Positions 1 to 39,057 of a DNA stretch of 39,057 nucleotides are shown here, in pieces. The translations under genes and the position numbers were made by a program. The notes below the pieces were generated by a model. It was not told the DNA's origin. It saw only the letters and a list, made by a program, of their open reading frames with translations, and did no database searches. The stretch's first letter is position 1, and every line of letters begins with the position of its first letter. The stretch is taken from the IMG/VR virus record IMGVR_UViG_3300026975_000004, positions 1-39,057 of that record; one strand, written 5' to 3'. This DNA is from a virus. Its lineage: Duplodnaviria; Caudoviricetes.

Positions 1-45
1 TTCCTAATCCATGTGCCGCAAGTTCGATTCTTGCCGGGGGCACCA
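1..45 (+). tRNA. 3' portion of tRNA-Arg(CCT), cut by the window edge; likely att core
   Basis: Anticodon loop TTCCTAA (1-7), T-arm GCAAG-TTCGATT-CTTGC (18-34), acceptor strand CGGGGGC-A-CCA ending at 45. Confidence 0.88.
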
Positions 46-126
46 GTCTTTTCAGCAACTTACACCGATTCCCTAAAGTACAAATTTAACCAAAAATCGT
101 CAAATTGTGCGGTTTTCGCCCCAGAA

Positions 127-147
127 TCCAGCACAGTTCCAGCACAG
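127..147 (+). repeat. Two direct copies of TCCAGCACAG; candidate integrase arm-type sites
   Basis: Exact 10-mers at 127-136 and 138-147 (11-bp period), about 80 bp from the tRNA end. Confidence 0.55.
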
Positions 148-175
148 CTCCGCCCATTTTCAGGCGGGGCTTTTT
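147..175 (+). terminator. Rho-independent terminator downstream of tRNA/att
   Basis: Stem GCTCCGCC/GGCGGGGC followed by TTTTT. Confidence 0.7.
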
Positions 176-182
176 GCGTTTA

Positions 183-1226
183 ATGCCTATGAAACCAACC
201 TACCAAACAGACGCCGGAACGATCTACCAGGGGCATGCACTCGAGGTGCTAAGGGCTATGCCGGATCAGTCCGTCAACTGTTGTGTGACCTCTCCGCCGT
301 ATTGGGGGTTGAGGGATTACGGAGTACCTGGGCAGTTGGGATTAGAGCCGACACCGGAAGAATACACGGCAAATATGGTTGAGGTGTTTCGGGAAGTGCG
401 GCGGGTGCTGGCTGATGATGGAACGCTTTGGCTGAATCTTGGGGATTCATATGCTACCGGCGCTGGCAAGGTTGGCGATTGTCCTGGGGGTGGAGCGCAG
501 GGAGAAAGATTTAAGGGGTATCGTGGTACTCGAGATGGCGACCCGAAAAACAAGTATTGTATGGGACCCATGATTCAGCCAAATCGAATGCCAATCCCTG
601 GCTTAAAGCCAAAAGACCTAATCGGCATCCCCTGGCGCGTAGCCTTCGCCCTTCAAGCTGATGGATGGTATCTCCGGTCTGACATCATTTGGCACAAACC
701 CAACCCGATGCCGGAAAGCGTCACCGACCGGCCCACCAAAAGCCATGAATATATTTTTCTGATGGCGAAGTCGGCGCGGTACTATTACGACCATGAGGCG
801 GTTAAAGAACCGGATGCAAACACAGACCATCCCCGGCACGTTTTGAATGGCCAACCAGCTTTAGAACCATCAGGTGGCATTGCGCCAGTTCATTCAGGAC
901 TTCGCCGCAAAGATGGCCGCAACGGTTTAGGACGCAACAAGCGCACCGTCTGGACCGTATCAACGAAACCATTCAAGGAAGCCCACTTTGCCACGTTCCC
1001 GCCCTGTCTGATTGAACCCTGTATTTTGGCCGGTTGCCCTCGAGGTGGCACCGTCCTCGACCCGTTCTTCGGATCTGGCACAACCGGAGTTGTTTGCTGG
1101 AAGCATGACCGCAAATTCATCGGGATCGACCTGTCCAAAACCTACCTGGAAGACATCGCCATCCCGAGAATTGAGAGAGACACGAAGCAGCTCAAACTCT
1201 TTACGGAGCTGACATTATGCCATTGA
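183..1226 (+). CDS. N4-cytosine/N6-adenine DNA methyltransferase (beta class)
   Basis: Catalytic TSPPY near N-terminus, HFATFP and SAM-binding DPFFGSGTT near C-terminus; start ATG 183 or 189. Confidence 0.93.
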   Translation: MPMKPTYQTDAGTIYQGHALEVLRAMPDQSVNCCVTSPPYWGLRDYGVPGQLGLEPTPEEYTANMVEVFREVRRVLADDGTLWLNLGDSYATGAGKVGDCPGGGAQGERFKGYRGTRDGDPKNKYCMGPMIQPNRMPIPGLKPKDLIGIPWRVAFALQADGWYLRSDIIWHKPNPMPESVTDRPTKSHEYIFLMAKSARYYYDHEAVKEPDANTDHPRHVLNGQPALEPSGGIAPVHSGLRRKDGRNGLGRNKRTVWTVSTKPFKEAHFATFPPCLIEPCILAGCPRGGTVLDPFFGSGTTGVVCWKHDRKFIGIDLSKTYLEDIAIPRIERDTKQLKLFTELTLCH

Positions 1227-1372
1227 CCCTTGGACTGTATAAGACAGACAGCATTCCTTTTAGGTTTTCCCGGGCCACGACCCCGCGCCCCGCGCTCCCC
1301 TTGGATAACAATCAACAGGCCAATGGTCAAAACATCCGGGCTGCGGCTGGCGCTTCTGTGTCGACGATCCGC

Positions 1373-1415
1373 GGGTCCTTCCTGGGGTTGGTTCTATACG
1401 GTTTGGCAAGGCGCG
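1373..1415 (+). other. Candidate lambda-like cos (cosQ plus cosN)
   Basis: GGGTCCT at 1373-1379, 21 nt ending in TACG, then GTTTGGCAAGG-CGCG; parallels lambda GGGTCCT...TTACG-GGGCGGCGACCT-CGCG. Confidence 0.55.
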
Positions 1416-1492
1416 ATGAACGTGTCCAGTTGGAATTGAAAAATGGAATGGAAAATGGAATGGCCCTCGTTTTTGGCGGTGGGTGTTAACAC

Positions 1493-3154
1493 ATGAGCGA
1501 TCAGGAGCAGAGCGACGGGATGGAGCAGAACGTGGTCAATCTGGAGGCCATCCGGGCCCAAGTGGAAGATCGGGTCCAGGCGGAGGAGGAAAAGCGCGGC
1601 GGCGGCTCGGACAACGGCGGGCCGGTGGACAGCGGCTTTATCCGCGGCTGCCTGGAGGCCAACGAGCTGGGGGACGGCATCCTGTTCGGCAAGCTGCATC
1701 GGGGCAAGTTCCTGTTCAACAAATTTATGGACGACTGGCTGATCTGGTCCGGCCATCACTGGGACGTCGACGTGATGGAGCGGGCACCGGCCGCCGTGGA
1801 GGAAGTGGTGAAGCACTACCAGGGCGAGGCCGTTGCCATCAGCAAGCAGGTCCGGGAGCTGGACGAGGACAAGCAAAAGGACAAGGTGCGGCACCTCAAA
1901 TACATCCGCGAAAAGCTCAACCAGCGGGTGACGGCGCTGCGCTCCACCCGGCGGCGAAAAAACTGCCTGTCCATGGCCCACACCTGCAAGGATCCGCTGG
2001 CCATCCGGGGGGATGAGATCGATCGCAAGCCCCTGCTGCTGGCCTGCGCCAACGGGGTGGTGGATCTGGAAACCGGGGAGATGGCGCCCGGGCGTCCGGA
2101 GGATTACCTGCTCAAGGCCTCGCCGGTGGAATGGCAGGGCATCGATGCTCCGTGTCCGGTGTTCAAGCAGGCCCTGCAAGACATTTTGTCGGAAAACAAG
2201 CCCCTTTACCGGTTCCTGCAGCGGGCCTTCGGCTACGCCATGCTGGGCGAAGTGCGCCAGAGTGTCATCATGGTGCTGGCCGGCCAGGGCCGCAACGGCA
2301 AAAGCCTGATCGTCAACACGATTTCGGACGTCATGGGGCCGCTGGCGGGCGCGATCCGGGCGGAGATGCTCCTGGACCAGGGCCGGGTGGCCAACTCGGC
2401 CGGTCCCACGCCGGACATCATGGCCCTGCGGGGGCTGCGCATGGCGTTTGCCAGCGAGAGCGACCAGGGCAGCCGGTTCTCCCCCAGCCGGGTGAAGTGG
2501 CTCACGGGCAACGACCGGCTCACCGGCCGCAACCCCCACGACAAGCACGAGACCCAGTTCAGCCCCACCCACACGCTTTTTCTGCTGACCAACAACGAGC
2601 CCCAGGCGCCGCCGGACGATTTTGCATTCTGGGAGCGGGTGTTCCTGGTGCCTTTCGACGTCTCGTTCGTGGACCGGGAGCCCCGGGCCGACAACGAGCG
2701 CCGCTCGGATCCGCAGCTGCCGGCCAAGCTGCGGGCGGAGTGGCCCGGCATTCTGGCCTGGCTGGTGCGCGGCTGCATTCACTACCAGCGCGAGGGCCTG
2801 GCGCCGCCGCTGATCGTGCGCGAGGCCACCAAGGAGTACCGCAGCGACCTGGACAGCGTCAGCGATTTTATCGAGGTCTGCCTGGAGGAGGAGGACACCG
2901 CCGAGACCGGCGCCACCCTGCTCTACTGGGTGTTTGCCCAGTGGTGGGACGACAACGTGGGCACCAAGGTGATGAGCCAGAAGCGCTTCGGCACGCTCTT
3001 CGGCAAGCGCTTTCCAAAAAAGAAAAAGCCGGCGGTCTGCTACATCGGCGTGAAGCTGACCGCCCAGGGGTTCTCTTATTTGGACCAGGCCAACGACATC
3101 CGGGAGCGCAAGGGCAAGAAACTTTTGACAGTTGACGATCAGCTAAACCTTTAG
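1493..3154 (+). CDS. P4-family/D5-like SF3 helicase (phage/plasmid primase P4 family C-terminal domain)
   Basis: D5_N-like region (NGVVDLETG), Walker A GQGRNGKS, ASE Walker B region, VKWLTGND, TNNEP motif C. Confidence 0.92.
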   Translation: MSDQEQSDGMEQNVVNLEAIRAQVEDRVQAEEEKRGGGSDNGGPVDSGFIRGCLEANELGDGILFGKLHRGKFLFNKFMDDWLIWSGHHWDVDVMERAPAAVEEVVKHYQGEAVAISKQVRELDEDKQKDKVRHLKYIREKLNQRVTALRSTRRRKNCLSMAHTCKDPLAIRGDEIDRKPLLLACANGVVDLETGEMAPGRPEDYLLKASPVEWQGIDAPCPVFKQALQDILSENKPLYRFLQRAFGYAMLGEVRQSVIMVLAGQGRNGKSLIVNTISDVMGPLAGAIRAEMLLDQGRVANSAGPTPDIMALRGLRMAFASESDQGSRFSPSRVKWLTGNDRLTGRNPHDKHETQFSPTHTLFLLTNNEPQAPPDDFAFWERVFLVPFDVSFVDREPRADNERRSDPQLPAKLRAEWPGILAWLVRGCIHYQREGLAPPLIVREATKEYRSDLDSVSDFIEVCLEEEDTAETGATLLYWVFAQWWDDNVGTKVMSQKRFGTLFGKRFPKKKKPAVCYIGVKLTAQGFSYLDQANDIRERKGKKLLTVDDQLNL

Positions 3155-3382
3155 CAAGGGATCGTCAACCGCTTTTTTCGGAAGGATTTCGGCATGATGG
3201 ATAGGTGCCTTAAACGATTAAACGATAAGTGGGCTAATTACAGAATGTTTTCTCTTAATTTTTACTTTTCTCTTTTTCTCACACTTATCGTTTAATGGTC
3301 AAATCTATCCAAAATAAAGAAAGAAAACAGCCCTTTAGGGCTTTAAACAGACGAACTTCAATCGTCAAGTGATCGTTTAAAG
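3131..3382. repeat. Putative replication origin: inverted ACGAT-core repeats around an AT-rich core
   Basis: GTTGACGATC/GATCGTCAAC (3131-3140/3160-3169); 15-bp inverted repeat ATTAAACGATAAGTG (3217-3231/3282-3296); further ATCGTCAA (3361) and GATCGTTTAA (3371). Confidence 0.65.
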
Positions 3383-3390
3383 GTCAAAAA

Positions 3391-4890
3391 ATGGCGCAAA
3401 ATGTCATCGATTTATTGAAATCGACCGGGATCGAGCCGCGGCCGGCGGCGCGGGGGGCCAAGGGGGTGGAGTATTGGAGCCCGTGCCCGGGGTGCGGCGG
3501 GGACGACAGGTTCCACGTCTGGCCGGATCAGAACGAGGGGGCCGGGTCCTGGTGGTGCCGGGGGTGCAACCTGGGCGGGGACAACATTGAGTTTTGCCGG
3601 CGGTTCATGGGCATGGATTTCCGGGCGGCGTGCGAGCATGTGGGCCGGGGCGTGCCGGAGTACGAGCGGCGGCAGTTTTACGACCGGCCGCAGCGGCAGG
3701 CATCCCAAAAGTCCTGGCAGCCGGATGCGGCCGGGGCCCCGGACGGGGTGGACGTGGAACGGTGGCGGAACAAGGCTGCCGAGCTGGTGGTCAAGGCCCA
3801 TGCGGCCCTGCTGGAAAATGAAAAGGCTTTGGCCTATCTGGCGGGGCGGGGCATCGACCGGGCGGCGGTGGAGCGGTTTCAGCTGGGCTGGCTGGCGGGC
3901 GAGGGCAAAAACACCTGTCTTTTCCGGCCCCGCGAGTCCTGGGGGCTACCCACGATCAAAAAAGCCAACGGCCGTAAGAAAATGCTGTGGATTCCAAGGG
4001 GGCTGGTCATCCCCTGCCATGGTGCAGACGGGGACGTGGTGCGGCTGCGGATCCGGCGGCCCAAGGCCGATTTGCAGCCGGATGCCGGCGGCAAGCTGCC
4101 GGCCAAGTATTTCGTGGTGCCCGGATCCACCATGGCCCGCATGCTGATCAACCCGGATGCCAAGGCGTTCGTAGTGGTGGAAGCGGAGCTGGACGCCCTG
4201 GCCGTGGACGTGGCCGCCGGGGATCTCGTGGGCGCCCTGGCCGTGGGCTCCTCCAGCACCAAACCGGACGCGGCGGTGGCCGGGCCGCTGCAGAAGGCCC
4301 TGGCCATCCTGGTGGCGCTGGATTTCGATCATGCCGGCGCCGGGGCCTGGCCCTGGTGGCAGGGGCAGTTCGAGCGGGCGCGGCGGTGGCCGGTACCGGC
4401 GGGCAAGGATCCGGGGGATGCGGTCAAGGAAAGGGTGGATCTGCGGGCCTGGATCATAGCCGGGCTGCCGCCGGCCTTGACCATTGGCCCATCTCGCTTT
4501 GGATTGGATGAAACAAAGGGGGGCGCGGAAAATGATGTACCGAGCAGTGGGCGACGGGAATGCGACGATGTTCCGGATACCGATGAGCAGATCCAGAAAT
4601 CGTCTCCGGAACAGGAAATGGATGCGGATCCGGCGGGCGGCGTGGACGGCCTGGCGCCATCTGTCGGTGAGCTGGCCGCCCTGCTGAAGCAATACCCGGT
4701 GCGGATCATCAACCGGCCGGAGCGCACGGCCATCGAGGAGCGGTCGATTATGCAGCGGCGGTTTGCGGCGGAGAGTAAACGGATCAGCCAGTTGGTGTAC
4801 TTCGACCGGGCCTGCTGGGATCACATCGCGGCGCACCCGGCGGAGATCGTTGACGGGTCTAATTTTTTCGATTCGGTAAGTAGCAATTAA
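3391..4890 (+). CDS. DNA primase with P4-alpha-type zinc-binding domain and TOPRIM domain
   Basis: CPGCGGDDRF...WWCRGC zinc ribbon; VVVEAELDA and LDFDHAG TOPRIM acidic motifs; GKDPGD. Confidence 0.85.
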   Translation: MAQNVIDLLKSTGIEPRPAARGAKGVEYWSPCPGCGGDDRFHVWPDQNEGAGSWWCRGCNLGGDNIEFCRRFMGMDFRAACEHVGRGVPEYERRQFYDRPQRQASQKSWQPDAAGAPDGVDVERWRNKAAELVVKAHAALLENEKALAYLAGRGIDRAAVERFQLGWLAGEGKNTCLFRPRESWGLPTIKKANGRKKMLWIPRGLVIPCHGADGDVVRLRIRRPKADLQPDAGGKLPAKYFVVPGSTMARMLINPDAKAFVVVEAELDALAVDVAAGDLVGALAVGSSSTKPDAAVAGPLQKALAILVALDFDHAGAGAWPWWQGQFERARRWPVPAGKDPGDAVKERVDLRAWIIAGLPPALTIGPSRFGLDETKGGAENDVPSSGRRECDDVPDTDEQIQKSSPEQEMDADPAGGVDGLAPSVGELAALLKQYPVRIINRPERTAIEERSIMQRRFAAESKRISQLVYFDRACWDHIAAHPAEIVDGSNFFDSVSSN

Positions 4891-4891
4891 C

Positions 4892-5767
4892 ATGAATAAT
4901 ATTTGGCCAAAAAAACAAACTGAGTGGATAAATAATGGGGTCCTGTACGTTTCCATCCCGTTTACCTGGAACCTGCCAGAAGTCAAAAACCGTCTCCAAT
5001 GGACGGCCAAGGCGTGGTCACGGGCGGTTGTCGGTGGGCCTGCTGTCGATCTGATGCCTGATTTTTTTGATGGTATGGATCATGTTTCGGTCGGTCATTG
5101 TATGCCGGGGGTTTTGCAGCGCGTCAATCCGATGGCTACCCGCACGACAGTGGGGTGTATTCGGCACTGTAAATATTGCGCCATTGGAACCGGTAAAGTT
5201 GAGCCTGGTGGGTTGAGATGTTTGGATGACTGGCCGGACCTGCCGGTAATTTGTGACAACAACCTGCTGGCTGCGCCAATGGATCATTTTGAAAAAGTTA
5301 TAAACCGACTGAAAAAGCATCATGAAGTTGATTTCAACCAGGGCATCGACTCGAGACTTTTGACCGGCGCCCATGCGGAGATGATAGCCAGCCTCAAAAT
5401 GAAAAAACGTGGCATTCGGCTGGCGTTGGACTCTATGGCTTATTCAGATTCATGGGGGCGTGCCTTCGATATTTTGCGATCCGCCGGAATAGCAAAGCGC
5501 AATATCAGCACTTATGCGCTAATTGGTTTTGATTCGGACCCGGCCGAAGCGTGGAGTCGATGCAAGTGGATTGAAGATCATGGCATACGCGCATTACCAA
5601 TGTGGTTTCACGCCTTGGACCAGCTACAAAGAAACATTGTGACAAAGCGGCAGTCGGAACTCGGATGGACTGATTTTGAACGCCGCCGGATCATGCAGTG
5701 GTTCTACCAACACAAGAACGCTGTCAACCATAATAGCGCTGGGCTCAGGCAGGCAGCGCTTTTTTAA
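4892..5767 (+). CDS. Radical SAM superfamily protein
   Basis: CxxxCxxC motif GCIRHCKYC, downstream DNNLL and DFNQGID. Confidence 0.82.
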   Translation: MNNIWPKKQTEWINNGVLYVSIPFTWNLPEVKNRLQWTAKAWSRAVVGGPAVDLMPDFFDGMDHVSVGHCMPGVLQRVNPMATRTTVGCIRHCKYCAIGTGKVEPGGLRCLDDWPDLPVICDNNLLAAPMDHFEKVINRLKKHHEVDFNQGIDSRLLTGAHAEMIASLKMKKRGIRLALDSMAYSDSWGRAFDILRSAGIAKRNISTYALIGFDSDPAEAWSRCKWIEDHGIRALPMWFHALDQLQRNIVTKRQSELGWTDFERRRIMQWFYQHKNAVNHNSAGLRQAALF

Positions 5768-5911
5768 AAACGATAACGAGCATCTAATGGGACTCCCCTG
5801 AGTGGCGGGGAGCGTGCGGGGAAGAGGATGGGCGGCCCTGTTACAGGTTTTGCACACTGAGGCCAAAATATTCTTTGCAATATTCACCGAAAATATTCAG
5901 CGGAGGGACCG

Positions 5912-6544
5912 ATGGCAACTAAACCCAAACGCATCCAGCGGAAACGATCCAAAGGCTGGAAGATGCCGGCGAACACGGTTTATGTGGGGCGGCCGGGGCC
6001 GTGGGGCAATCCGTTTGTTGTGGGGGTCCAGGGCTCGCAAGCCAAGTGTGTTGAACTGTTTCGCATGCTGCTATCCGGTCATATCGCGCTCGGATACGGC
6101 ATCGTGGAGGAGCAAGAAAAATATTACGAATACGCCAAGAAACACATCCACGAGCTGCGCGGCAAGAACCTGGCCTGCTGGTGCCGCGAGGGGGCGCCGT
6201 GTCATGGGGATGTGCTGCTGGCGGCGGCGAATCAATTAAAACCCCTGTTCATCCCGCTGCGGGCGGTGCATTACGATGCGTTTGCGTCCGGCGACAAACG
6301 GGAAGAGTTGCGGCCCTATGGCCCCCGGTGGAACGAAAAAACCTGCCATGTGGGCCGTGAAGTGATCCTGTCCAGGGGTTACGGGAAGCAGCACCGGCTG
6401 CGCGGTGTGATCTGGCGGTTTTTCAAACAGCATGGCAGCCTGTTTGGCAGTAACTACAAGGCGGATATCCAAAGTTGTTACGGCACGCTGGATATGGACA
6501 TTGCGTGCATCGGCATCAAATATTTGAAAGCGGAGGTGGCGTAG
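5912..6544 (+). CDS. DUF4326 domain fused to an ASCH/PUA-like domain
   Basis: YVGRPGPWGNPF...LRGKNLACWC...CHGDVL (DUF4326-like), then HYDAFASGDKREELR (ASCH-like GxKxxExR); RBS GGAGG. Confidence 0.75.
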   Translation: MATKPKRIQRKRSKGWKMPANTVYVGRPGPWGNPFVVGVQGSQAKCVELFRMLLSGHIALGYGIVEEQEKYYEYAKKHIHELRGKNLACWCREGAPCHGDVLLAAANQLKPLFIPLRAVHYDAFASGDKREELRPYGPRWNEKTCHVGREVILSRGYGKQHRLRGVIWRFFKQHGSLFGSNYKADIQSCYGTLDMDIACIGIKYLKAEVA

Positions 6545-6545
6545 A

Positions 6546-6707
6546 ATGGATGTTCTGGTGGATTACATTAAGTTTGTAATAAATACCATTTTGGCTGGTG
6601 TATTGGTTACTTGCGGCCTCCAGTGTTTTACAAAAAACACCCAAGGATCAATTTGTATTGGTGTCGCTTTGATTGCTGCGATGCTCGCAATCTCAACGCT
6701 TTTTTGA
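6546..6707 (+). CDS. Small two-TM membrane protein (53 aa), not in ORF track
   Basis: MDVLVDYIKFVINTILAGVLVTCGLQCFTKNTQGSICIGVALIAAMLAISTLF; GGAGG upstream; starts 2 nt after previous stop. Confidence 0.5.
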   Translation: MDVLVDYIKFVINTILAGVLVTCGLQCFTKNTQGSICIGVALIAAMLAISTLF

Positions 6708-6737
6708 AACGTTAATCAGAAAAGAACGGAGAAAACT

Positions 6738-7028
6738 ATGCAAGTAAAAAAACACATGAATCTGCTCGGTTTGAAATGTAAGGACAAAGTTACTGGCCTG
6801 GCTGGCGTTATCACGTCGGTTTCGTTTGACCTCTATGGATGCGTTCAGGCTCTTGTTACACCCGCGATCGACAAAGACACCAGCAAGTATGAATCATTCT
6901 GGCTGGACATGAACAGGTTGAATATTACGGGTAAAAAACCGGTGATGGATGTGCCGGATTTCGATTATGGGCCGGTGGCGGAAGGTAAGAAAGGCCCTGC
7001 CGACAAGCCTATGCCGTCGAGAATTTAA
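6738..7028 (+). CDS. Hypothetical phage protein
   Basis: RBS GGAG; LGLKCKDKVTGLAGVITS...YGC pattern typical of small phage beta-barrel proteins. Confidence 0.7.
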   Translation: MQVKKHMNLLGLKCKDKVTGLAGVITSVSFDLYGCVQALVTPAIDKDTSKYESFWLDMNRLNITGKKPVMDVPDFDYGPVAEGKKGPADKPMPSRI

Positions 7029-7047
7029 ACGTTAATCAGAGGTTATC

Positions 7048-7200
7048 ATGATCAGGGTGGAATTTTTTGAGACGCGGGAGGAGTACGAGGAGCGGCGGGC
7101 GGATTCGTTTATTGATTGCATGGACCTGGCCGAGGCTCTGGTGGTGATGGAGAAACTACTGGCGAACCACCCCGGCGCGGTGGTGGCTGTGGGGCGGTAG
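7048..7200 (+). CDS. Hypothetical protein (50 aa), not in ORF track
   Basis: AGAGG RBS; MIRVEFFETREEYEERRADSFIDCMDLAEALVVMEKLLANHPGAVVAVGR; fills the gap in the operon. Confidence 0.5.
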   Translation: MIRVEFFETREEYEERRADSFIDCMDLAEALVVMEKLLANHPGAVVAVGR

Positions 7201-7210
7201 GGAGGCTGTT

Positions 7211-7438
7211 ATGGCGGGATCGGATATCGGGCAGATGGTCAAGATCGGGGGGCTGCGGGCGGAGAATGCCCAGCTGCGGCGGGAGCGGGATGCGCTGCAG
7301 CAGCAGGTGTATGACCTGGCGGCCAAGGTGGCGCACTTGGAAAAGGAACTGGACCGGGAGTTTGAGCATTCCACCAATGTGATCCACGATCAGGGGGCGC
7401 GGATCATTGCCCTGGAGGCGCAGCTGGCCAATGGCTGA
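7211..7438 (+). CDS. Coiled-coil hypothetical protein
   Basis: GGAGG RBS, heptad-rich sequence, overlaps next start. Confidence 0.6.
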   Translation: MAGSDIGQMVKIGGLRAENAQLRRERDALQQQVYDLAAKVAHLEKELDREFEHSTNVIHDQGARIIALEAQLANG

Positions 7439-8153
7439 TCTGGACCGGATCCGGAATAAATGCTCCGAGGACGAGGCGGACGAGTTGGACGTGCTGGTGA
7501 CGGCGGTGGCGCGGACCAAGGCGGCCTACCAGGACGGTTATGCGGAGATCGATCTCAAGAAGTGGAACGCGGCCAAGGGGGCGCTGGCCGAGTTTGCGGC
7601 GGGGCTGGAGGCCAAGTATTTTCCGGCGGAGCGGACGTTCCCCCATCGCAATGCGGCCTTGGCCTGGCTGGTGGAGCAGGGCTACAAGATCAAAAAGTCG
7701 AAGTTTTACGCGGACTGCAACCGGGGGCTGTGCGTGATCGAGGGGGACAACTCGGTGCGGGAGAGTGCTTTGTTGGCCTATGCGGCGGAGCATTTGAAGC
7801 GGATCCAGGACGAGGAGGGCAACCTCACGCCGCTGACCGAGGAGAAGGCACGGCTGGAGAACGAAAAGCTAAAAATTCATAATGAGCGGGCGCGGTTTGA
7901 ACAAGATAAAGAGCGCGGGAAATGGGTTCCGAAAAAGGATCTGGCTCTGGAGCTGGCCGTCCGGGCCGGGGTGCTGGATAGCGGCGCCCGCCATCTCTTA
8001 CTGACCCGGATGGGCGACTGGATCTCGATGGCCGGGGGCAATACCAAAAAAGTGCAGACTGTCCTGGAGGTGGCCCTGTCCGACTGGGATATCCTGGTCA
8101 ACGAATATGCTTCGATGGATACGATGCACGTACTTTTCGTGGAAGAAGGCTAA
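7431..8153 (+). CDS. Probable terminase small subunit (Nu1-like)
   Basis: HTH-like middle region and coiled coil EKARLENEKLKI...ERGKWVP resembling lambda-type small subunits; upstream of GpA. Confidence 0.55.
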   Translation: MADLDRIRNKCSEDEADELDVLVTAVARTKAAYQDGYAEIDLKKWNAAKGALAEFAAGLEAKYFPAERTFPHRNAALAWLVEQGYKIKKSKFYADCNRGLCVIEGDNSVRESALLAYAAEHLKRIQDEEGNLTPLTEEKARLENEKLKIHNERARFEQDKERGKWVPKKDLALELAVRAGVLDSGARHLLLTRMGDWISMAGGNTKKVQTVLEVALSDWDILVNEYASMDTMHVLFVEEG

Positions 8154-8184
8154 AATAGTTCGCCAAGCATAGTAGGAGGGTATT

Positions 8185-8538
8185 GTGGCTGCAGAGTTAA
8201 GTGACAGAGAAAAAGTAGCATACGATTTAAGGAAAAAAGGGAAAACGTTTAAACAGATTGGACGTGTTTTAAACTGTACTAAAGGCGGGGCTTGGCTATT
8301 ACATCGAAATGCTGAAAAAAAATTAAACAGTGAGTCTTCACCCTATGATGGATTAAGTACACGGGCTACGAATTGTCTAATTAATTTTGGTTTAACAGAC
8401 AAAGAGTCGGTGGCTCGTGCCATTAAAAGCGGAGCTTTATATCCAGGTGTAATTATAAACAGATATCGGAGTTACGGATTAAAAACACATATAGAGATTT
8501 GTAAATGGCTCGGTTTGCCAGATCCAACAAAGAAGTAA
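8185..8538 (+). CDS. HTH (sigma region 4-like) plus RNAP alpha-CTD-like HhH protein
   Basis: LRKKGKTFKQIGRVLNCT HTH; GLSTRATNCLINFGL resembles alpha-CTD LSVRS.NCL; AT-rich; GGAGG RBS. Confidence 0.55.
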   Translation: MAAELSDREKVAYDLRKKGKTFKQIGRVLNCTKGGAWLLHRNAEKKLNSESSPYDGLSTRATNCLINFGLTDKESVARAIKSGALYPGVIINRYRSYGLKTHIEICKWLGLPDPTKK

Positions 8539-8548
8539 AAAGGAATGT

Positions 8549-8776
8549 TTGATGGAATGGACAAAGGAGATACCTACGCAGCCGGGGTATTACTGGTTGC
8601 AATACTACGATGATGGTCTGGGTGGGTATGAGCTTACTTTTGTTGCTCTTTATATTTTAAAAAAAGACGGAACCGCTGTCTATTTTATGCTCGGTTCTGA
8701 TGAAGAATGCGTGGCAGAGGAAGACGCTGTCGATGGTAAGTGGTTTGGTCCAATTGAGCCACCGGGTGAGAGTTAA
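8549..8776 (+). CDS. Hypothetical phage protein
   Basis: WTKEIPTQPGYYW...WFGPIEPP motif of small phage proteins; stop overlaps terL start. Confidence 0.65.
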   Translation: MMEWTKEIPTQPGYYWLQYYDDGLGGYELTFVALYILKKDGTAVYFMLGSDEECVAEEDAVDGKWFGPIEPPGES

Positions 8777-10763
8777 TGTACTTCTCCGCCGACACTATAT
8801 CCATCCCCGCCCGCTGGCGGCCTGTCGATTACGATATCGATGGCGAAATCACGCTGCGGCTGTATGCCGGCGAGAAAAAGCGGTTTCGCAAGCGGCCGCC
8901 CATCAAGGTCAGCGCCTGGGCCGAGCGGCACCGGGTGGTGGTCAAGAGCCGCACGCCCGGGCGCTGGCGCAATTCCACGGCGGCCTATCTGGCCGGCATC
9001 ATGGATGCAGCCGGTGAAAAGTGCGTGGAAACGGTGGGGATCTGCGCAGGGCCCCAGAGCGGCAAGACCGAGGCGGTCAATACTTTTATCGGCTACGCCA
9101 TCGACCGGGCGGCGGGTGATGTACTGATCGTCTACCCCAACGAAAACGACGCCAAGGAAAACAGCACCGACCGCATCCAACCGATGATCACCTCCAGCCG
9201 GCGGCTCAACAGCTACACCACCGGCTACGCCGACGACCTGGCCGGCACCCGGATCAAACTGGAGCACATGGTCATCTACCTAGGTTGGGCCACATCGGCC
9301 AGCCGCCTGGCCAACCGCCCCTGCCGCTACGTGGTGTTCGACGAAACGGACAAGTACCCGGAGACCACCAACAAGAAAGAGGCCGACCCCATCAGCCTGG
9401 GCAAGGCGCGTGCCATCACCTATCGCGGCCTGCGCAAGTATTTCCTGATTTCCACCCCCACCACCGAGGGGAATTACATCTGGCAGTACATCAGCAACGA
9501 GGCCAGCGCGGTTTTCGACTTCTGGGTGAAGTGCCCCGAGTGCGGCGGCTGGCAGAAGATGGCCTTTTCCGAAAAGGATTCCAGCGGCGCCACGGTCTAC
9601 CGCATCAAGGTGCCGGAGGGCGAGCGCGACGCTAACAAGATCCTGGAGCAGGACCTGGCCTGGTACGAGTGCGCCAAGTGCGGCGCCCATTGGGACGACG
9701 CCACCCGGGACCGGGCCGTGCGCGACGGCCAGTGGCGCGATCGCAAATACCAGCGCGAGCTATTCGCCTACCTGGCGGCCTTCAAGCCGAAATCCATCGG
9801 CTTTCACATTCCGGCCTGGATATCGCCGTTTGTTGGTCTGAGCGAGATCATGTCCGATTGGTTCAAGGCCCAGAACGACAAAACCAAACTGAAGGACTTC
9901 CAGAACAAACGGGCCGCCGAGCCGTGGCGGGCTTATGAGGTGGTCCGCAAGGGGGATGCGATTCTGAAGCTGCGGGGGATGCGATTCTGAAGCTGCGGGA
10001 TGATCGGCCGCGTACTCGAGTACCTGGCGGTGGAGAGGTTGCCTGCCTGACTGCCGGAGTGGATACCCAGGACGCGGGTTTTTGGTATTCGATCAGGGCA
10101 TGGGGTTGGGGTGGTGTCGAGCTGCTGAAGCCAAGCTGGTGCATCCGGGCCGGATACTGTCTGACGTTCGAAGAGCTGGCGCGGATTCTCTGGAGCGATC
10201 AGTACACGGATGCTGCTGGCCATGAATATGTTGTCCGCCTGACAGTGCAGGACCGCCTGGGCCATCGCACCCGGGAGGTGGACACGTTTTGCCTCAAGCA
10301 TCGCGGGAAGATTCTCCCGAGCCAGGGCAAGGATGTCATGGCCCAGCCGGTCACCTGGTCGACCATCGAATATTACGCCGGTACATCCAAGGCCATCCCG
10401 ACCGGTTTGAAGGCGGTGAACGTCAACACGAAATATTTCAAGGATGAACTCTCGCGCCTGCTGCTGATCGATGCCGGCGACCCGTCGGCGTTTCTCTTCT
10501 ATAATGATTTCCCGGAGGCCTACGCCGATCAGTACACGGTGGAATACCCCAATGAAAAGGGTTTGTGGGAATGCCCGAAAAACAAGGCCAACCACTTGTG
10601 GGACTGCGACGTTTTAAACCTGGTAGCGCATGAGCTTATGGGGGTTTACAAATGGCCGAAGCCGGAAACCCAACCCCAGGACGCACCGCCGCCCGAGGAT
10701 AAAGGCGGCGGGTGGATCAAGGCCGGCGGGTTGTCTGCCGGCGGTTGGATCAATAGGCGTTAA
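8776..10763 (+). pseudogene. Terminase large subunit (lambda GpA family), frameshifted by a 23-bp tandem duplication
   Basis: ATPase part with GPQSGKTE, VVFDETDKYP and ISTPT; nuclease part with LTAGVDTQD and NHLWDC; removing one repeat copy gives a single 654-aa frame. Confidence 0.93.
9951..9999 (+). repeat. Perfect tandem duplication of GGGGGATGCGATTCTGAAGCTGC (23 bp x2, plus GGG)
   Basis: Copies at 9951-9973 and 9974-9996. Confidence 0.97.
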
Positions 10764-10785
10764 TAACACTGAAAGGAGATGTATC

Positions 10786-11088
10786 ATGGAAAAAGTAAGT
10801 GAAGACAAAGGTGGTGCCAACGTTCAACCTGATGGTGTGTCGGATCATACGGGGGCATCCATTGACGAGCCCGGAGCGGATGTGGCAGGCGTTGTCGCGA
10901 GTATTGATGAGGCTTTGCCGGGTGCTTCGATCGAGAAGACGTGCCTTACATGCCGCATGCTGGGCTACAACACGCCGGACGACATGAAGCTCAAAAAGGG
11001 CCAGAAGTGGTGCCCCAAGGTGAAAATTATCGTCGATCTGAAAACACCACTGGACGACTGCGAATACTGGCGGCAGCCGTCTGCATGA
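10786..11088 (+). CDS. Hypothetical protein with C-terminal Cys cluster
   Basis: AAGGAG RBS before ATG 10786; CxxC...C...C. Confidence 0.6.
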   Translation: MEKVSEDKGGANVQPDGVSDHTGASIDEPGADVAGVVASIDEALPGASIEKTCLTCRMLGYNTPDDMKLKKGQKWCPKVKIIVDLKTPLDDCEYWRQPSA

Positions 11089-11151
11089 GGGAGCATGCTG
11101 CCGGGGCGGTTTCGATCCCGGCAGCCCACTAAAATATTGGAGCGCGATTAG

Positions 11152-11409
11152 ATGGCCGAACCCCGGGTATTTACCCAGAAAAAGGAGATCATGGCCTACC
11201 TGGGCACGTCCAGGCACAATGTGGTGGATGCTCTGGTGCAGGCGGGCCTGCCGGTGGTGTTCATCAACAACCGCTGGTGGAGCTCGCCGGCGGCCATCGA
11301 CGCCTGGCTCAGGGACTTTTTTTTGCAATGCCGGGGCCAGCAGATGGAGGCCAAGCCCGGGGGAACCCTTCCCCGGGAGATTCTCGATTTTGTTGACGAC
11401 CACCCATAA
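11152..11409 (+). CDS. Small winged-HTH DNA-binding protein, candidate late-operon activator
   Basis: KEIMAYLGTSR...GLPV...RWWSSPAAIDAW excisionase/MerR-like pattern; directly precedes head-operon intergenic region. Confidence 0.55.
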   Translation: MAEPRVFTQKKEIMAYLGTSRHNVVDALVQAGLPVVFINNRWWSSPAAIDAWLRDFFLQCRGQQMEAKPGGTLPREILDFVDDHP

Positions 11410-11446
11410 GAAAAAACAGCCCGTTTTACTATGCTGTCAATACCCT

Positions 11447-11562
11447 TATCCATATACTATCCATAGCTTATCCATGTACTAACGATATACGTTAGACATT
11501 CCCCCTAAAACCCCATGATATGGTGGTGGCGTAAATTCACACCACTAAATCGTGGGGTTTTT
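11447..11562 (+). promoter_or_regulatory. Late (head) operon control region: phased repeats and long hairpin
   Basis: TATCCAT at 11447, 11458, 11469 (11-bp period); imperfect inverted repeat AAAACCCCATGATATGGTGGTG/CACCACTAAATCGTGGGGTTTT. Confidence 0.55.
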
Positions 11563-11564
11563 TC

Positions 11565-11789
11565 ATGGCCTTTTCCGCCACCGACCTGTCCAACGTAGAG
11601 TCCGCCATCGTTTCGCTGTCCACCGGGGCGGCCGTGGCCCGCATTACGGTCAACGGCAAAACCGTGGAATACCAGCCATCCACCCTGGACCAGCTGATCA
11701 AGCTGCGCAACGTGATCCAGGCGGATGTGCAGGCGGCCTCATCCGCCGGCGGGTTCATCAACAAGGCGAGGTTCGACAACCCGACATGA
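11565..11789 (+). CDS. gpW-like head-tail joining protein
   Basis: 74 aa, LSNVESAI...ITVNGKTVEY...L..LR pattern, ATGA overlap with portal as in lambda W-B. Confidence 0.75.
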   Translation: MAFSATDLSNVESAIVSLSTGAAVARITVNGKTVEYQPSTLDQLIKLRNVIQADVQAASSAGGFINKARFDNPT

Positions 11790-13306
11790 GCAACTTTATC
11801 GACCGCGTTATCGGCTATATCGATCCCGAACGGGCCCTGCGGCGCGAGGCCGCCCGCCGGATGATGGCGTCCGGCTTCAAGGCGGCCGACACGACCCGGC
11901 TGCGCAACAACTGGCTGCTGCCGGGCCAGGGGGCCGAGGCCGACGCCTCCCAGTGGGACCTATCCGTGCTGCGGGAGCGCTCCCGGGACGCCAACCGCAA
12001 CGATCCGGTGGCCGCCGGCGCCACCGATACCCTCAAAATCAACATCGTGGGCCGGGGCCTGCAGCCCCAGAGCCAGATCCGGGCGGAGGTGCTGGGCATC
12101 TCCACCGACCGGGCCGATGCCCTGCGGCGCCAGGCCGAGAGCGCTTTCCGCAAATGGAAGCCCATGGCCGACGCGGCCAACCGGCTGGACTTCGACGACA
12201 TCCAGTTTCTGGCCTTTGCCAAGGTGATCGAGGACGGCGAGAGCCTGGTGATCCCCACCTGGGCCAATGAGGCCTGGCGGCCCTTCGGCCGCTGCCTGGA
12301 GGTGATCGAGAGCGATCGCCTGTCCAACCCCGGCATCAAAAATAAAAACGCCAAAAACGGCATTGCTTTCGGCCGCCGTGGCGAGCCCCGAACCTACTAC
12401 ATCCGCAAGCCGGGCAAGATCCCCGGCACCACGGACACGGAATTCAACACCATTGCGGCCCGGGACAAACAGGGCCGCCCCAAGGTGTTTCACCTCTTTC
12501 CCCAGAAGCGGCCGGGGCAGACCCGGGGCATTCCGTTTTTTGCGCCGGTGCTGACCTATTTCAAAGACCTGGCCGATTACCTGGAAGCCGAGGTGGTGGC
12601 CGCCCGGGTGGCGGCCTGCCTGGCTGTTTTCGTCACCAAGGAAAACGCCATGGGATCGGCCATTAGCATGGGCCAGAGCACGGAAACCGGCACCAACGCC
12701 CGCATCCAGGGCATCGAGCCGGGCATGGTGGGCTACCTCGGCCAGGGGGAGTCCATCAGCGTGGTGGACCCCAAGCGGCCCGGCGACGCTTTCCCGGCGT
12801 TTATCGAGAGTGTGCTGCGGATTATCGGCATGGGCCTGGGCTTGCCTTACGAGCTGATCGCCAAGGATTTTTCCAAGACCAATTACTCCAGCGCCCGGGC
12901 CTCGCTTCTGGAAGGCCGCCGCATGTTCGAGAACTGGCGCTGGTGGTGGGCGCGGCATTTCTGCCAGCCCGTGTGGGACCTGGTCTTGGAGGAGGCGTTT
13001 TTGCGGGGCGAGTTCGACGCCCCGGACTTCTACCGCTTTCGGCACGAATACACCCGGGCCCGCTGGCTGGGCGGCGGCTGGGGCTGGGTGGACCCGGTGA
13101 AAGAAGTGGAAGCGGCCAGAAAGCGCGTGGACTACGGCTTTTCCACCCTGGCGGACGAAGTGGCCACCATGAGCGGCCAGGACTGGGAGGAAGTGGCCGA
13201 CCAGCGCCGCCGGGAAATCCCGGTGGAGCAGGACAACGGCGTGCTGCCGGCCGCCGCGGTCAAACCCAAAGACGACCCCGCGGAGGACCCCGATGGATCG
13301 CAATGA
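11786..13306 (+). CDS. Portal protein, lambda family
   Basis: LRERSRD..RND, RPGQTRGIP, DFSKTNYSSARA, WVDPVKE motifs. Confidence 0.95.
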   Translation: MSNFIDRVIGYIDPERALRREAARRMMASGFKAADTTRLRNNWLLPGQGAEADASQWDLSVLRERSRDANRNDPVAAGATDTLKINIVGRGLQPQSQIRAEVLGISTDRADALRRQAESAFRKWKPMADAANRLDFDDIQFLAFAKVIEDGESLVIPTWANEAWRPFGRCLEVIESDRLSNPGIKNKNAKNGIAFGRRGEPRTYYIRKPGKIPGTTDTEFNTIAARDKQGRPKVFHLFPQKRPGQTRGIPFFAPVLTYFKDLADYLEAEVVAARVAACLAVFVTKENAMGSAISMGQSTETGTNARIQGIEPGMVGYLGQGESISVVDPKRPGDAFPAFIESVLRIIGMGLGLPYELIAKDFSKTNYSSARASLLEGRRMFENWRWWWARHFCQPVWDLVLEEAFLRGEFDAPDFYRFRHEYTRARWLGGGWGWVDPVKEVEAARKRVDYGFSTLADEVATMSGQDWEEVADQRRREIPVEQDNGVLPAAAVKPKDDPAEDPDGSQ

Positions 13307-14675
13307 TTTCAGCCCGGGCAGTGCCTGGGGCATTGTACCGGAAAAATTTGAAGCGCTGCTGCGCCAGTTCCGCGACCTGCAGGCCGACGCCGGTTTGCTG
13401 AAAGAGGCCGCCGCCTTTGCCCCCGAGGGCATCGACGGCCCCAGCTACCGGGTGGCGGACGGTGTGGCCGTGATCGATATCAAGGGCCCGGTGACCGAGC
13501 GCATGAGCTTTTTCGCCTGGCTCTACGGCGCGGCCAACCTGCCCCGGGTGCGCTTTGACCTGGCTGCGGCCGTGGACGATCCGCAGGTGCGGGCCATCGT
13601 GCTGGATATCGATTCCCCCGGCGGTGTGATCAGCGGCGTGGACGAAACCGCCCGGGCCGTGGCCGCTGCCAACAAGGTAAAACCGGTTACCGCCTACACC
13701 GGCGGCATGATGGCGTCGGCCGCTTATTGGATCGGATCGGCTGCCGGAGATGTTGTGGCCGGACGCACGGCCGAGCTGGGCAGCATCGGCGTTTTCATGG
13801 TGCATGAGGACTGGACCAAATTCGACGAGCGTTACGGCATCACCACCACCGTGATCAAGGCGGGCAAGTACAAGGCACTACACCTGGAGCCTCTCACCAA
13901 AGAGACCAAGGCCGTGTTGCAGGCCGAGGTGGACGCCATTCACGATATTTTTATCGCTTCGGTGGCCGAGGGCCGGGGCGTGGATGCAAAGGCCGTGCGG
14001 GAGCGCATGGCCGACGGCCGGGTGTTCATCGGCCAGGACGCCGTGGACACGGGCCTGGCCGACCGGCTGTCCAGCATAGATGATGTGATTGCTTCCGCGG
14101 CGCCCGACGGTGCGGCGGATTTTTCATTTGCAACCGCAGCGGCCACAAGCTCCGCTGCCAACGACAAGGAGACCATTATGAAATTTGAAACCGTAGCACA
14201 GCTGGAAGAAGCCTTTCCGGAGCTGGTCAACCAGATCCGCGAGGCGGCTATTGCTTCGGTCGATGTCTCCGCTGCCCGCGACGAAGGCCACCAGGCCGGC
14301 GTCAGCGAGGCGACACAGGCGGAGCGCGACCGGGTGACGGCCATTCTGGAGGCGGACGGCGATCACGATGTCACCATGGCGGCCATCAAGGACGGCACGG
14401 CGGCATCCGATGTTTTTAAGGCATTCTATCAGGCCGAGAAAAAGAAACGCGCCGATGGCCTTGCGGATCTGGAAGCCGGGGCCACCCCGCCCCAGGGGCA
14501 GGACACGGACACGGACGAGGTTGTCACGGGCACACCCGACCAGCAACTGGTGGCCAAGGCTAAAGAGCTGATGGCGGCGGATGCGTCGCTGACTATCGAC
14601 AAAGCCCTGGCCAAGGTGCAGGCCGAAGACAAAACCCTGGCCGGTCAGTACCGGAGCCAGTACACGGTCAACTAA
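13293..14675 (+). CDS. Prohead protease, S49 family (gpC-like), with C-terminal scaffold region
   Basis: LDIDSPGG, MASAAYWIGS, GSIGV, AGKYK motifs; in-frame internal ATG 14178 with AAGGAG. Confidence 0.93.
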   Translation: MDRNDFSPGSAWGIVPEKFEALLRQFRDLQADAGLLKEAAAFAPEGIDGPSYRVADGVAVIDIKGPVTERMSFFAWLYGAANLPRVRFDLAAAVDDPQVRAIVLDIDSPGGVISGVDETARAVAAANKVKPVTAYTGGMMASAAYWIGSAAGDVVAGRTAELGSIGVFMVHEDWTKFDERYGITTTVIKAGKYKALHLEPLTKETKAVLQAEVDAIHDIFIASVAEGRGVDAKAVRERMADGRVFIGQDAVDTGLADRLSSIDDVIASAAPDGAADFSFATAAATSSAANDKETIMKFETVAQLEEAFPELVNQIREAAIASVDVSAARDEGHQAGVSEATQAERDRVTAILEADGDHDVTMAAIKDGTAASDVFKAFYQAEKKKRADGLADLEAGATPPQGQDTDTDEVVTGTPDQQLVAKAKELMAADASLTIDKALAKVQAEDKTLAGQYRSQYTVN

Positions 14676-14724
14676 GCCGCACGCTAATAGGCGCCGGCAA
14701 CTCATTTAAAGAGGAGATATTACC

Positions 14725-15123
14725 ATGGCTAAAGAATACAGCGGCTTGGATATCAGCTTTCTGGCGGCGGAGGATCTTTCCTCGCACCAGTACTGCTTTG
14801 TGCATCAGGCTTCCGACACGACGGTGGATCTGCTGGACAGCGGCGCGGAGTTTCCCGTTGGCATCCTGCAGAATGCCCCGGAAAGCGGCGAGACGGCCGT
14901 GGTGCGCGTTATGGGCACCAGCAAGCTGGTGATGAACGATGCGGTGGCGGTCGGCGCTCAGGTCAAGGCCGAGTACGTGGGTGCCACCGACAACGGCAAG
15001 GGCGATGCCGCCGACAGCGAGGGCGACATTGCCCGCGGGGTCTGCATCCAGGCGTCCGGGGCCGAGGATGATGTCGGTGCCGTTCTGCTCATCGTCAATG
15101 AGTGGAGTGTGCCGGCCGGATAA
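14725..15123 (+). CDS. Capsid decoration/cement protein (DUF2190-like)
   Basis: Position between protease and capsid; VGILQNAPESGETAVVRVMGTSK pattern; strong RBS. Confidence 0.7.
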   Translation: MAKEYSGLDISFLAAEDLSSHQYCFVHQASDTTVDLLDSGAEFPVGILQNAPESGETAVVRVMGTSKLVMNDAVAVGAQVKAEYVGATDNGKGDAADSEGDIARGVCIQASGAEDDVGAVLLIVNEWSVPAG

Positions 15124-15184
15124 AGCCGGGCACTTTTATCCCTACGAGATCCAACAACTGATTCCATGAAAAAGGAGATATAAC

Positions 15185-16180
15185 ATGGACCCGACACCCA
15201 AGAGTGCCCACCAGGATGCGGCCCTCACGGCCATTTCCATCATGCACCGCAACCCCATGTACGTCTCGGACCGGGTTTTTCCCAATGTTCCGGTTCCGAA
15301 ACAGTCGGATATTTTCTACAAGTTTTTGAAGGCGGCCTGGTTCCGCATGGCTGGCAAACGCGGCCCCGGGGCCAAGGCCGGCCGCAGTGGTTACAAGGTG
15401 GATACCGACACCTACAAATGCCTGGAAACGGCCGAAGGCCACCCGGTGCCCATCGAACTTTTGAACAACGCCGATGCGGCCCTCAACCCCATGGCGGCGG
15501 CGGCCCGGTTTGCCACCAACGCGGTCATGCTGGCCAAGGAATACGATGTCAGCACACTGGTCATGAACACCAGCAACTGGACCACCACGGACGATGTGGC
15601 GGCCGGATGGGTGGGCGACACGTCCAGCACGTTTTATGCCGATATTATCGACAAAAAGGAAACCGTTCGAAAGCTGATCGGCCGCTACCCCAACCGGCTC
15701 CTGATCGAGGCCAAGACCTTCAAGGAAGTCAAAAAAACCCCTGAGCTGCTGGATCGCATCAAATACACCGGCACCCAGGGCAACCCGGCTGAAGTCACGG
15801 CCCAGACGCTGGCGGCCCTTTTCGAGCTGGAAGAGGTTTTGATCGGCGCCTCGATCTACACCGATGCCGAGGAGACTGTGGCGGGCGAGGAATGGAACGC
15901 CGTGGACCTGTGGGAAGTGACGGCCACCAAGGGGTCCGCCCTGCTTTATTATGCGCCTATGCAGCCTGAGCTCGAAGAGCCGTCCGCCGGCTACACCTTC
16001 AACTGGAAGGGGGCTGCCGGCGACATGGCCGAGCAGCTGGAAAGCGATGTCTACCGTGCGGTGCGCCGCTATTACGAAGAGGCTGAAAAGCAGTGGGTGG
16101 TGGAGTGCAGCGAGTACTACGACCCGAAGATCACCAGCGCGGATGCCGGTTGTCTCTTTTACGACACCATTGTGACTTAA
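15185..16180 (+). CDS. Major capsid protein
   Basis: 331 aa, AAGGAG RBS, position, DAALTAISI...DRVFPNVPV N-terminus typical of lambda-E-like capsids. Confidence 0.85.
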   Translation: MDPTPKSAHQDAALTAISIMHRNPMYVSDRVFPNVPVPKQSDIFYKFLKAAWFRMAGKRGPGAKAGRSGYKVDTDTYKCLETAEGHPVPIELLNNADAALNPMAAAARFATNAVMLAKEYDVSTLVMNTSNWTTTDDVAAGWVGDTSSTFYADIIDKKETVRKLIGRYPNRLLIEAKTFKEVKKTPELLDRIKYTGTQGNPAEVTAQTLAALFELEEVLIGASIYTDAEETVAGEEWNAVDLWEVTATKGSALLYYAPMQPELEEPSAGYTFNWKGAAGDMAEQLESDVYRAVRRYYEEAEKQWVVECSEYYDPKITSADAGCLFYDTIVT

Positions 16181-16208
16181 CGCTCCAATTTTTGGAGACA
16201 CCCCTTAA

Positions 16209-16244
16209 CCCTCCCGGGGTGCCGGACCGGCCCCGGGGGATTTT
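16209..16244 (+). terminator. Hairpin/terminator after capsid gene
   Basis: CTCCCGGGG...CCCCGGGGG stem then ATTTT. Confidence 0.55.
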
Positions 16245-16259
16245 AAACATGCGGATGCC

Positions 16260-16574
16260 ATGACATTCAACGACGACATTGCCAGCGGTTTGGCCACCAT
16301 CTTCTCCCATGCAGGTACAGCTGCCACCTACACGCCATCCGGCGGCGGCGATCCGGTTTCCTGCACCATCATGGTGGACAGCGAGCGGGTGATCCAGCCG
16401 GGCGGGTTTGTTCTGCCGGCGGCGGCCCAAGAGCTGACGCTGGAGGTTCAGATTTCGGAAGTGGCCTCGGTCAGCAAGGGCGACACGTTTGAGACGGCCG
16501 ACCGGACCTATATGGTTATGAGCGATGAAGAGCTTGAAAACGATGGCTTGACCATCAAGGCGGCGGTGCGATGA
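16260..16574 (+). CDS. Head-tail joining protein (gpFII-like)
   Basis: Size, position, ATYTPSGG and KGDTF...Y.V beta-rich pattern. Confidence 0.7.
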   Translation: MTFNDDIASGLATIFSHAGTAATYTPSGGGDPVSCTIMVDSERVIQPGGFVLPAAAQELTLEVQISEVASVSKGDTFETADRTYMVMSDEELENDGLTIKAAVR

Positions 16575-17197
16575 CCATGCGGATCGACATCAACCAGCGC
16601 GACATCCTGGATATCGAGCTGGCCCTGATGGGCATTCGCAACGGCGGGCCGAAAGCCCTGACCCGTGCCATCAACAAAACGCTTACCGGCGTGCGCACGG
16701 ACAAAACCAACGAAGCCGGCAAAATCCTGAACATGAAAAAGACCGACATCCGCAAGGCCGTAAAGATCAACAAGGCCACCTGGTCGAATATGTCGGCCAA
16801 GGTCAGCCGCAAGGGCAAGCCGGTGGCGCTGGCCAAGTTCAAGAACACCCGCCAGACCCGCAAGGGGGTTTCCGTGCTGGTGAAGGTCGGCGGTCAGCGC
16901 ACCATCCTGCGGCATGCTTTCCTGGCCACGATGAAGTCCGGCCACGTCGGCGTTTTCTGGCGCAAGGATGACACGTTTGTCGGCTACGCGGACAGCCCCA
17001 AGCTGACCGGCGCCGCCTACGGCGCGCTGCCGGAGCACTACCGCCTGCCCATCCGGGAGCTGTACGGCCCCCGGGTGGAAGACATTCTGGCCGATGAAAA
17101 GGTGATGGCCCGCATCGTCAAGAGCGCCAACGAGCGCCTGCAGAAAAACCTCGATCACGAGGTGAGCTACCTGCTGACCCAGGCGAGGGGCTCATGA
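16571..17197 (+). CDS. Minor tail protein (gpZ-like)
   Basis: Basic protein with RAINKT, HAFLATMKSGHVGVF, LPIRELYGP. Confidence 0.8.
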   Translation: MTMRIDINQRDILDIELALMGIRNGGPKALTRAINKTLTGVRTDKTNEAGKILNMKKTDIRKAVKINKATWSNMSAKVSRKGKPVALAKFKNTRQTRKGVSVLVKVGGQRTILRHAFLATMKSGHVGVFWRKDDTFVGYADSPKLTGAAYGALPEHYRLPIRELYGPRVEDILADEKVMARIVKSANERLQKNLDHEVSYLLTQARGS

Positions 17198-17907
17198 CCA
17201 CCACCATCCGCACCCAGATCATCGCCGGCTTTTTCCTGCGGGCGGGCGACATCCTGCAGGCGAACGGGTTTGCCACCGACATCGGCCAGAACGCCTACCA
17301 GGGCAAGGCCGTGGGGAAAAGCCTGCCCGGCATCGCGGTTTCTCCGGGCCCGGAGGAGTCGGAGCGGGACAACTCGGTGGTGGAGAACACCATGGAGATC
17401 ACCGTTTCCGGGTTCCGGACATTCGGCGCGGCCGAAGAGCCGGTGCTGATTTCCGAGCAGATCCTGGCGGACCTGATCGAGGCGTTTGTCGGAACGGAGT
17501 GGACGATCACGTTCACGGGCGGATCGGAAGAAATCGCCGTGGGCGACACCATTACCGGGGAAACCTCCGGCGCCACGGGCTACGTGGCGGACGTGGACAT
17601 CACGTCCGGGGCCTGGGCCACCGATGACGCGGCCGGCACGCTCACGATCCGGCGGGCCAGCGGCGACATCGACGGCGGGTTCCAGACCGGCGAAGCCATT
17701 ACCGAGGCGGGCGGATCGTCGGCCATTACAGCCATCAGCGGCCGGCATGCCGGGACCATTGTCACCGGCGGCCTGGCCAGATCGATTACCTATCAGTCGG
17801 GCGGGGCGGAGGATTATCCCGAGGGCGGCCAGACGGTTGCCGGGTCCGCCGCCACGTTCGATGTCGTTTACCGAACCAAGGCCGGGAACCCATACGCCCA
17901 GGCCTGA
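17194..17907 (+). CDS. Tail terminator-like protein with inserted domain
   Basis: TIRTQII...NGFATDIG N-terminus and FDVVYRT...NPY C-terminus; position before tail tube. Confidence 0.6.
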   Translation: MTTTIRTQIIAGFFLRAGDILQANGFATDIGQNAYQGKAVGKSLPGIAVSPGPEESERDNSVVENTMEITVSGFRTFGAAEEPVLISEQILADLIEAFVGTEWTITFTGGSEEIAVGDTITGETSGATGYVADVDITSGAWATDDAAGTLTIRRASGDIDGGFQTGEAITEAGGSSAITAISGRHAGTIVTGGLARSITYQSGGAEDYPEGGQTVAGSAATFDVVYRTKAGNPYAQA

Positions 17908-17925
17908 AACCAAGGAGGCGTTACC

Positions 17926-18933
17926 ATGTCCGATCCCATTCTGCAGTTCGAAGCGGGACAGAGCCCGGCCGGCTACACCGCACTGACCGACGCGGGCGAC
18001 AACAAAACCTTCAACTCCGCCGTCAACCTGTGGAGCAAGCGCAGCGGCTACGCGCCCACTGTGCGGCCCAACGGGGTGATTTCCGGCCTGGTGGTGTCCG
18101 TAGCGGCCAGCGGATCCGACGACGTGGTGGATGTTTCCGCCGGCAAGGTCTACCTGGCCGGGGTCGAGACGGAAGTTTCGGCGGACGCCGACCTGTCGAT
18201 CTCCCGCCCGTCGGTGTCCGATTACCAGAAGCTGTCCATCACGATCAACTCCAGCGGCGCCCTGGCTGTGGTGGAGGGCGTGGAGCACACGGCATTTTCC
18301 GACACGCGCGGCGCCAACGGCGGCCCGCCATGGATACCCACCACCTCCATCGAGATCGCCCAGATCTGGTATTCGGACGGGGACTCGGCGGCGATCACGG
18401 CCGACGAAATCAAGCAGATCGTCGGTTCCCAGCGCGAGTTGTACAACTCCCCCGTGTGGCAGGAATATCCCTTCAGTGTTTCCGCCGGGGTGGCGGGCTA
18501 CGCCCATGTGGTTTTCGGCAGTGCCATGGATGCCATTCATTCCGATGATTCCGGCACTTCCACGGCCACCAAGAAAGTCTATTGCAGCTATGCCACGCCG
18601 AGCTTTCAATCCGTGCAGATTTCCAAAGACTTTGTCCGCCCGGCCCAGAGCAAGACGGTCAACTCCGAGGAATACTACGGCGCGGCCGTGGGCTCCATTG
18701 CCACGTCGCTGGGGGCGGGCAGCTTCACCGCCAAGGTGAGCGGGCTGAACGATGCCCTGCTGGCCATGGAGGGCGAGAGCTTGTTTTTCAAATTCTTTCC
18801 GGACCGCCTGGCCGACCCCTATGTGCTGTGCCAGGGCTACCTCGGCATCAATGAAACCTTCGAGACGGACGGCTCCATCGTGGTGGATTGCTCCATCGCC
18901 GCCGAGCTGGCCGGCGAGAGGATCTTCTCCTGA
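17926..18933 (+). CDS. Major tail (tube) protein
   Basis: AAGGAGG RBS, position before chaperone and tape measure, tube-like C-terminal beta pattern. Confidence 0.65.
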   Translation: MSDPILQFEAGQSPAGYTALTDAGDNKTFNSAVNLWSKRSGYAPTVRPNGVISGLVVSVAASGSDDVVDVSAGKVYLAGVETEVSADADLSISRPSVSDYQKLSITINSSGALAVVEGVEHTAFSDTRGANGGPPWIPTTSIEIAQIWYSDGDSAAITADEIKQIVGSQRELYNSPVWQEYPFSVSAGVAGYAHVVFGSAMDAIHSDDSGTSTATKKVYCSYATPSFQSVQISKDFVRPAQSKTVNSEEYYGAAVGSIATSLGAGSFTAKVSGLNDALLAMEGESLFFKFFPDRLADPYVLCQGYLGINETFETDGSIVVDCSIAAELAGERIFS

Positions 18934-19418
18934 TGCCGGGCTTTGACGTGGACAAGTTCATGGCGACGCGGTTCGCGCTGCGGACCGCGTCCGTCAAGGT
19001 GCCGGAGCTGGCCGCCATGTTTCCAGAGGGCGCGGACCCGGTGTTCGAGGTGCGCGGGCTGGACGGGGTTTCCTGGGGCAAGGCCCAGGAGAGCATCCGC
19101 AAGCGGCGGGACATCGCCACCATCCAGGCCAAGATCGCCTCGGGCAAGGCCGGCGAGATTGCGGAGGCGGTGCGCGAATCCCTGGGGCTGAACGACGAAC
19201 TGGCCGCCGTTGACGCGCTTGGGCTGGAGATTTTCCACCGGGGCGTGGTGCGGCCGGAGATGAGCGAGGTGCAGGCCCTGGATGTGGCCAAACGGCTGCT
19301 GAAGCATTTCCCGGCGGCGTTCAAGCGCATCACGGACAAGATCGCCAATTTGACCGGGGCATCGGACCAGGGGGAAGCCGGCGACTCTGGCGCAACCCCG
19401 AAGTCCGAGTCGCCATGA
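18933..19418 (+). CDS. Tail assembly chaperone (gpG-like)
   Basis: Between tube and tape measure; TGATG coupling; G-run near 3' end. Confidence 0.7.
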   Translation: MPGFDVDKFMATRFALRTASVKVPELAAMFPEGADPVFEVRGLDGVSWGKAQESIRKRRDIATIQAKIASGKAGEIAEAVRESLGLNDELAAVDALGLEIFHRGVVRPEMSEVQALDVAKRLLKHFPAAFKRITDKIANLTGASDQGEAGDSGATPKSESP

Positions 19419-19564
19419 GCCTGTGCTGCAAGACGGGGCGCTTCCTGTGGGAAGCCTTTCCGCAGTTCAACCCCCACGGCTACTGCACTGAGACCGAGAT
19501 GGAGTTGTGGGGCCTTTTCTACCGGGATCTGAACGAGCGGCGCGACCGCCGCAAAACGAGGTAG
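19370..19564 (+). CDS. gpT-like -1 frame extension of the tail chaperone
   Basis: -1 frame is open from GGGGGAA (19370-19376): GSRRLWRNPEVRVAMSLCCKTGRFLWEAFPQFNPHGYCTETEMELWGLFYRDLNERRDRRKTR, stop 2 nt before tape measure start. Confidence 0.65.
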   Translation, partial: GGSRRLWRNPEVRVAMSLCCKTGRFLWEAFPQFNPHGYCTETEMELWGLFYRDLNERRDRRKTR

Positions 19565-19565
19565 C

Positions 19566-22190
19566 ATGGCCGATCTCGAAAAAACCGTCGCCATTATCTT
19601 CAGCGGGGATGACCAGCTTTCCAGAACCGTGCGGGACATCAACCGCTCGTTCGGCGATTTCGGCGACATTGCCCAGACCGCCGCGGCCCCCCTGGCCACC
19701 ATTGCCGAGGGCGTGCTGGCGGCGGATGCGGCCTTTGCCACGCTGGCCATCGGCGGCATGGCCCTGGCCATCCGGGAGGCCGGCAACTTCGGCGACGCCT
19801 TCAACGAAATCGCCACCCTGATCGACGCCCCCCGGGAGAACCTCAATCAGTTTCGCGGCGACATCCTCGACTACGCCACGGATTCCACGGCGGCCATTGC
19901 CGACATCAACGCGGCCGTCTACACGGCCATTTCCGCCGGTACCGACTATGCCGACGCCCTGGGCGTTCTCTCCACGGCCGAGCGCCTGTCCGTGGCCGGC
20001 AAGGCCGACCTGGAGGCCACCACCCGGCTGCTGGCCAGCACGCTGAACGCCTACGGCGAGGGGGTGGACGAGGCCACCCGCTACAGCGACGTTTTCTTCC
20101 AGACGGTGCGAGACGGCCAGACCACCCTGCCCGAGCTGGCCGAGGGTTTGTCCCAGGTCACCGGGCTGGCGGCCAACGCGGGCGTGCCCATCGAGACCCT
20201 GATGGCGTCCATCGCGGCCCTGACCGCCACGGGTGCGCCCACCTCCCAGGCCATCACCCAGATCCGGGCGGCCATCCAGGCCATTATCGACCCGTCGTCC
20301 CAAGCCAGCGAAGCGGCGGCCGCCCTCGGTATCCAGTTCAACGCGGCGGCCCTGGAATCAATGGGGCTGGAGGGTGTCCTGCGGCAGGTTTACGACGCCA
20401 CCGGCGGCAACATCGAGCAGATGTCGCAACTGTTCGGCCGTGTTGAGGGTTTGAACGCGGCGCTTGTTCTGGGGGCGGATTCGTCGGGGATTTTTGCCAA
20501 CGCTTTGCTGGACATGCAGAATGCGTCCGGCGCCACCGAAGAGGCCTTCCGCAAGATGGCCGACAATATCGCCCTGGTCAACCAGACCCTGGCCAACAAC
20601 GTGCGGGCCGTGCTCATCGGTTTGGGCGACGAGCTGTTGGGCGGCTACGTGGACGTGGCCCGGGGCATCCAGGACGTGCTGCAGTCCATCGGCACGGGCA
20701 TCGATGCCGGGGTGTTTGATCCCCTCTTCCAGGCTTTCGACGATTTTGCGGGCCAGCTTTCCGACTTTCTCACCCAGGTGGCCGACGCCCTGCCCGACGC
20801 CCTGGAGCAGCTGAATTTCAACAGCTTTCTGGACGCCCTGGACGCCCTGGGCGATGCCATCGGCGCGCTGTTCGACGGGGCGGACCTGACCAATGCCGAA
20901 GATCTGGCCGATGTGCTCCAGGAGATCATCGACACGGGCGAGGCCCTCATCCGGGTGACCACCGGCATGGCCCTGGCCTTTCAGCCTTATTTCGAGGCGC
21001 TGCGCCAGAGCGTGCAGGAGGTCAACAGCTGGGATGCCGCCACCCAGGAGAGTTTTGGCAAGGTGCTGCTGGCGGCCGAAGGTGTGGTCAAGGCGGGTAC
21101 CGGCATCGGGCTTGCCATGGCGGCCATTGCCGAGTCCGGATTCGAGATCCAGAATGTTTTCAATGCGGTGTTCGGGTCGATACAGGCGGTCTGGAACACC
21201 CTGCAGGTGGCGTTCGACACGGTGGCCTCCGTCATCGTCAATTCCATTATCGACATCCTGGACGCCCTGGAACCCATAACACGGTTCCCCGGGTTCAGCG
21301 GGTTGAATGAGAGCCTGCGGGAAACCCGGCAGGAACTGGGCTACCTGTCCGAGGGCATTCGCCAGCACTCCTTTCAGCAGATGGAGGAGGCCATCGACGG
21401 GGCCAGCCGGGCCATGCGCGGGTTTACCGGCGAGACCGAGGGCGCCGTGGAGCAGGCCACCGACCTGGCCCAGGAGATCGACGAGATCCCCGAGGAAAAA
21501 GCCATCGCGGTGGAATTTTCCGACGCCATTGCCCAGGAGGATATCCGCGAGATCCAGCAGGCCCTGGACGAGATGGAGGAGGATCCCGTGTTCCTGGAGA
21601 TCCTGCCCTTCGAGCCGCCGGACGACACAGCGCTGAAGCAGGCCATGGCCGCCCTCGAAGCCCGCGAGATCACCATCGATGCCACGGTGGAGGCGGATAC
21701 CGACGCGGCCGAGCGCAAGCTCAAGGCCATCGAGGAGTATTCGGACATCGTCCAGGAGAAGATGAAGTGGGAGGCGGAGATCGAGATCACCCAGGCCCAG
21801 GAAGCCACCAAGCGCATCGAGGCCGCCTTCGAATCCGTCAATGTGTCCATCCAGTCCACCGGGGAAACCCTCACCGGGCTTTTCAGCGCGTTCAGCGAAG
21901 TGGAGGGGTTTTCCCAGCGCTGGCTGCTGGAAGATGCCATCCGCCAGGAAATGGAGCTGCGCCAGCAGGCCTTCCAGCTCCAGAGCCGTCTGGTCAACAG
22001 CACCATCGAATTGAACAAGCAGAAGGCCCAGCGCCTGGAGAGCGGCGACGCCCTGATCACCATATCCGGCGAGGGCATGAGCCCGGCCCTGGAGATGGTT
22101 CTCTGGGAGATCGTGGAGCGCATCCAGATGCGGGTGATCGAAACCGGCAGCGAGGCCCTGATCGACCTGGCCAGTTTTACGGGATTGTAA
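19566..22190 (+). CDS. Tail tape measure protein (TP901-type core)
   Basis: 874 aa, Ala-rich helical, TVRDGQTTLPELA and LFGRVEGLNA motifs. Confidence 0.93.
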   Translation: MADLEKTVAIIFSGDDQLSRTVRDINRSFGDFGDIAQTAAAPLATIAEGVLAADAAFATLAIGGMALAIREAGNFGDAFNEIATLIDAPRENLNQFRGDILDYATDSTAAIADINAAVYTAISAGTDYADALGVLSTAERLSVAGKADLEATTRLLASTLNAYGEGVDEATRYSDVFFQTVRDGQTTLPELAEGLSQVTGLAANAGVPIETLMASIAALTATGAPTSQAITQIRAAIQAIIDPSSQASEAAAALGIQFNAAALESMGLEGVLRQVYDATGGNIEQMSQLFGRVEGLNAALVLGADSSGIFANALLDMQNASGATEEAFRKMADNIALVNQTLANNVRAVLIGLGDELLGGYVDVARGIQDVLQSIGTGIDAGVFDPLFQAFDDFAGQLSDFLTQVADALPDALEQLNFNSFLDALDALGDAIGALFDGADLTNAEDLADVLQEIIDTGEALIRVTTGMALAFQPYFEALRQSVQEVNSWDAATQESFGKVLLAAEGVVKAGTGIGLAMAAIAESGFEIQNVFNAVFGSIQAVWNTLQVAFDTVASVIVNSIIDILDALEPITRFPGFSGLNESLRETRQELGYLSEGIRQHSFQQMEEAIDGASRAMRGFTGETEGAVEQATDLAQEIDEIPEEKAIAVEFSDAIAQEDIREIQQALDEMEEDPVFLEILPFEPPDDTALKQAMAALEAREITIDATVEADTDAAERKLKAIEEYSDIVQEKMKWEAEIEITQAQEATKRIEAAFESVNVSIQSTGETLTGLFSAFSEVEGFSQRWLLEDAIRQEMELRQQAFQLQSRLVNSTIELNKQKAQRLESGDALITISGEGMSPALEMVLWEIVERIQMRVIETGSEALIDLASFTGL

Positions 22191-22193
22191 ATT

Positions 22194-22532
22194 ATGATTG
22201 CCATTTTCTCCGCCAGCTACAACGTGGCGCTCACTGAAAACAGTGACACCCGGTTGCCCCACGCCGAGGCCCGGATCATCCGCGCGGCCACGTTGGACAG
22301 CGACCCCGGGGTGGTGATGATTCACCGGGGCACGTTTCACGGGGACCGCACGTTCAAGATCCGGGGCAGCGTTACCCGGGACCAGGAGGCGGATCTCAGG
22401 GCCATGCACGAGGCCGGGGCCGTGGCCTACTGCGCCATCCCGGAGGGCACCTTCCAGGGGTTTATCCATAAAATGGAGGTTCGGTACGGCGTGCTGGACC
22501 TGGAGTTTTACGTCAAGGAAAAGAGCGAATAA
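22194..22532 (+). CDS. Tail tip protein (distal-tail-like)
   Basis: Immediately after tape measure; RAATLD...GDRTF pattern. Confidence 0.55.
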   Translation: MIAIFSASYNVALTENSDTRLPHAEARIIRAATLDSDPGVVMIHRGTFHGDRTFKIRGSVTRDQEADLRAMHEAGAVAYCAIPEGTFQGFIHKMEVRYGVLDLEFYVKEKSE

Positions 22533-22544
22533 CGGAGGCGGGCC

Positions 22545-22982
22545 ATGGCCGTTACCAAGACATTCTCAAACCATTTTTTCTACCAGCTGGCCAACGGCAA
22601 CATCGATTTTTCTTCCGACAGCATCAAGATAATTCTGATGAATACGACGTTTGCCTTCGACAAGGATGCGGACGCCACATTGTCCGATGTCACCAGCGAC
22701 CAGCTTTCCACGGGCAACGGCTACACCCAGAACGCCAAGGCCCTGGCCGGCGTGTCCATCACCGAGGATGATACCAACGACCGCTGCCGGATTTCCTGGA
22801 GCGACCCGGTCTGGACGGCTTCGGGCGGCAGCATCGGGGCCAGTGGCGCGGCAATTATCTATGATGATACCACCGCCGACGACACGGTGATTGCCTGCAT
22901 TGATTTCGGCGAGGATCTTACGGCGGCAGACGGCGAAGACTTCACCCTGACCAGCATCGCAATCAATTTGAGACAGCCCTGA
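22545..22982 (+). CDS. Virion structural protein
   Basis: GNIDFSSDSIKIIL...GNGYTQ...WTASGGSIG...IIYDDT...IDFG, a common phage tail-region pattern; GGAGG RBS. Confidence 0.7.
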   Translation: MAVTKTFSNHFFYQLANGNIDFSSDSIKIILMNTTFAFDKDADATLSDVTSDQLSTGNGYTQNAKALAGVSITEDDTNDRCRISWSDPVWTASGGSIGASGAAIIYDDTTADDTVIACIDFGEDLTAADGEDFTLTSIAINLRQP

Positions 22983-23031
22983 TATGTATGTTGGCGAACT
23001 CCATATGCGGGCCACCCTCGAAGGGGGCTCC

Positions 23032-24192
23032 ATGTCCGTGCTGCAGGGCACGTCCGGAACGGCTTCGGAGTGTACGGGCTCCAGCCAGATTTCGTCGTCC
23101 TACCCGCCCAGCGAGGCATGGGACGGAGTTATCGACGGTACGGACGGCACCAATAACGCCTGGGTGTCGAACAACAGCAACCCCCCGGATTCGGACGGAT
23201 CCCTTTACATTCAGTGGGATTTCTCCGCTGCTAAATTGCTTACGGGATTTCGTTTCCAGGCCCGCGAGGCCACGGGATACGACCAGTGGCCGGACGACGT
23301 CAAGGTGTTGGGCAAGACCAGTGCCCAGGCATGGGGCGAAGCCACAACCCTATATGACGGCGCCATTTCCGGCGCTTCGTCCATGGTGCCGGGCGACTGG
23401 TGCGGCTGGCACAGCTTTACCACCACGGGCGCCTTTGACAGCTACCGCATCGAGATCCATTCGGCCTATATCTATGCGGGCGCATTCGACCGCGTGTCCA
23501 TACAGGAGTTTGAGTTCCAGTATTACGATCCCGGCCCGGAAAACCAGGAGGTGATTGTCGATGATCTGCTGGCGGTGCTGGATATCGAGGCCGGCCGTCC
23601 GGCCGTGCCTGTCATGCTGTTGGCCGAACTGGATAGCGGCGGCGCGTCGGTGACCCATATCGATCGCACGCGCCATTTTTTCCGGGTGACCGTCACCGGC
23701 TGGCAGGACGGCGAAACCGACCTGGAAGTGCCGGCGGAAAGCATCCAAGCCAGAACGCGCTCCGGAGACCCGACCTATCTCAACGTGGTTATCCCCGGCA
23801 TGGCGTATGCTGGAGATATTGCCGACCGGGCCAACGGCCAGATCGTGGTGGATCTGGTCTACATGGACACCGATGGCGAGGTGGCCCAGGCCGAGGAAAT
23901 TGTGCGGGTGGACATCGAGGACATCCAGACCCACGAGGGCGGCCGCTCGGCATCCATTATCCTGGAGGGACGGCGCACCTATTCCCACACGCCCAAGACG
24001 GTCAACCTTTCCGGCAGCATTTACCGGCGGCAGGCCTACGGGCGGCTTTCCTATCGGTTCGTCGAGCCGGACCCATATCTCCGGCCGGGCGACACGGTGG
24101 TGACGGATTACGGCGACACCTTTACCGTGGACGCCATCACCTACACCCTGACCCCCACCCAGTGGTCCATGGAACTGTCGGAGGCGGCTTGA
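23032..24192 (+). CDS. Tail protein with N-terminal discoidin (F5/8C)-like domain
   Basis: AWDG...AWVS...YIQWDF...YRIEI...IQEFEF discoidin-like pattern; C-terminal DPYLRPGDTV; start could be 22984 or 23032. Confidence 0.6.
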   Translation: MSVLQGTSGTASECTGSSQISSSYPPSEAWDGVIDGTDGTNNAWVSNNSNPPDSDGSLYIQWDFSAAKLLTGFRFQAREATGYDQWPDDVKVLGKTSAQAWGEATTLYDGAISGASSMVPGDWCGWHSFTTTGAFDSYRIEIHSAYIYAGAFDRVSIQEFEFQYYDPGPENQEVIVDDLLAVLDIEAGRPAVPVMLLAELDSGGASVTHIDRTRHFFRVTVTGWQDGETDLEVPAESIQARTRSGDPTYLNVVIPGMAYAGDIADRANGQIVVDLVYMDTDGEVAQAEEIVRVDIEDIQTHEGGRSASIILEGRRTYSHTPKTVNLSGSIYRRQAYGRLSYRFVEPDPYLRPGDTVVTDYGDTFTVDAITYTLTPTQWSMELSEAA

Positions 24193-26066
24193 TGGGTAAG
24201 GGGGTCATCATATCGGGCGGCGAGGCGGGCCGCTATGTCGTGCAGCTGGACTATGACGACGCGCGCAAGGCCCTGGTTCTTTCCCGCCTGAATGCCAAAA
24301 TTGATTTTTACCAGGATCAATTGGCTATTGAAACGGATTCGCACCGCCAGGGCCGCCTGAAACTTTGGATTGCCGCTGCCCAGAAGCGGCGCGATTTCCT
24401 TTCGATGGCGTCTGTTTGCCCGACGGACAGCAACATCACGGCCTGGTGCGCGGACCTTACCGAAGATCTTTCCGGAGACGTGGGCACCATCGAGATCGAG
24501 AGCGAGACCGAGCAGGTGCTGATCCGGCCGGGCTACGAGGGCAATGCCGTTTACAGTGCGCTGCGCGACGGGCAGATGCAGCCCCTGCTGGCCCAGGAGC
24601 CGGCCGCCAGCCTGCTGAACTGGATGTTCCACGACGCCCGCCAGAAGTGGAAGCCCCGCCATCGGGTGGCCACGATCGTTTCCGTGGATCACGATACCGA
24701 CACCTGCTCCCTGACCATCGACGCGGCCGACGGCGCCATGACGGGCGCGGACGTCAACATCATGGCCAGTTTCACCAGCGTGCCCATCGACTACATGAGC
24801 TGCAACTCGGCGCCCTTCGAGGCGGGCGACCGCGTGGTGGTGGAGTTTACCGACAACGACTGGGCCCAGCCGGTGGTGATCGGGTTCGAGAGCAATCCCA
24901 AGGGGTGCGATCATGACTACGTGATCGTTACCGTCAAGGCGCGCCCATGGGATGTGGCGACAAACACGGTCTATACGCCGGTGGACTGGTGCATTGTGTG
25001 GGACGTTGGCATGGGCTGCATGGCCGGAGAAATCGAGGCCTCGGCAACCCACGGGGATTTTCTGACGTTTCCCTGTAAATATTCGGACCTTGCTTATTGG
25101 CTTTCGATTACCGAAACCCGTGCGCTGTCTACGAGTATTACCTGGACCGAATTTGACGACATGGATTTTGCGACGCCCTGGGAAGCAAACCCCGGCGAGG
25201 CGTCCTACCCGCCGGGCGGGGCCGGGGTTATGTGTTCCCCCATGCTTTACGACGAATGGGTTTTGCAGGATTTCTTTTACAAGAAATGGGTCCAGGATAA
25301 ATGGCGCTGGACATCCCAAACGAATGTCTCGGGGAATGTTTGTTCGCAACGCGCGCTTATGGCCGGCGGGCGGTATCGCTATCCGCGGAGCGACGGCAAG
25401 ATTTGTCCGGGGACCGAAGTCGCTCCTATGTTCTGGATGGAAATGAACTCGCCGCTGGGGGACTTCGAAGACTTTGTCTATGATTGCCAGCTTTACAAGT
25501 GGGAGTATTGGGCGATAACGACACCGCCGGATAGCAATCTGAATTGGTATCTGGTTCCCTACCCGCTTTATGCTCATCCCTGGTGGGCGGAAGATCGCCC
25601 GACGCTGATCCCGCTGGCGGCATATAGTGGGAATTCCCACGTACAAATTTATATCCATTTCGACCGGATTTTCAGGCAGGAGACAAACGGCGGCGGCCCG
25701 ACGCCCGGGGACCCATGGACAACGGACGACCGGCAGGCGACGAAGATCCAGATCCATGCGGCGGCGTCCTATCATCCGGACCCGGACAAAACGGGCGCGA
25801 TCAATGTAAGCCCGTTTGCGCTGTCGCGGAATGCGTCGTTTGAAGACGCCCTGCTGGACTTGCTGGAAACCCAGTTGAAAGCCGAGGACGCCACCCACGG
25901 CGAAGACTGGTCCTATTGGGCGCTGGACGAAGATCACAGCCCCGCCTGGCCCGGCCCGGGCACAACATCGTTTTTCGATGCGGCCTGTTCGGAAACCTAT
26001 CAGGCCCCGGTGTTGTATTCGCTTTCGTTTGAAATGGAATTTCGCGAATACCCGGAGCCGGAGTAA
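24192..26066 (+). CDS. Tail tip/baseplate protein with aromatic-rich C-terminal half
   Basis: TGATG coupling; VPIDYMSCN..FEAGDRVVVEF...PVVIGF OB-fold-like segment. Confidence 0.6.
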   Translation: MGKGVIISGGEAGRYVVQLDYDDARKALVLSRLNAKIDFYQDQLAIETDSHRQGRLKLWIAAAQKRRDFLSMASVCPTDSNITAWCADLTEDLSGDVGTIEIESETEQVLIRPGYEGNAVYSALRDGQMQPLLAQEPAASLLNWMFHDARQKWKPRHRVATIVSVDHDTDTCSLTIDAADGAMTGADVNIMASFTSVPIDYMSCNSAPFEAGDRVVVEFTDNDWAQPVVIGFESNPKGCDHDYVIVTVKARPWDVATNTVYTPVDWCIVWDVGMGCMAGEIEASATHGDFLTFPCKYSDLAYWLSITETRALSTSITWTEFDDMDFATPWEANPGEASYPPGGAGVMCSPMLYDEWVLQDFFYKKWVQDKWRWTSQTNVSGNVCSQRALMAGGRYRYPRSDGKICPGTEVAPMFWMEMNSPLGDFEDFVYDCQLYKWEYWAITTPPDSNLNWYLVPYPLYAHPWWAEDRPTLIPLAAYSGNSHVQIYIHFDRIFRQETNGGGPTPGDPWTTDDRQATKIQIHAAASYHPDPDKTGAINVSPFALSRNASFEDALLDLLETQLKAEDATHGEDWSYWALDEDHSPAWPGPGTTSFFDAACSETYQAPVLYSLSFEMEFREYPEPE

Positions 26067-26105
26067 ATGACGGAACCAATAAACCTTAACGGACGAGGTG
26101 ACGAT

Positions 26106-26474
26106 ATGAGACGCTTTTTACTTTTACTGCTGGCGGTTTGCCTTCTGGCCGCCCCCGTGGCGGTGTGGGCCGCCCAGAACACCCTGGCCATTTCCAGCGA
26201 CCCCGGGGCGGACAGCTTTACCGAGGGCGCCATCCGCAAGGGGGTGTTCAACGTGAGTTTGTCCGGCACCTGGGCCGGCACGGTGACCGTGCAGCGCAGC
26301 TTCGACCGCTTCAGCGCGGCCAGCGATGCGGCCGCCACCTGGCGGGATGTGGCCACCTACACGGCCAACACCGAGGACATGCTCTACGAGCCCGAGGCCA
26401 ATGTCTACTACCGCATCGGGATGGAAGACGGCGACTACACGTCCGGCACCTGCAACATGCGGCTGGGAAGATAA
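26106..26474 (+). CDS. Signal-peptide protein, small beta-sandwich
   Basis: MRRFLLLLLAVCLLAAPVAVWA signal; FNVSLSGTWAGTVTVQRSFD; GAGG RBS. Confidence 0.75.
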   Translation: MRRFLLLLLAVCLLAAPVAVWAAQNTLAISSDPGADSFTEGAIRKGVFNVSLSGTWAGTVTVQRSFDRFSAASDAAATWRDVATYTANTEDMLYEPEANVYYRIGMEDGDYTSGTCNMRLGR

Positions 26475-26484
26475 GGGGGTGACC

Positions 26485-28476
26485 ATGCGAAGCACGTATA
26501 AATATCTGATTCTGATGGCGGTGCTGGGCCTCGTGTTTATCCTGGGGCCGCTGCTGGCCTATGGTGACGATGTGGTGCCAATGGATTTTAAGCTGCGCAA
26601 GGGCATCGAGGTGACGGACGACGAGGTGAAGATTAAAGACGGTAGGTCTCTTACTGTTGGTGCTACAGGCTCAATTTCTGAAGAAACCAACACCATGACG
26701 TTAGACGATGGCGACGGTTTGCCGATTACGCTGCAAGAGATCCGCAACGCTACCGGTGGAACTGACACGACGGCCATCCACGACAACCAGGCTGGCGAAA
26801 TTAATGCGGTCTCGCAGGAGGGCACGGCCCTTGAAGACGGAGACGCACTGATCGGTGAAGACGCTCAAAACAGTTACGCTAAGATCAAGATTCTGCTGTC
26901 TGAACTATGGACGTACATATCCGGCAAAATCAGCGCAACCTATCCGAACCTGGACACCGACAGCACGGATGATTTTGACGGCGCCTGGTCTAATCTGACC
27001 GGGACCCCAACCACACTTGCCGGATACGGGATTACGGACGCCCAAGCCGACCTCGACGTCCCAAGTCAAGCCGAAGCCGAGGCCGGGACAGCGACAACGG
27101 AAAGGGTTTGGACGGCGCAGCGGATTTCGCAGGCCATTGCCGCGTTGGCCGGTGGTGGTACGGATGATCAGACGGCGGCGGAAGTAACGGCGGTTGATGA
27201 GTTTGACAACTCCAATTCGACCAATGTGCAAGACGTTCTGGACGACTTGGACGCAGCGATCGCGGGCGGCGGGTCTACGCTCGGGGACGTTGCCGTTACC
27301 GCGCCGCTTACAGGGGCAACAAACGATATTTTACCCGGAACAGACGGCACAAAGATCACCATTGCCATGCCAGCGGCTACCAATAGCGCTGACGGATACA
27401 TGACATCAGCACAGGTTACGGCTTTAGAAGCGATTGACACTGTATTAGAACGCAACGCCGCATTCGCCGGGGCGGTTTTGTCATCTGCTCCCGGCAGCCC
27501 GACCAACGGCCAATTGGCTATTGCCGACGGCGACAACTGGCAGCCCGGATCCACCGACCAGGGCACCGACGACTGGCTGTGCATTTACCGGTCCAGTGAT
27601 ACCACATGGGTGGGTGTCTACAACATTACGGACGGCACGTTGATTGCGTCTAATGCGGTACTGACCGGAGATCTGGGTACGGGGGTGCAGACGGCCCTGG
27701 GTATCGAAGCCGGAACATCCGGCGGCTTTGCCATGCACGACGACTTGCCTACCGCAGCAACCCGGGACAGTCTTGGGCTTGATACAGACGATACCCCACA
27801 ATTCGCTGGCATCGAAGTCGGCAACGCCTCCGACACGACCGTCACGCGATCTGCGGCGGGTGTTATCGCCGTCGAGGGCACCGATCTTGTGCGGGCATCC
27901 AGCGATATCAACAATGCTGGAGTTATCCAAGCTAATGCAGTCGATGCGTCCATGATTAATGATTGGTACGCTTACGACGAAATCCCCGTAGCCTGGATGC
28001 AGGACGGCACCAGTGCTCCGGCGGCCCTGGACGATGCCAGCACCCGCAGCCCGTTTGTCTACCGGGATTTTGACGATGAAGCCGACGAAGATTTAAATTT
28101 TGTCTGGTTCGTGCCTGCCGATCTTTCCGGGTCTACTATCCAATACCGAGTCAAATATTTGATTACCAATGCAACTGGCCCAAGCGCTACTGAAGGCGTG
28201 GCTTTTGGCCTTTCCGGTGTTTCTGCCGGTAACAATGACGCCACGAACGGAACCAAGGGAACGGTGGTCGTTGTAACCGATGACACTCTTAATGCCGCAC
28301 AACATGACGTGATGGTAACCGGTTGGAGTGGGGATGTAACGGTAACGAGCCTTGCCGCTGGGGAGGTCGCAGAGATGGCCCTGATCAGAGATGTTTCTGA
28401 CACGGTGGATGACTATGCGCAGGACGTTGGCGTGCTTTCAGTAGAAATCCGATATGTCCAGAACGTAGCGAGGTAA
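26485..28476 (+). CDS. Tail fibre-like protein with N-terminal signal peptide
   Basis: MRSTYKYLILMAVLGLVFILGPLLAYG signal; fibre motifs PTTLAGYGITDA, SQAEAEAGT...TAQRISQAI, PAATNSADGYMTS. Confidence 0.75.
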   Translation: MRSTYKYLILMAVLGLVFILGPLLAYGDDVVPMDFKLRKGIEVTDDEVKIKDGRSLTVGATGSISEETNTMTLDDGDGLPITLQEIRNATGGTDTTAIHDNQAGEINAVSQEGTALEDGDALIGEDAQNSYAKIKILLSELWTYISGKISATYPNLDTDSTDDFDGAWSNLTGTPTTLAGYGITDAQADLDVPSQAEAEAGTATTERVWTAQRISQAIAALAGGGTDDQTAAEVTAVDEFDNSNSTNVQDVLDDLDAAIAGGGSTLGDVAVTAPLTGATNDILPGTDGTKITIAMPAATNSADGYMTSAQVTALEAIDTVLERNAAFAGAVLSSAPGSPTNGQLAIADGDNWQPGSTDQGTDDWLCIYRSSDTTWVGVYNITDGTLIASNAVLTGDLGTGVQTALGIEAGTSGGFAMHDDLPTAATRDSLGLDTDDTPQFAGIEVGNASDTTVTRSAAGVIAVEGTDLVRASSDINNAGVIQANAVDASMINDWYAYDEIPVAWMQDGTSAPAALDDASTRSPFVYRDFDDEADEDLNFVWFVPADLSGSTIQYRVKYLITNATGPSATEGVAFGLSGVSAGNNDATNGTKGTVVVVTDDTLNAAQHDVMVTGWSGDVTVTSLAAGEVAEMALIRDVSDTVDDYAQDVGVLSVEIRYVQNVAR

Positions 28477-28478
28477 CG

Positions 28479-29090
28479 ATGAAAAAACTATTAATCGTTT
28501 TTCTTCTCCTAACATGGCCTTGCATTCTTACTGCCGACCTAAACCCCTATGTGGCTGGGGGCGGGACGCCTACGGCGGAGTCTTGCGCCGGGGGCAGCGA
28601 CGGAACCCTTGGGTCCGCGAATACCTCATATGGCGGCTTCGTTTTAAGCGATTACGACCTGGTTTATTCAGAATTTACAGCCGACTCAGCCGATGATGGC
28701 AGCATAACGTATATCCATGTTCAAATTCGCAATAATGACGGCGGTACATGCGAGGCGGGTATATGGAGTCTGTCGGGCACGACAGCAACGCTACTCAATG
28801 ATACGTCCACAGTGAGCGGTAGCAACGGCAACCCGCAGACGATCAACCTGGCAATACCATCCACCTGTATAGTTGACGGAACAACGTATTTGTTAGGCGT
28901 GTCGTGCGACGATACAGATACGTCATGGTCTGGATTCTGTGGAGCATACGATGCCGCCGCATCGGTCATGCACCATAGCGGCATGGAACCGGGTGGCCTG
29001 GGAAATTTCTCCACATCAGGCGATACAGAGGTTCAGTCCTCCAGACCGCTATCAATCGTGGTTAACAATTCATCGTCGAGTCCATTCTAA
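28479..29090 (+). CDS. Signal-peptide beta-rich protein
   Basis: MKKLLIVFLLLTWPCILTA signal; Ser/Thr/Gly-rich, several Cys. Confidence 0.7.
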   Translation: MKKLLIVFLLLTWPCILTADLNPYVAGGGTPTAESCAGGSDGTLGSANTSYGGFVLSDYDLVYSEFTADSADDGSITYIHVQIRNNDGGTCEAGIWSLSGTTATLLNDTSTVSGSNGNPQTINLAIPSTCIVDGTTYLLGVSCDDTDTSWSGFCGAYDAAASVMHHSGMEPGGLGNFSTSGDTEVQSSRPLSIVVNNSSSSPF

Positions 29091-29959
29091 TGATGAGAAT
29101 AATAGTTTCGATCATAATCCTTTTTTCAATTGCCCGGTCGGCTCCTGCTGAGATTCTTTGGCAGGACGACTTCGAGTATGGGCAGGACTATGCAAATATT
29201 TCTGCGTTGGCTGGCAATTCAACATTCACGACCCGCTGGCCAGACGAACGCCAGGAAAGCACTGGCACAATATCTGTGCAATCCACATACGCTCATGGCG
29301 GTAGCCGTGCCCTCTACATGGAGGGGGTCAGCCAAACCAATGCGTTTATCAGCCACAACATTACCCTGAGAGATGAGTTGTGGGTATCCATGTGGATTCG
29401 CCCAGATTATGGCACTGCGGACGGAAAATTAATCTACACCTATGACAACCTGAGCGGCGCTGGCGGCGGATGGGTGCTAAAATACCAGCAGGATTATCGC
29501 TGGACAGGTGTATGCGCTACGGGGTCTGCCAATCAACAAGATTTCGGTGGCACGGGTTGGAGCCTGCACTATCTCGGTCCTGGCGGGGCGACGAATGAAA
29601 CCGGCCTCGAAAATCTGGCTAATGGCATCGCCACATTTGATCAGTGGACACGTTACGTGCTGCATGTTGATGCGTCGGATGGCACGGTCGAATTATGGGT
29701 TGATACGGGCAGCGGTCTGACCAAGACGGGCGACCGTACTGTCTCTGGAACAGCGTGTGACCCCGGCGGCACGTTACGATTCAAGCTGATTTTGCTCCCC
29801 CAGTCGTCATCAGCCGCCGTTTATATAGACGATTTTATAGCAGGCACGACTGCTGCTGATGTCGGTATAGGGAGTTCTCCGTCAGCAAGCGCCACGATCC
29901 ATCGCGCCACGTCTGGGGCGGCTTTCGAACGGGCCGCCAATGGGGCGGCGTTTGAGTAA
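29090..29959 (+). CDS. Signal-peptide protein, ConA/LamG- or polysaccharide-lyase-like jelly roll
   Basis: MMRIIVSIIILFSIARSAPA signal; WQDDFE, AHGGSRAL, WVSMWIRP, DQWTRY..H, DGTVELWVD, VYIDDF. Confidence 0.65.
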   Translation: MMRIIVSIIILFSIARSAPAEILWQDDFEYGQDYANISALAGNSTFTTRWPDERQESTGTISVQSTYAHGGSRALYMEGVSQTNAFISHNITLRDELWVSMWIRPDYGTADGKLIYTYDNLSGAGGGWVLKYQQDYRWTGVCATGSANQQDFGGTGWSLHYLGPGGATNETGLENLANGIATFDQWTRYVLHVDASDGTVELWVDTGSGLTKTGDRTVSGTACDPGGTLRFKLILLPQSSSAAVYIDDFIAGTTAADVGIGSSPSASATIHRATSGAAFERAANGAAFE

Positions 29960-29985
29960 TTAAAGACGTCTGAAAGGACACGGGG

Positions 29986-30828
29986 ATGATCCCGGATCTG
30001 GACGATAAATTCATTAAATTCCGGCGGCACATGCTGGTCTATGACGGCCTGGCGACCACCTCGGCCGACAACCTGGCCCGGGTGGCGCGCAAGATCCTGA
30101 CCGACCTTGGCACGGCGGCGCCCACCATCGAGCAGGTGGAGATCTATATCGAGTCCCTGCGGGAGTCGGATTATTCGTGGAGCCACATCTGCAACCAGAT
30201 GCTGGCCATCGAGCGCTACATGCGTTTCATCGGCCAGCAGGTCAAGTTCGGTCGACCGCGCAAGCCCCGGCGGGTGGTGAGCAACACCCTTACCGAGGCG
30301 GAAGTGGCCATCCTGATCGACGCGGCCAGGGGCTCCCGCGAGCGGGCGCTGATGGCCATGCTGGCCTATGCCGTGCCCCGCAACCAGGAGCTGTGCGATT
30401 TGCGGGTGCGCCACGTGGATATCGCCAACCACGAGGTTTATATCGAGGACGGCAAGGGGGCTCGGGACCGGATTGCCTACATCCCCGGCGAGTGCGCCCG
30501 GATCCAGGCAGAGTATATCCACGATCACCGGTTGACCGCCGACATGATGCTTTTCAAGCCAACGCGGGGTGGCGAGCCCAAAATGCGGCCGCATGTTGTC
30601 CGGCGCACCGTCGCCCGGATTGCGGCCCGCACCAAAATCGAGAAGAAAATCTACCCGCACATCTTCCGGCACTCATGGGCCACCAACATGCTCAACCGCG
30701 GCGCCAACCCCCGCACGATCCAGGCGCAGCTGGGCCACAGTTTTCTGGAAACCACCATGCTCTACTTGGAGAACCGGCCGCGACACGTCAAGAACGAGTG
30801 CCAGATGTTCGCGCCGGCTTATATGTGA
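29986..30828 (+). CDS. Tyrosine recombinase (XerC/D-like)
   Basis: Complete catalytic set: R (PRNQE), K (GKG), HxxR (HIFRH), H (LGHS), Y (TMLY). Confidence 0.92.
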   Translation: MIPDLDDKFIKFRRHMLVYDGLATTSADNLARVARKILTDLGTAAPTIEQVEIYIESLRESDYSWSHICNQMLAIERYMRFIGQQVKFGRPRKPRRVVSNTLTEAEVAILIDAARGSRERALMAMLAYAVPRNQELCDLRVRHVDIANHEVYIEDGKGARDRIAYIPGECARIQAEYIHDHRLTADMMLFKPTRGGEPKMRPHVVRRTVARIAARTKIEKKIYPHIFRHSWATNMLNRGANPRTIQAQLGHSFLETTMLYLENRPRHVKNECQMFAPAYM

Positions 30829-30927
30829 CACGGGGAGAACTGCCCATGGAAAAGTCACTGCGGAATCACATCAACGCCACGGCGGCCCTCCTGGAAGATC
30901 AGGCCGCGCGGCTAAAGGAGATCGAAA

Positions 30928-31305
30928 ATGAAAAGGATATTTATCGTCGTTGCGCTCTGCTTATTGGTTTGCGTGCTGGCCGGGGTATCCCATGCGGCCA
31001 CCGACAGCGTGAACCTGAGCTGGGGGGCCAGCCCGTCGGATGACGTGGCCGGCTACAATATCTATTACGGCACGGCGCCGGATGCCTTTGGCGCCCCCAT
31101 CGCCGTGGGCAACGTGACCGCCTACGAGCTGGCCATCGAAGATATTCCGGACGGGGCCGACACCACCTACTATTTCGGCGTGTCGGCCGTGGACACCAGC
31201 GGCAACGAGAGCAGCATTACCAGTGTTACCCCGGACGGGGTGGCGACCACCAAGCGGTGGGATTTTTTGGCACCGAGCCCGCCTCCCAGCCTGTCCGCCG
31301 AGTAG
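30928..31305 (+). CDS. Signal-peptide fibronectin type III domain protein
   Basis: MKRIFIVVALCLLVCVLAGVSHA signal; LSW, GYNIYYG, YYFGVSAVDTSGNES FN3 motifs; AAGGAG RBS. Confidence 0.85.
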   Translation: MKRIFIVVALCLLVCVLAGVSHAATDSVNLSWGASPSDDVAGYNIYYGTAPDAFGAPIAVGNVTAYELAIEDIPDGADTTYYFGVSAVDTSGNESSITSVTPDGVATTKRWDFLAPSPPPSLSAE

Positions 31306-31491
31306 TGATGACAGTCAAGGAGCCGGGCATTACACGGCCCATCGAGTTTTTGATCACCGTGGAGCCGGAATAAGAGGTGCCACCGCCGGGTGCTGCAACA
31401 CCCGGATGCCGGCCATGGAGACAACCGGCGGCGGTGGCGTAAATCGGACGACATTCAAAAACGCACGCGGGCAGCACATGGAGACCACCCT

Positions 31492-31962
31492 ATGGGCAGC
31501 ATCGACCCTAAATTTTTGGCCACGATCTGGACGGTCCTGACCTTTCTTTTTTCCGCGGGCATCGCCTACGGCACCATGCGCCTGACCCTGCGGCATCACA
31601 CCCGGGAGATCTCCGAAATCAAAGCCCGCCAGGACAAACACGAATTGACCACCCGCAGCACCCTCGATCACCACGAAGAGGAGACCCGCCAGCAGCTCGA
31701 CCGCCACGCGGACTGGCTGAAGAGTGCCCTGTACCGCGCCAGCGGGGTGACCAACTACCTGCCCCGGGAGGAGTGCGAGCAGTGCCGGGTCAGCTGCCAG
31801 AGCCGCCTGGACGCCCGCCTGGAAACCATGCAGCGCATGATCGAAGAGGGTGAGCGCAAGCGCGAGGCCAGCAAGGACCAGTGGGCCGCCGAATTCAAAA
31901 AGATCGCCCAGTCGATTGGCCGCCTGGAGGGCAAGCTGGGCAACGGGAACGGTGGCGCATGA
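31492..31962 (+). CDS. Single-TM coiled-coil protein of the lysis module
   Basis: N-terminal TM FLATIWTVLTFLFSAGIAYG, coiled coil, ATGA overlap with endolysin. Confidence 0.65.
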   Translation: MGSIDPKFLATIWTVLTFLFSAGIAYGTMRLTLRHHTREISEIKARQDKHELTTRSTLDHHEEETRQQLDRHADWLKSALYRASGVTNYLPREECEQCRVSCQSRLDARLETMQRMIEEGERKREASKDQWAAEFKKIAQSIGRLEGKLGNGNGGA

Positions 31963-32261
31963 CCCTGCGCGAGAAGCAGAGCCGCTTTGTGTGGATGGTC
32001 TCCCGCCTGATCCGCTATGCCTATAACCTGGGCTACGAGCTGACGTTCGGCGATGCCTGGGCGCGGGATGGCCACATGGACGGCAGCCTGCACTACATCC
32101 GCCTGGCCATCGATCTCAACCTGTTTAAAGACGGCACATATTTGACGACCACCGAGGACCACCGGCCCCTGGGGGAGTACTGGGAATCCATCGGCGGATC
32201 GTGGGGCGGCCGTTTCGGCGACGGCAACCACTATTCCCTGGCCCACAACGGCCGGAAATAA
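31959..32261 (+). CDS. Endolysin, peptidase M15 family
   Basis: SLHYIRLAIDL and WGGRFGDGNHYS zinc-peptidase motifs. Confidence 0.9.
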   Translation: MTLREKQSRFVWMVSRLIRYAYNLGYELTFGDAWARDGHMDGSLHYIRLAIDLNLFKDGTYLTTTEDHRPLGEYWESIGGSWGGRFGDGNHYSLAHNGRK

Positions 32262-32283
32262 ATTTCAAAGAACGGAGACAATC

Positions 32284-32700
32284 ATGGAATCCATTTTAAC
32301 CAGCATGGCCATCCAGATACTGGCCCCCATCGCGGTGTCCGTTGCCTCGGCCCTGATCATCTGGCTGTTGGGCGAGGCCGGCCGCTGGGTGCGCACCAAA
32401 ACCCAGAATGAAAAAGTGATCAATGCCATGGACCGCCTGACCTGCACGGCCGCCACCACCGTGGCCGAGCTGGAGCAGGCCCTGGTGCCCGCTCTCAAGG
32501 CCCGGACCGAGGATGGCAAACTGACGGCCCGGGAGCGCGGCCAGCTGCAGCGCCTGGCCCTGGAAAAAATCAAGACGCGCCTGACCCCCGCCATCCAACA
32601 GCAGGCGGGCTTGGCCATTGCCGACCTGGACAGCTTCCTGCAGGCCAAGATCGAGCAGGCCGTTTTGCAAATGAAGGTGACCAATGCCGTCCTCAAATAA
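32284..32700 (+). CDS. Holin-like protein (LL-H-like, one TM)
   Basis: N-terminal TM, TTVAELEQ and KIEQAV..MK pattern, adjacent to endolysin. Confidence 0.6.
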   Translation: MESILTSMAIQILAPIAVSVASALIIWLLGEAGRWVRTKTQNEKVINAMDRLTCTAATTVAELEQALVPALKARTEDGKLTARERGQLQRLALEKIKTRLTPAIQQQAGLAIADLDSFLQAKIEQAVLQMKVTNAVLK

Positions 32701-33250
32701 CCTGGCCCTCTACCTGAGCTACCGCCGCCGGATCCGGCCGGCGGACCTGATCTCCTGGCTGGGTACCGGCGATCTGTCCCGGGCCATTGCCGACCGTGTG
32801 CCCGACGGCAAGCCCGTGCGCTCGCACGTGTCCGGGGTGATTCCGGGCTGGTCGAAATTTCCCCGGGTTATCATCGGCGAGGCCGACCAGGGCGAGGTCA
32901 ACATCCGGGCCCTGTCCGCCAAGCTAGCCGGTTATGACGGCCAGGCCTGGTGGCACCCCCTGCGCCCGGAGCTGGACGCCTACCGCGACGCCATAAGCCT
33001 CTACTACTGGCGGCACATCGGCGTGGACTACGACGAGTGGGGCGTGGTGCGCAACCTGTTCGGCTACGTGGACGCGGACGACAGCAAGCTGTGGTGCAGC
33101 GAGCTGTGCGGCCTGGCCTCCTGCGAGATTCCAATCGGCCTGATGGAACCCGTCAACGCGGCCGTACGCCTGTTAAAGGACGGCAAGGGCCTGCGCCCCT
33201 GCGACTGCGCCATGCTGCCGATCTACGGCGAACCGGAGCGCATCCTGTAA
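32684..33250 (+). CDS. Permuted papain-like NlpC/P60 (YiiX/YebB-like) protein
   Basis: SHV (His) precedes WCSEL (Cys); IGVDYD motif. Confidence 0.7.
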   Translation: MPSSNNLALYLSYRRRIRPADLISWLGTGDLSRAIADRVPDGKPVRSHVSGVIPGWSKFPRVIIGEADQGEVNIRALSAKLAGYDGQAWWHPLRPELDAYRDAISLYYWRHIGVDYDEWGVVRNLFGYVDADDSKLWCSELCGLASCEIPIGLMEPVNAAVRLLKDGKGLRPCDCAMLPIYGEPERIL

Positions 33251-33302
33251 TACAGTACCCGTGTTGTCGGACCTACAAAAAATGTAGCATTAAATCAGCC
33301 CC

Positions 33303-33716
33303 TCACATTATCGCCACGTCATGAACCCCGCATTTGTCATCGAGCCAATCGGGGATTTCATACCGTTTACCGCCATCCATGATCATTGTGGTGATGTTTT
33401 CGATGCGGAATGTCCGTTGTTCGTCCCGCTTTTCGCAGAGCCCCTGCAGGTACAGGTATCCCCTGCCATCCTTTAGAACGCGCTTCACCTGCACTGTCCG
33501 GCGCTCTTTCGGCTTGTAATCGTGATGGGGCTTGTAGGTGAACGAAACTTTGCGTGGCCTTCCTTCCCAGAGCGTGGCGGTGTCGTCTTTCCAGTCGTTC
33601 AATGATTTGTATTTTTTAGGTGCGGCAGGTGCTGGCTGTGGCTTGGCTGGCTTGTCGCGGTTGTAGAGCCACCAGAGGAGACCGACGAATAAAAGAATAA
33701 TTAGCAAAGATTTCAT
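33303..33716 (-). CDS. Membrane-anchored WYL-domain protein
   Basis: N-terminal TM; VSFTY...ERRTV...YLQGLCEKRDEQRTFRIENI WYL signature. Confidence 0.8.
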   Translation of the reverse strand: MKSLLIILLFVGLLWWLYNRDKPAKPQPAPAAPKKYKSLNDWKDDTATLWEGRPRKVSFTYKPHHDYKPKERRTVQVKRVLKDGRGYLYLQGLCEKRDEQRTFRIENITTMIMDGGKRYEIPDWLDDKCGVHDVAIM

Positions 33717-33740
33717 GTCGATTGCCTTTTTATCTGGATA

Positions 33741-34109
33741 TCATCCCCGGTCCATGATGTACCCGCAGTTTCGGCATTTGAAGACTTTCTTTTTCATGAT
33801 TAGCAGCCACCCGATCAGGCCACCCACCAGCGAGCTTATGCCGACAAAAATGGATGCTCCGTAGGAGATGGCCGACCCTACTGCTGCGCCTGCCATTTCC
33901 GCGTCGGAAGATGCCTGCTGCATGACTTCGGTGGTGGCTGTGGTGGTGCCGAAAAACATGATCACGGCCAAGCCGACGCCCAGCAGCGAAGGGATGACGA
34001 TCACGTATCCGATAAAGCGCACCACACCGTTAAATTTTGGGATTTTCGTTGCTTCCATCGATCGCTGCATCTTACACCCCTGACAATCCAGCATTGGTTG
34101 CTTGCTCAT
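33741..34109 (-). CDS. Two-TM membrane protein with split Zn-ribbon
   Basis: CQGC at N-terminus and CRNCG at C-terminus flank two TM helices; AGGAG RBS before ATG 34109. Confidence 0.75.
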   Translation of the reverse strand: MSKQPMLDCQGCKMQRSMEATKIPKFNGVVRFIGYVIVIPSLLGVGLAVIMFFGTTTATTEVMQQASSDAEMAGAAVGSAISYGASIFVGISSLVGGLIGWLLIMKKKVFKCRNCGYIMDRG

Positions 34110-34368
34110 GCGCAGTTCTCCTGTATGGATAGAGGTCCGTTTTAAATCGGGATGGTTTGTCAAGCGCGCCCCGTTGCGGGGCGGGGGAACTGCCGGCTTA
34201 TCGTGCCAGTGTTTTGGGGAGCGTGTCAGTCGCCCCGGTGATTTATCCTGTGTCAAATGCCGAATTCTACCTGAATGAGTTGTCCGTGTGTTGCCCCACA
34301 GCGGGGGCACCGGGGCGGCCCGTGGTCCTGCGCCTGCTCGTCCTGGCCGCCAAGCGGGACGACAGGCG

Positions 34369-34860
34369 CTATTCGCCCACGACCGATTTGCCGTTGGCGG
34401 GCCCCTCGCGTTTGCGCCGCCGCACTTTGCTGTACATGGTTTTGATCATGTCGCAGATGATCTCGTAGTGCTCCTGGTCGGAGGCCTCGATTTCCACCAG
34501 CATGGAGTTGACCATGCGGGCGGTTTCCTTGTCTTTAAACCGGGTGATGATTTCCTCGTGGTCGAGGTCGATCACCTTGGGCGGATTGTATCGGGCGGTT
34601 TCCTCTTTAATCGTATTGGCCGATGTTTCCGCGGCCTGATCTGCTTTTATCTGTTGTTCGATCTCCCCGATGGATGTGCCGCAGGCTTCGGCCACGCTGA
34701 CCAGAAGATCTATCGAGCATTTTCTTTGTCCCCTCAAAGCCATGGAAAGCATGCTTGGTTTGACACCAACTTTAGCCGCAATTGTTTTCTGATTGATGTC
34801 CTTTCTTTGGCGGATCAACCCCTGCAGGCGCTCTTTAATATTTCGTGCATTATCAGTCAC
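34369..34860 (-). CDS. cI-like XRE-family repressor
   Basis: INQKTIAAKVGVKPSMLSMALRG HTH; divergent from cro; start uncertain (GTG 34860). Confidence 0.8.
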   Translation of the reverse strand: MTDNARNIKERLQGLIRQRKDINQKTIAAKVGVKPSMLSMALRGQRKCSIDLLVSVAEACGTSIGEIEQQIKADQAAETSANTIKEETARYNPPKVIDLDHEEIITRFKDKETARMVNSMLVEIEASDQEHYEIICDMIKTMYSKVRRRKREGPANGKSVVGE

Positions 34861-34873
34861 ATATTCTTGTTTA

Positions 34874-34960
34874 TTCTCAAATAGAGAATTATTCAAACAA
34901 AATAAATTGCCATATGGTGAATTTTCTCTTGACAGAGTTATAGAATTCACTATATGTGTA
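34874..34960. promoter_or_regulatory. cI/cro operator-promoter region
   Basis: Three 15-bp TTCWC-N5-GWGAA-like palindromes (34874-34888, 34907-34921, 34946-34960); TTGACA at 34929-34934 with TATATG 16 nt later. Confidence 0.7.
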
Positions 34961-34965
34961 CCCCC

Positions 34966-35223
34966 ATGAAAATGAAACAGAAAGACATCGCCAAAAAAGT
35001 CGGCATCAGCCAGTCATACGTCTGCGAGATCATCAACCGCAATCGGCGGCCAGCGTGGCCGGTGGCCAAGCGGCTGGCGGAAGCCACGGGCACCAGTCCG
35101 GTGTTGTGGCTGGAAGGCACCACCGAGCAGATCCGCCAGGTGCTGGCCGGCGACATCGAGGACCCGTATTTTTTGCCGGGCCGTTTGCCGTCTGCGGATG
35201 GCGAATGCCGTGACCAGGTGTAG
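34966..35223 (+). CDS. Cro-like XRE HTH protein
   Basis: KQKDIAKKVGISQSYVCEII..RRP...AKRLAEATG. Confidence 0.85.
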   Translation: MKMKQKDIAKKVGISQSYVCEIINRNRRPAWPVAKRLAEATGTSPVLWLEGTTEQIRQVLAGDIEDPYFLPGRLPSADGECRDQV

Positions 35224-35235
35224 GGGGAGGCGACC

Positions 35236-35496
35236 ATGCAACAGCATTTTACCGGCGGTACCCATCATCACCATTACAACCTCACCCAGATGGAGCTTGA
35301 CCTGGAGACCAAGGAAACCTGCACCTTCCGCACGTATCCCAAACTGATCGCGCATATCGAAAAAAGGGCCAAAGCTGTGGGGGTGTCCAGGAGCAAGTTC
35401 ATCGAATCCGCCTTAATCAAGTTTTTTAAATCCGAATCGGCCATCAAAAAGTTTTATGCCGATCTGGATAACATCGTCACCGAAAATTTTTTATAG
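35236..35496 (+). CDS. Ribbon-helix-helix (CopG/Arc-like) protein in the cII position
   Basis: TCTFR...LIAHIEKRAKAVGVSRSKFIESAL; GGAGG RBS. Confidence 0.7.
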   Translation: MQQHFTGGTHHHHYNLTQMELDLETKETCTFRTYPKLIAHIEKRAKAVGVSRSKFIESALIKFFKSESAIKKFYADLDNIVTENFL

Positions 35497-35576
35497 GTCA
35501 ACGTGTACGATGGGTGCAAACGTGCACAAACGTAAGCGGTTGCGTGTACGTCAATAAAAACGGGAGGTTGCATATC

Positions 35577-35810
35577 ATGACCACGGCGCAGGATCTTTTC
35601 GACAAGGCCTTCGGCTACCCCCGCGACGCCCGCAGCGGCGCTTATCGGGCCGGTGTGCTGGATGCCATTCGTTATTGGATGGGCGAGCGCCTGCACCTGT
35701 CCGTGCCCTTTTCCATCGGCACGGCCGAGGCGGACGCCTGGTTCTACGGCACCGAAGAGGGTGCCCGCCTGGTGCGCAGCTACAACGCAGCCCGAAAGGA
35801 GGCCACGTGA
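35577..35810 (+). CDS. Hypothetical phage protein
   Basis: GGAGG RBS; RSGAYRAGV...PFSIGTAEADAWFYG. Confidence 0.7.
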   Translation: MTTAQDLFDKAFGYPRDARSGAYRAGVLDAIRYWMGERLHLSVPFSIGTAEADAWFYGTEEGARLVRSYNAARKEAT

Positions 35811-36058
35811 TGCAGAAGGTCTACTGCTTCAACGATTCCGGCGACGACTATATTGAAAAGGATTTGGTCAGCATCCTGATCGACAAGGGCTTCAGCCTCC
35901 ACTACAGCCGCGACGAGCACCGCACGAAAATCGTGGCGGTGAAGCCGGATGTTGAAACCTGGAGCGACGAGAAAGATGCGGATGCCTTTTTGAAGCGATG
36001 CGACGCCATCGCTAGCAAGATACATAGCGAAATTTTTGCCCGGACCGCCGACGAATAG
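35810..36058 (+). CDS. Hypothetical protein
   Basis: AGGAGG RBS, TGATG coupling. Confidence 0.65.
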   Translation: MQKVYCFNDSGDDYIEKDLVSILIDKGFSLHYSRDEHRTKIVAVKPDVETWSDEKDADAFLKRCDAIASKIHSEIFARTADE

Positions 36059-36305
36059 TGAAACCGAAGTGCAGGCCACCCTGCACGAGAATGGATAAGG
36101 CAATAACATTCACGCCCGCCCGGCCCCGGAGGAGAAACCCAAAAAGATTAGAGAGCGGGGCCGGGTCGGGCAAACCCATTTAGCGGAGAGGTGAACCGCA
36201 TGTCCGGCCGGTCGATATCAACCCAAACCACGACGAGGTGCAATCGTTCGCGACAAGAAATGGCCCATGACCGGCCGGGCATAACCACTTTGGGAGGAGG
36301 GCAGC

Positions 36306-36815
36306 ATGGCTAAAGAAGATCGTTTGGTGATCTACGAATACACCTGTGGCCACAAGGCCGGCAAACCGGTGCACACCAGCCGCATTGGCCGGGCCTGCCC
36401 GGTGTGCCGACAGGGGCGCATCAAGTGGATTTATAAGACCTGTGTGACCTGCGGGGCCATGATGTCGATGATGCCCGGCAGCAGTCAGCGTAAGTACTGC
36501 GACCGCTGCCAGCAGCGCCGGAACCGGGCCAACAGCTTTGTGAACAGTCGCAAGAAGCACTACACCCCCATGAGCCAGATCGACGTGGATGCTGTGCTGG
36601 AAGGCCGCGAAGAGCCCCACGCCGACCCCCTGGACATTGTTTTCGCCAAGTACGAGGCGGACCCGTTTTACCGTCCGCCGCGACCCAGTGAGCACCCGCC
36701 CGGCGCCGTGGCGGTAGTAACGGGCCCATCATGTTCCTCCTCCTGCAGTACCGCCGGGGCCCGGGGCGGCAATACCGGGCCAACCTCAACCCCCAAAAAG
36801 GAGAAAGCGGCATGA
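36306..36815 (+). CDS. Cys-rich zinc-finger protein
   Basis: CGH, CPVC, CVTC, CDRC; GGAGG RBS. Confidence 0.65.
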   Translation: MAKEDRLVIYEYTCGHKAGKPVHTSRIGRACPVCRQGRIKWIYKTCVTCGAMMSMMPGSSQRKYCDRCQQRRNRANSFVNSRKKHYTPMSQIDVDAVLEGREEPHADPLDIVFAKYEADPFYRPPRPSEHPPGAVAVVTGPSCSSSCSTAGARGGNTGPTSTPKKEKAA

Positions 36816-37051
36816 AAGCCAAAACAATCCATGACGCCATTAGCGGCGACATCGACAACCGTATCCGGCTGTGCCCCCATTGCTATCACGAGCAGGACCA
36901 GGACAAGGGCCGGGAATGCGAGTGGTGCGGCGGCGCCACAATGGTCTGCAACCACCAGATGGCCCTGGCCCTGAAGATCAACGCCGGGCATGAGGAGCGC
37001 ATGCGTCATGCAGAGCCCCTGCCGCACCTGCGAACACATCAACCGGTCTAA
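36812..37051 (+). CDS. Small zinc-ribbon protein
   Basis: CPHC...CEWCG; AAGGAG RBS, ATGA overlap. Confidence 0.6.
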   Translation: MKAKTIHDAISGDIDNRIRLCPHCYHEQDQDKGRECEWCGGATMVCNHQMALALKINAGHEERMRHAEPLPHLRTHQPV

Positions 37052-37520
37052 GAATCATCCGGACTGAATCAACTGCCCTGCCCGGCAGGCTGCCTGGGAC
37101 GGCACCGTGACACTGGAGGCCCCCGTGGAGAAAAGCGACAAACTGACCAAAGTCTGCACCGATCCTGACTGCCCCCACAAGGGCGAGCCCCAGCCGATCG
37201 AGCATTTCCGGCGGGCGCGGTATGGCCGCCTGGGGGTGTGCAATACCTGCATGAGCCGGCGGCAGTCGGTGGCCCAGAAATTATATCGGGAGAAGAAAGC
37301 CAAGGGGACGGTGAAGGAAAAACCCACGCCGCCTCCAGCCATGCCAGAAGCTCCGGCCGCACCGTCCAACGGTCACACCATCACCATCGATTTCAACGAA
37401 CGCCAGGACCTGCTGGCCAGCCTAAAGGAAAGGGCTGCCGGCCAGCTGCGCACCCCCGAAAATCAGGTGCTGTTCCTGGTGATGCAATTCTGTAACCAGC
37501 CGCCCGGAGTATGGGCGTAG
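37008..37520 (+). CDS. Cys-rich protein with in-frame TGA at codon 20 (candidate selenoprotein, otherwise nonsense pseudogene)
   Basis: MQSPCRTCEHINRSKNHPD*INCPARQAAWDGT runs in frame into the 37107-37520 ORF; GAGGAG RBS; hairpin 37074-37104. Confidence 0.65.
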
Positions 37521-37531
37521 CGGAGGCCGCC

Positions 37532-37810
37532 ATGCGCTGGATCGAAGTCAGGGACATCGAGGCGCCCACCCCGGAAGGCAACGTGCGCATGACCGTGGCC
37601 GCCACGGGAAAGCCCCTCACCCTCTCCATCGTCCAGATCAAGGCCCGGCGCGGCAACATCGTTTTTGTGGAAGACTGGCTGTACAAGAGATTGGCACCAT
37701 CATTGATACCCAACGGGAGGAATAACCATGGAACCCCGCATCGAGAAGATCGCAACCCTGTTTTGGGAGCTGGACATGCTGACCCCGGCCAGCGCCCGAC
37801 TGCTGGCTGA
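37532..37810 (+). CDS. Hypothetical protein
   Basis: GGAGG RBS before ATG 37532. Confidence 0.55.
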   Translation: MRWIEVRDIEAPTPEGNVRMTVAATGKPLTLSIVQIKARRGNIVFVEDWLYKRLAPSLIPNGRNNHGTPHREDRNPVLGAGHADPGQRPTAG

Positions 37811-37964
37811 CACCATAGACGGTGAGCCGCCGGCCATGGCCGATCTGGAGGACATCAGTCGCGATATTTCCGACACACCCAGTTTTTTCGGCGGTCCGGA
37901 GAAAAACCGGCTTCGCCATTGCCTCCATATGCAACGATCTCGCATGGACGCGATACCCAATTAG
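37728..37964 (+). CDS. Hypothetical protein
   Basis: GGGAGG RBS before ATG 37728. Confidence 0.55.
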   Translation: MEPRIEKIATLFWELDMLTPASARLLADTIDGEPPAMADLEDISRDISDTPSFFGGPEKNRLRHCLHMQRSRMDAIPN

Positions 37965-38040
37965 CGTCCCAAAACCCCGCCGCTGACGGCCTGAGAGGCT
38001 AAATATCAGCGGCGGCAATCCCTTCCACAGTAAGGGTTTT

Positions 38041-38310
38041 ATGACGACAGAAGACCTGATAGAACGCATCGACCGCCTGATGGACCTCAGCCAGCGCTGG
38101 CTGGACCTGGGCCAGGCCTGCGAATACGCCAAGATGGGACGCACTACCCTGCTGAAGGCCCTGAAACATGGCGACATCAAAGGCCGCCGGCGGGGCAAGG
38201 GCGGCTGGATCGTGGACCGGCGCAGCATCGATGCCTACAATGCCGGCACCGACATCGCCGGCAGCGACGAGAAGTTGTTCAACGATGTTGCAGGGCGGGC
38301 GGATCTATGA
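38041..38310 (+). CDS. xis: Excisionase-like HTH protein
   Basis: WLDLGQACEYAKMGRTTL...GDIKG...GWIVDRRSID; ATGA overlap with integrase. Confidence 0.8.
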   Translation: MTTEDLIERIDRLMDLSQRWLDLGQACEYAKMGRTTLLKALKHGDIKGRRRGKGGWIVDRRSIDAYNAGTDIAGSDEKLFNDVAGRADL

Positions 38311-39057
38311 TAATCGGCGAGACATTGAAACTTTTCCGGCGTAGCAACGGGATATGGTACGCCCGGCTCCCGAATGAAAAGCGCCTATCCCTGAAGACGC
38401 GGGACCGGGAGCAGGCCGAGCGCCTGTTCAGGAGACTTGCGCGCCAGATCCTGCGGGGCAATGTCATCGCCCTGGAGAAGCAGAACAGCTGTACGCTCAA
38501 AACCTTCGCCAAAGAGTACGACACCCACTGCACGGCCCACAAAAAAGAGTCCACCGCCGACCGCGACCGGTATTCCGTCAATAAGCTCAAAGACTATCTG
38601 GGCGGCAATACCCTGCTACGGCACATCACGGCCAAGCGCATCGATGACTTCCACACCGCCCTGATCCAGTCCGGCCTGCAGAAATCCGGCGTGGCCATTA
38701 CGGCGCGGCATTGCCGGGCAGCGTTCTCCCAGGCCGTGAAGTGGGAGTACATCAGGCGCAACCCCTACGCCGAAGCCCAGCCCATCAAACCGAAGAAAAA
38801 GCCGCCGCGGTTCTACAGCGTGGCCGAGCTGGGGAAGATTTTCAAGAAGATCAGCACGGACCAGGACTGGTGCGATCTGATCACCTGCTATCTCTACACC
38901 GGAGCCCGCCGCAGCGAATTGTGGGCGCTGACCCGCCGCGACGTGGATCTGGCCAACCGCATGCTGACCTTCCGGGAAAGCAAGACCGACTGGCGCACCG
39001 TGCCCATCGATGAGCCCGTGGTGTCTATCCTGGAGCGCCGCTGCAAGGCCGTGCGGG
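38307..39057 (+). CDS. int: Phage integrase (tyrosine recombinase), 3' truncated; not in ORF track
   Basis: Open frame MIIGETLKLFRRSNGIWY...SLKTRD...AFSQAVKWEYIRRNP...LYTGARRSEL...DVDL...ESKT to window end. Confidence 0.93.
   Translation, partial: MIIGETLKLFRRSNGIWYARLPNEKRLSLKTRDREQAERLFRRLARQILRGNVIALEKQNSCTLKTFAKEYDTHCTAHKKESTADRDRYSVNKLKDYLGGNTLLRHITAKRIDDFHTALIQSGLQKSGVAITARHCRAAFSQAVKWEYIRRNPYAEAQPIKPKKKPPRFYSVAELGKIFKKISTDQDWCDLITCYLYTGARRSELWALTRRDVDLANRMLTFRESKTDWRTVPIDEPVVSILERRCKAVR

Follow-up and report, generated by a model that had tools for sequence, protein, structure and literature searches.

A leader-bearing late-gene block in a temperate tailed phage may encode an appendage completed outside the cytoplasm

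Tailed phages are generally understood to finish their particles inside the cytoplasm. The 39-kb genome of a temperate, tailed, lambda-like phage raises the question of why five late genes (g1 to g5), placed between the tail-tip and lysis genes, carry leaders that resemble Sec signal peptides. The original prediction read the block as an exported appendage or a phage-encoded cell-surface adhesin. We favor, with a probability of roughly 0.6, a tag-and-socket appendage whose parts would be exported by Sec, fold in the periplasm and be added to the virion at lysis, likely at the capsid vertices.

Leaders in the late operon

The window, which is the whole stretch of 39,057 nucleotides that was analyzed, contains 54 called genes. 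The block and its neighbors are as follows:

22194..26066, plus strand: four tail-tip genes without leaders, of 112, 145 (phrog_644), 386 (F5/8 domain) and 624 aa
26106..26474, plus strand: g1, 122 aa; 22-aa leader and 100-aa jelly-roll beta-sandwich
26485..28476, plus strand: g2, 663 aa; 27-aa leader, acidic mosaic fibre shaft and C-terminal jelly-roll tip
28479..29090, plus strand: g3, 203 aa; 19-aa leader, LNPYV tag, Gly linker and lectin-like beta-sandwich
29090..29959, plus strand: g4, 289 aa; 20-aa leader, polysaccharide-lyase/ConA-like jelly roll and repeated C-terminal tail
29986..30828, plus strand: tyrosine recombinase within the block, 280 aa (PF00589, E 1.9e-26), without a leader
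30928..31305, plus strand: g5, 125 aa; 23-aa leader and FN3 domain
31492..33250, plus strand: lysis genes 3' of the block (holin-like, M15 peptidase endolysin, holin, 188-aa protein)

Leaders were predicted using our own rule, not SignalP, which calls for a net positive n-region, a 9-residue uncharged h-region window with a mean hydropathy of at least 2.3, and small residues at positions -1 and -3. The rule flags six of the 54 genes: g1 to g5, all of which pass for the Sec/signal peptidase I features, and a membrane protein encoded on the minus strand at 33741. None of the genes for head, neck or tail core in the window passes it. Among 9600 shuffled non-flagged proteins there were 129 false hits (1.3%), and five flagged genes within six consecutive genes arose in 5e-5 of permutations. 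Coordinates, N-termini and predicted cleavage sites agree under this rule with those originally proposed, with cleavage placed between VWA and AQNT in g1, AYG and DDVV in g2, LTA and DLNP in g3, APA and EILW in g4, and SHA and ATDS in g5.

Misplaced start codons were rejected as the source of the leaders. No better-scoring in-frame start was found directly behind any of the five leaders, a public protein collection contains exactly the five products with the same starts, and contigs from a second study are identical to the window across the starts of g1 to g4 (0 differing letters), which together argue against true starts downstream of the hydrophobic segments. Shine-Dalgarno-like sites precede g1, g2, g3 and g5, and the start of g4 overlaps the stop of g3. 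The tight packing that had been described holds for most of the genes, except that the recombinase separates g4 and g5. Inversion by this recombinase, as in a shufflon, was considered and rejected, because no convincing inverted target repeats were found near it and contigs of three runs contained no joints.

Leader state and context among relatives

Leaders are kept in 23 of 29 members of the g3 family and in 26 of 30 members of the g2-tip family, and so g2 and most of its relatives depart from the canonical tail-fibre trait of leaderless, cytoplasmic synthesis. The g1 family is divided, with a leader in 24 of 120 members and none in the others, and thus offers a natural comparison of proteins with and without it. 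Neighboring genes follow g1: 19 of 38 neighbors bear leaders at loci with a leader-bearing g1, versus 9 of 268 at loci with a signal-less g1. After clustering at 90%, at least two leader-bearing neighbors were present in 6 of 8 clusters with a leader-bearing g1, one of which is this phage, versus 1 of 58 with a signal-less g1 (Fisher p 2e-6); at 70%, the counts were 4 of 6 versus 1 of 31. Signal-less g1 proteins start at the position of the predicted mature N-terminus of g1, and the g1 tree has 11 changes of leader state, at least 3 of them forced by strong branches. We conclude that leaders switch for the whole gene block along with g1 and have done so repeatedly in evolution. Because relatives carry leaders on the whole block or on none of it, folding of the appendage probably takes place outside the cytoplasm.

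Phages with the block are long-tailed (the window and L001), short-tailed (L017, vir555 and L200) or Mu-like (G211, by visual reading), and in L164 the block sits among head genes. The label of tail fibre locus is therefore too narrow, and g1 itself looks more like the base of a spike at a five-fold capsid vertex. Some signal-less g1 genes adjoin terminase, portal or capsid genes, a g1-like domain lies inside the podophage tail protein phrog_376, and the signal-less relatives are, judged from sequence, virion-type genes. Leader-bearing genes of related blocks match PHROG tail or tail-fibre families (phrog_5302 in L001, E 6e-52; phrog_9017 in L100, E 3e-10), and the phrog_644 member of L017 has a leader, unlike that of the window. 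Several g2-tip loci, including G211 and L200, contain no g1, and at four Defluviicoccus-type loci a signal-less g1 lies outside any evident phage.

A parallel comes from the Cellulophaga phages phi18:3 and phi10:1, in which 7 of 21 checked virion proteins annotated by MS/MS pass the leader rule. The genes (phi18:3 gp085-087 and phi10:1 gp091-094 in GenBank) resemble the block in being consecutive, leader-bearing, last in the virion module and structural according to the MS/MS annotation. No sequence similarity to g1 to g5 was detectable, and their leaders, which the GenBank records do not mention, are predicted to be cleaved before Gln, unlike those of g1 to g5.

These contexts bear on the unlikely alternative that the block is lysogen cargo, in which lectins and fibres descended from virion proteins would be secreted and act at the surface of the host cell or away from it, as an adhesin, a biofilm component, or a decoy or receptor mask against other phages. 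Sec leaders normally mark cell-envelope proteins, and the block of G211 is distant from the tail genes. The GC3 of g2 to g4 (0.53-0.61 versus 0.74-0.86 in core genes) and the recombinase are as in acquired cargo, but GC3 is core-like in g1 and g5. Precedent exists in the MAT fibres of Bdellovibrio, phage-like fibres on the cell surface that resemble the block: they are mosaic trimers that carry signal peptides, and their sugar-binding tips vary (PMC10769870). MAT fibres are encoded by cellular genes and have a conserved 130-aa N-terminal beta-rich domain and surface display (PMC10769870), whereas g1 to g5 are phage late genes with variable N-termini. Those of the g2-tip family are not conserved, show no evident domain of this kind and vary even in the region expected for tail attachment. 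The four tail-tip genes upstream are cytoplasmic context, the gap before g1 is only 39 bp, and a consensus scan for a promoter or terminator that could separate expression of g1 from the late operon yielded nothing beyond chance level (6 promoter-like sites versus 5.6 expected). No lipobox or membrane segment lies behind the leader in g1 to g5, and the option of a cell-surface adhesin thus finds little support. Cargo also fits poorly with the virion-type character of the signal-less twins and with the virion annotation of leader-bearing proteins from two phages that were grown lytically.

Predicted parts of the appendage

The structure model of g1 (pLDDT 90.8) is a jelly-roll beta-sandwich whose best structural matches are XepA (Z 9.6, rmsd 4.7, 105 aligned) and YomS (Z 9.4, rmsd 4.0, 94 aligned), at 8-10% identity, followed by a match at Z 7.7. 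When the g1 sequence was searched against PDB, Pfam and PHROG, only Asp-box-like noise came back; Foldseek against PDB gave nothing at E<=0.001, and a viral library gave only phage proteins without names. XepA of PBSX and YomS of SPbeta (PDB 6i56/6i5o) are pentameric jelly rolls, and their authors propose a capsid-vertex position (PMC6834076). Like g1, they are encoded between tail and lysis genes; unlike g1, they belong to Gram-positive hosts, and the portion of that paper available describes no fibre or lectin block alongside (PMC6834076).

A second comparison is the RcGTA head spike, which combines a pentameric base, Rcc01079, with the head fibre Rcc01080 (PMC7296036). As in the block, a small jelly-roll protein is encoded next to a sugar-binding protein, and the RcGTA fibre bears a five-point star peptide (PMC7296036), which peptides beside g1 in relatives resemble. 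Genes adjacent to g1 in L088/L090, L030, L084 and L036 have five short hydrophobic repeats at their start or end, and in L094 such a peptide lies directly behind the leader; the period-4 score used for these repeats is unspecific, as non-neighbors of g1 matched too. Rcc01079 gave no PDB sequence match to g1 and was absent from the 50 structural matches listed. The sections of the RcGTA report available to us describe no export step (PMC7296036), whereas leaders are present here on all five genes, and the block has four further units and a long fibre. The N-terminus of g2 in this phage has no clear five-repeat star, the kind of chain expected to dock in g1. From XepA/YomS and the five-repeat peptides of relatives, we infer that g1 is likely an oligomeric spike base or socket, probably a pentamer.

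The XepA match also invites the reading that g1 to g5 are exported late as XepA-like lysis or escape helpers, or as soluble polysaccharide-binding or -degrading factors, and never enter the particle. During the development of PBSX, XepA is exported, and mature particles are reported to lack it (PMC6834076); L017, L094 and L200 share with this phage a block that borders on the lysis genes, and g4 has a lyase-like fold. We consider this reading improbable, because it leaves unexplained the 660-aa fibre, the modular docking tags, the five-repeat peptides and the g1-like domain in the podophage tail protein.

The fold assignments for g2, g4 and g5 came out, as for g1, much as had been guessed. As in a canonical tail fibre, g2 combines fibre-type repeats, among them a shaft repeat (161-186) common to proteins with Mtd_N, PTR, Collar and S74 domains, with a conserved C-terminal binding-type tip (about residues 490-663; pLDDT 71) that resembles CBM36/TNF-like folds; it has no PHROG or Pfam match. 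The ESM Atlas structure of g4 matches PF14099/PF21340 (TM 0.63-0.64), and its C-terminal tail contains GAAFE twice, with a 27-nt tandem at 29898-29951; no match to g4 was found in cultured phages. FN3 in g5 is supported by PF00041 (E 8e-4, below the curated cut-off) and phrog_31 (E 1e-6), and small leader-bearing genes similar to g5 are present in L001 and vir555. The type of g3 tag co-occurs with the type of g2 tip across loci.

Mature g1 to g5 contain 1, 1, 5, 2 and 0 cysteines. In g3, C36 and C130 are both present in 20, both absent in 3 and single in 0 of 23 aligned proteins, and the pair is predicted from this covariation to form a disulfide; a second pair, C91/C143, does not covary (4/4/4/11). 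The suggested disulfides thus apply to g3 and perhaps g4, but as a general reason for export they were rejected given the counts in g1, g2 and g5. A bias toward N-glycosylation was likewise rejected, as N-x-S/T sequons (1, 7, 5, 5 and 3 versus about 1.0, 5.3, 2.9, 1.9 and 0.9 expected) are only mildly above expectation and core proteins are likewise above it. With so few cysteines and mildly raised sequons, the benefit of export is less evident for g1, g2 and g5. That the leaders are uncleaved anchors or inactive for export, with proteins that fold at the inner membrane face and assemble as ordinary cytoplasmic fibres, is very improbable: the leaders were called with a rule of our own and most mature chains need no disulfide, but dozens of unrelated leaders share the n-h-c layout with A-x-A-like sites, mature starts are in register with signal-less twins, and one cysteine pair covaries perfectly.

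A possible assembly route

Block-wide switching, leader conservation and the g3 cysteine covariation support the exported-appendage part of the original prediction, with export itself deduced from these patterns. In the scheme we propose, the five products likely make up a modular appendage for gripping the host. The host Sec pathway would export them, and they would fold in the periplasm, to clip onto the finished particle once lysis mixes the compartments. As in the RcGTA head spike, g1 would assemble into a ring that serves as a socket, probably as a pentamer seated at capsid vertices. The putative trimeric fibre g2 would grip g3 at its tip through the short N-terminal tag of g3, and g4 and g5 may be further sugar-binding or spacer units attached by terminal peptides. 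Likely gains are that some adhesins could fold with the help of disulfides or of the periplasm, and that sticky lectins would be separated from assembling particles.

Filamentous phages make their coat proteins pVIII and pIII with Sec signal peptides, but these are membrane-anchored proteins of non-tailed phages extruded without lysis, whereas the block belongs to a tailed phage. Our literature search, which covered few subscription papers and no supplements, found no description of Sec-exported virion parts of tailed phages. We give even odds to the broader proposal that many tailed phages, of all tail types, run a second, extracytoplasmic assembly line, in which an exported pentameric vertex socket, a fibre and swappable lectins, with docking N-termini unmasked by signal peptidase, join virions at or after lysis, and in which the block toggles repeatedly between cytoplasmic and exported states. 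When spike and fibre genes switch an export signal together, and repeatedly, this implies that maturation includes a step after lysis; phages would gain periplasmic folding for receptor-binding proteins, and annotation pipelines would misfile genes of this kind as secreted cargo of the host. With the cultured Cellulophaga phages, the core claim lies within reach of existing proteomics methods. As to hosts, P0007 and G211 hint at Desulfobacterota-like anaerobes, yet vir555 and P0280 are labeled archaeal and two other relatives Verrucomicrobia.

Leader-bearing genes and their folds

Re-reading of the sequence confirmed the five open reading frames that had been predicted to start with signal-peptide-like N-termini (leaders), and added one gene among them.

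26106..26474, +, g1, all-beta jelly roll (model pLDDT 90.8)
26485..28476, +, g2, short repeat and CBM36/TNF-like C-terminal tip (model from 6 sequences, pLDDT 71)
28479..29090, +, g3, lectin-like sandwich preceded by a variable tag and Gly linker
29090..29959, +, g4, polysaccharide-lyase/ConA-like fold
29986-30828, +, tyrosine recombinase in the late operon
30928..31305, +, g5, FN3-like

Leaders were called by our own signal-peptide rule rather than by SignalP, which flagged 6 of the 54 called window genes, namely g1-g5 and one minus-strand membrane protein, and 129 of 9600 shuffled proteins; g1-g5 cluster within the window (p 5e-5). No lipobox or membrane segment was found behind any of the five leaders. 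The genes had also been described as tightly packed, which does not extend to g4 and g5, as these are separated by the overlooked recombinase. Together with the integrase-like gene at 38307 it makes two such genes in the window; a search for its target repeats found none.

In a structural comparison with 48,161 representative chains, g1 most resembles two prophage pentamers, XepA of PBSX (Z 9.6) and YomS of SPbeta (Z 9.4; next match, 7.7), at values only moderately above background. A g1-like domain also sits within the phrog_376 tail protein of four podophage-type prophages (E 3e-16 to 3e-14), which ties the g1 family to virions. In Lentisphaeria prophages (L179, L180, L183, L184), a g1-like jelly roll occupies residues about 206-293 of a podophage nozzle-type protein and is possibly a fused socket on the tail. 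The short g2 repeat is common to fibre proteins with Mtd_N, PTR, Collar or S74 domains. Within g3, 20 of 23 aligned members (6 of the 29 were omitted as partial or fused) have both C36 and C130 and the other 3 have neither; one without the other never occurs, which points to a disulfide.

Conservation and spread of the block

The leaders are conserved, and their gain or loss affects the block as a whole. A survey of relatives found the predicted leaders in 23 of 29 g3 family members, the other six appearing 5'-truncated, and in 26 of 30 members of the g2-tip family, where two of the rest look truncated and the two most divergent members seem genuinely to lack a leader. Among the 120 g1 relatives listed of 133 found, 24 (including g1) have a leader and 96 have none, the latter being about 93 aa long and starting at the predicted start of mature g1.

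To compare neighbours, genes were called in related loci, 181 of which contain a stand-alone g1; at 90% identity they give 66 clusters after removal of those with fewer than two same-strand neighbours. Neighbours at most three genes away bear leaders in 19 of 38 cases if g1 has one, versus 9 of 268 if it has none. At least two such neighbours occur at 6 of 8 loci with a leader on g1 versus 1 of 58 without (p 2e-6), the window phage being one of the 8 and kin not fully independent; clustering at 70% identity gave 4/6 versus 1/31 (p 0.001). On a quick, poorly resolved g1 tree (134 cores, 94 columns), 11 changes of leader state are required, and well-supported branches force at least three of them. 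The switch extends to other families, as phrog_644 has no leader in the window (22545) and has one in the related locus L017.

The leader-bearing block is real and widespread. The original label of a tail-fibre locus fits the fibre-type features of g2 and is otherwise too narrow, since the block is not tied to one tail type: blocks occur in long-tailed phages (the window, L001), in phages whose tail or internal virion genes mark them as short-tailed (L017, vir555 and, by eye, L200) and, by eye, in a Mu-like prophage in G211, where a search of 401 genomes from the phylum gave 2 hits, this one included. In locus L164, a leader-bearing block (8242-10274) lies between portal and protease genes; one of its proteins, 276 aa long, has a leader of twin-arginine-like type. 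The same block appears in two records labelled archaeal-host, L162 (vir555) and P0280; either the hosts are mislabelled or the block occurs in both domains.

Tags, and a proposed socket and assembly route

The g2 tip co-occurs with a tag on the next protein. All four loci that show this tip and a following leader-bearing gene (window, vir555, G211, L200) carry [LM]N[PG]Y[VI] behind the leader of the next protein, whereas the next protein lacks this start in L017, L094 and L001, which have other tips. In G193, a signal-less relative of the g2 tip lacks a neighbour of this kind. One protein matches g3 in leader and tag only (82% over residues 1-34) and differs in its body.

An [IV][FM] motif opens 23 of the 71 genes immediately downstream of g1, versus 38 of 1070 other genes, although the motif was picked after viewing the list and no fewer than three of the 23 represent holin-like or leader sequences. 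Inspection by eye shows five [IV][FM]-type repeats at the neighbour's terminus in L088/L090, L030, L084 and L036; in L094, whose block bears leaders, five follow directly after the leader of a gene for 90 aa. In the RcGTA head spike, as described in PMC7296036, a vertex jelly-roll pentamer attaches to the capsid through its N-termini and grips one fibre via a five-point star built from repeated hydrophobic residues. By analogy, we infer that the g1 family may follow this socket logic; candidates for the plugging chain in the window phage are the g2 N-terminus and the g4 C-terminal repeat. No homology to the RcGTA base was found for g1, either by sequence against the PDB or among the 50 structural matches listed, which counts against the reading favoured below.

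We favour, at a probability of about 0.6, an exported, periplasm-folded appendage added to particles when the envelope opens, with about half of that weight on a capsid-vertex site. The g1-g5 products would be exported by Sec, and leader cleavage would expose docking N-termini that line up with those of the signal-less forms. The parts would fold and pre-assemble in the periplasm and join the particles after holin and endolysin have breached the envelope. The tail tip of the window phage still has proteins without leaders and with a sugar-binding F5/8 domain, which suggests that the exported block may serve as an additional device for first contact.

Several observations count against an exported appendage: the atypical GC3 of g2-g4, the absence of g1 from the stretches examined in G211 and L200, and a lone signal-less g1 relative close to genes for flagella or the cell surface in Defluviicoccus-type genomes (L174, L175, L176, L181), around which no evident prophage was found. 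That the block is instead lysogen cargo is a distinctly less probable reading, to be set against the virion link of the g1 family. It is improbable that the products are exported helpers outside the virion; XepA is absent from mature PBSX particles according to PMC6834076, which counts against g1 as a virion part, and the phrog_376 fusion points the other way. Least probable is that the products are not exported at all, although three of the five mature chains contain no more than one cysteine, which also counts against the appendage.

In Cellulophaga phages phi18:3 and phi10:1, 7 of the 21 genes annotated from MS/MS as virion proteins in the GenBank stretches examined pass the leader rule, all consecutive (gp085-087; gp091-094). 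Their products are unrelated in sequence to g1-g5, and co-purification could possibly explain their presence in virion preparations. A literature search found no description of Sec-exported virion parts of tailed phages, and within that literature the phenomenon is apparently undescribed. The parts are of known kinds; the assembly route, if confirmed, would be new. The locus contributes a comparison with and without leader within one protein family, the finding that the block does not depend on tail type, and the pairing of tag and tip.

The phage and its genome

The window covers a temperate, lambda-like phage almost in full. Besides primase genes, it carries gpA terminase, a lambda-type portal, an S49 protease, a cement-like protein and the major capsid protein; a head-tail connector, gpZ, a 335-aa tube candidate, a tape measure and four tail-tip genes make up the connector and tail, and lysis genes, a repressor and the terminal integrase-like gene complete the set. 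No sheath gene was found among these genes, which suggests that the phage is probably long-tailed and non-contractile. Its proteins are also present on a 284-kb contig, which suggests an integrated copy. The window DNA occurs in three sequencing runs (two marine, one aquaculture), and contigs of a second study show zero differences over the g1-g4 starts.

The tail-tip proteins at 23032-26066 share conserved halves with those of L001 (65-68% identity) and have their other halves swapped, such that variable domains without leaders lie beside the exported block. The terminase large subunit (8776-10763) is present as two ORFs, one of 404 aa and one of 234 aa, with matches to successive stretches of phrog_15/PF20454; a split gene, readthrough or a sequencing error would account for this. 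A primase-type pair (D5-like helicase part; zinc-ribbon primase) is adjacent at 1493-4890, and a membrane-anchored WYL-domain protein (33303-33716, minus strand) adjoins the repressor region.

Follow-up and report, generated by a model that had tools for sequence, protein, structure and literature searches.

A candidate selenocysteine codon in a predicted regulatory gene of a temperate phage with likely Desulfobacterales hosts

Results

The prophage and its early operon

The window, that is, the whole stretch of 39,057 nucleotides analysed here, holds a 39-kb temperate phage with genes for terminase, portal, protease, tape measure, two HTH proteins, an excisionase and an integrase. The candidate gene lies in the early operon, with a cro-like gene on one side and the excisionase gene on the other (Table 1). 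The integrase is made complete by the locus L077 (349 aa), where the second attachment copy is also seen (L077:4300-4344); beyond the right end, L077 contains low-GC DNA with an orphan ORF of 316 aa. The large terminase subunit is split (8776-9990 and 10059-10763) by a frameshift that corresponds to an exact 23-nt tandem duplication at 9951-9996. The contig of one of the sequencing runs compared below, X1, has an offset of 38, equal to 15 + 23, which suggests that it does not carry the duplication, and the frameshift is probably an assembly artefact. Apart from it, the prophage is intact. The preliminary description of this DNA had considered, as an alternative, that the in-frame TGA of the candidate gene was a TGC-to-TGA nonsense mutation in a decaying prophage. 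Decay finds little support, since the integrase and both attachment copies are intact and the only frameshift is the one just described.

Other features of the window are a second tyrosine recombinase gene past the tail-fibre region (29986-30828, 280 aa), which could be an invertase or belong to an accessory element, and, in the same early operon as the candidate gene, a second gene that looks by eye like a ribbon-helix-helix (RHH) gene (35236-35496) and two further Cys-rich genes (36306-37051), all three having Cys codons.

The GAGGAG ribosome-binding site, the ATG at 37008, the TGA at 37065-37067 and the 170-aa frame to 37520 reported in the preliminary description were all found in the sequence; with the TGA read through, the frame ends at a TAG (37518-37520). 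Database entries of the gene hold only the 131-aa fragment that begins at GTG 37125; a 284-kb contig also carries this protein. TGA terminates 17 of the 45 genes listed in the phage, several of them as ATGA overlaps, which points to the standard code and rules out a genome-wide reassignment of TGA (code 4/25). No RNA holder was listed for the sequence.

Table 1. Positions in the window of the attachment core and of the features of the candidate gene
Feature	Position	Strand	Remarks
Attachment core	1..45	+	3' part of tRNA-Arg(CCT); L077 has another copy behind the integrase
Upstream 79-aa CxxC gene	36812..37051	+	Overlaps first 44 nt of candidate gene; overlap also in L002
Shine-Dalgarno GAGGAG	36992..36997	+	10 nt before ATG; Cys orthologues L002 and L078 have GAGGAG and the same ATG start
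Gene of 170 aa with Cys4 knuckle, further Cys4 finger and ribbon-helix-helix domain	37008..37520	+	Codon 20 is an in-frame TGA; L002 and L078 share the gene order
N-terminal knuckle C5-x2-C8-x11-U20-x2-C23	37020..37076	+	Putative metal site; Cys conserved in homologues
In-frame TGA, candidate Sec codon	37065..37067	+	Unchanged in runs X1-X4 and in L077
SECIS-like hairpin	37074..37104	+	Upper stem 37084-87 with 37091-94; loop GGC 37088-90, at +21 to +23
Internal start GGAGG-N5-GTG	37115..37127	+	GTG 37125; 131-aa form without knuckle; chosen by gene callers; similar site in Cys orthologues
Second Cys4 finger (C50, C55, C78, C81)	37155..37250	+	Like zinc module beside endonuclease VII/HNH proteins
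Predicted ribbon-helix-helix DNA-binding domain	37368..37517	+	Model pLDDT 93; top fold rows RHH

Codon 20 is Cys in the homologues

Run against the fetched loci, a profile built on residues 1-40 gave 42 distinct knuckle matches. Of these, 37 are strong and have four Cys codons each, one is that of the window itself, with TGA, and four were weak and were dropped. All 37 distinct DNA homologues (E<1e-8) have Cys at the position of codon 20, in agreement with the earlier claim that the TGA stands where a Cys is expected. In 13 aligned rows P4, C5, C8, K15, C20 and C23 are invariant, the window's TGA being counted as C, and the protein homologues start at the window's Met and continue with HPDCxxC. 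The first 40 residues share 75-78% identity with L002 and L078, two Cys orthologues in conserved gene order, with homology on both sides of the UGA. An internal stop was absent from all 53 matches at E<=0.001 in 401 Desulfobacterales genomes. The family is present in 15 of 401 genomes of the class and 54 of 401 of the order, with five weak matches in 401 phylum-wide genomes.

No second TGA lineage was found in viral, metagenome or genome contigs, in GenBank phages, or among genomes of the class (401), the order (401), the phylum (401) and the family (65). The five loci in metagenome contigs were two identical to the window, two with Cys and one spurious. Of four weak order-level TGA matches (E>0.001), three were fetched together with one further weak match, and in none of those fetched did the TGA stand at a knuckle Cys.

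The TGA is unlikely to be an error and its frame is likely maintained

Positions 37065-67 are unchanged in the contigs of all four runs compared (X1-X4), which come from three studies; the TGA is thereby confirmed in further data and a sequencing error is unlikely. X1 is possibly the window's own source, and X2, from another study, is identical to the window. In X3 and X4, from the third study, 9 and 3 of 136 nt differ, so that TGA-bearing variants are 2-7% diverged, and gaps are absent from the five listed pieces over the gene (about 92% or more alike); X3 has a further record that is 86% alike. Six of the eight listed changes of X3 are synonymous, against 21-27% expected (P 0.002-0.006) and one of eight in each of the other two forward frames; the remaining two make up a single residue change, S14D, toward the family consensus. 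This bias suggests that the frame was likely still under selection after the TGA arose. Five of the eight changes lie within 12 nt and may be a tract brought in by recombination, in which case the selection test would no longer hold. X3 agrees with the Cys relatives at four sites; unless it acquired these letters by recombination, the four changes took place on the branch of the window, later than the TGA that both copies share. In both X3 and X4 the change C37103A breaks a lower-stem pair of the hairpin described below.

The hairpin downstream of the UGA

The SECIS-like hairpin proposed in the preliminary description is there in fold, in position and in its loop Gs at +21-22, but it is not diagnostic of Sec, because the Cys orthologue L002 has a stronger one at the same place. 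The window's hairpin (loop of 3 nt, upper stem of 4 bp, spacing of 20, -15.3 kcal/mol) is the minimum-energy fold of the 40-50 nt downstream of the UGA; competing structures win in folds of at least 55 nt, and the pairing probability of the upper stem ranges from 0.17 to 0.89 with the length folded. It is not more stable than shuffled sequences (z -0.2 to +0.7 and, in another run, -0.57 and -0.32), and the host SECIS elements have a mean z of -0.5, with 3 of 27 below -2. These 27 reference Sec contexts come from three families in five genomes and are not independent; two of an initial 29 were on the wrong strand and were dropped. Host upper stems have 4-8 bp, mostly 5-7. The host SelD loop is GGA at +21-23 and one MvhD/FlpD loop is GGC at +21-23, the same place as the GGC of the window.

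Our hairpin rules were devised after the data were seen. The strict one, with GG at the loop start, passed 24 of 27 host elements, none of the 37 Cys homologues, none of the 17 TGA stops of the phage, 23 of the 956 TGAs in the window and about 2% of synonymous recodings. It was judged too kind, since a stronger hairpin, with an AGGC loop, is formed by L002, which has Cys. A looser rule (G[G/U] in the loop, G allowed second, stable stem) passed 24/27 host elements, 2/37 Cys homologues including the closest one, and 22/956 window TGAs. Eight other window TGAs pass the strict rule, six of them on the + strand out of frame with their genes. The bacterial SECIS model set out in the available part of PMC13188914 has a loop of 3-9 nt, a stem of at least 4 bp, G in the first two loop positions, a spacing of 16-37 nt and an MFE <= -7.5. 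The window's hairpin falls within this model, which is permissive: 11-16% of the window TGAs do so too (139 of 955 in one count), as do 6 of the 37 Cys homologues. Rfam gave no SECIS match.

In L002, the closest Cys orthologue (L002:3068-3096), the hairpin reaches -21.3 kcal/mol (z -2.75) and has its AGGC loop at +20-23. Where close Cys relatives have SECIS-like folds, these have been interpreted either as pre-adaptation or as remnant (PMC13582414, in part), and both readings fit L002. Another locus, L079, has a strong hairpin at the same place (z -4.1) with no G in the loop. An origin of the hairpin through changes specific to the lineage was rejected, as L002 already has it and W30 also occurs in the Cys homologue P0025. 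The short stem, the competing folds and the lower pair lost in X3 and X4 make the window's hairpin compatible with SelB binding rather than proof of it. The preliminary description had named as contrary evidence a TGA unique to this genome together with an equal hairpin in Cys homologues: there is indeed a single TGA lineage, yet it is found in diverged copies, whereas the L002 hairpin does weigh on that side.

Modules of the protein

In the C-terminal RHH region the fold matches were PutA52 (Z 6.4, rmsd 1.8, 44 aligned), Arc (Z 5.3), HP0222, AmrZ and NikR; the Z values are middling, but nearly all top rows are RHH proteins, and Pfam RHH_5 was found in 4 of 20 family members. The second finger matches residues 57-106 of Hpy99I weakly in fold (Z 3.4). 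Matches to phrog_1035 occur in 8 of 12 family rows, the window protein itself having none. The whole-protein model (pLDDT 80, pTM 0.44) had no clear fold match, and no curated family in Pfam, PHROGs or NCBIfam covers the whole protein; PDB sequence searches were uninformative, and the Atlas gave only matches under 0.9 for the Cys orthologue. The knuckle is modular, as several family members do not have it. Cys4 knuckles also occur as stand-alone ORFs of ~55-75 aa in Desulfobacterales chromosomes (L183, L195, L196, L198; L184, L189, L203), with a PPDK_N-family gene on one side and a phosphate ABC permease gene on the other, or next to a radical SAM gene.

From these models, the protein is likely a transcription regulator with structural metal sites, in which Sec would serve as a metal ligand and not in a redox enzyme. 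The CxxC...UxxC motif of the preliminary description is present, but probably not as a redox motif, since the four Cys look like a structural metal knuckle in an RHH regulator. The further idea of that description, that the gene could tie phage decisions to selenium or redox status, gained no support from any of these analyses.

Candidate hosts and their UGA-decoding machinery

The attachment core (window 1-45) had 69 matching stretches, with labels mostly of Desulfobacterales or deltaproteobacteria, and the host is likely a sulfate-reducing bacterium of the Desulfobacterales. Deltaproteobacteria are described as rich in selenoproteins in the part of PMC5029168 available. As candidate hosts, 50 att-matching genomes were analysed. 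selA was present in 49 of the 50 and tRNA-Sec scored above the cut-off in 43, while selB, Sec-type selD and Sec-type fdhA were found in five of five. The selA/selB/selC/selD machinery on which the preliminary reading depends therefore occurs in the candidate host group, these figures being those of att-matched genomes as stand-ins for the actual host.

One of the genomes, G003, has a selC*-selB*-cysS* cassette with a UCA anticodon (L214:1859-5367), and at least 7 of the 50 candidate hosts have selC*-like tRNAs with this anticodon (nine second-tier matches inspected). Six of the seven selC* genomes also have canonical tRNA-Sec, and most candidate hosts have only the canonical one. tRNAs similar to that of G003 were seen in G236, G520, G294, G111, G431 and G066, and G532 (L256) has an unusual UCA tRNA. 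According to portions of the respective papers, selC*-type tRNAs decode UGA as Cys, with the cassette described in PMC5389517, and this decoding occurs with a SECIS present (PMC13582414).

Discussion

Taken together, the comparisons make it probable, to our judgement, that the host's SelB and tRNA-Sec decode the UGA at codon 20 as selenocysteine. The phage Sec protein put forward in the preliminary description is thus the best reading, from the invariant Cys, the kept TGA, the synonymous bias, the Sec-using host group and the loop geometry, although it is confined to a single lineage. A ribosome starting at 37008 would reach the UGA, where SelB would bind the GGC loop 20 nt downstream and deliver Sec, which would take the place of Cys as third ligand of the structural metal site; selenium would need to bring no new chemistry. 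As to its origin, the G-G loop hairpin may already have been present in the Cys-coding clade, so that a one-base change from TGC to TGA could be read at once and be tolerated. The internal GTG may in addition give a shorter form without the knuckle. It is distinctly unlikely that an inefficient, selenium-dependent codon and the internal start jointly determine how much full-length regulator is made relative to the knuckle-less form, so that host selenium would tune phage expression, with Sec as a structural zinc ligand.

The TGA could instead be a real stop that removed the knuckle, a finger-plus-RHH protein being made from GTG 37125 and the allele tolerated. The perfect GGAGG 5 nt ahead of this GTG, which gene callers use, is in line with such a product, as is a knuckle missing from several family members; a tolerated stop would also account for the single TGA lineage, and it takes one change from TGC to TGA in a family where a Cys orthologue has the hairpin too. 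We regard this as unlikely, because codons 9-32 would then be dead DNA, and yet 6/8 changes between TGA-bearing copies are synonymous. Moreover, the three remaining Cys have been kept, together with the Shine-Dalgarno and the ATG, and the stem has re-formed in a new register despite eight positions (+1 to +37) unlike both close Cys relatives.

Selection on the frame would also be accounted for by a low level of SECIS-independent readthrough, for example with Trp, in which the stop would act as an attenuator. Regulators are needed in small amounts, which would suit a leaky stop. However, a residue other than Cys or Sec would spoil an invariant metal ligand, and the stop sits precisely at a Cys codon and is followed by a G-G loop at the spacing of the host elements, making this the least probable of the readings considered. 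A structural metal site would be satisfied by Cys, and the cassette of G003 and the selC*-like tRNAs in at least 7/50 candidate hosts show the means at hand: host selC*, SelB* and CysRS* might insert Cys at the UGA, giving a full-length protein that would be no selenoprotein, or only partly one. With canonical tRNA-Sec alone in most candidate hosts, and beside selC* in six of the seven others, Cys insertion seems highly improbable. We thus retain decoding as Sec as the preferred explanation.

If this is true, phages that infect Sec-rich anaerobes make use of host recoding, Sec can occupy a non-catalytic metal site of a regulator, and gene callers shorten such genes, as in the 131-aa fragment catalogued here. 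The Cys orthologue with a SECIS-like hairpin would be a natural pair to the phage gene for testing how Cys-to-Sec conversion begins. In the open literature, subscription papers and supplements being outside its scope, no report of a bacteriophage selenoprotein was found; the accessible part of 10.1101/2022.07.06.499078 describes none in phages, and no similar family stands in the selenoprotein table of PMC13188914 (part 1 of 3), the words 'phage' and 'virus' having 0 occurrences each in the text of that paper as available. An excerpt of PMC6769590 gives two poxvirus proteins as the sole viral selenoproteins proven by 2019.

The poxvirus glutathione peroxidases, found in molluscum contagiosum virus and in fowlpox virus, resemble the present case as virus genes that rely on the Sec insertion of the host, but they are host-derived peroxidases with a eukaryotic SECIS. 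Among bacteria, fdhF of E. coli is the prototype of an in-ORF SECIS read by SelB. Like fdhF and the Desulfobacterales genes selD, mvhD/flpD and fdhA, the phage gene has its UGA at a conserved Cys, Cys homologues, a 3-nt loop with G-G lying 20 nt downstream, and a Sec-using host group. Unlike them, it is a phage gene for a non-enzymatic regulator, with the putative Sec at an apparent structural metal ligand, a shorter stem and one lineage. The selC* (tRNA-ReC) recoding of Desulfobacterales, available in some candidate hosts, shares the same UGA-plus-SECIS signal, but inserts Cys. With respect to the protein, the C-terminal strand-helix-helix fold is that of RHH regulators such as Arc, PutA52, AmrZ, NikR and the CopG-like RHH_5, whereas here the RHH domain follows two Cys4 modules. 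The gene is thus a credible single-lineage candidate for a variant of bacterial Sec recoding.
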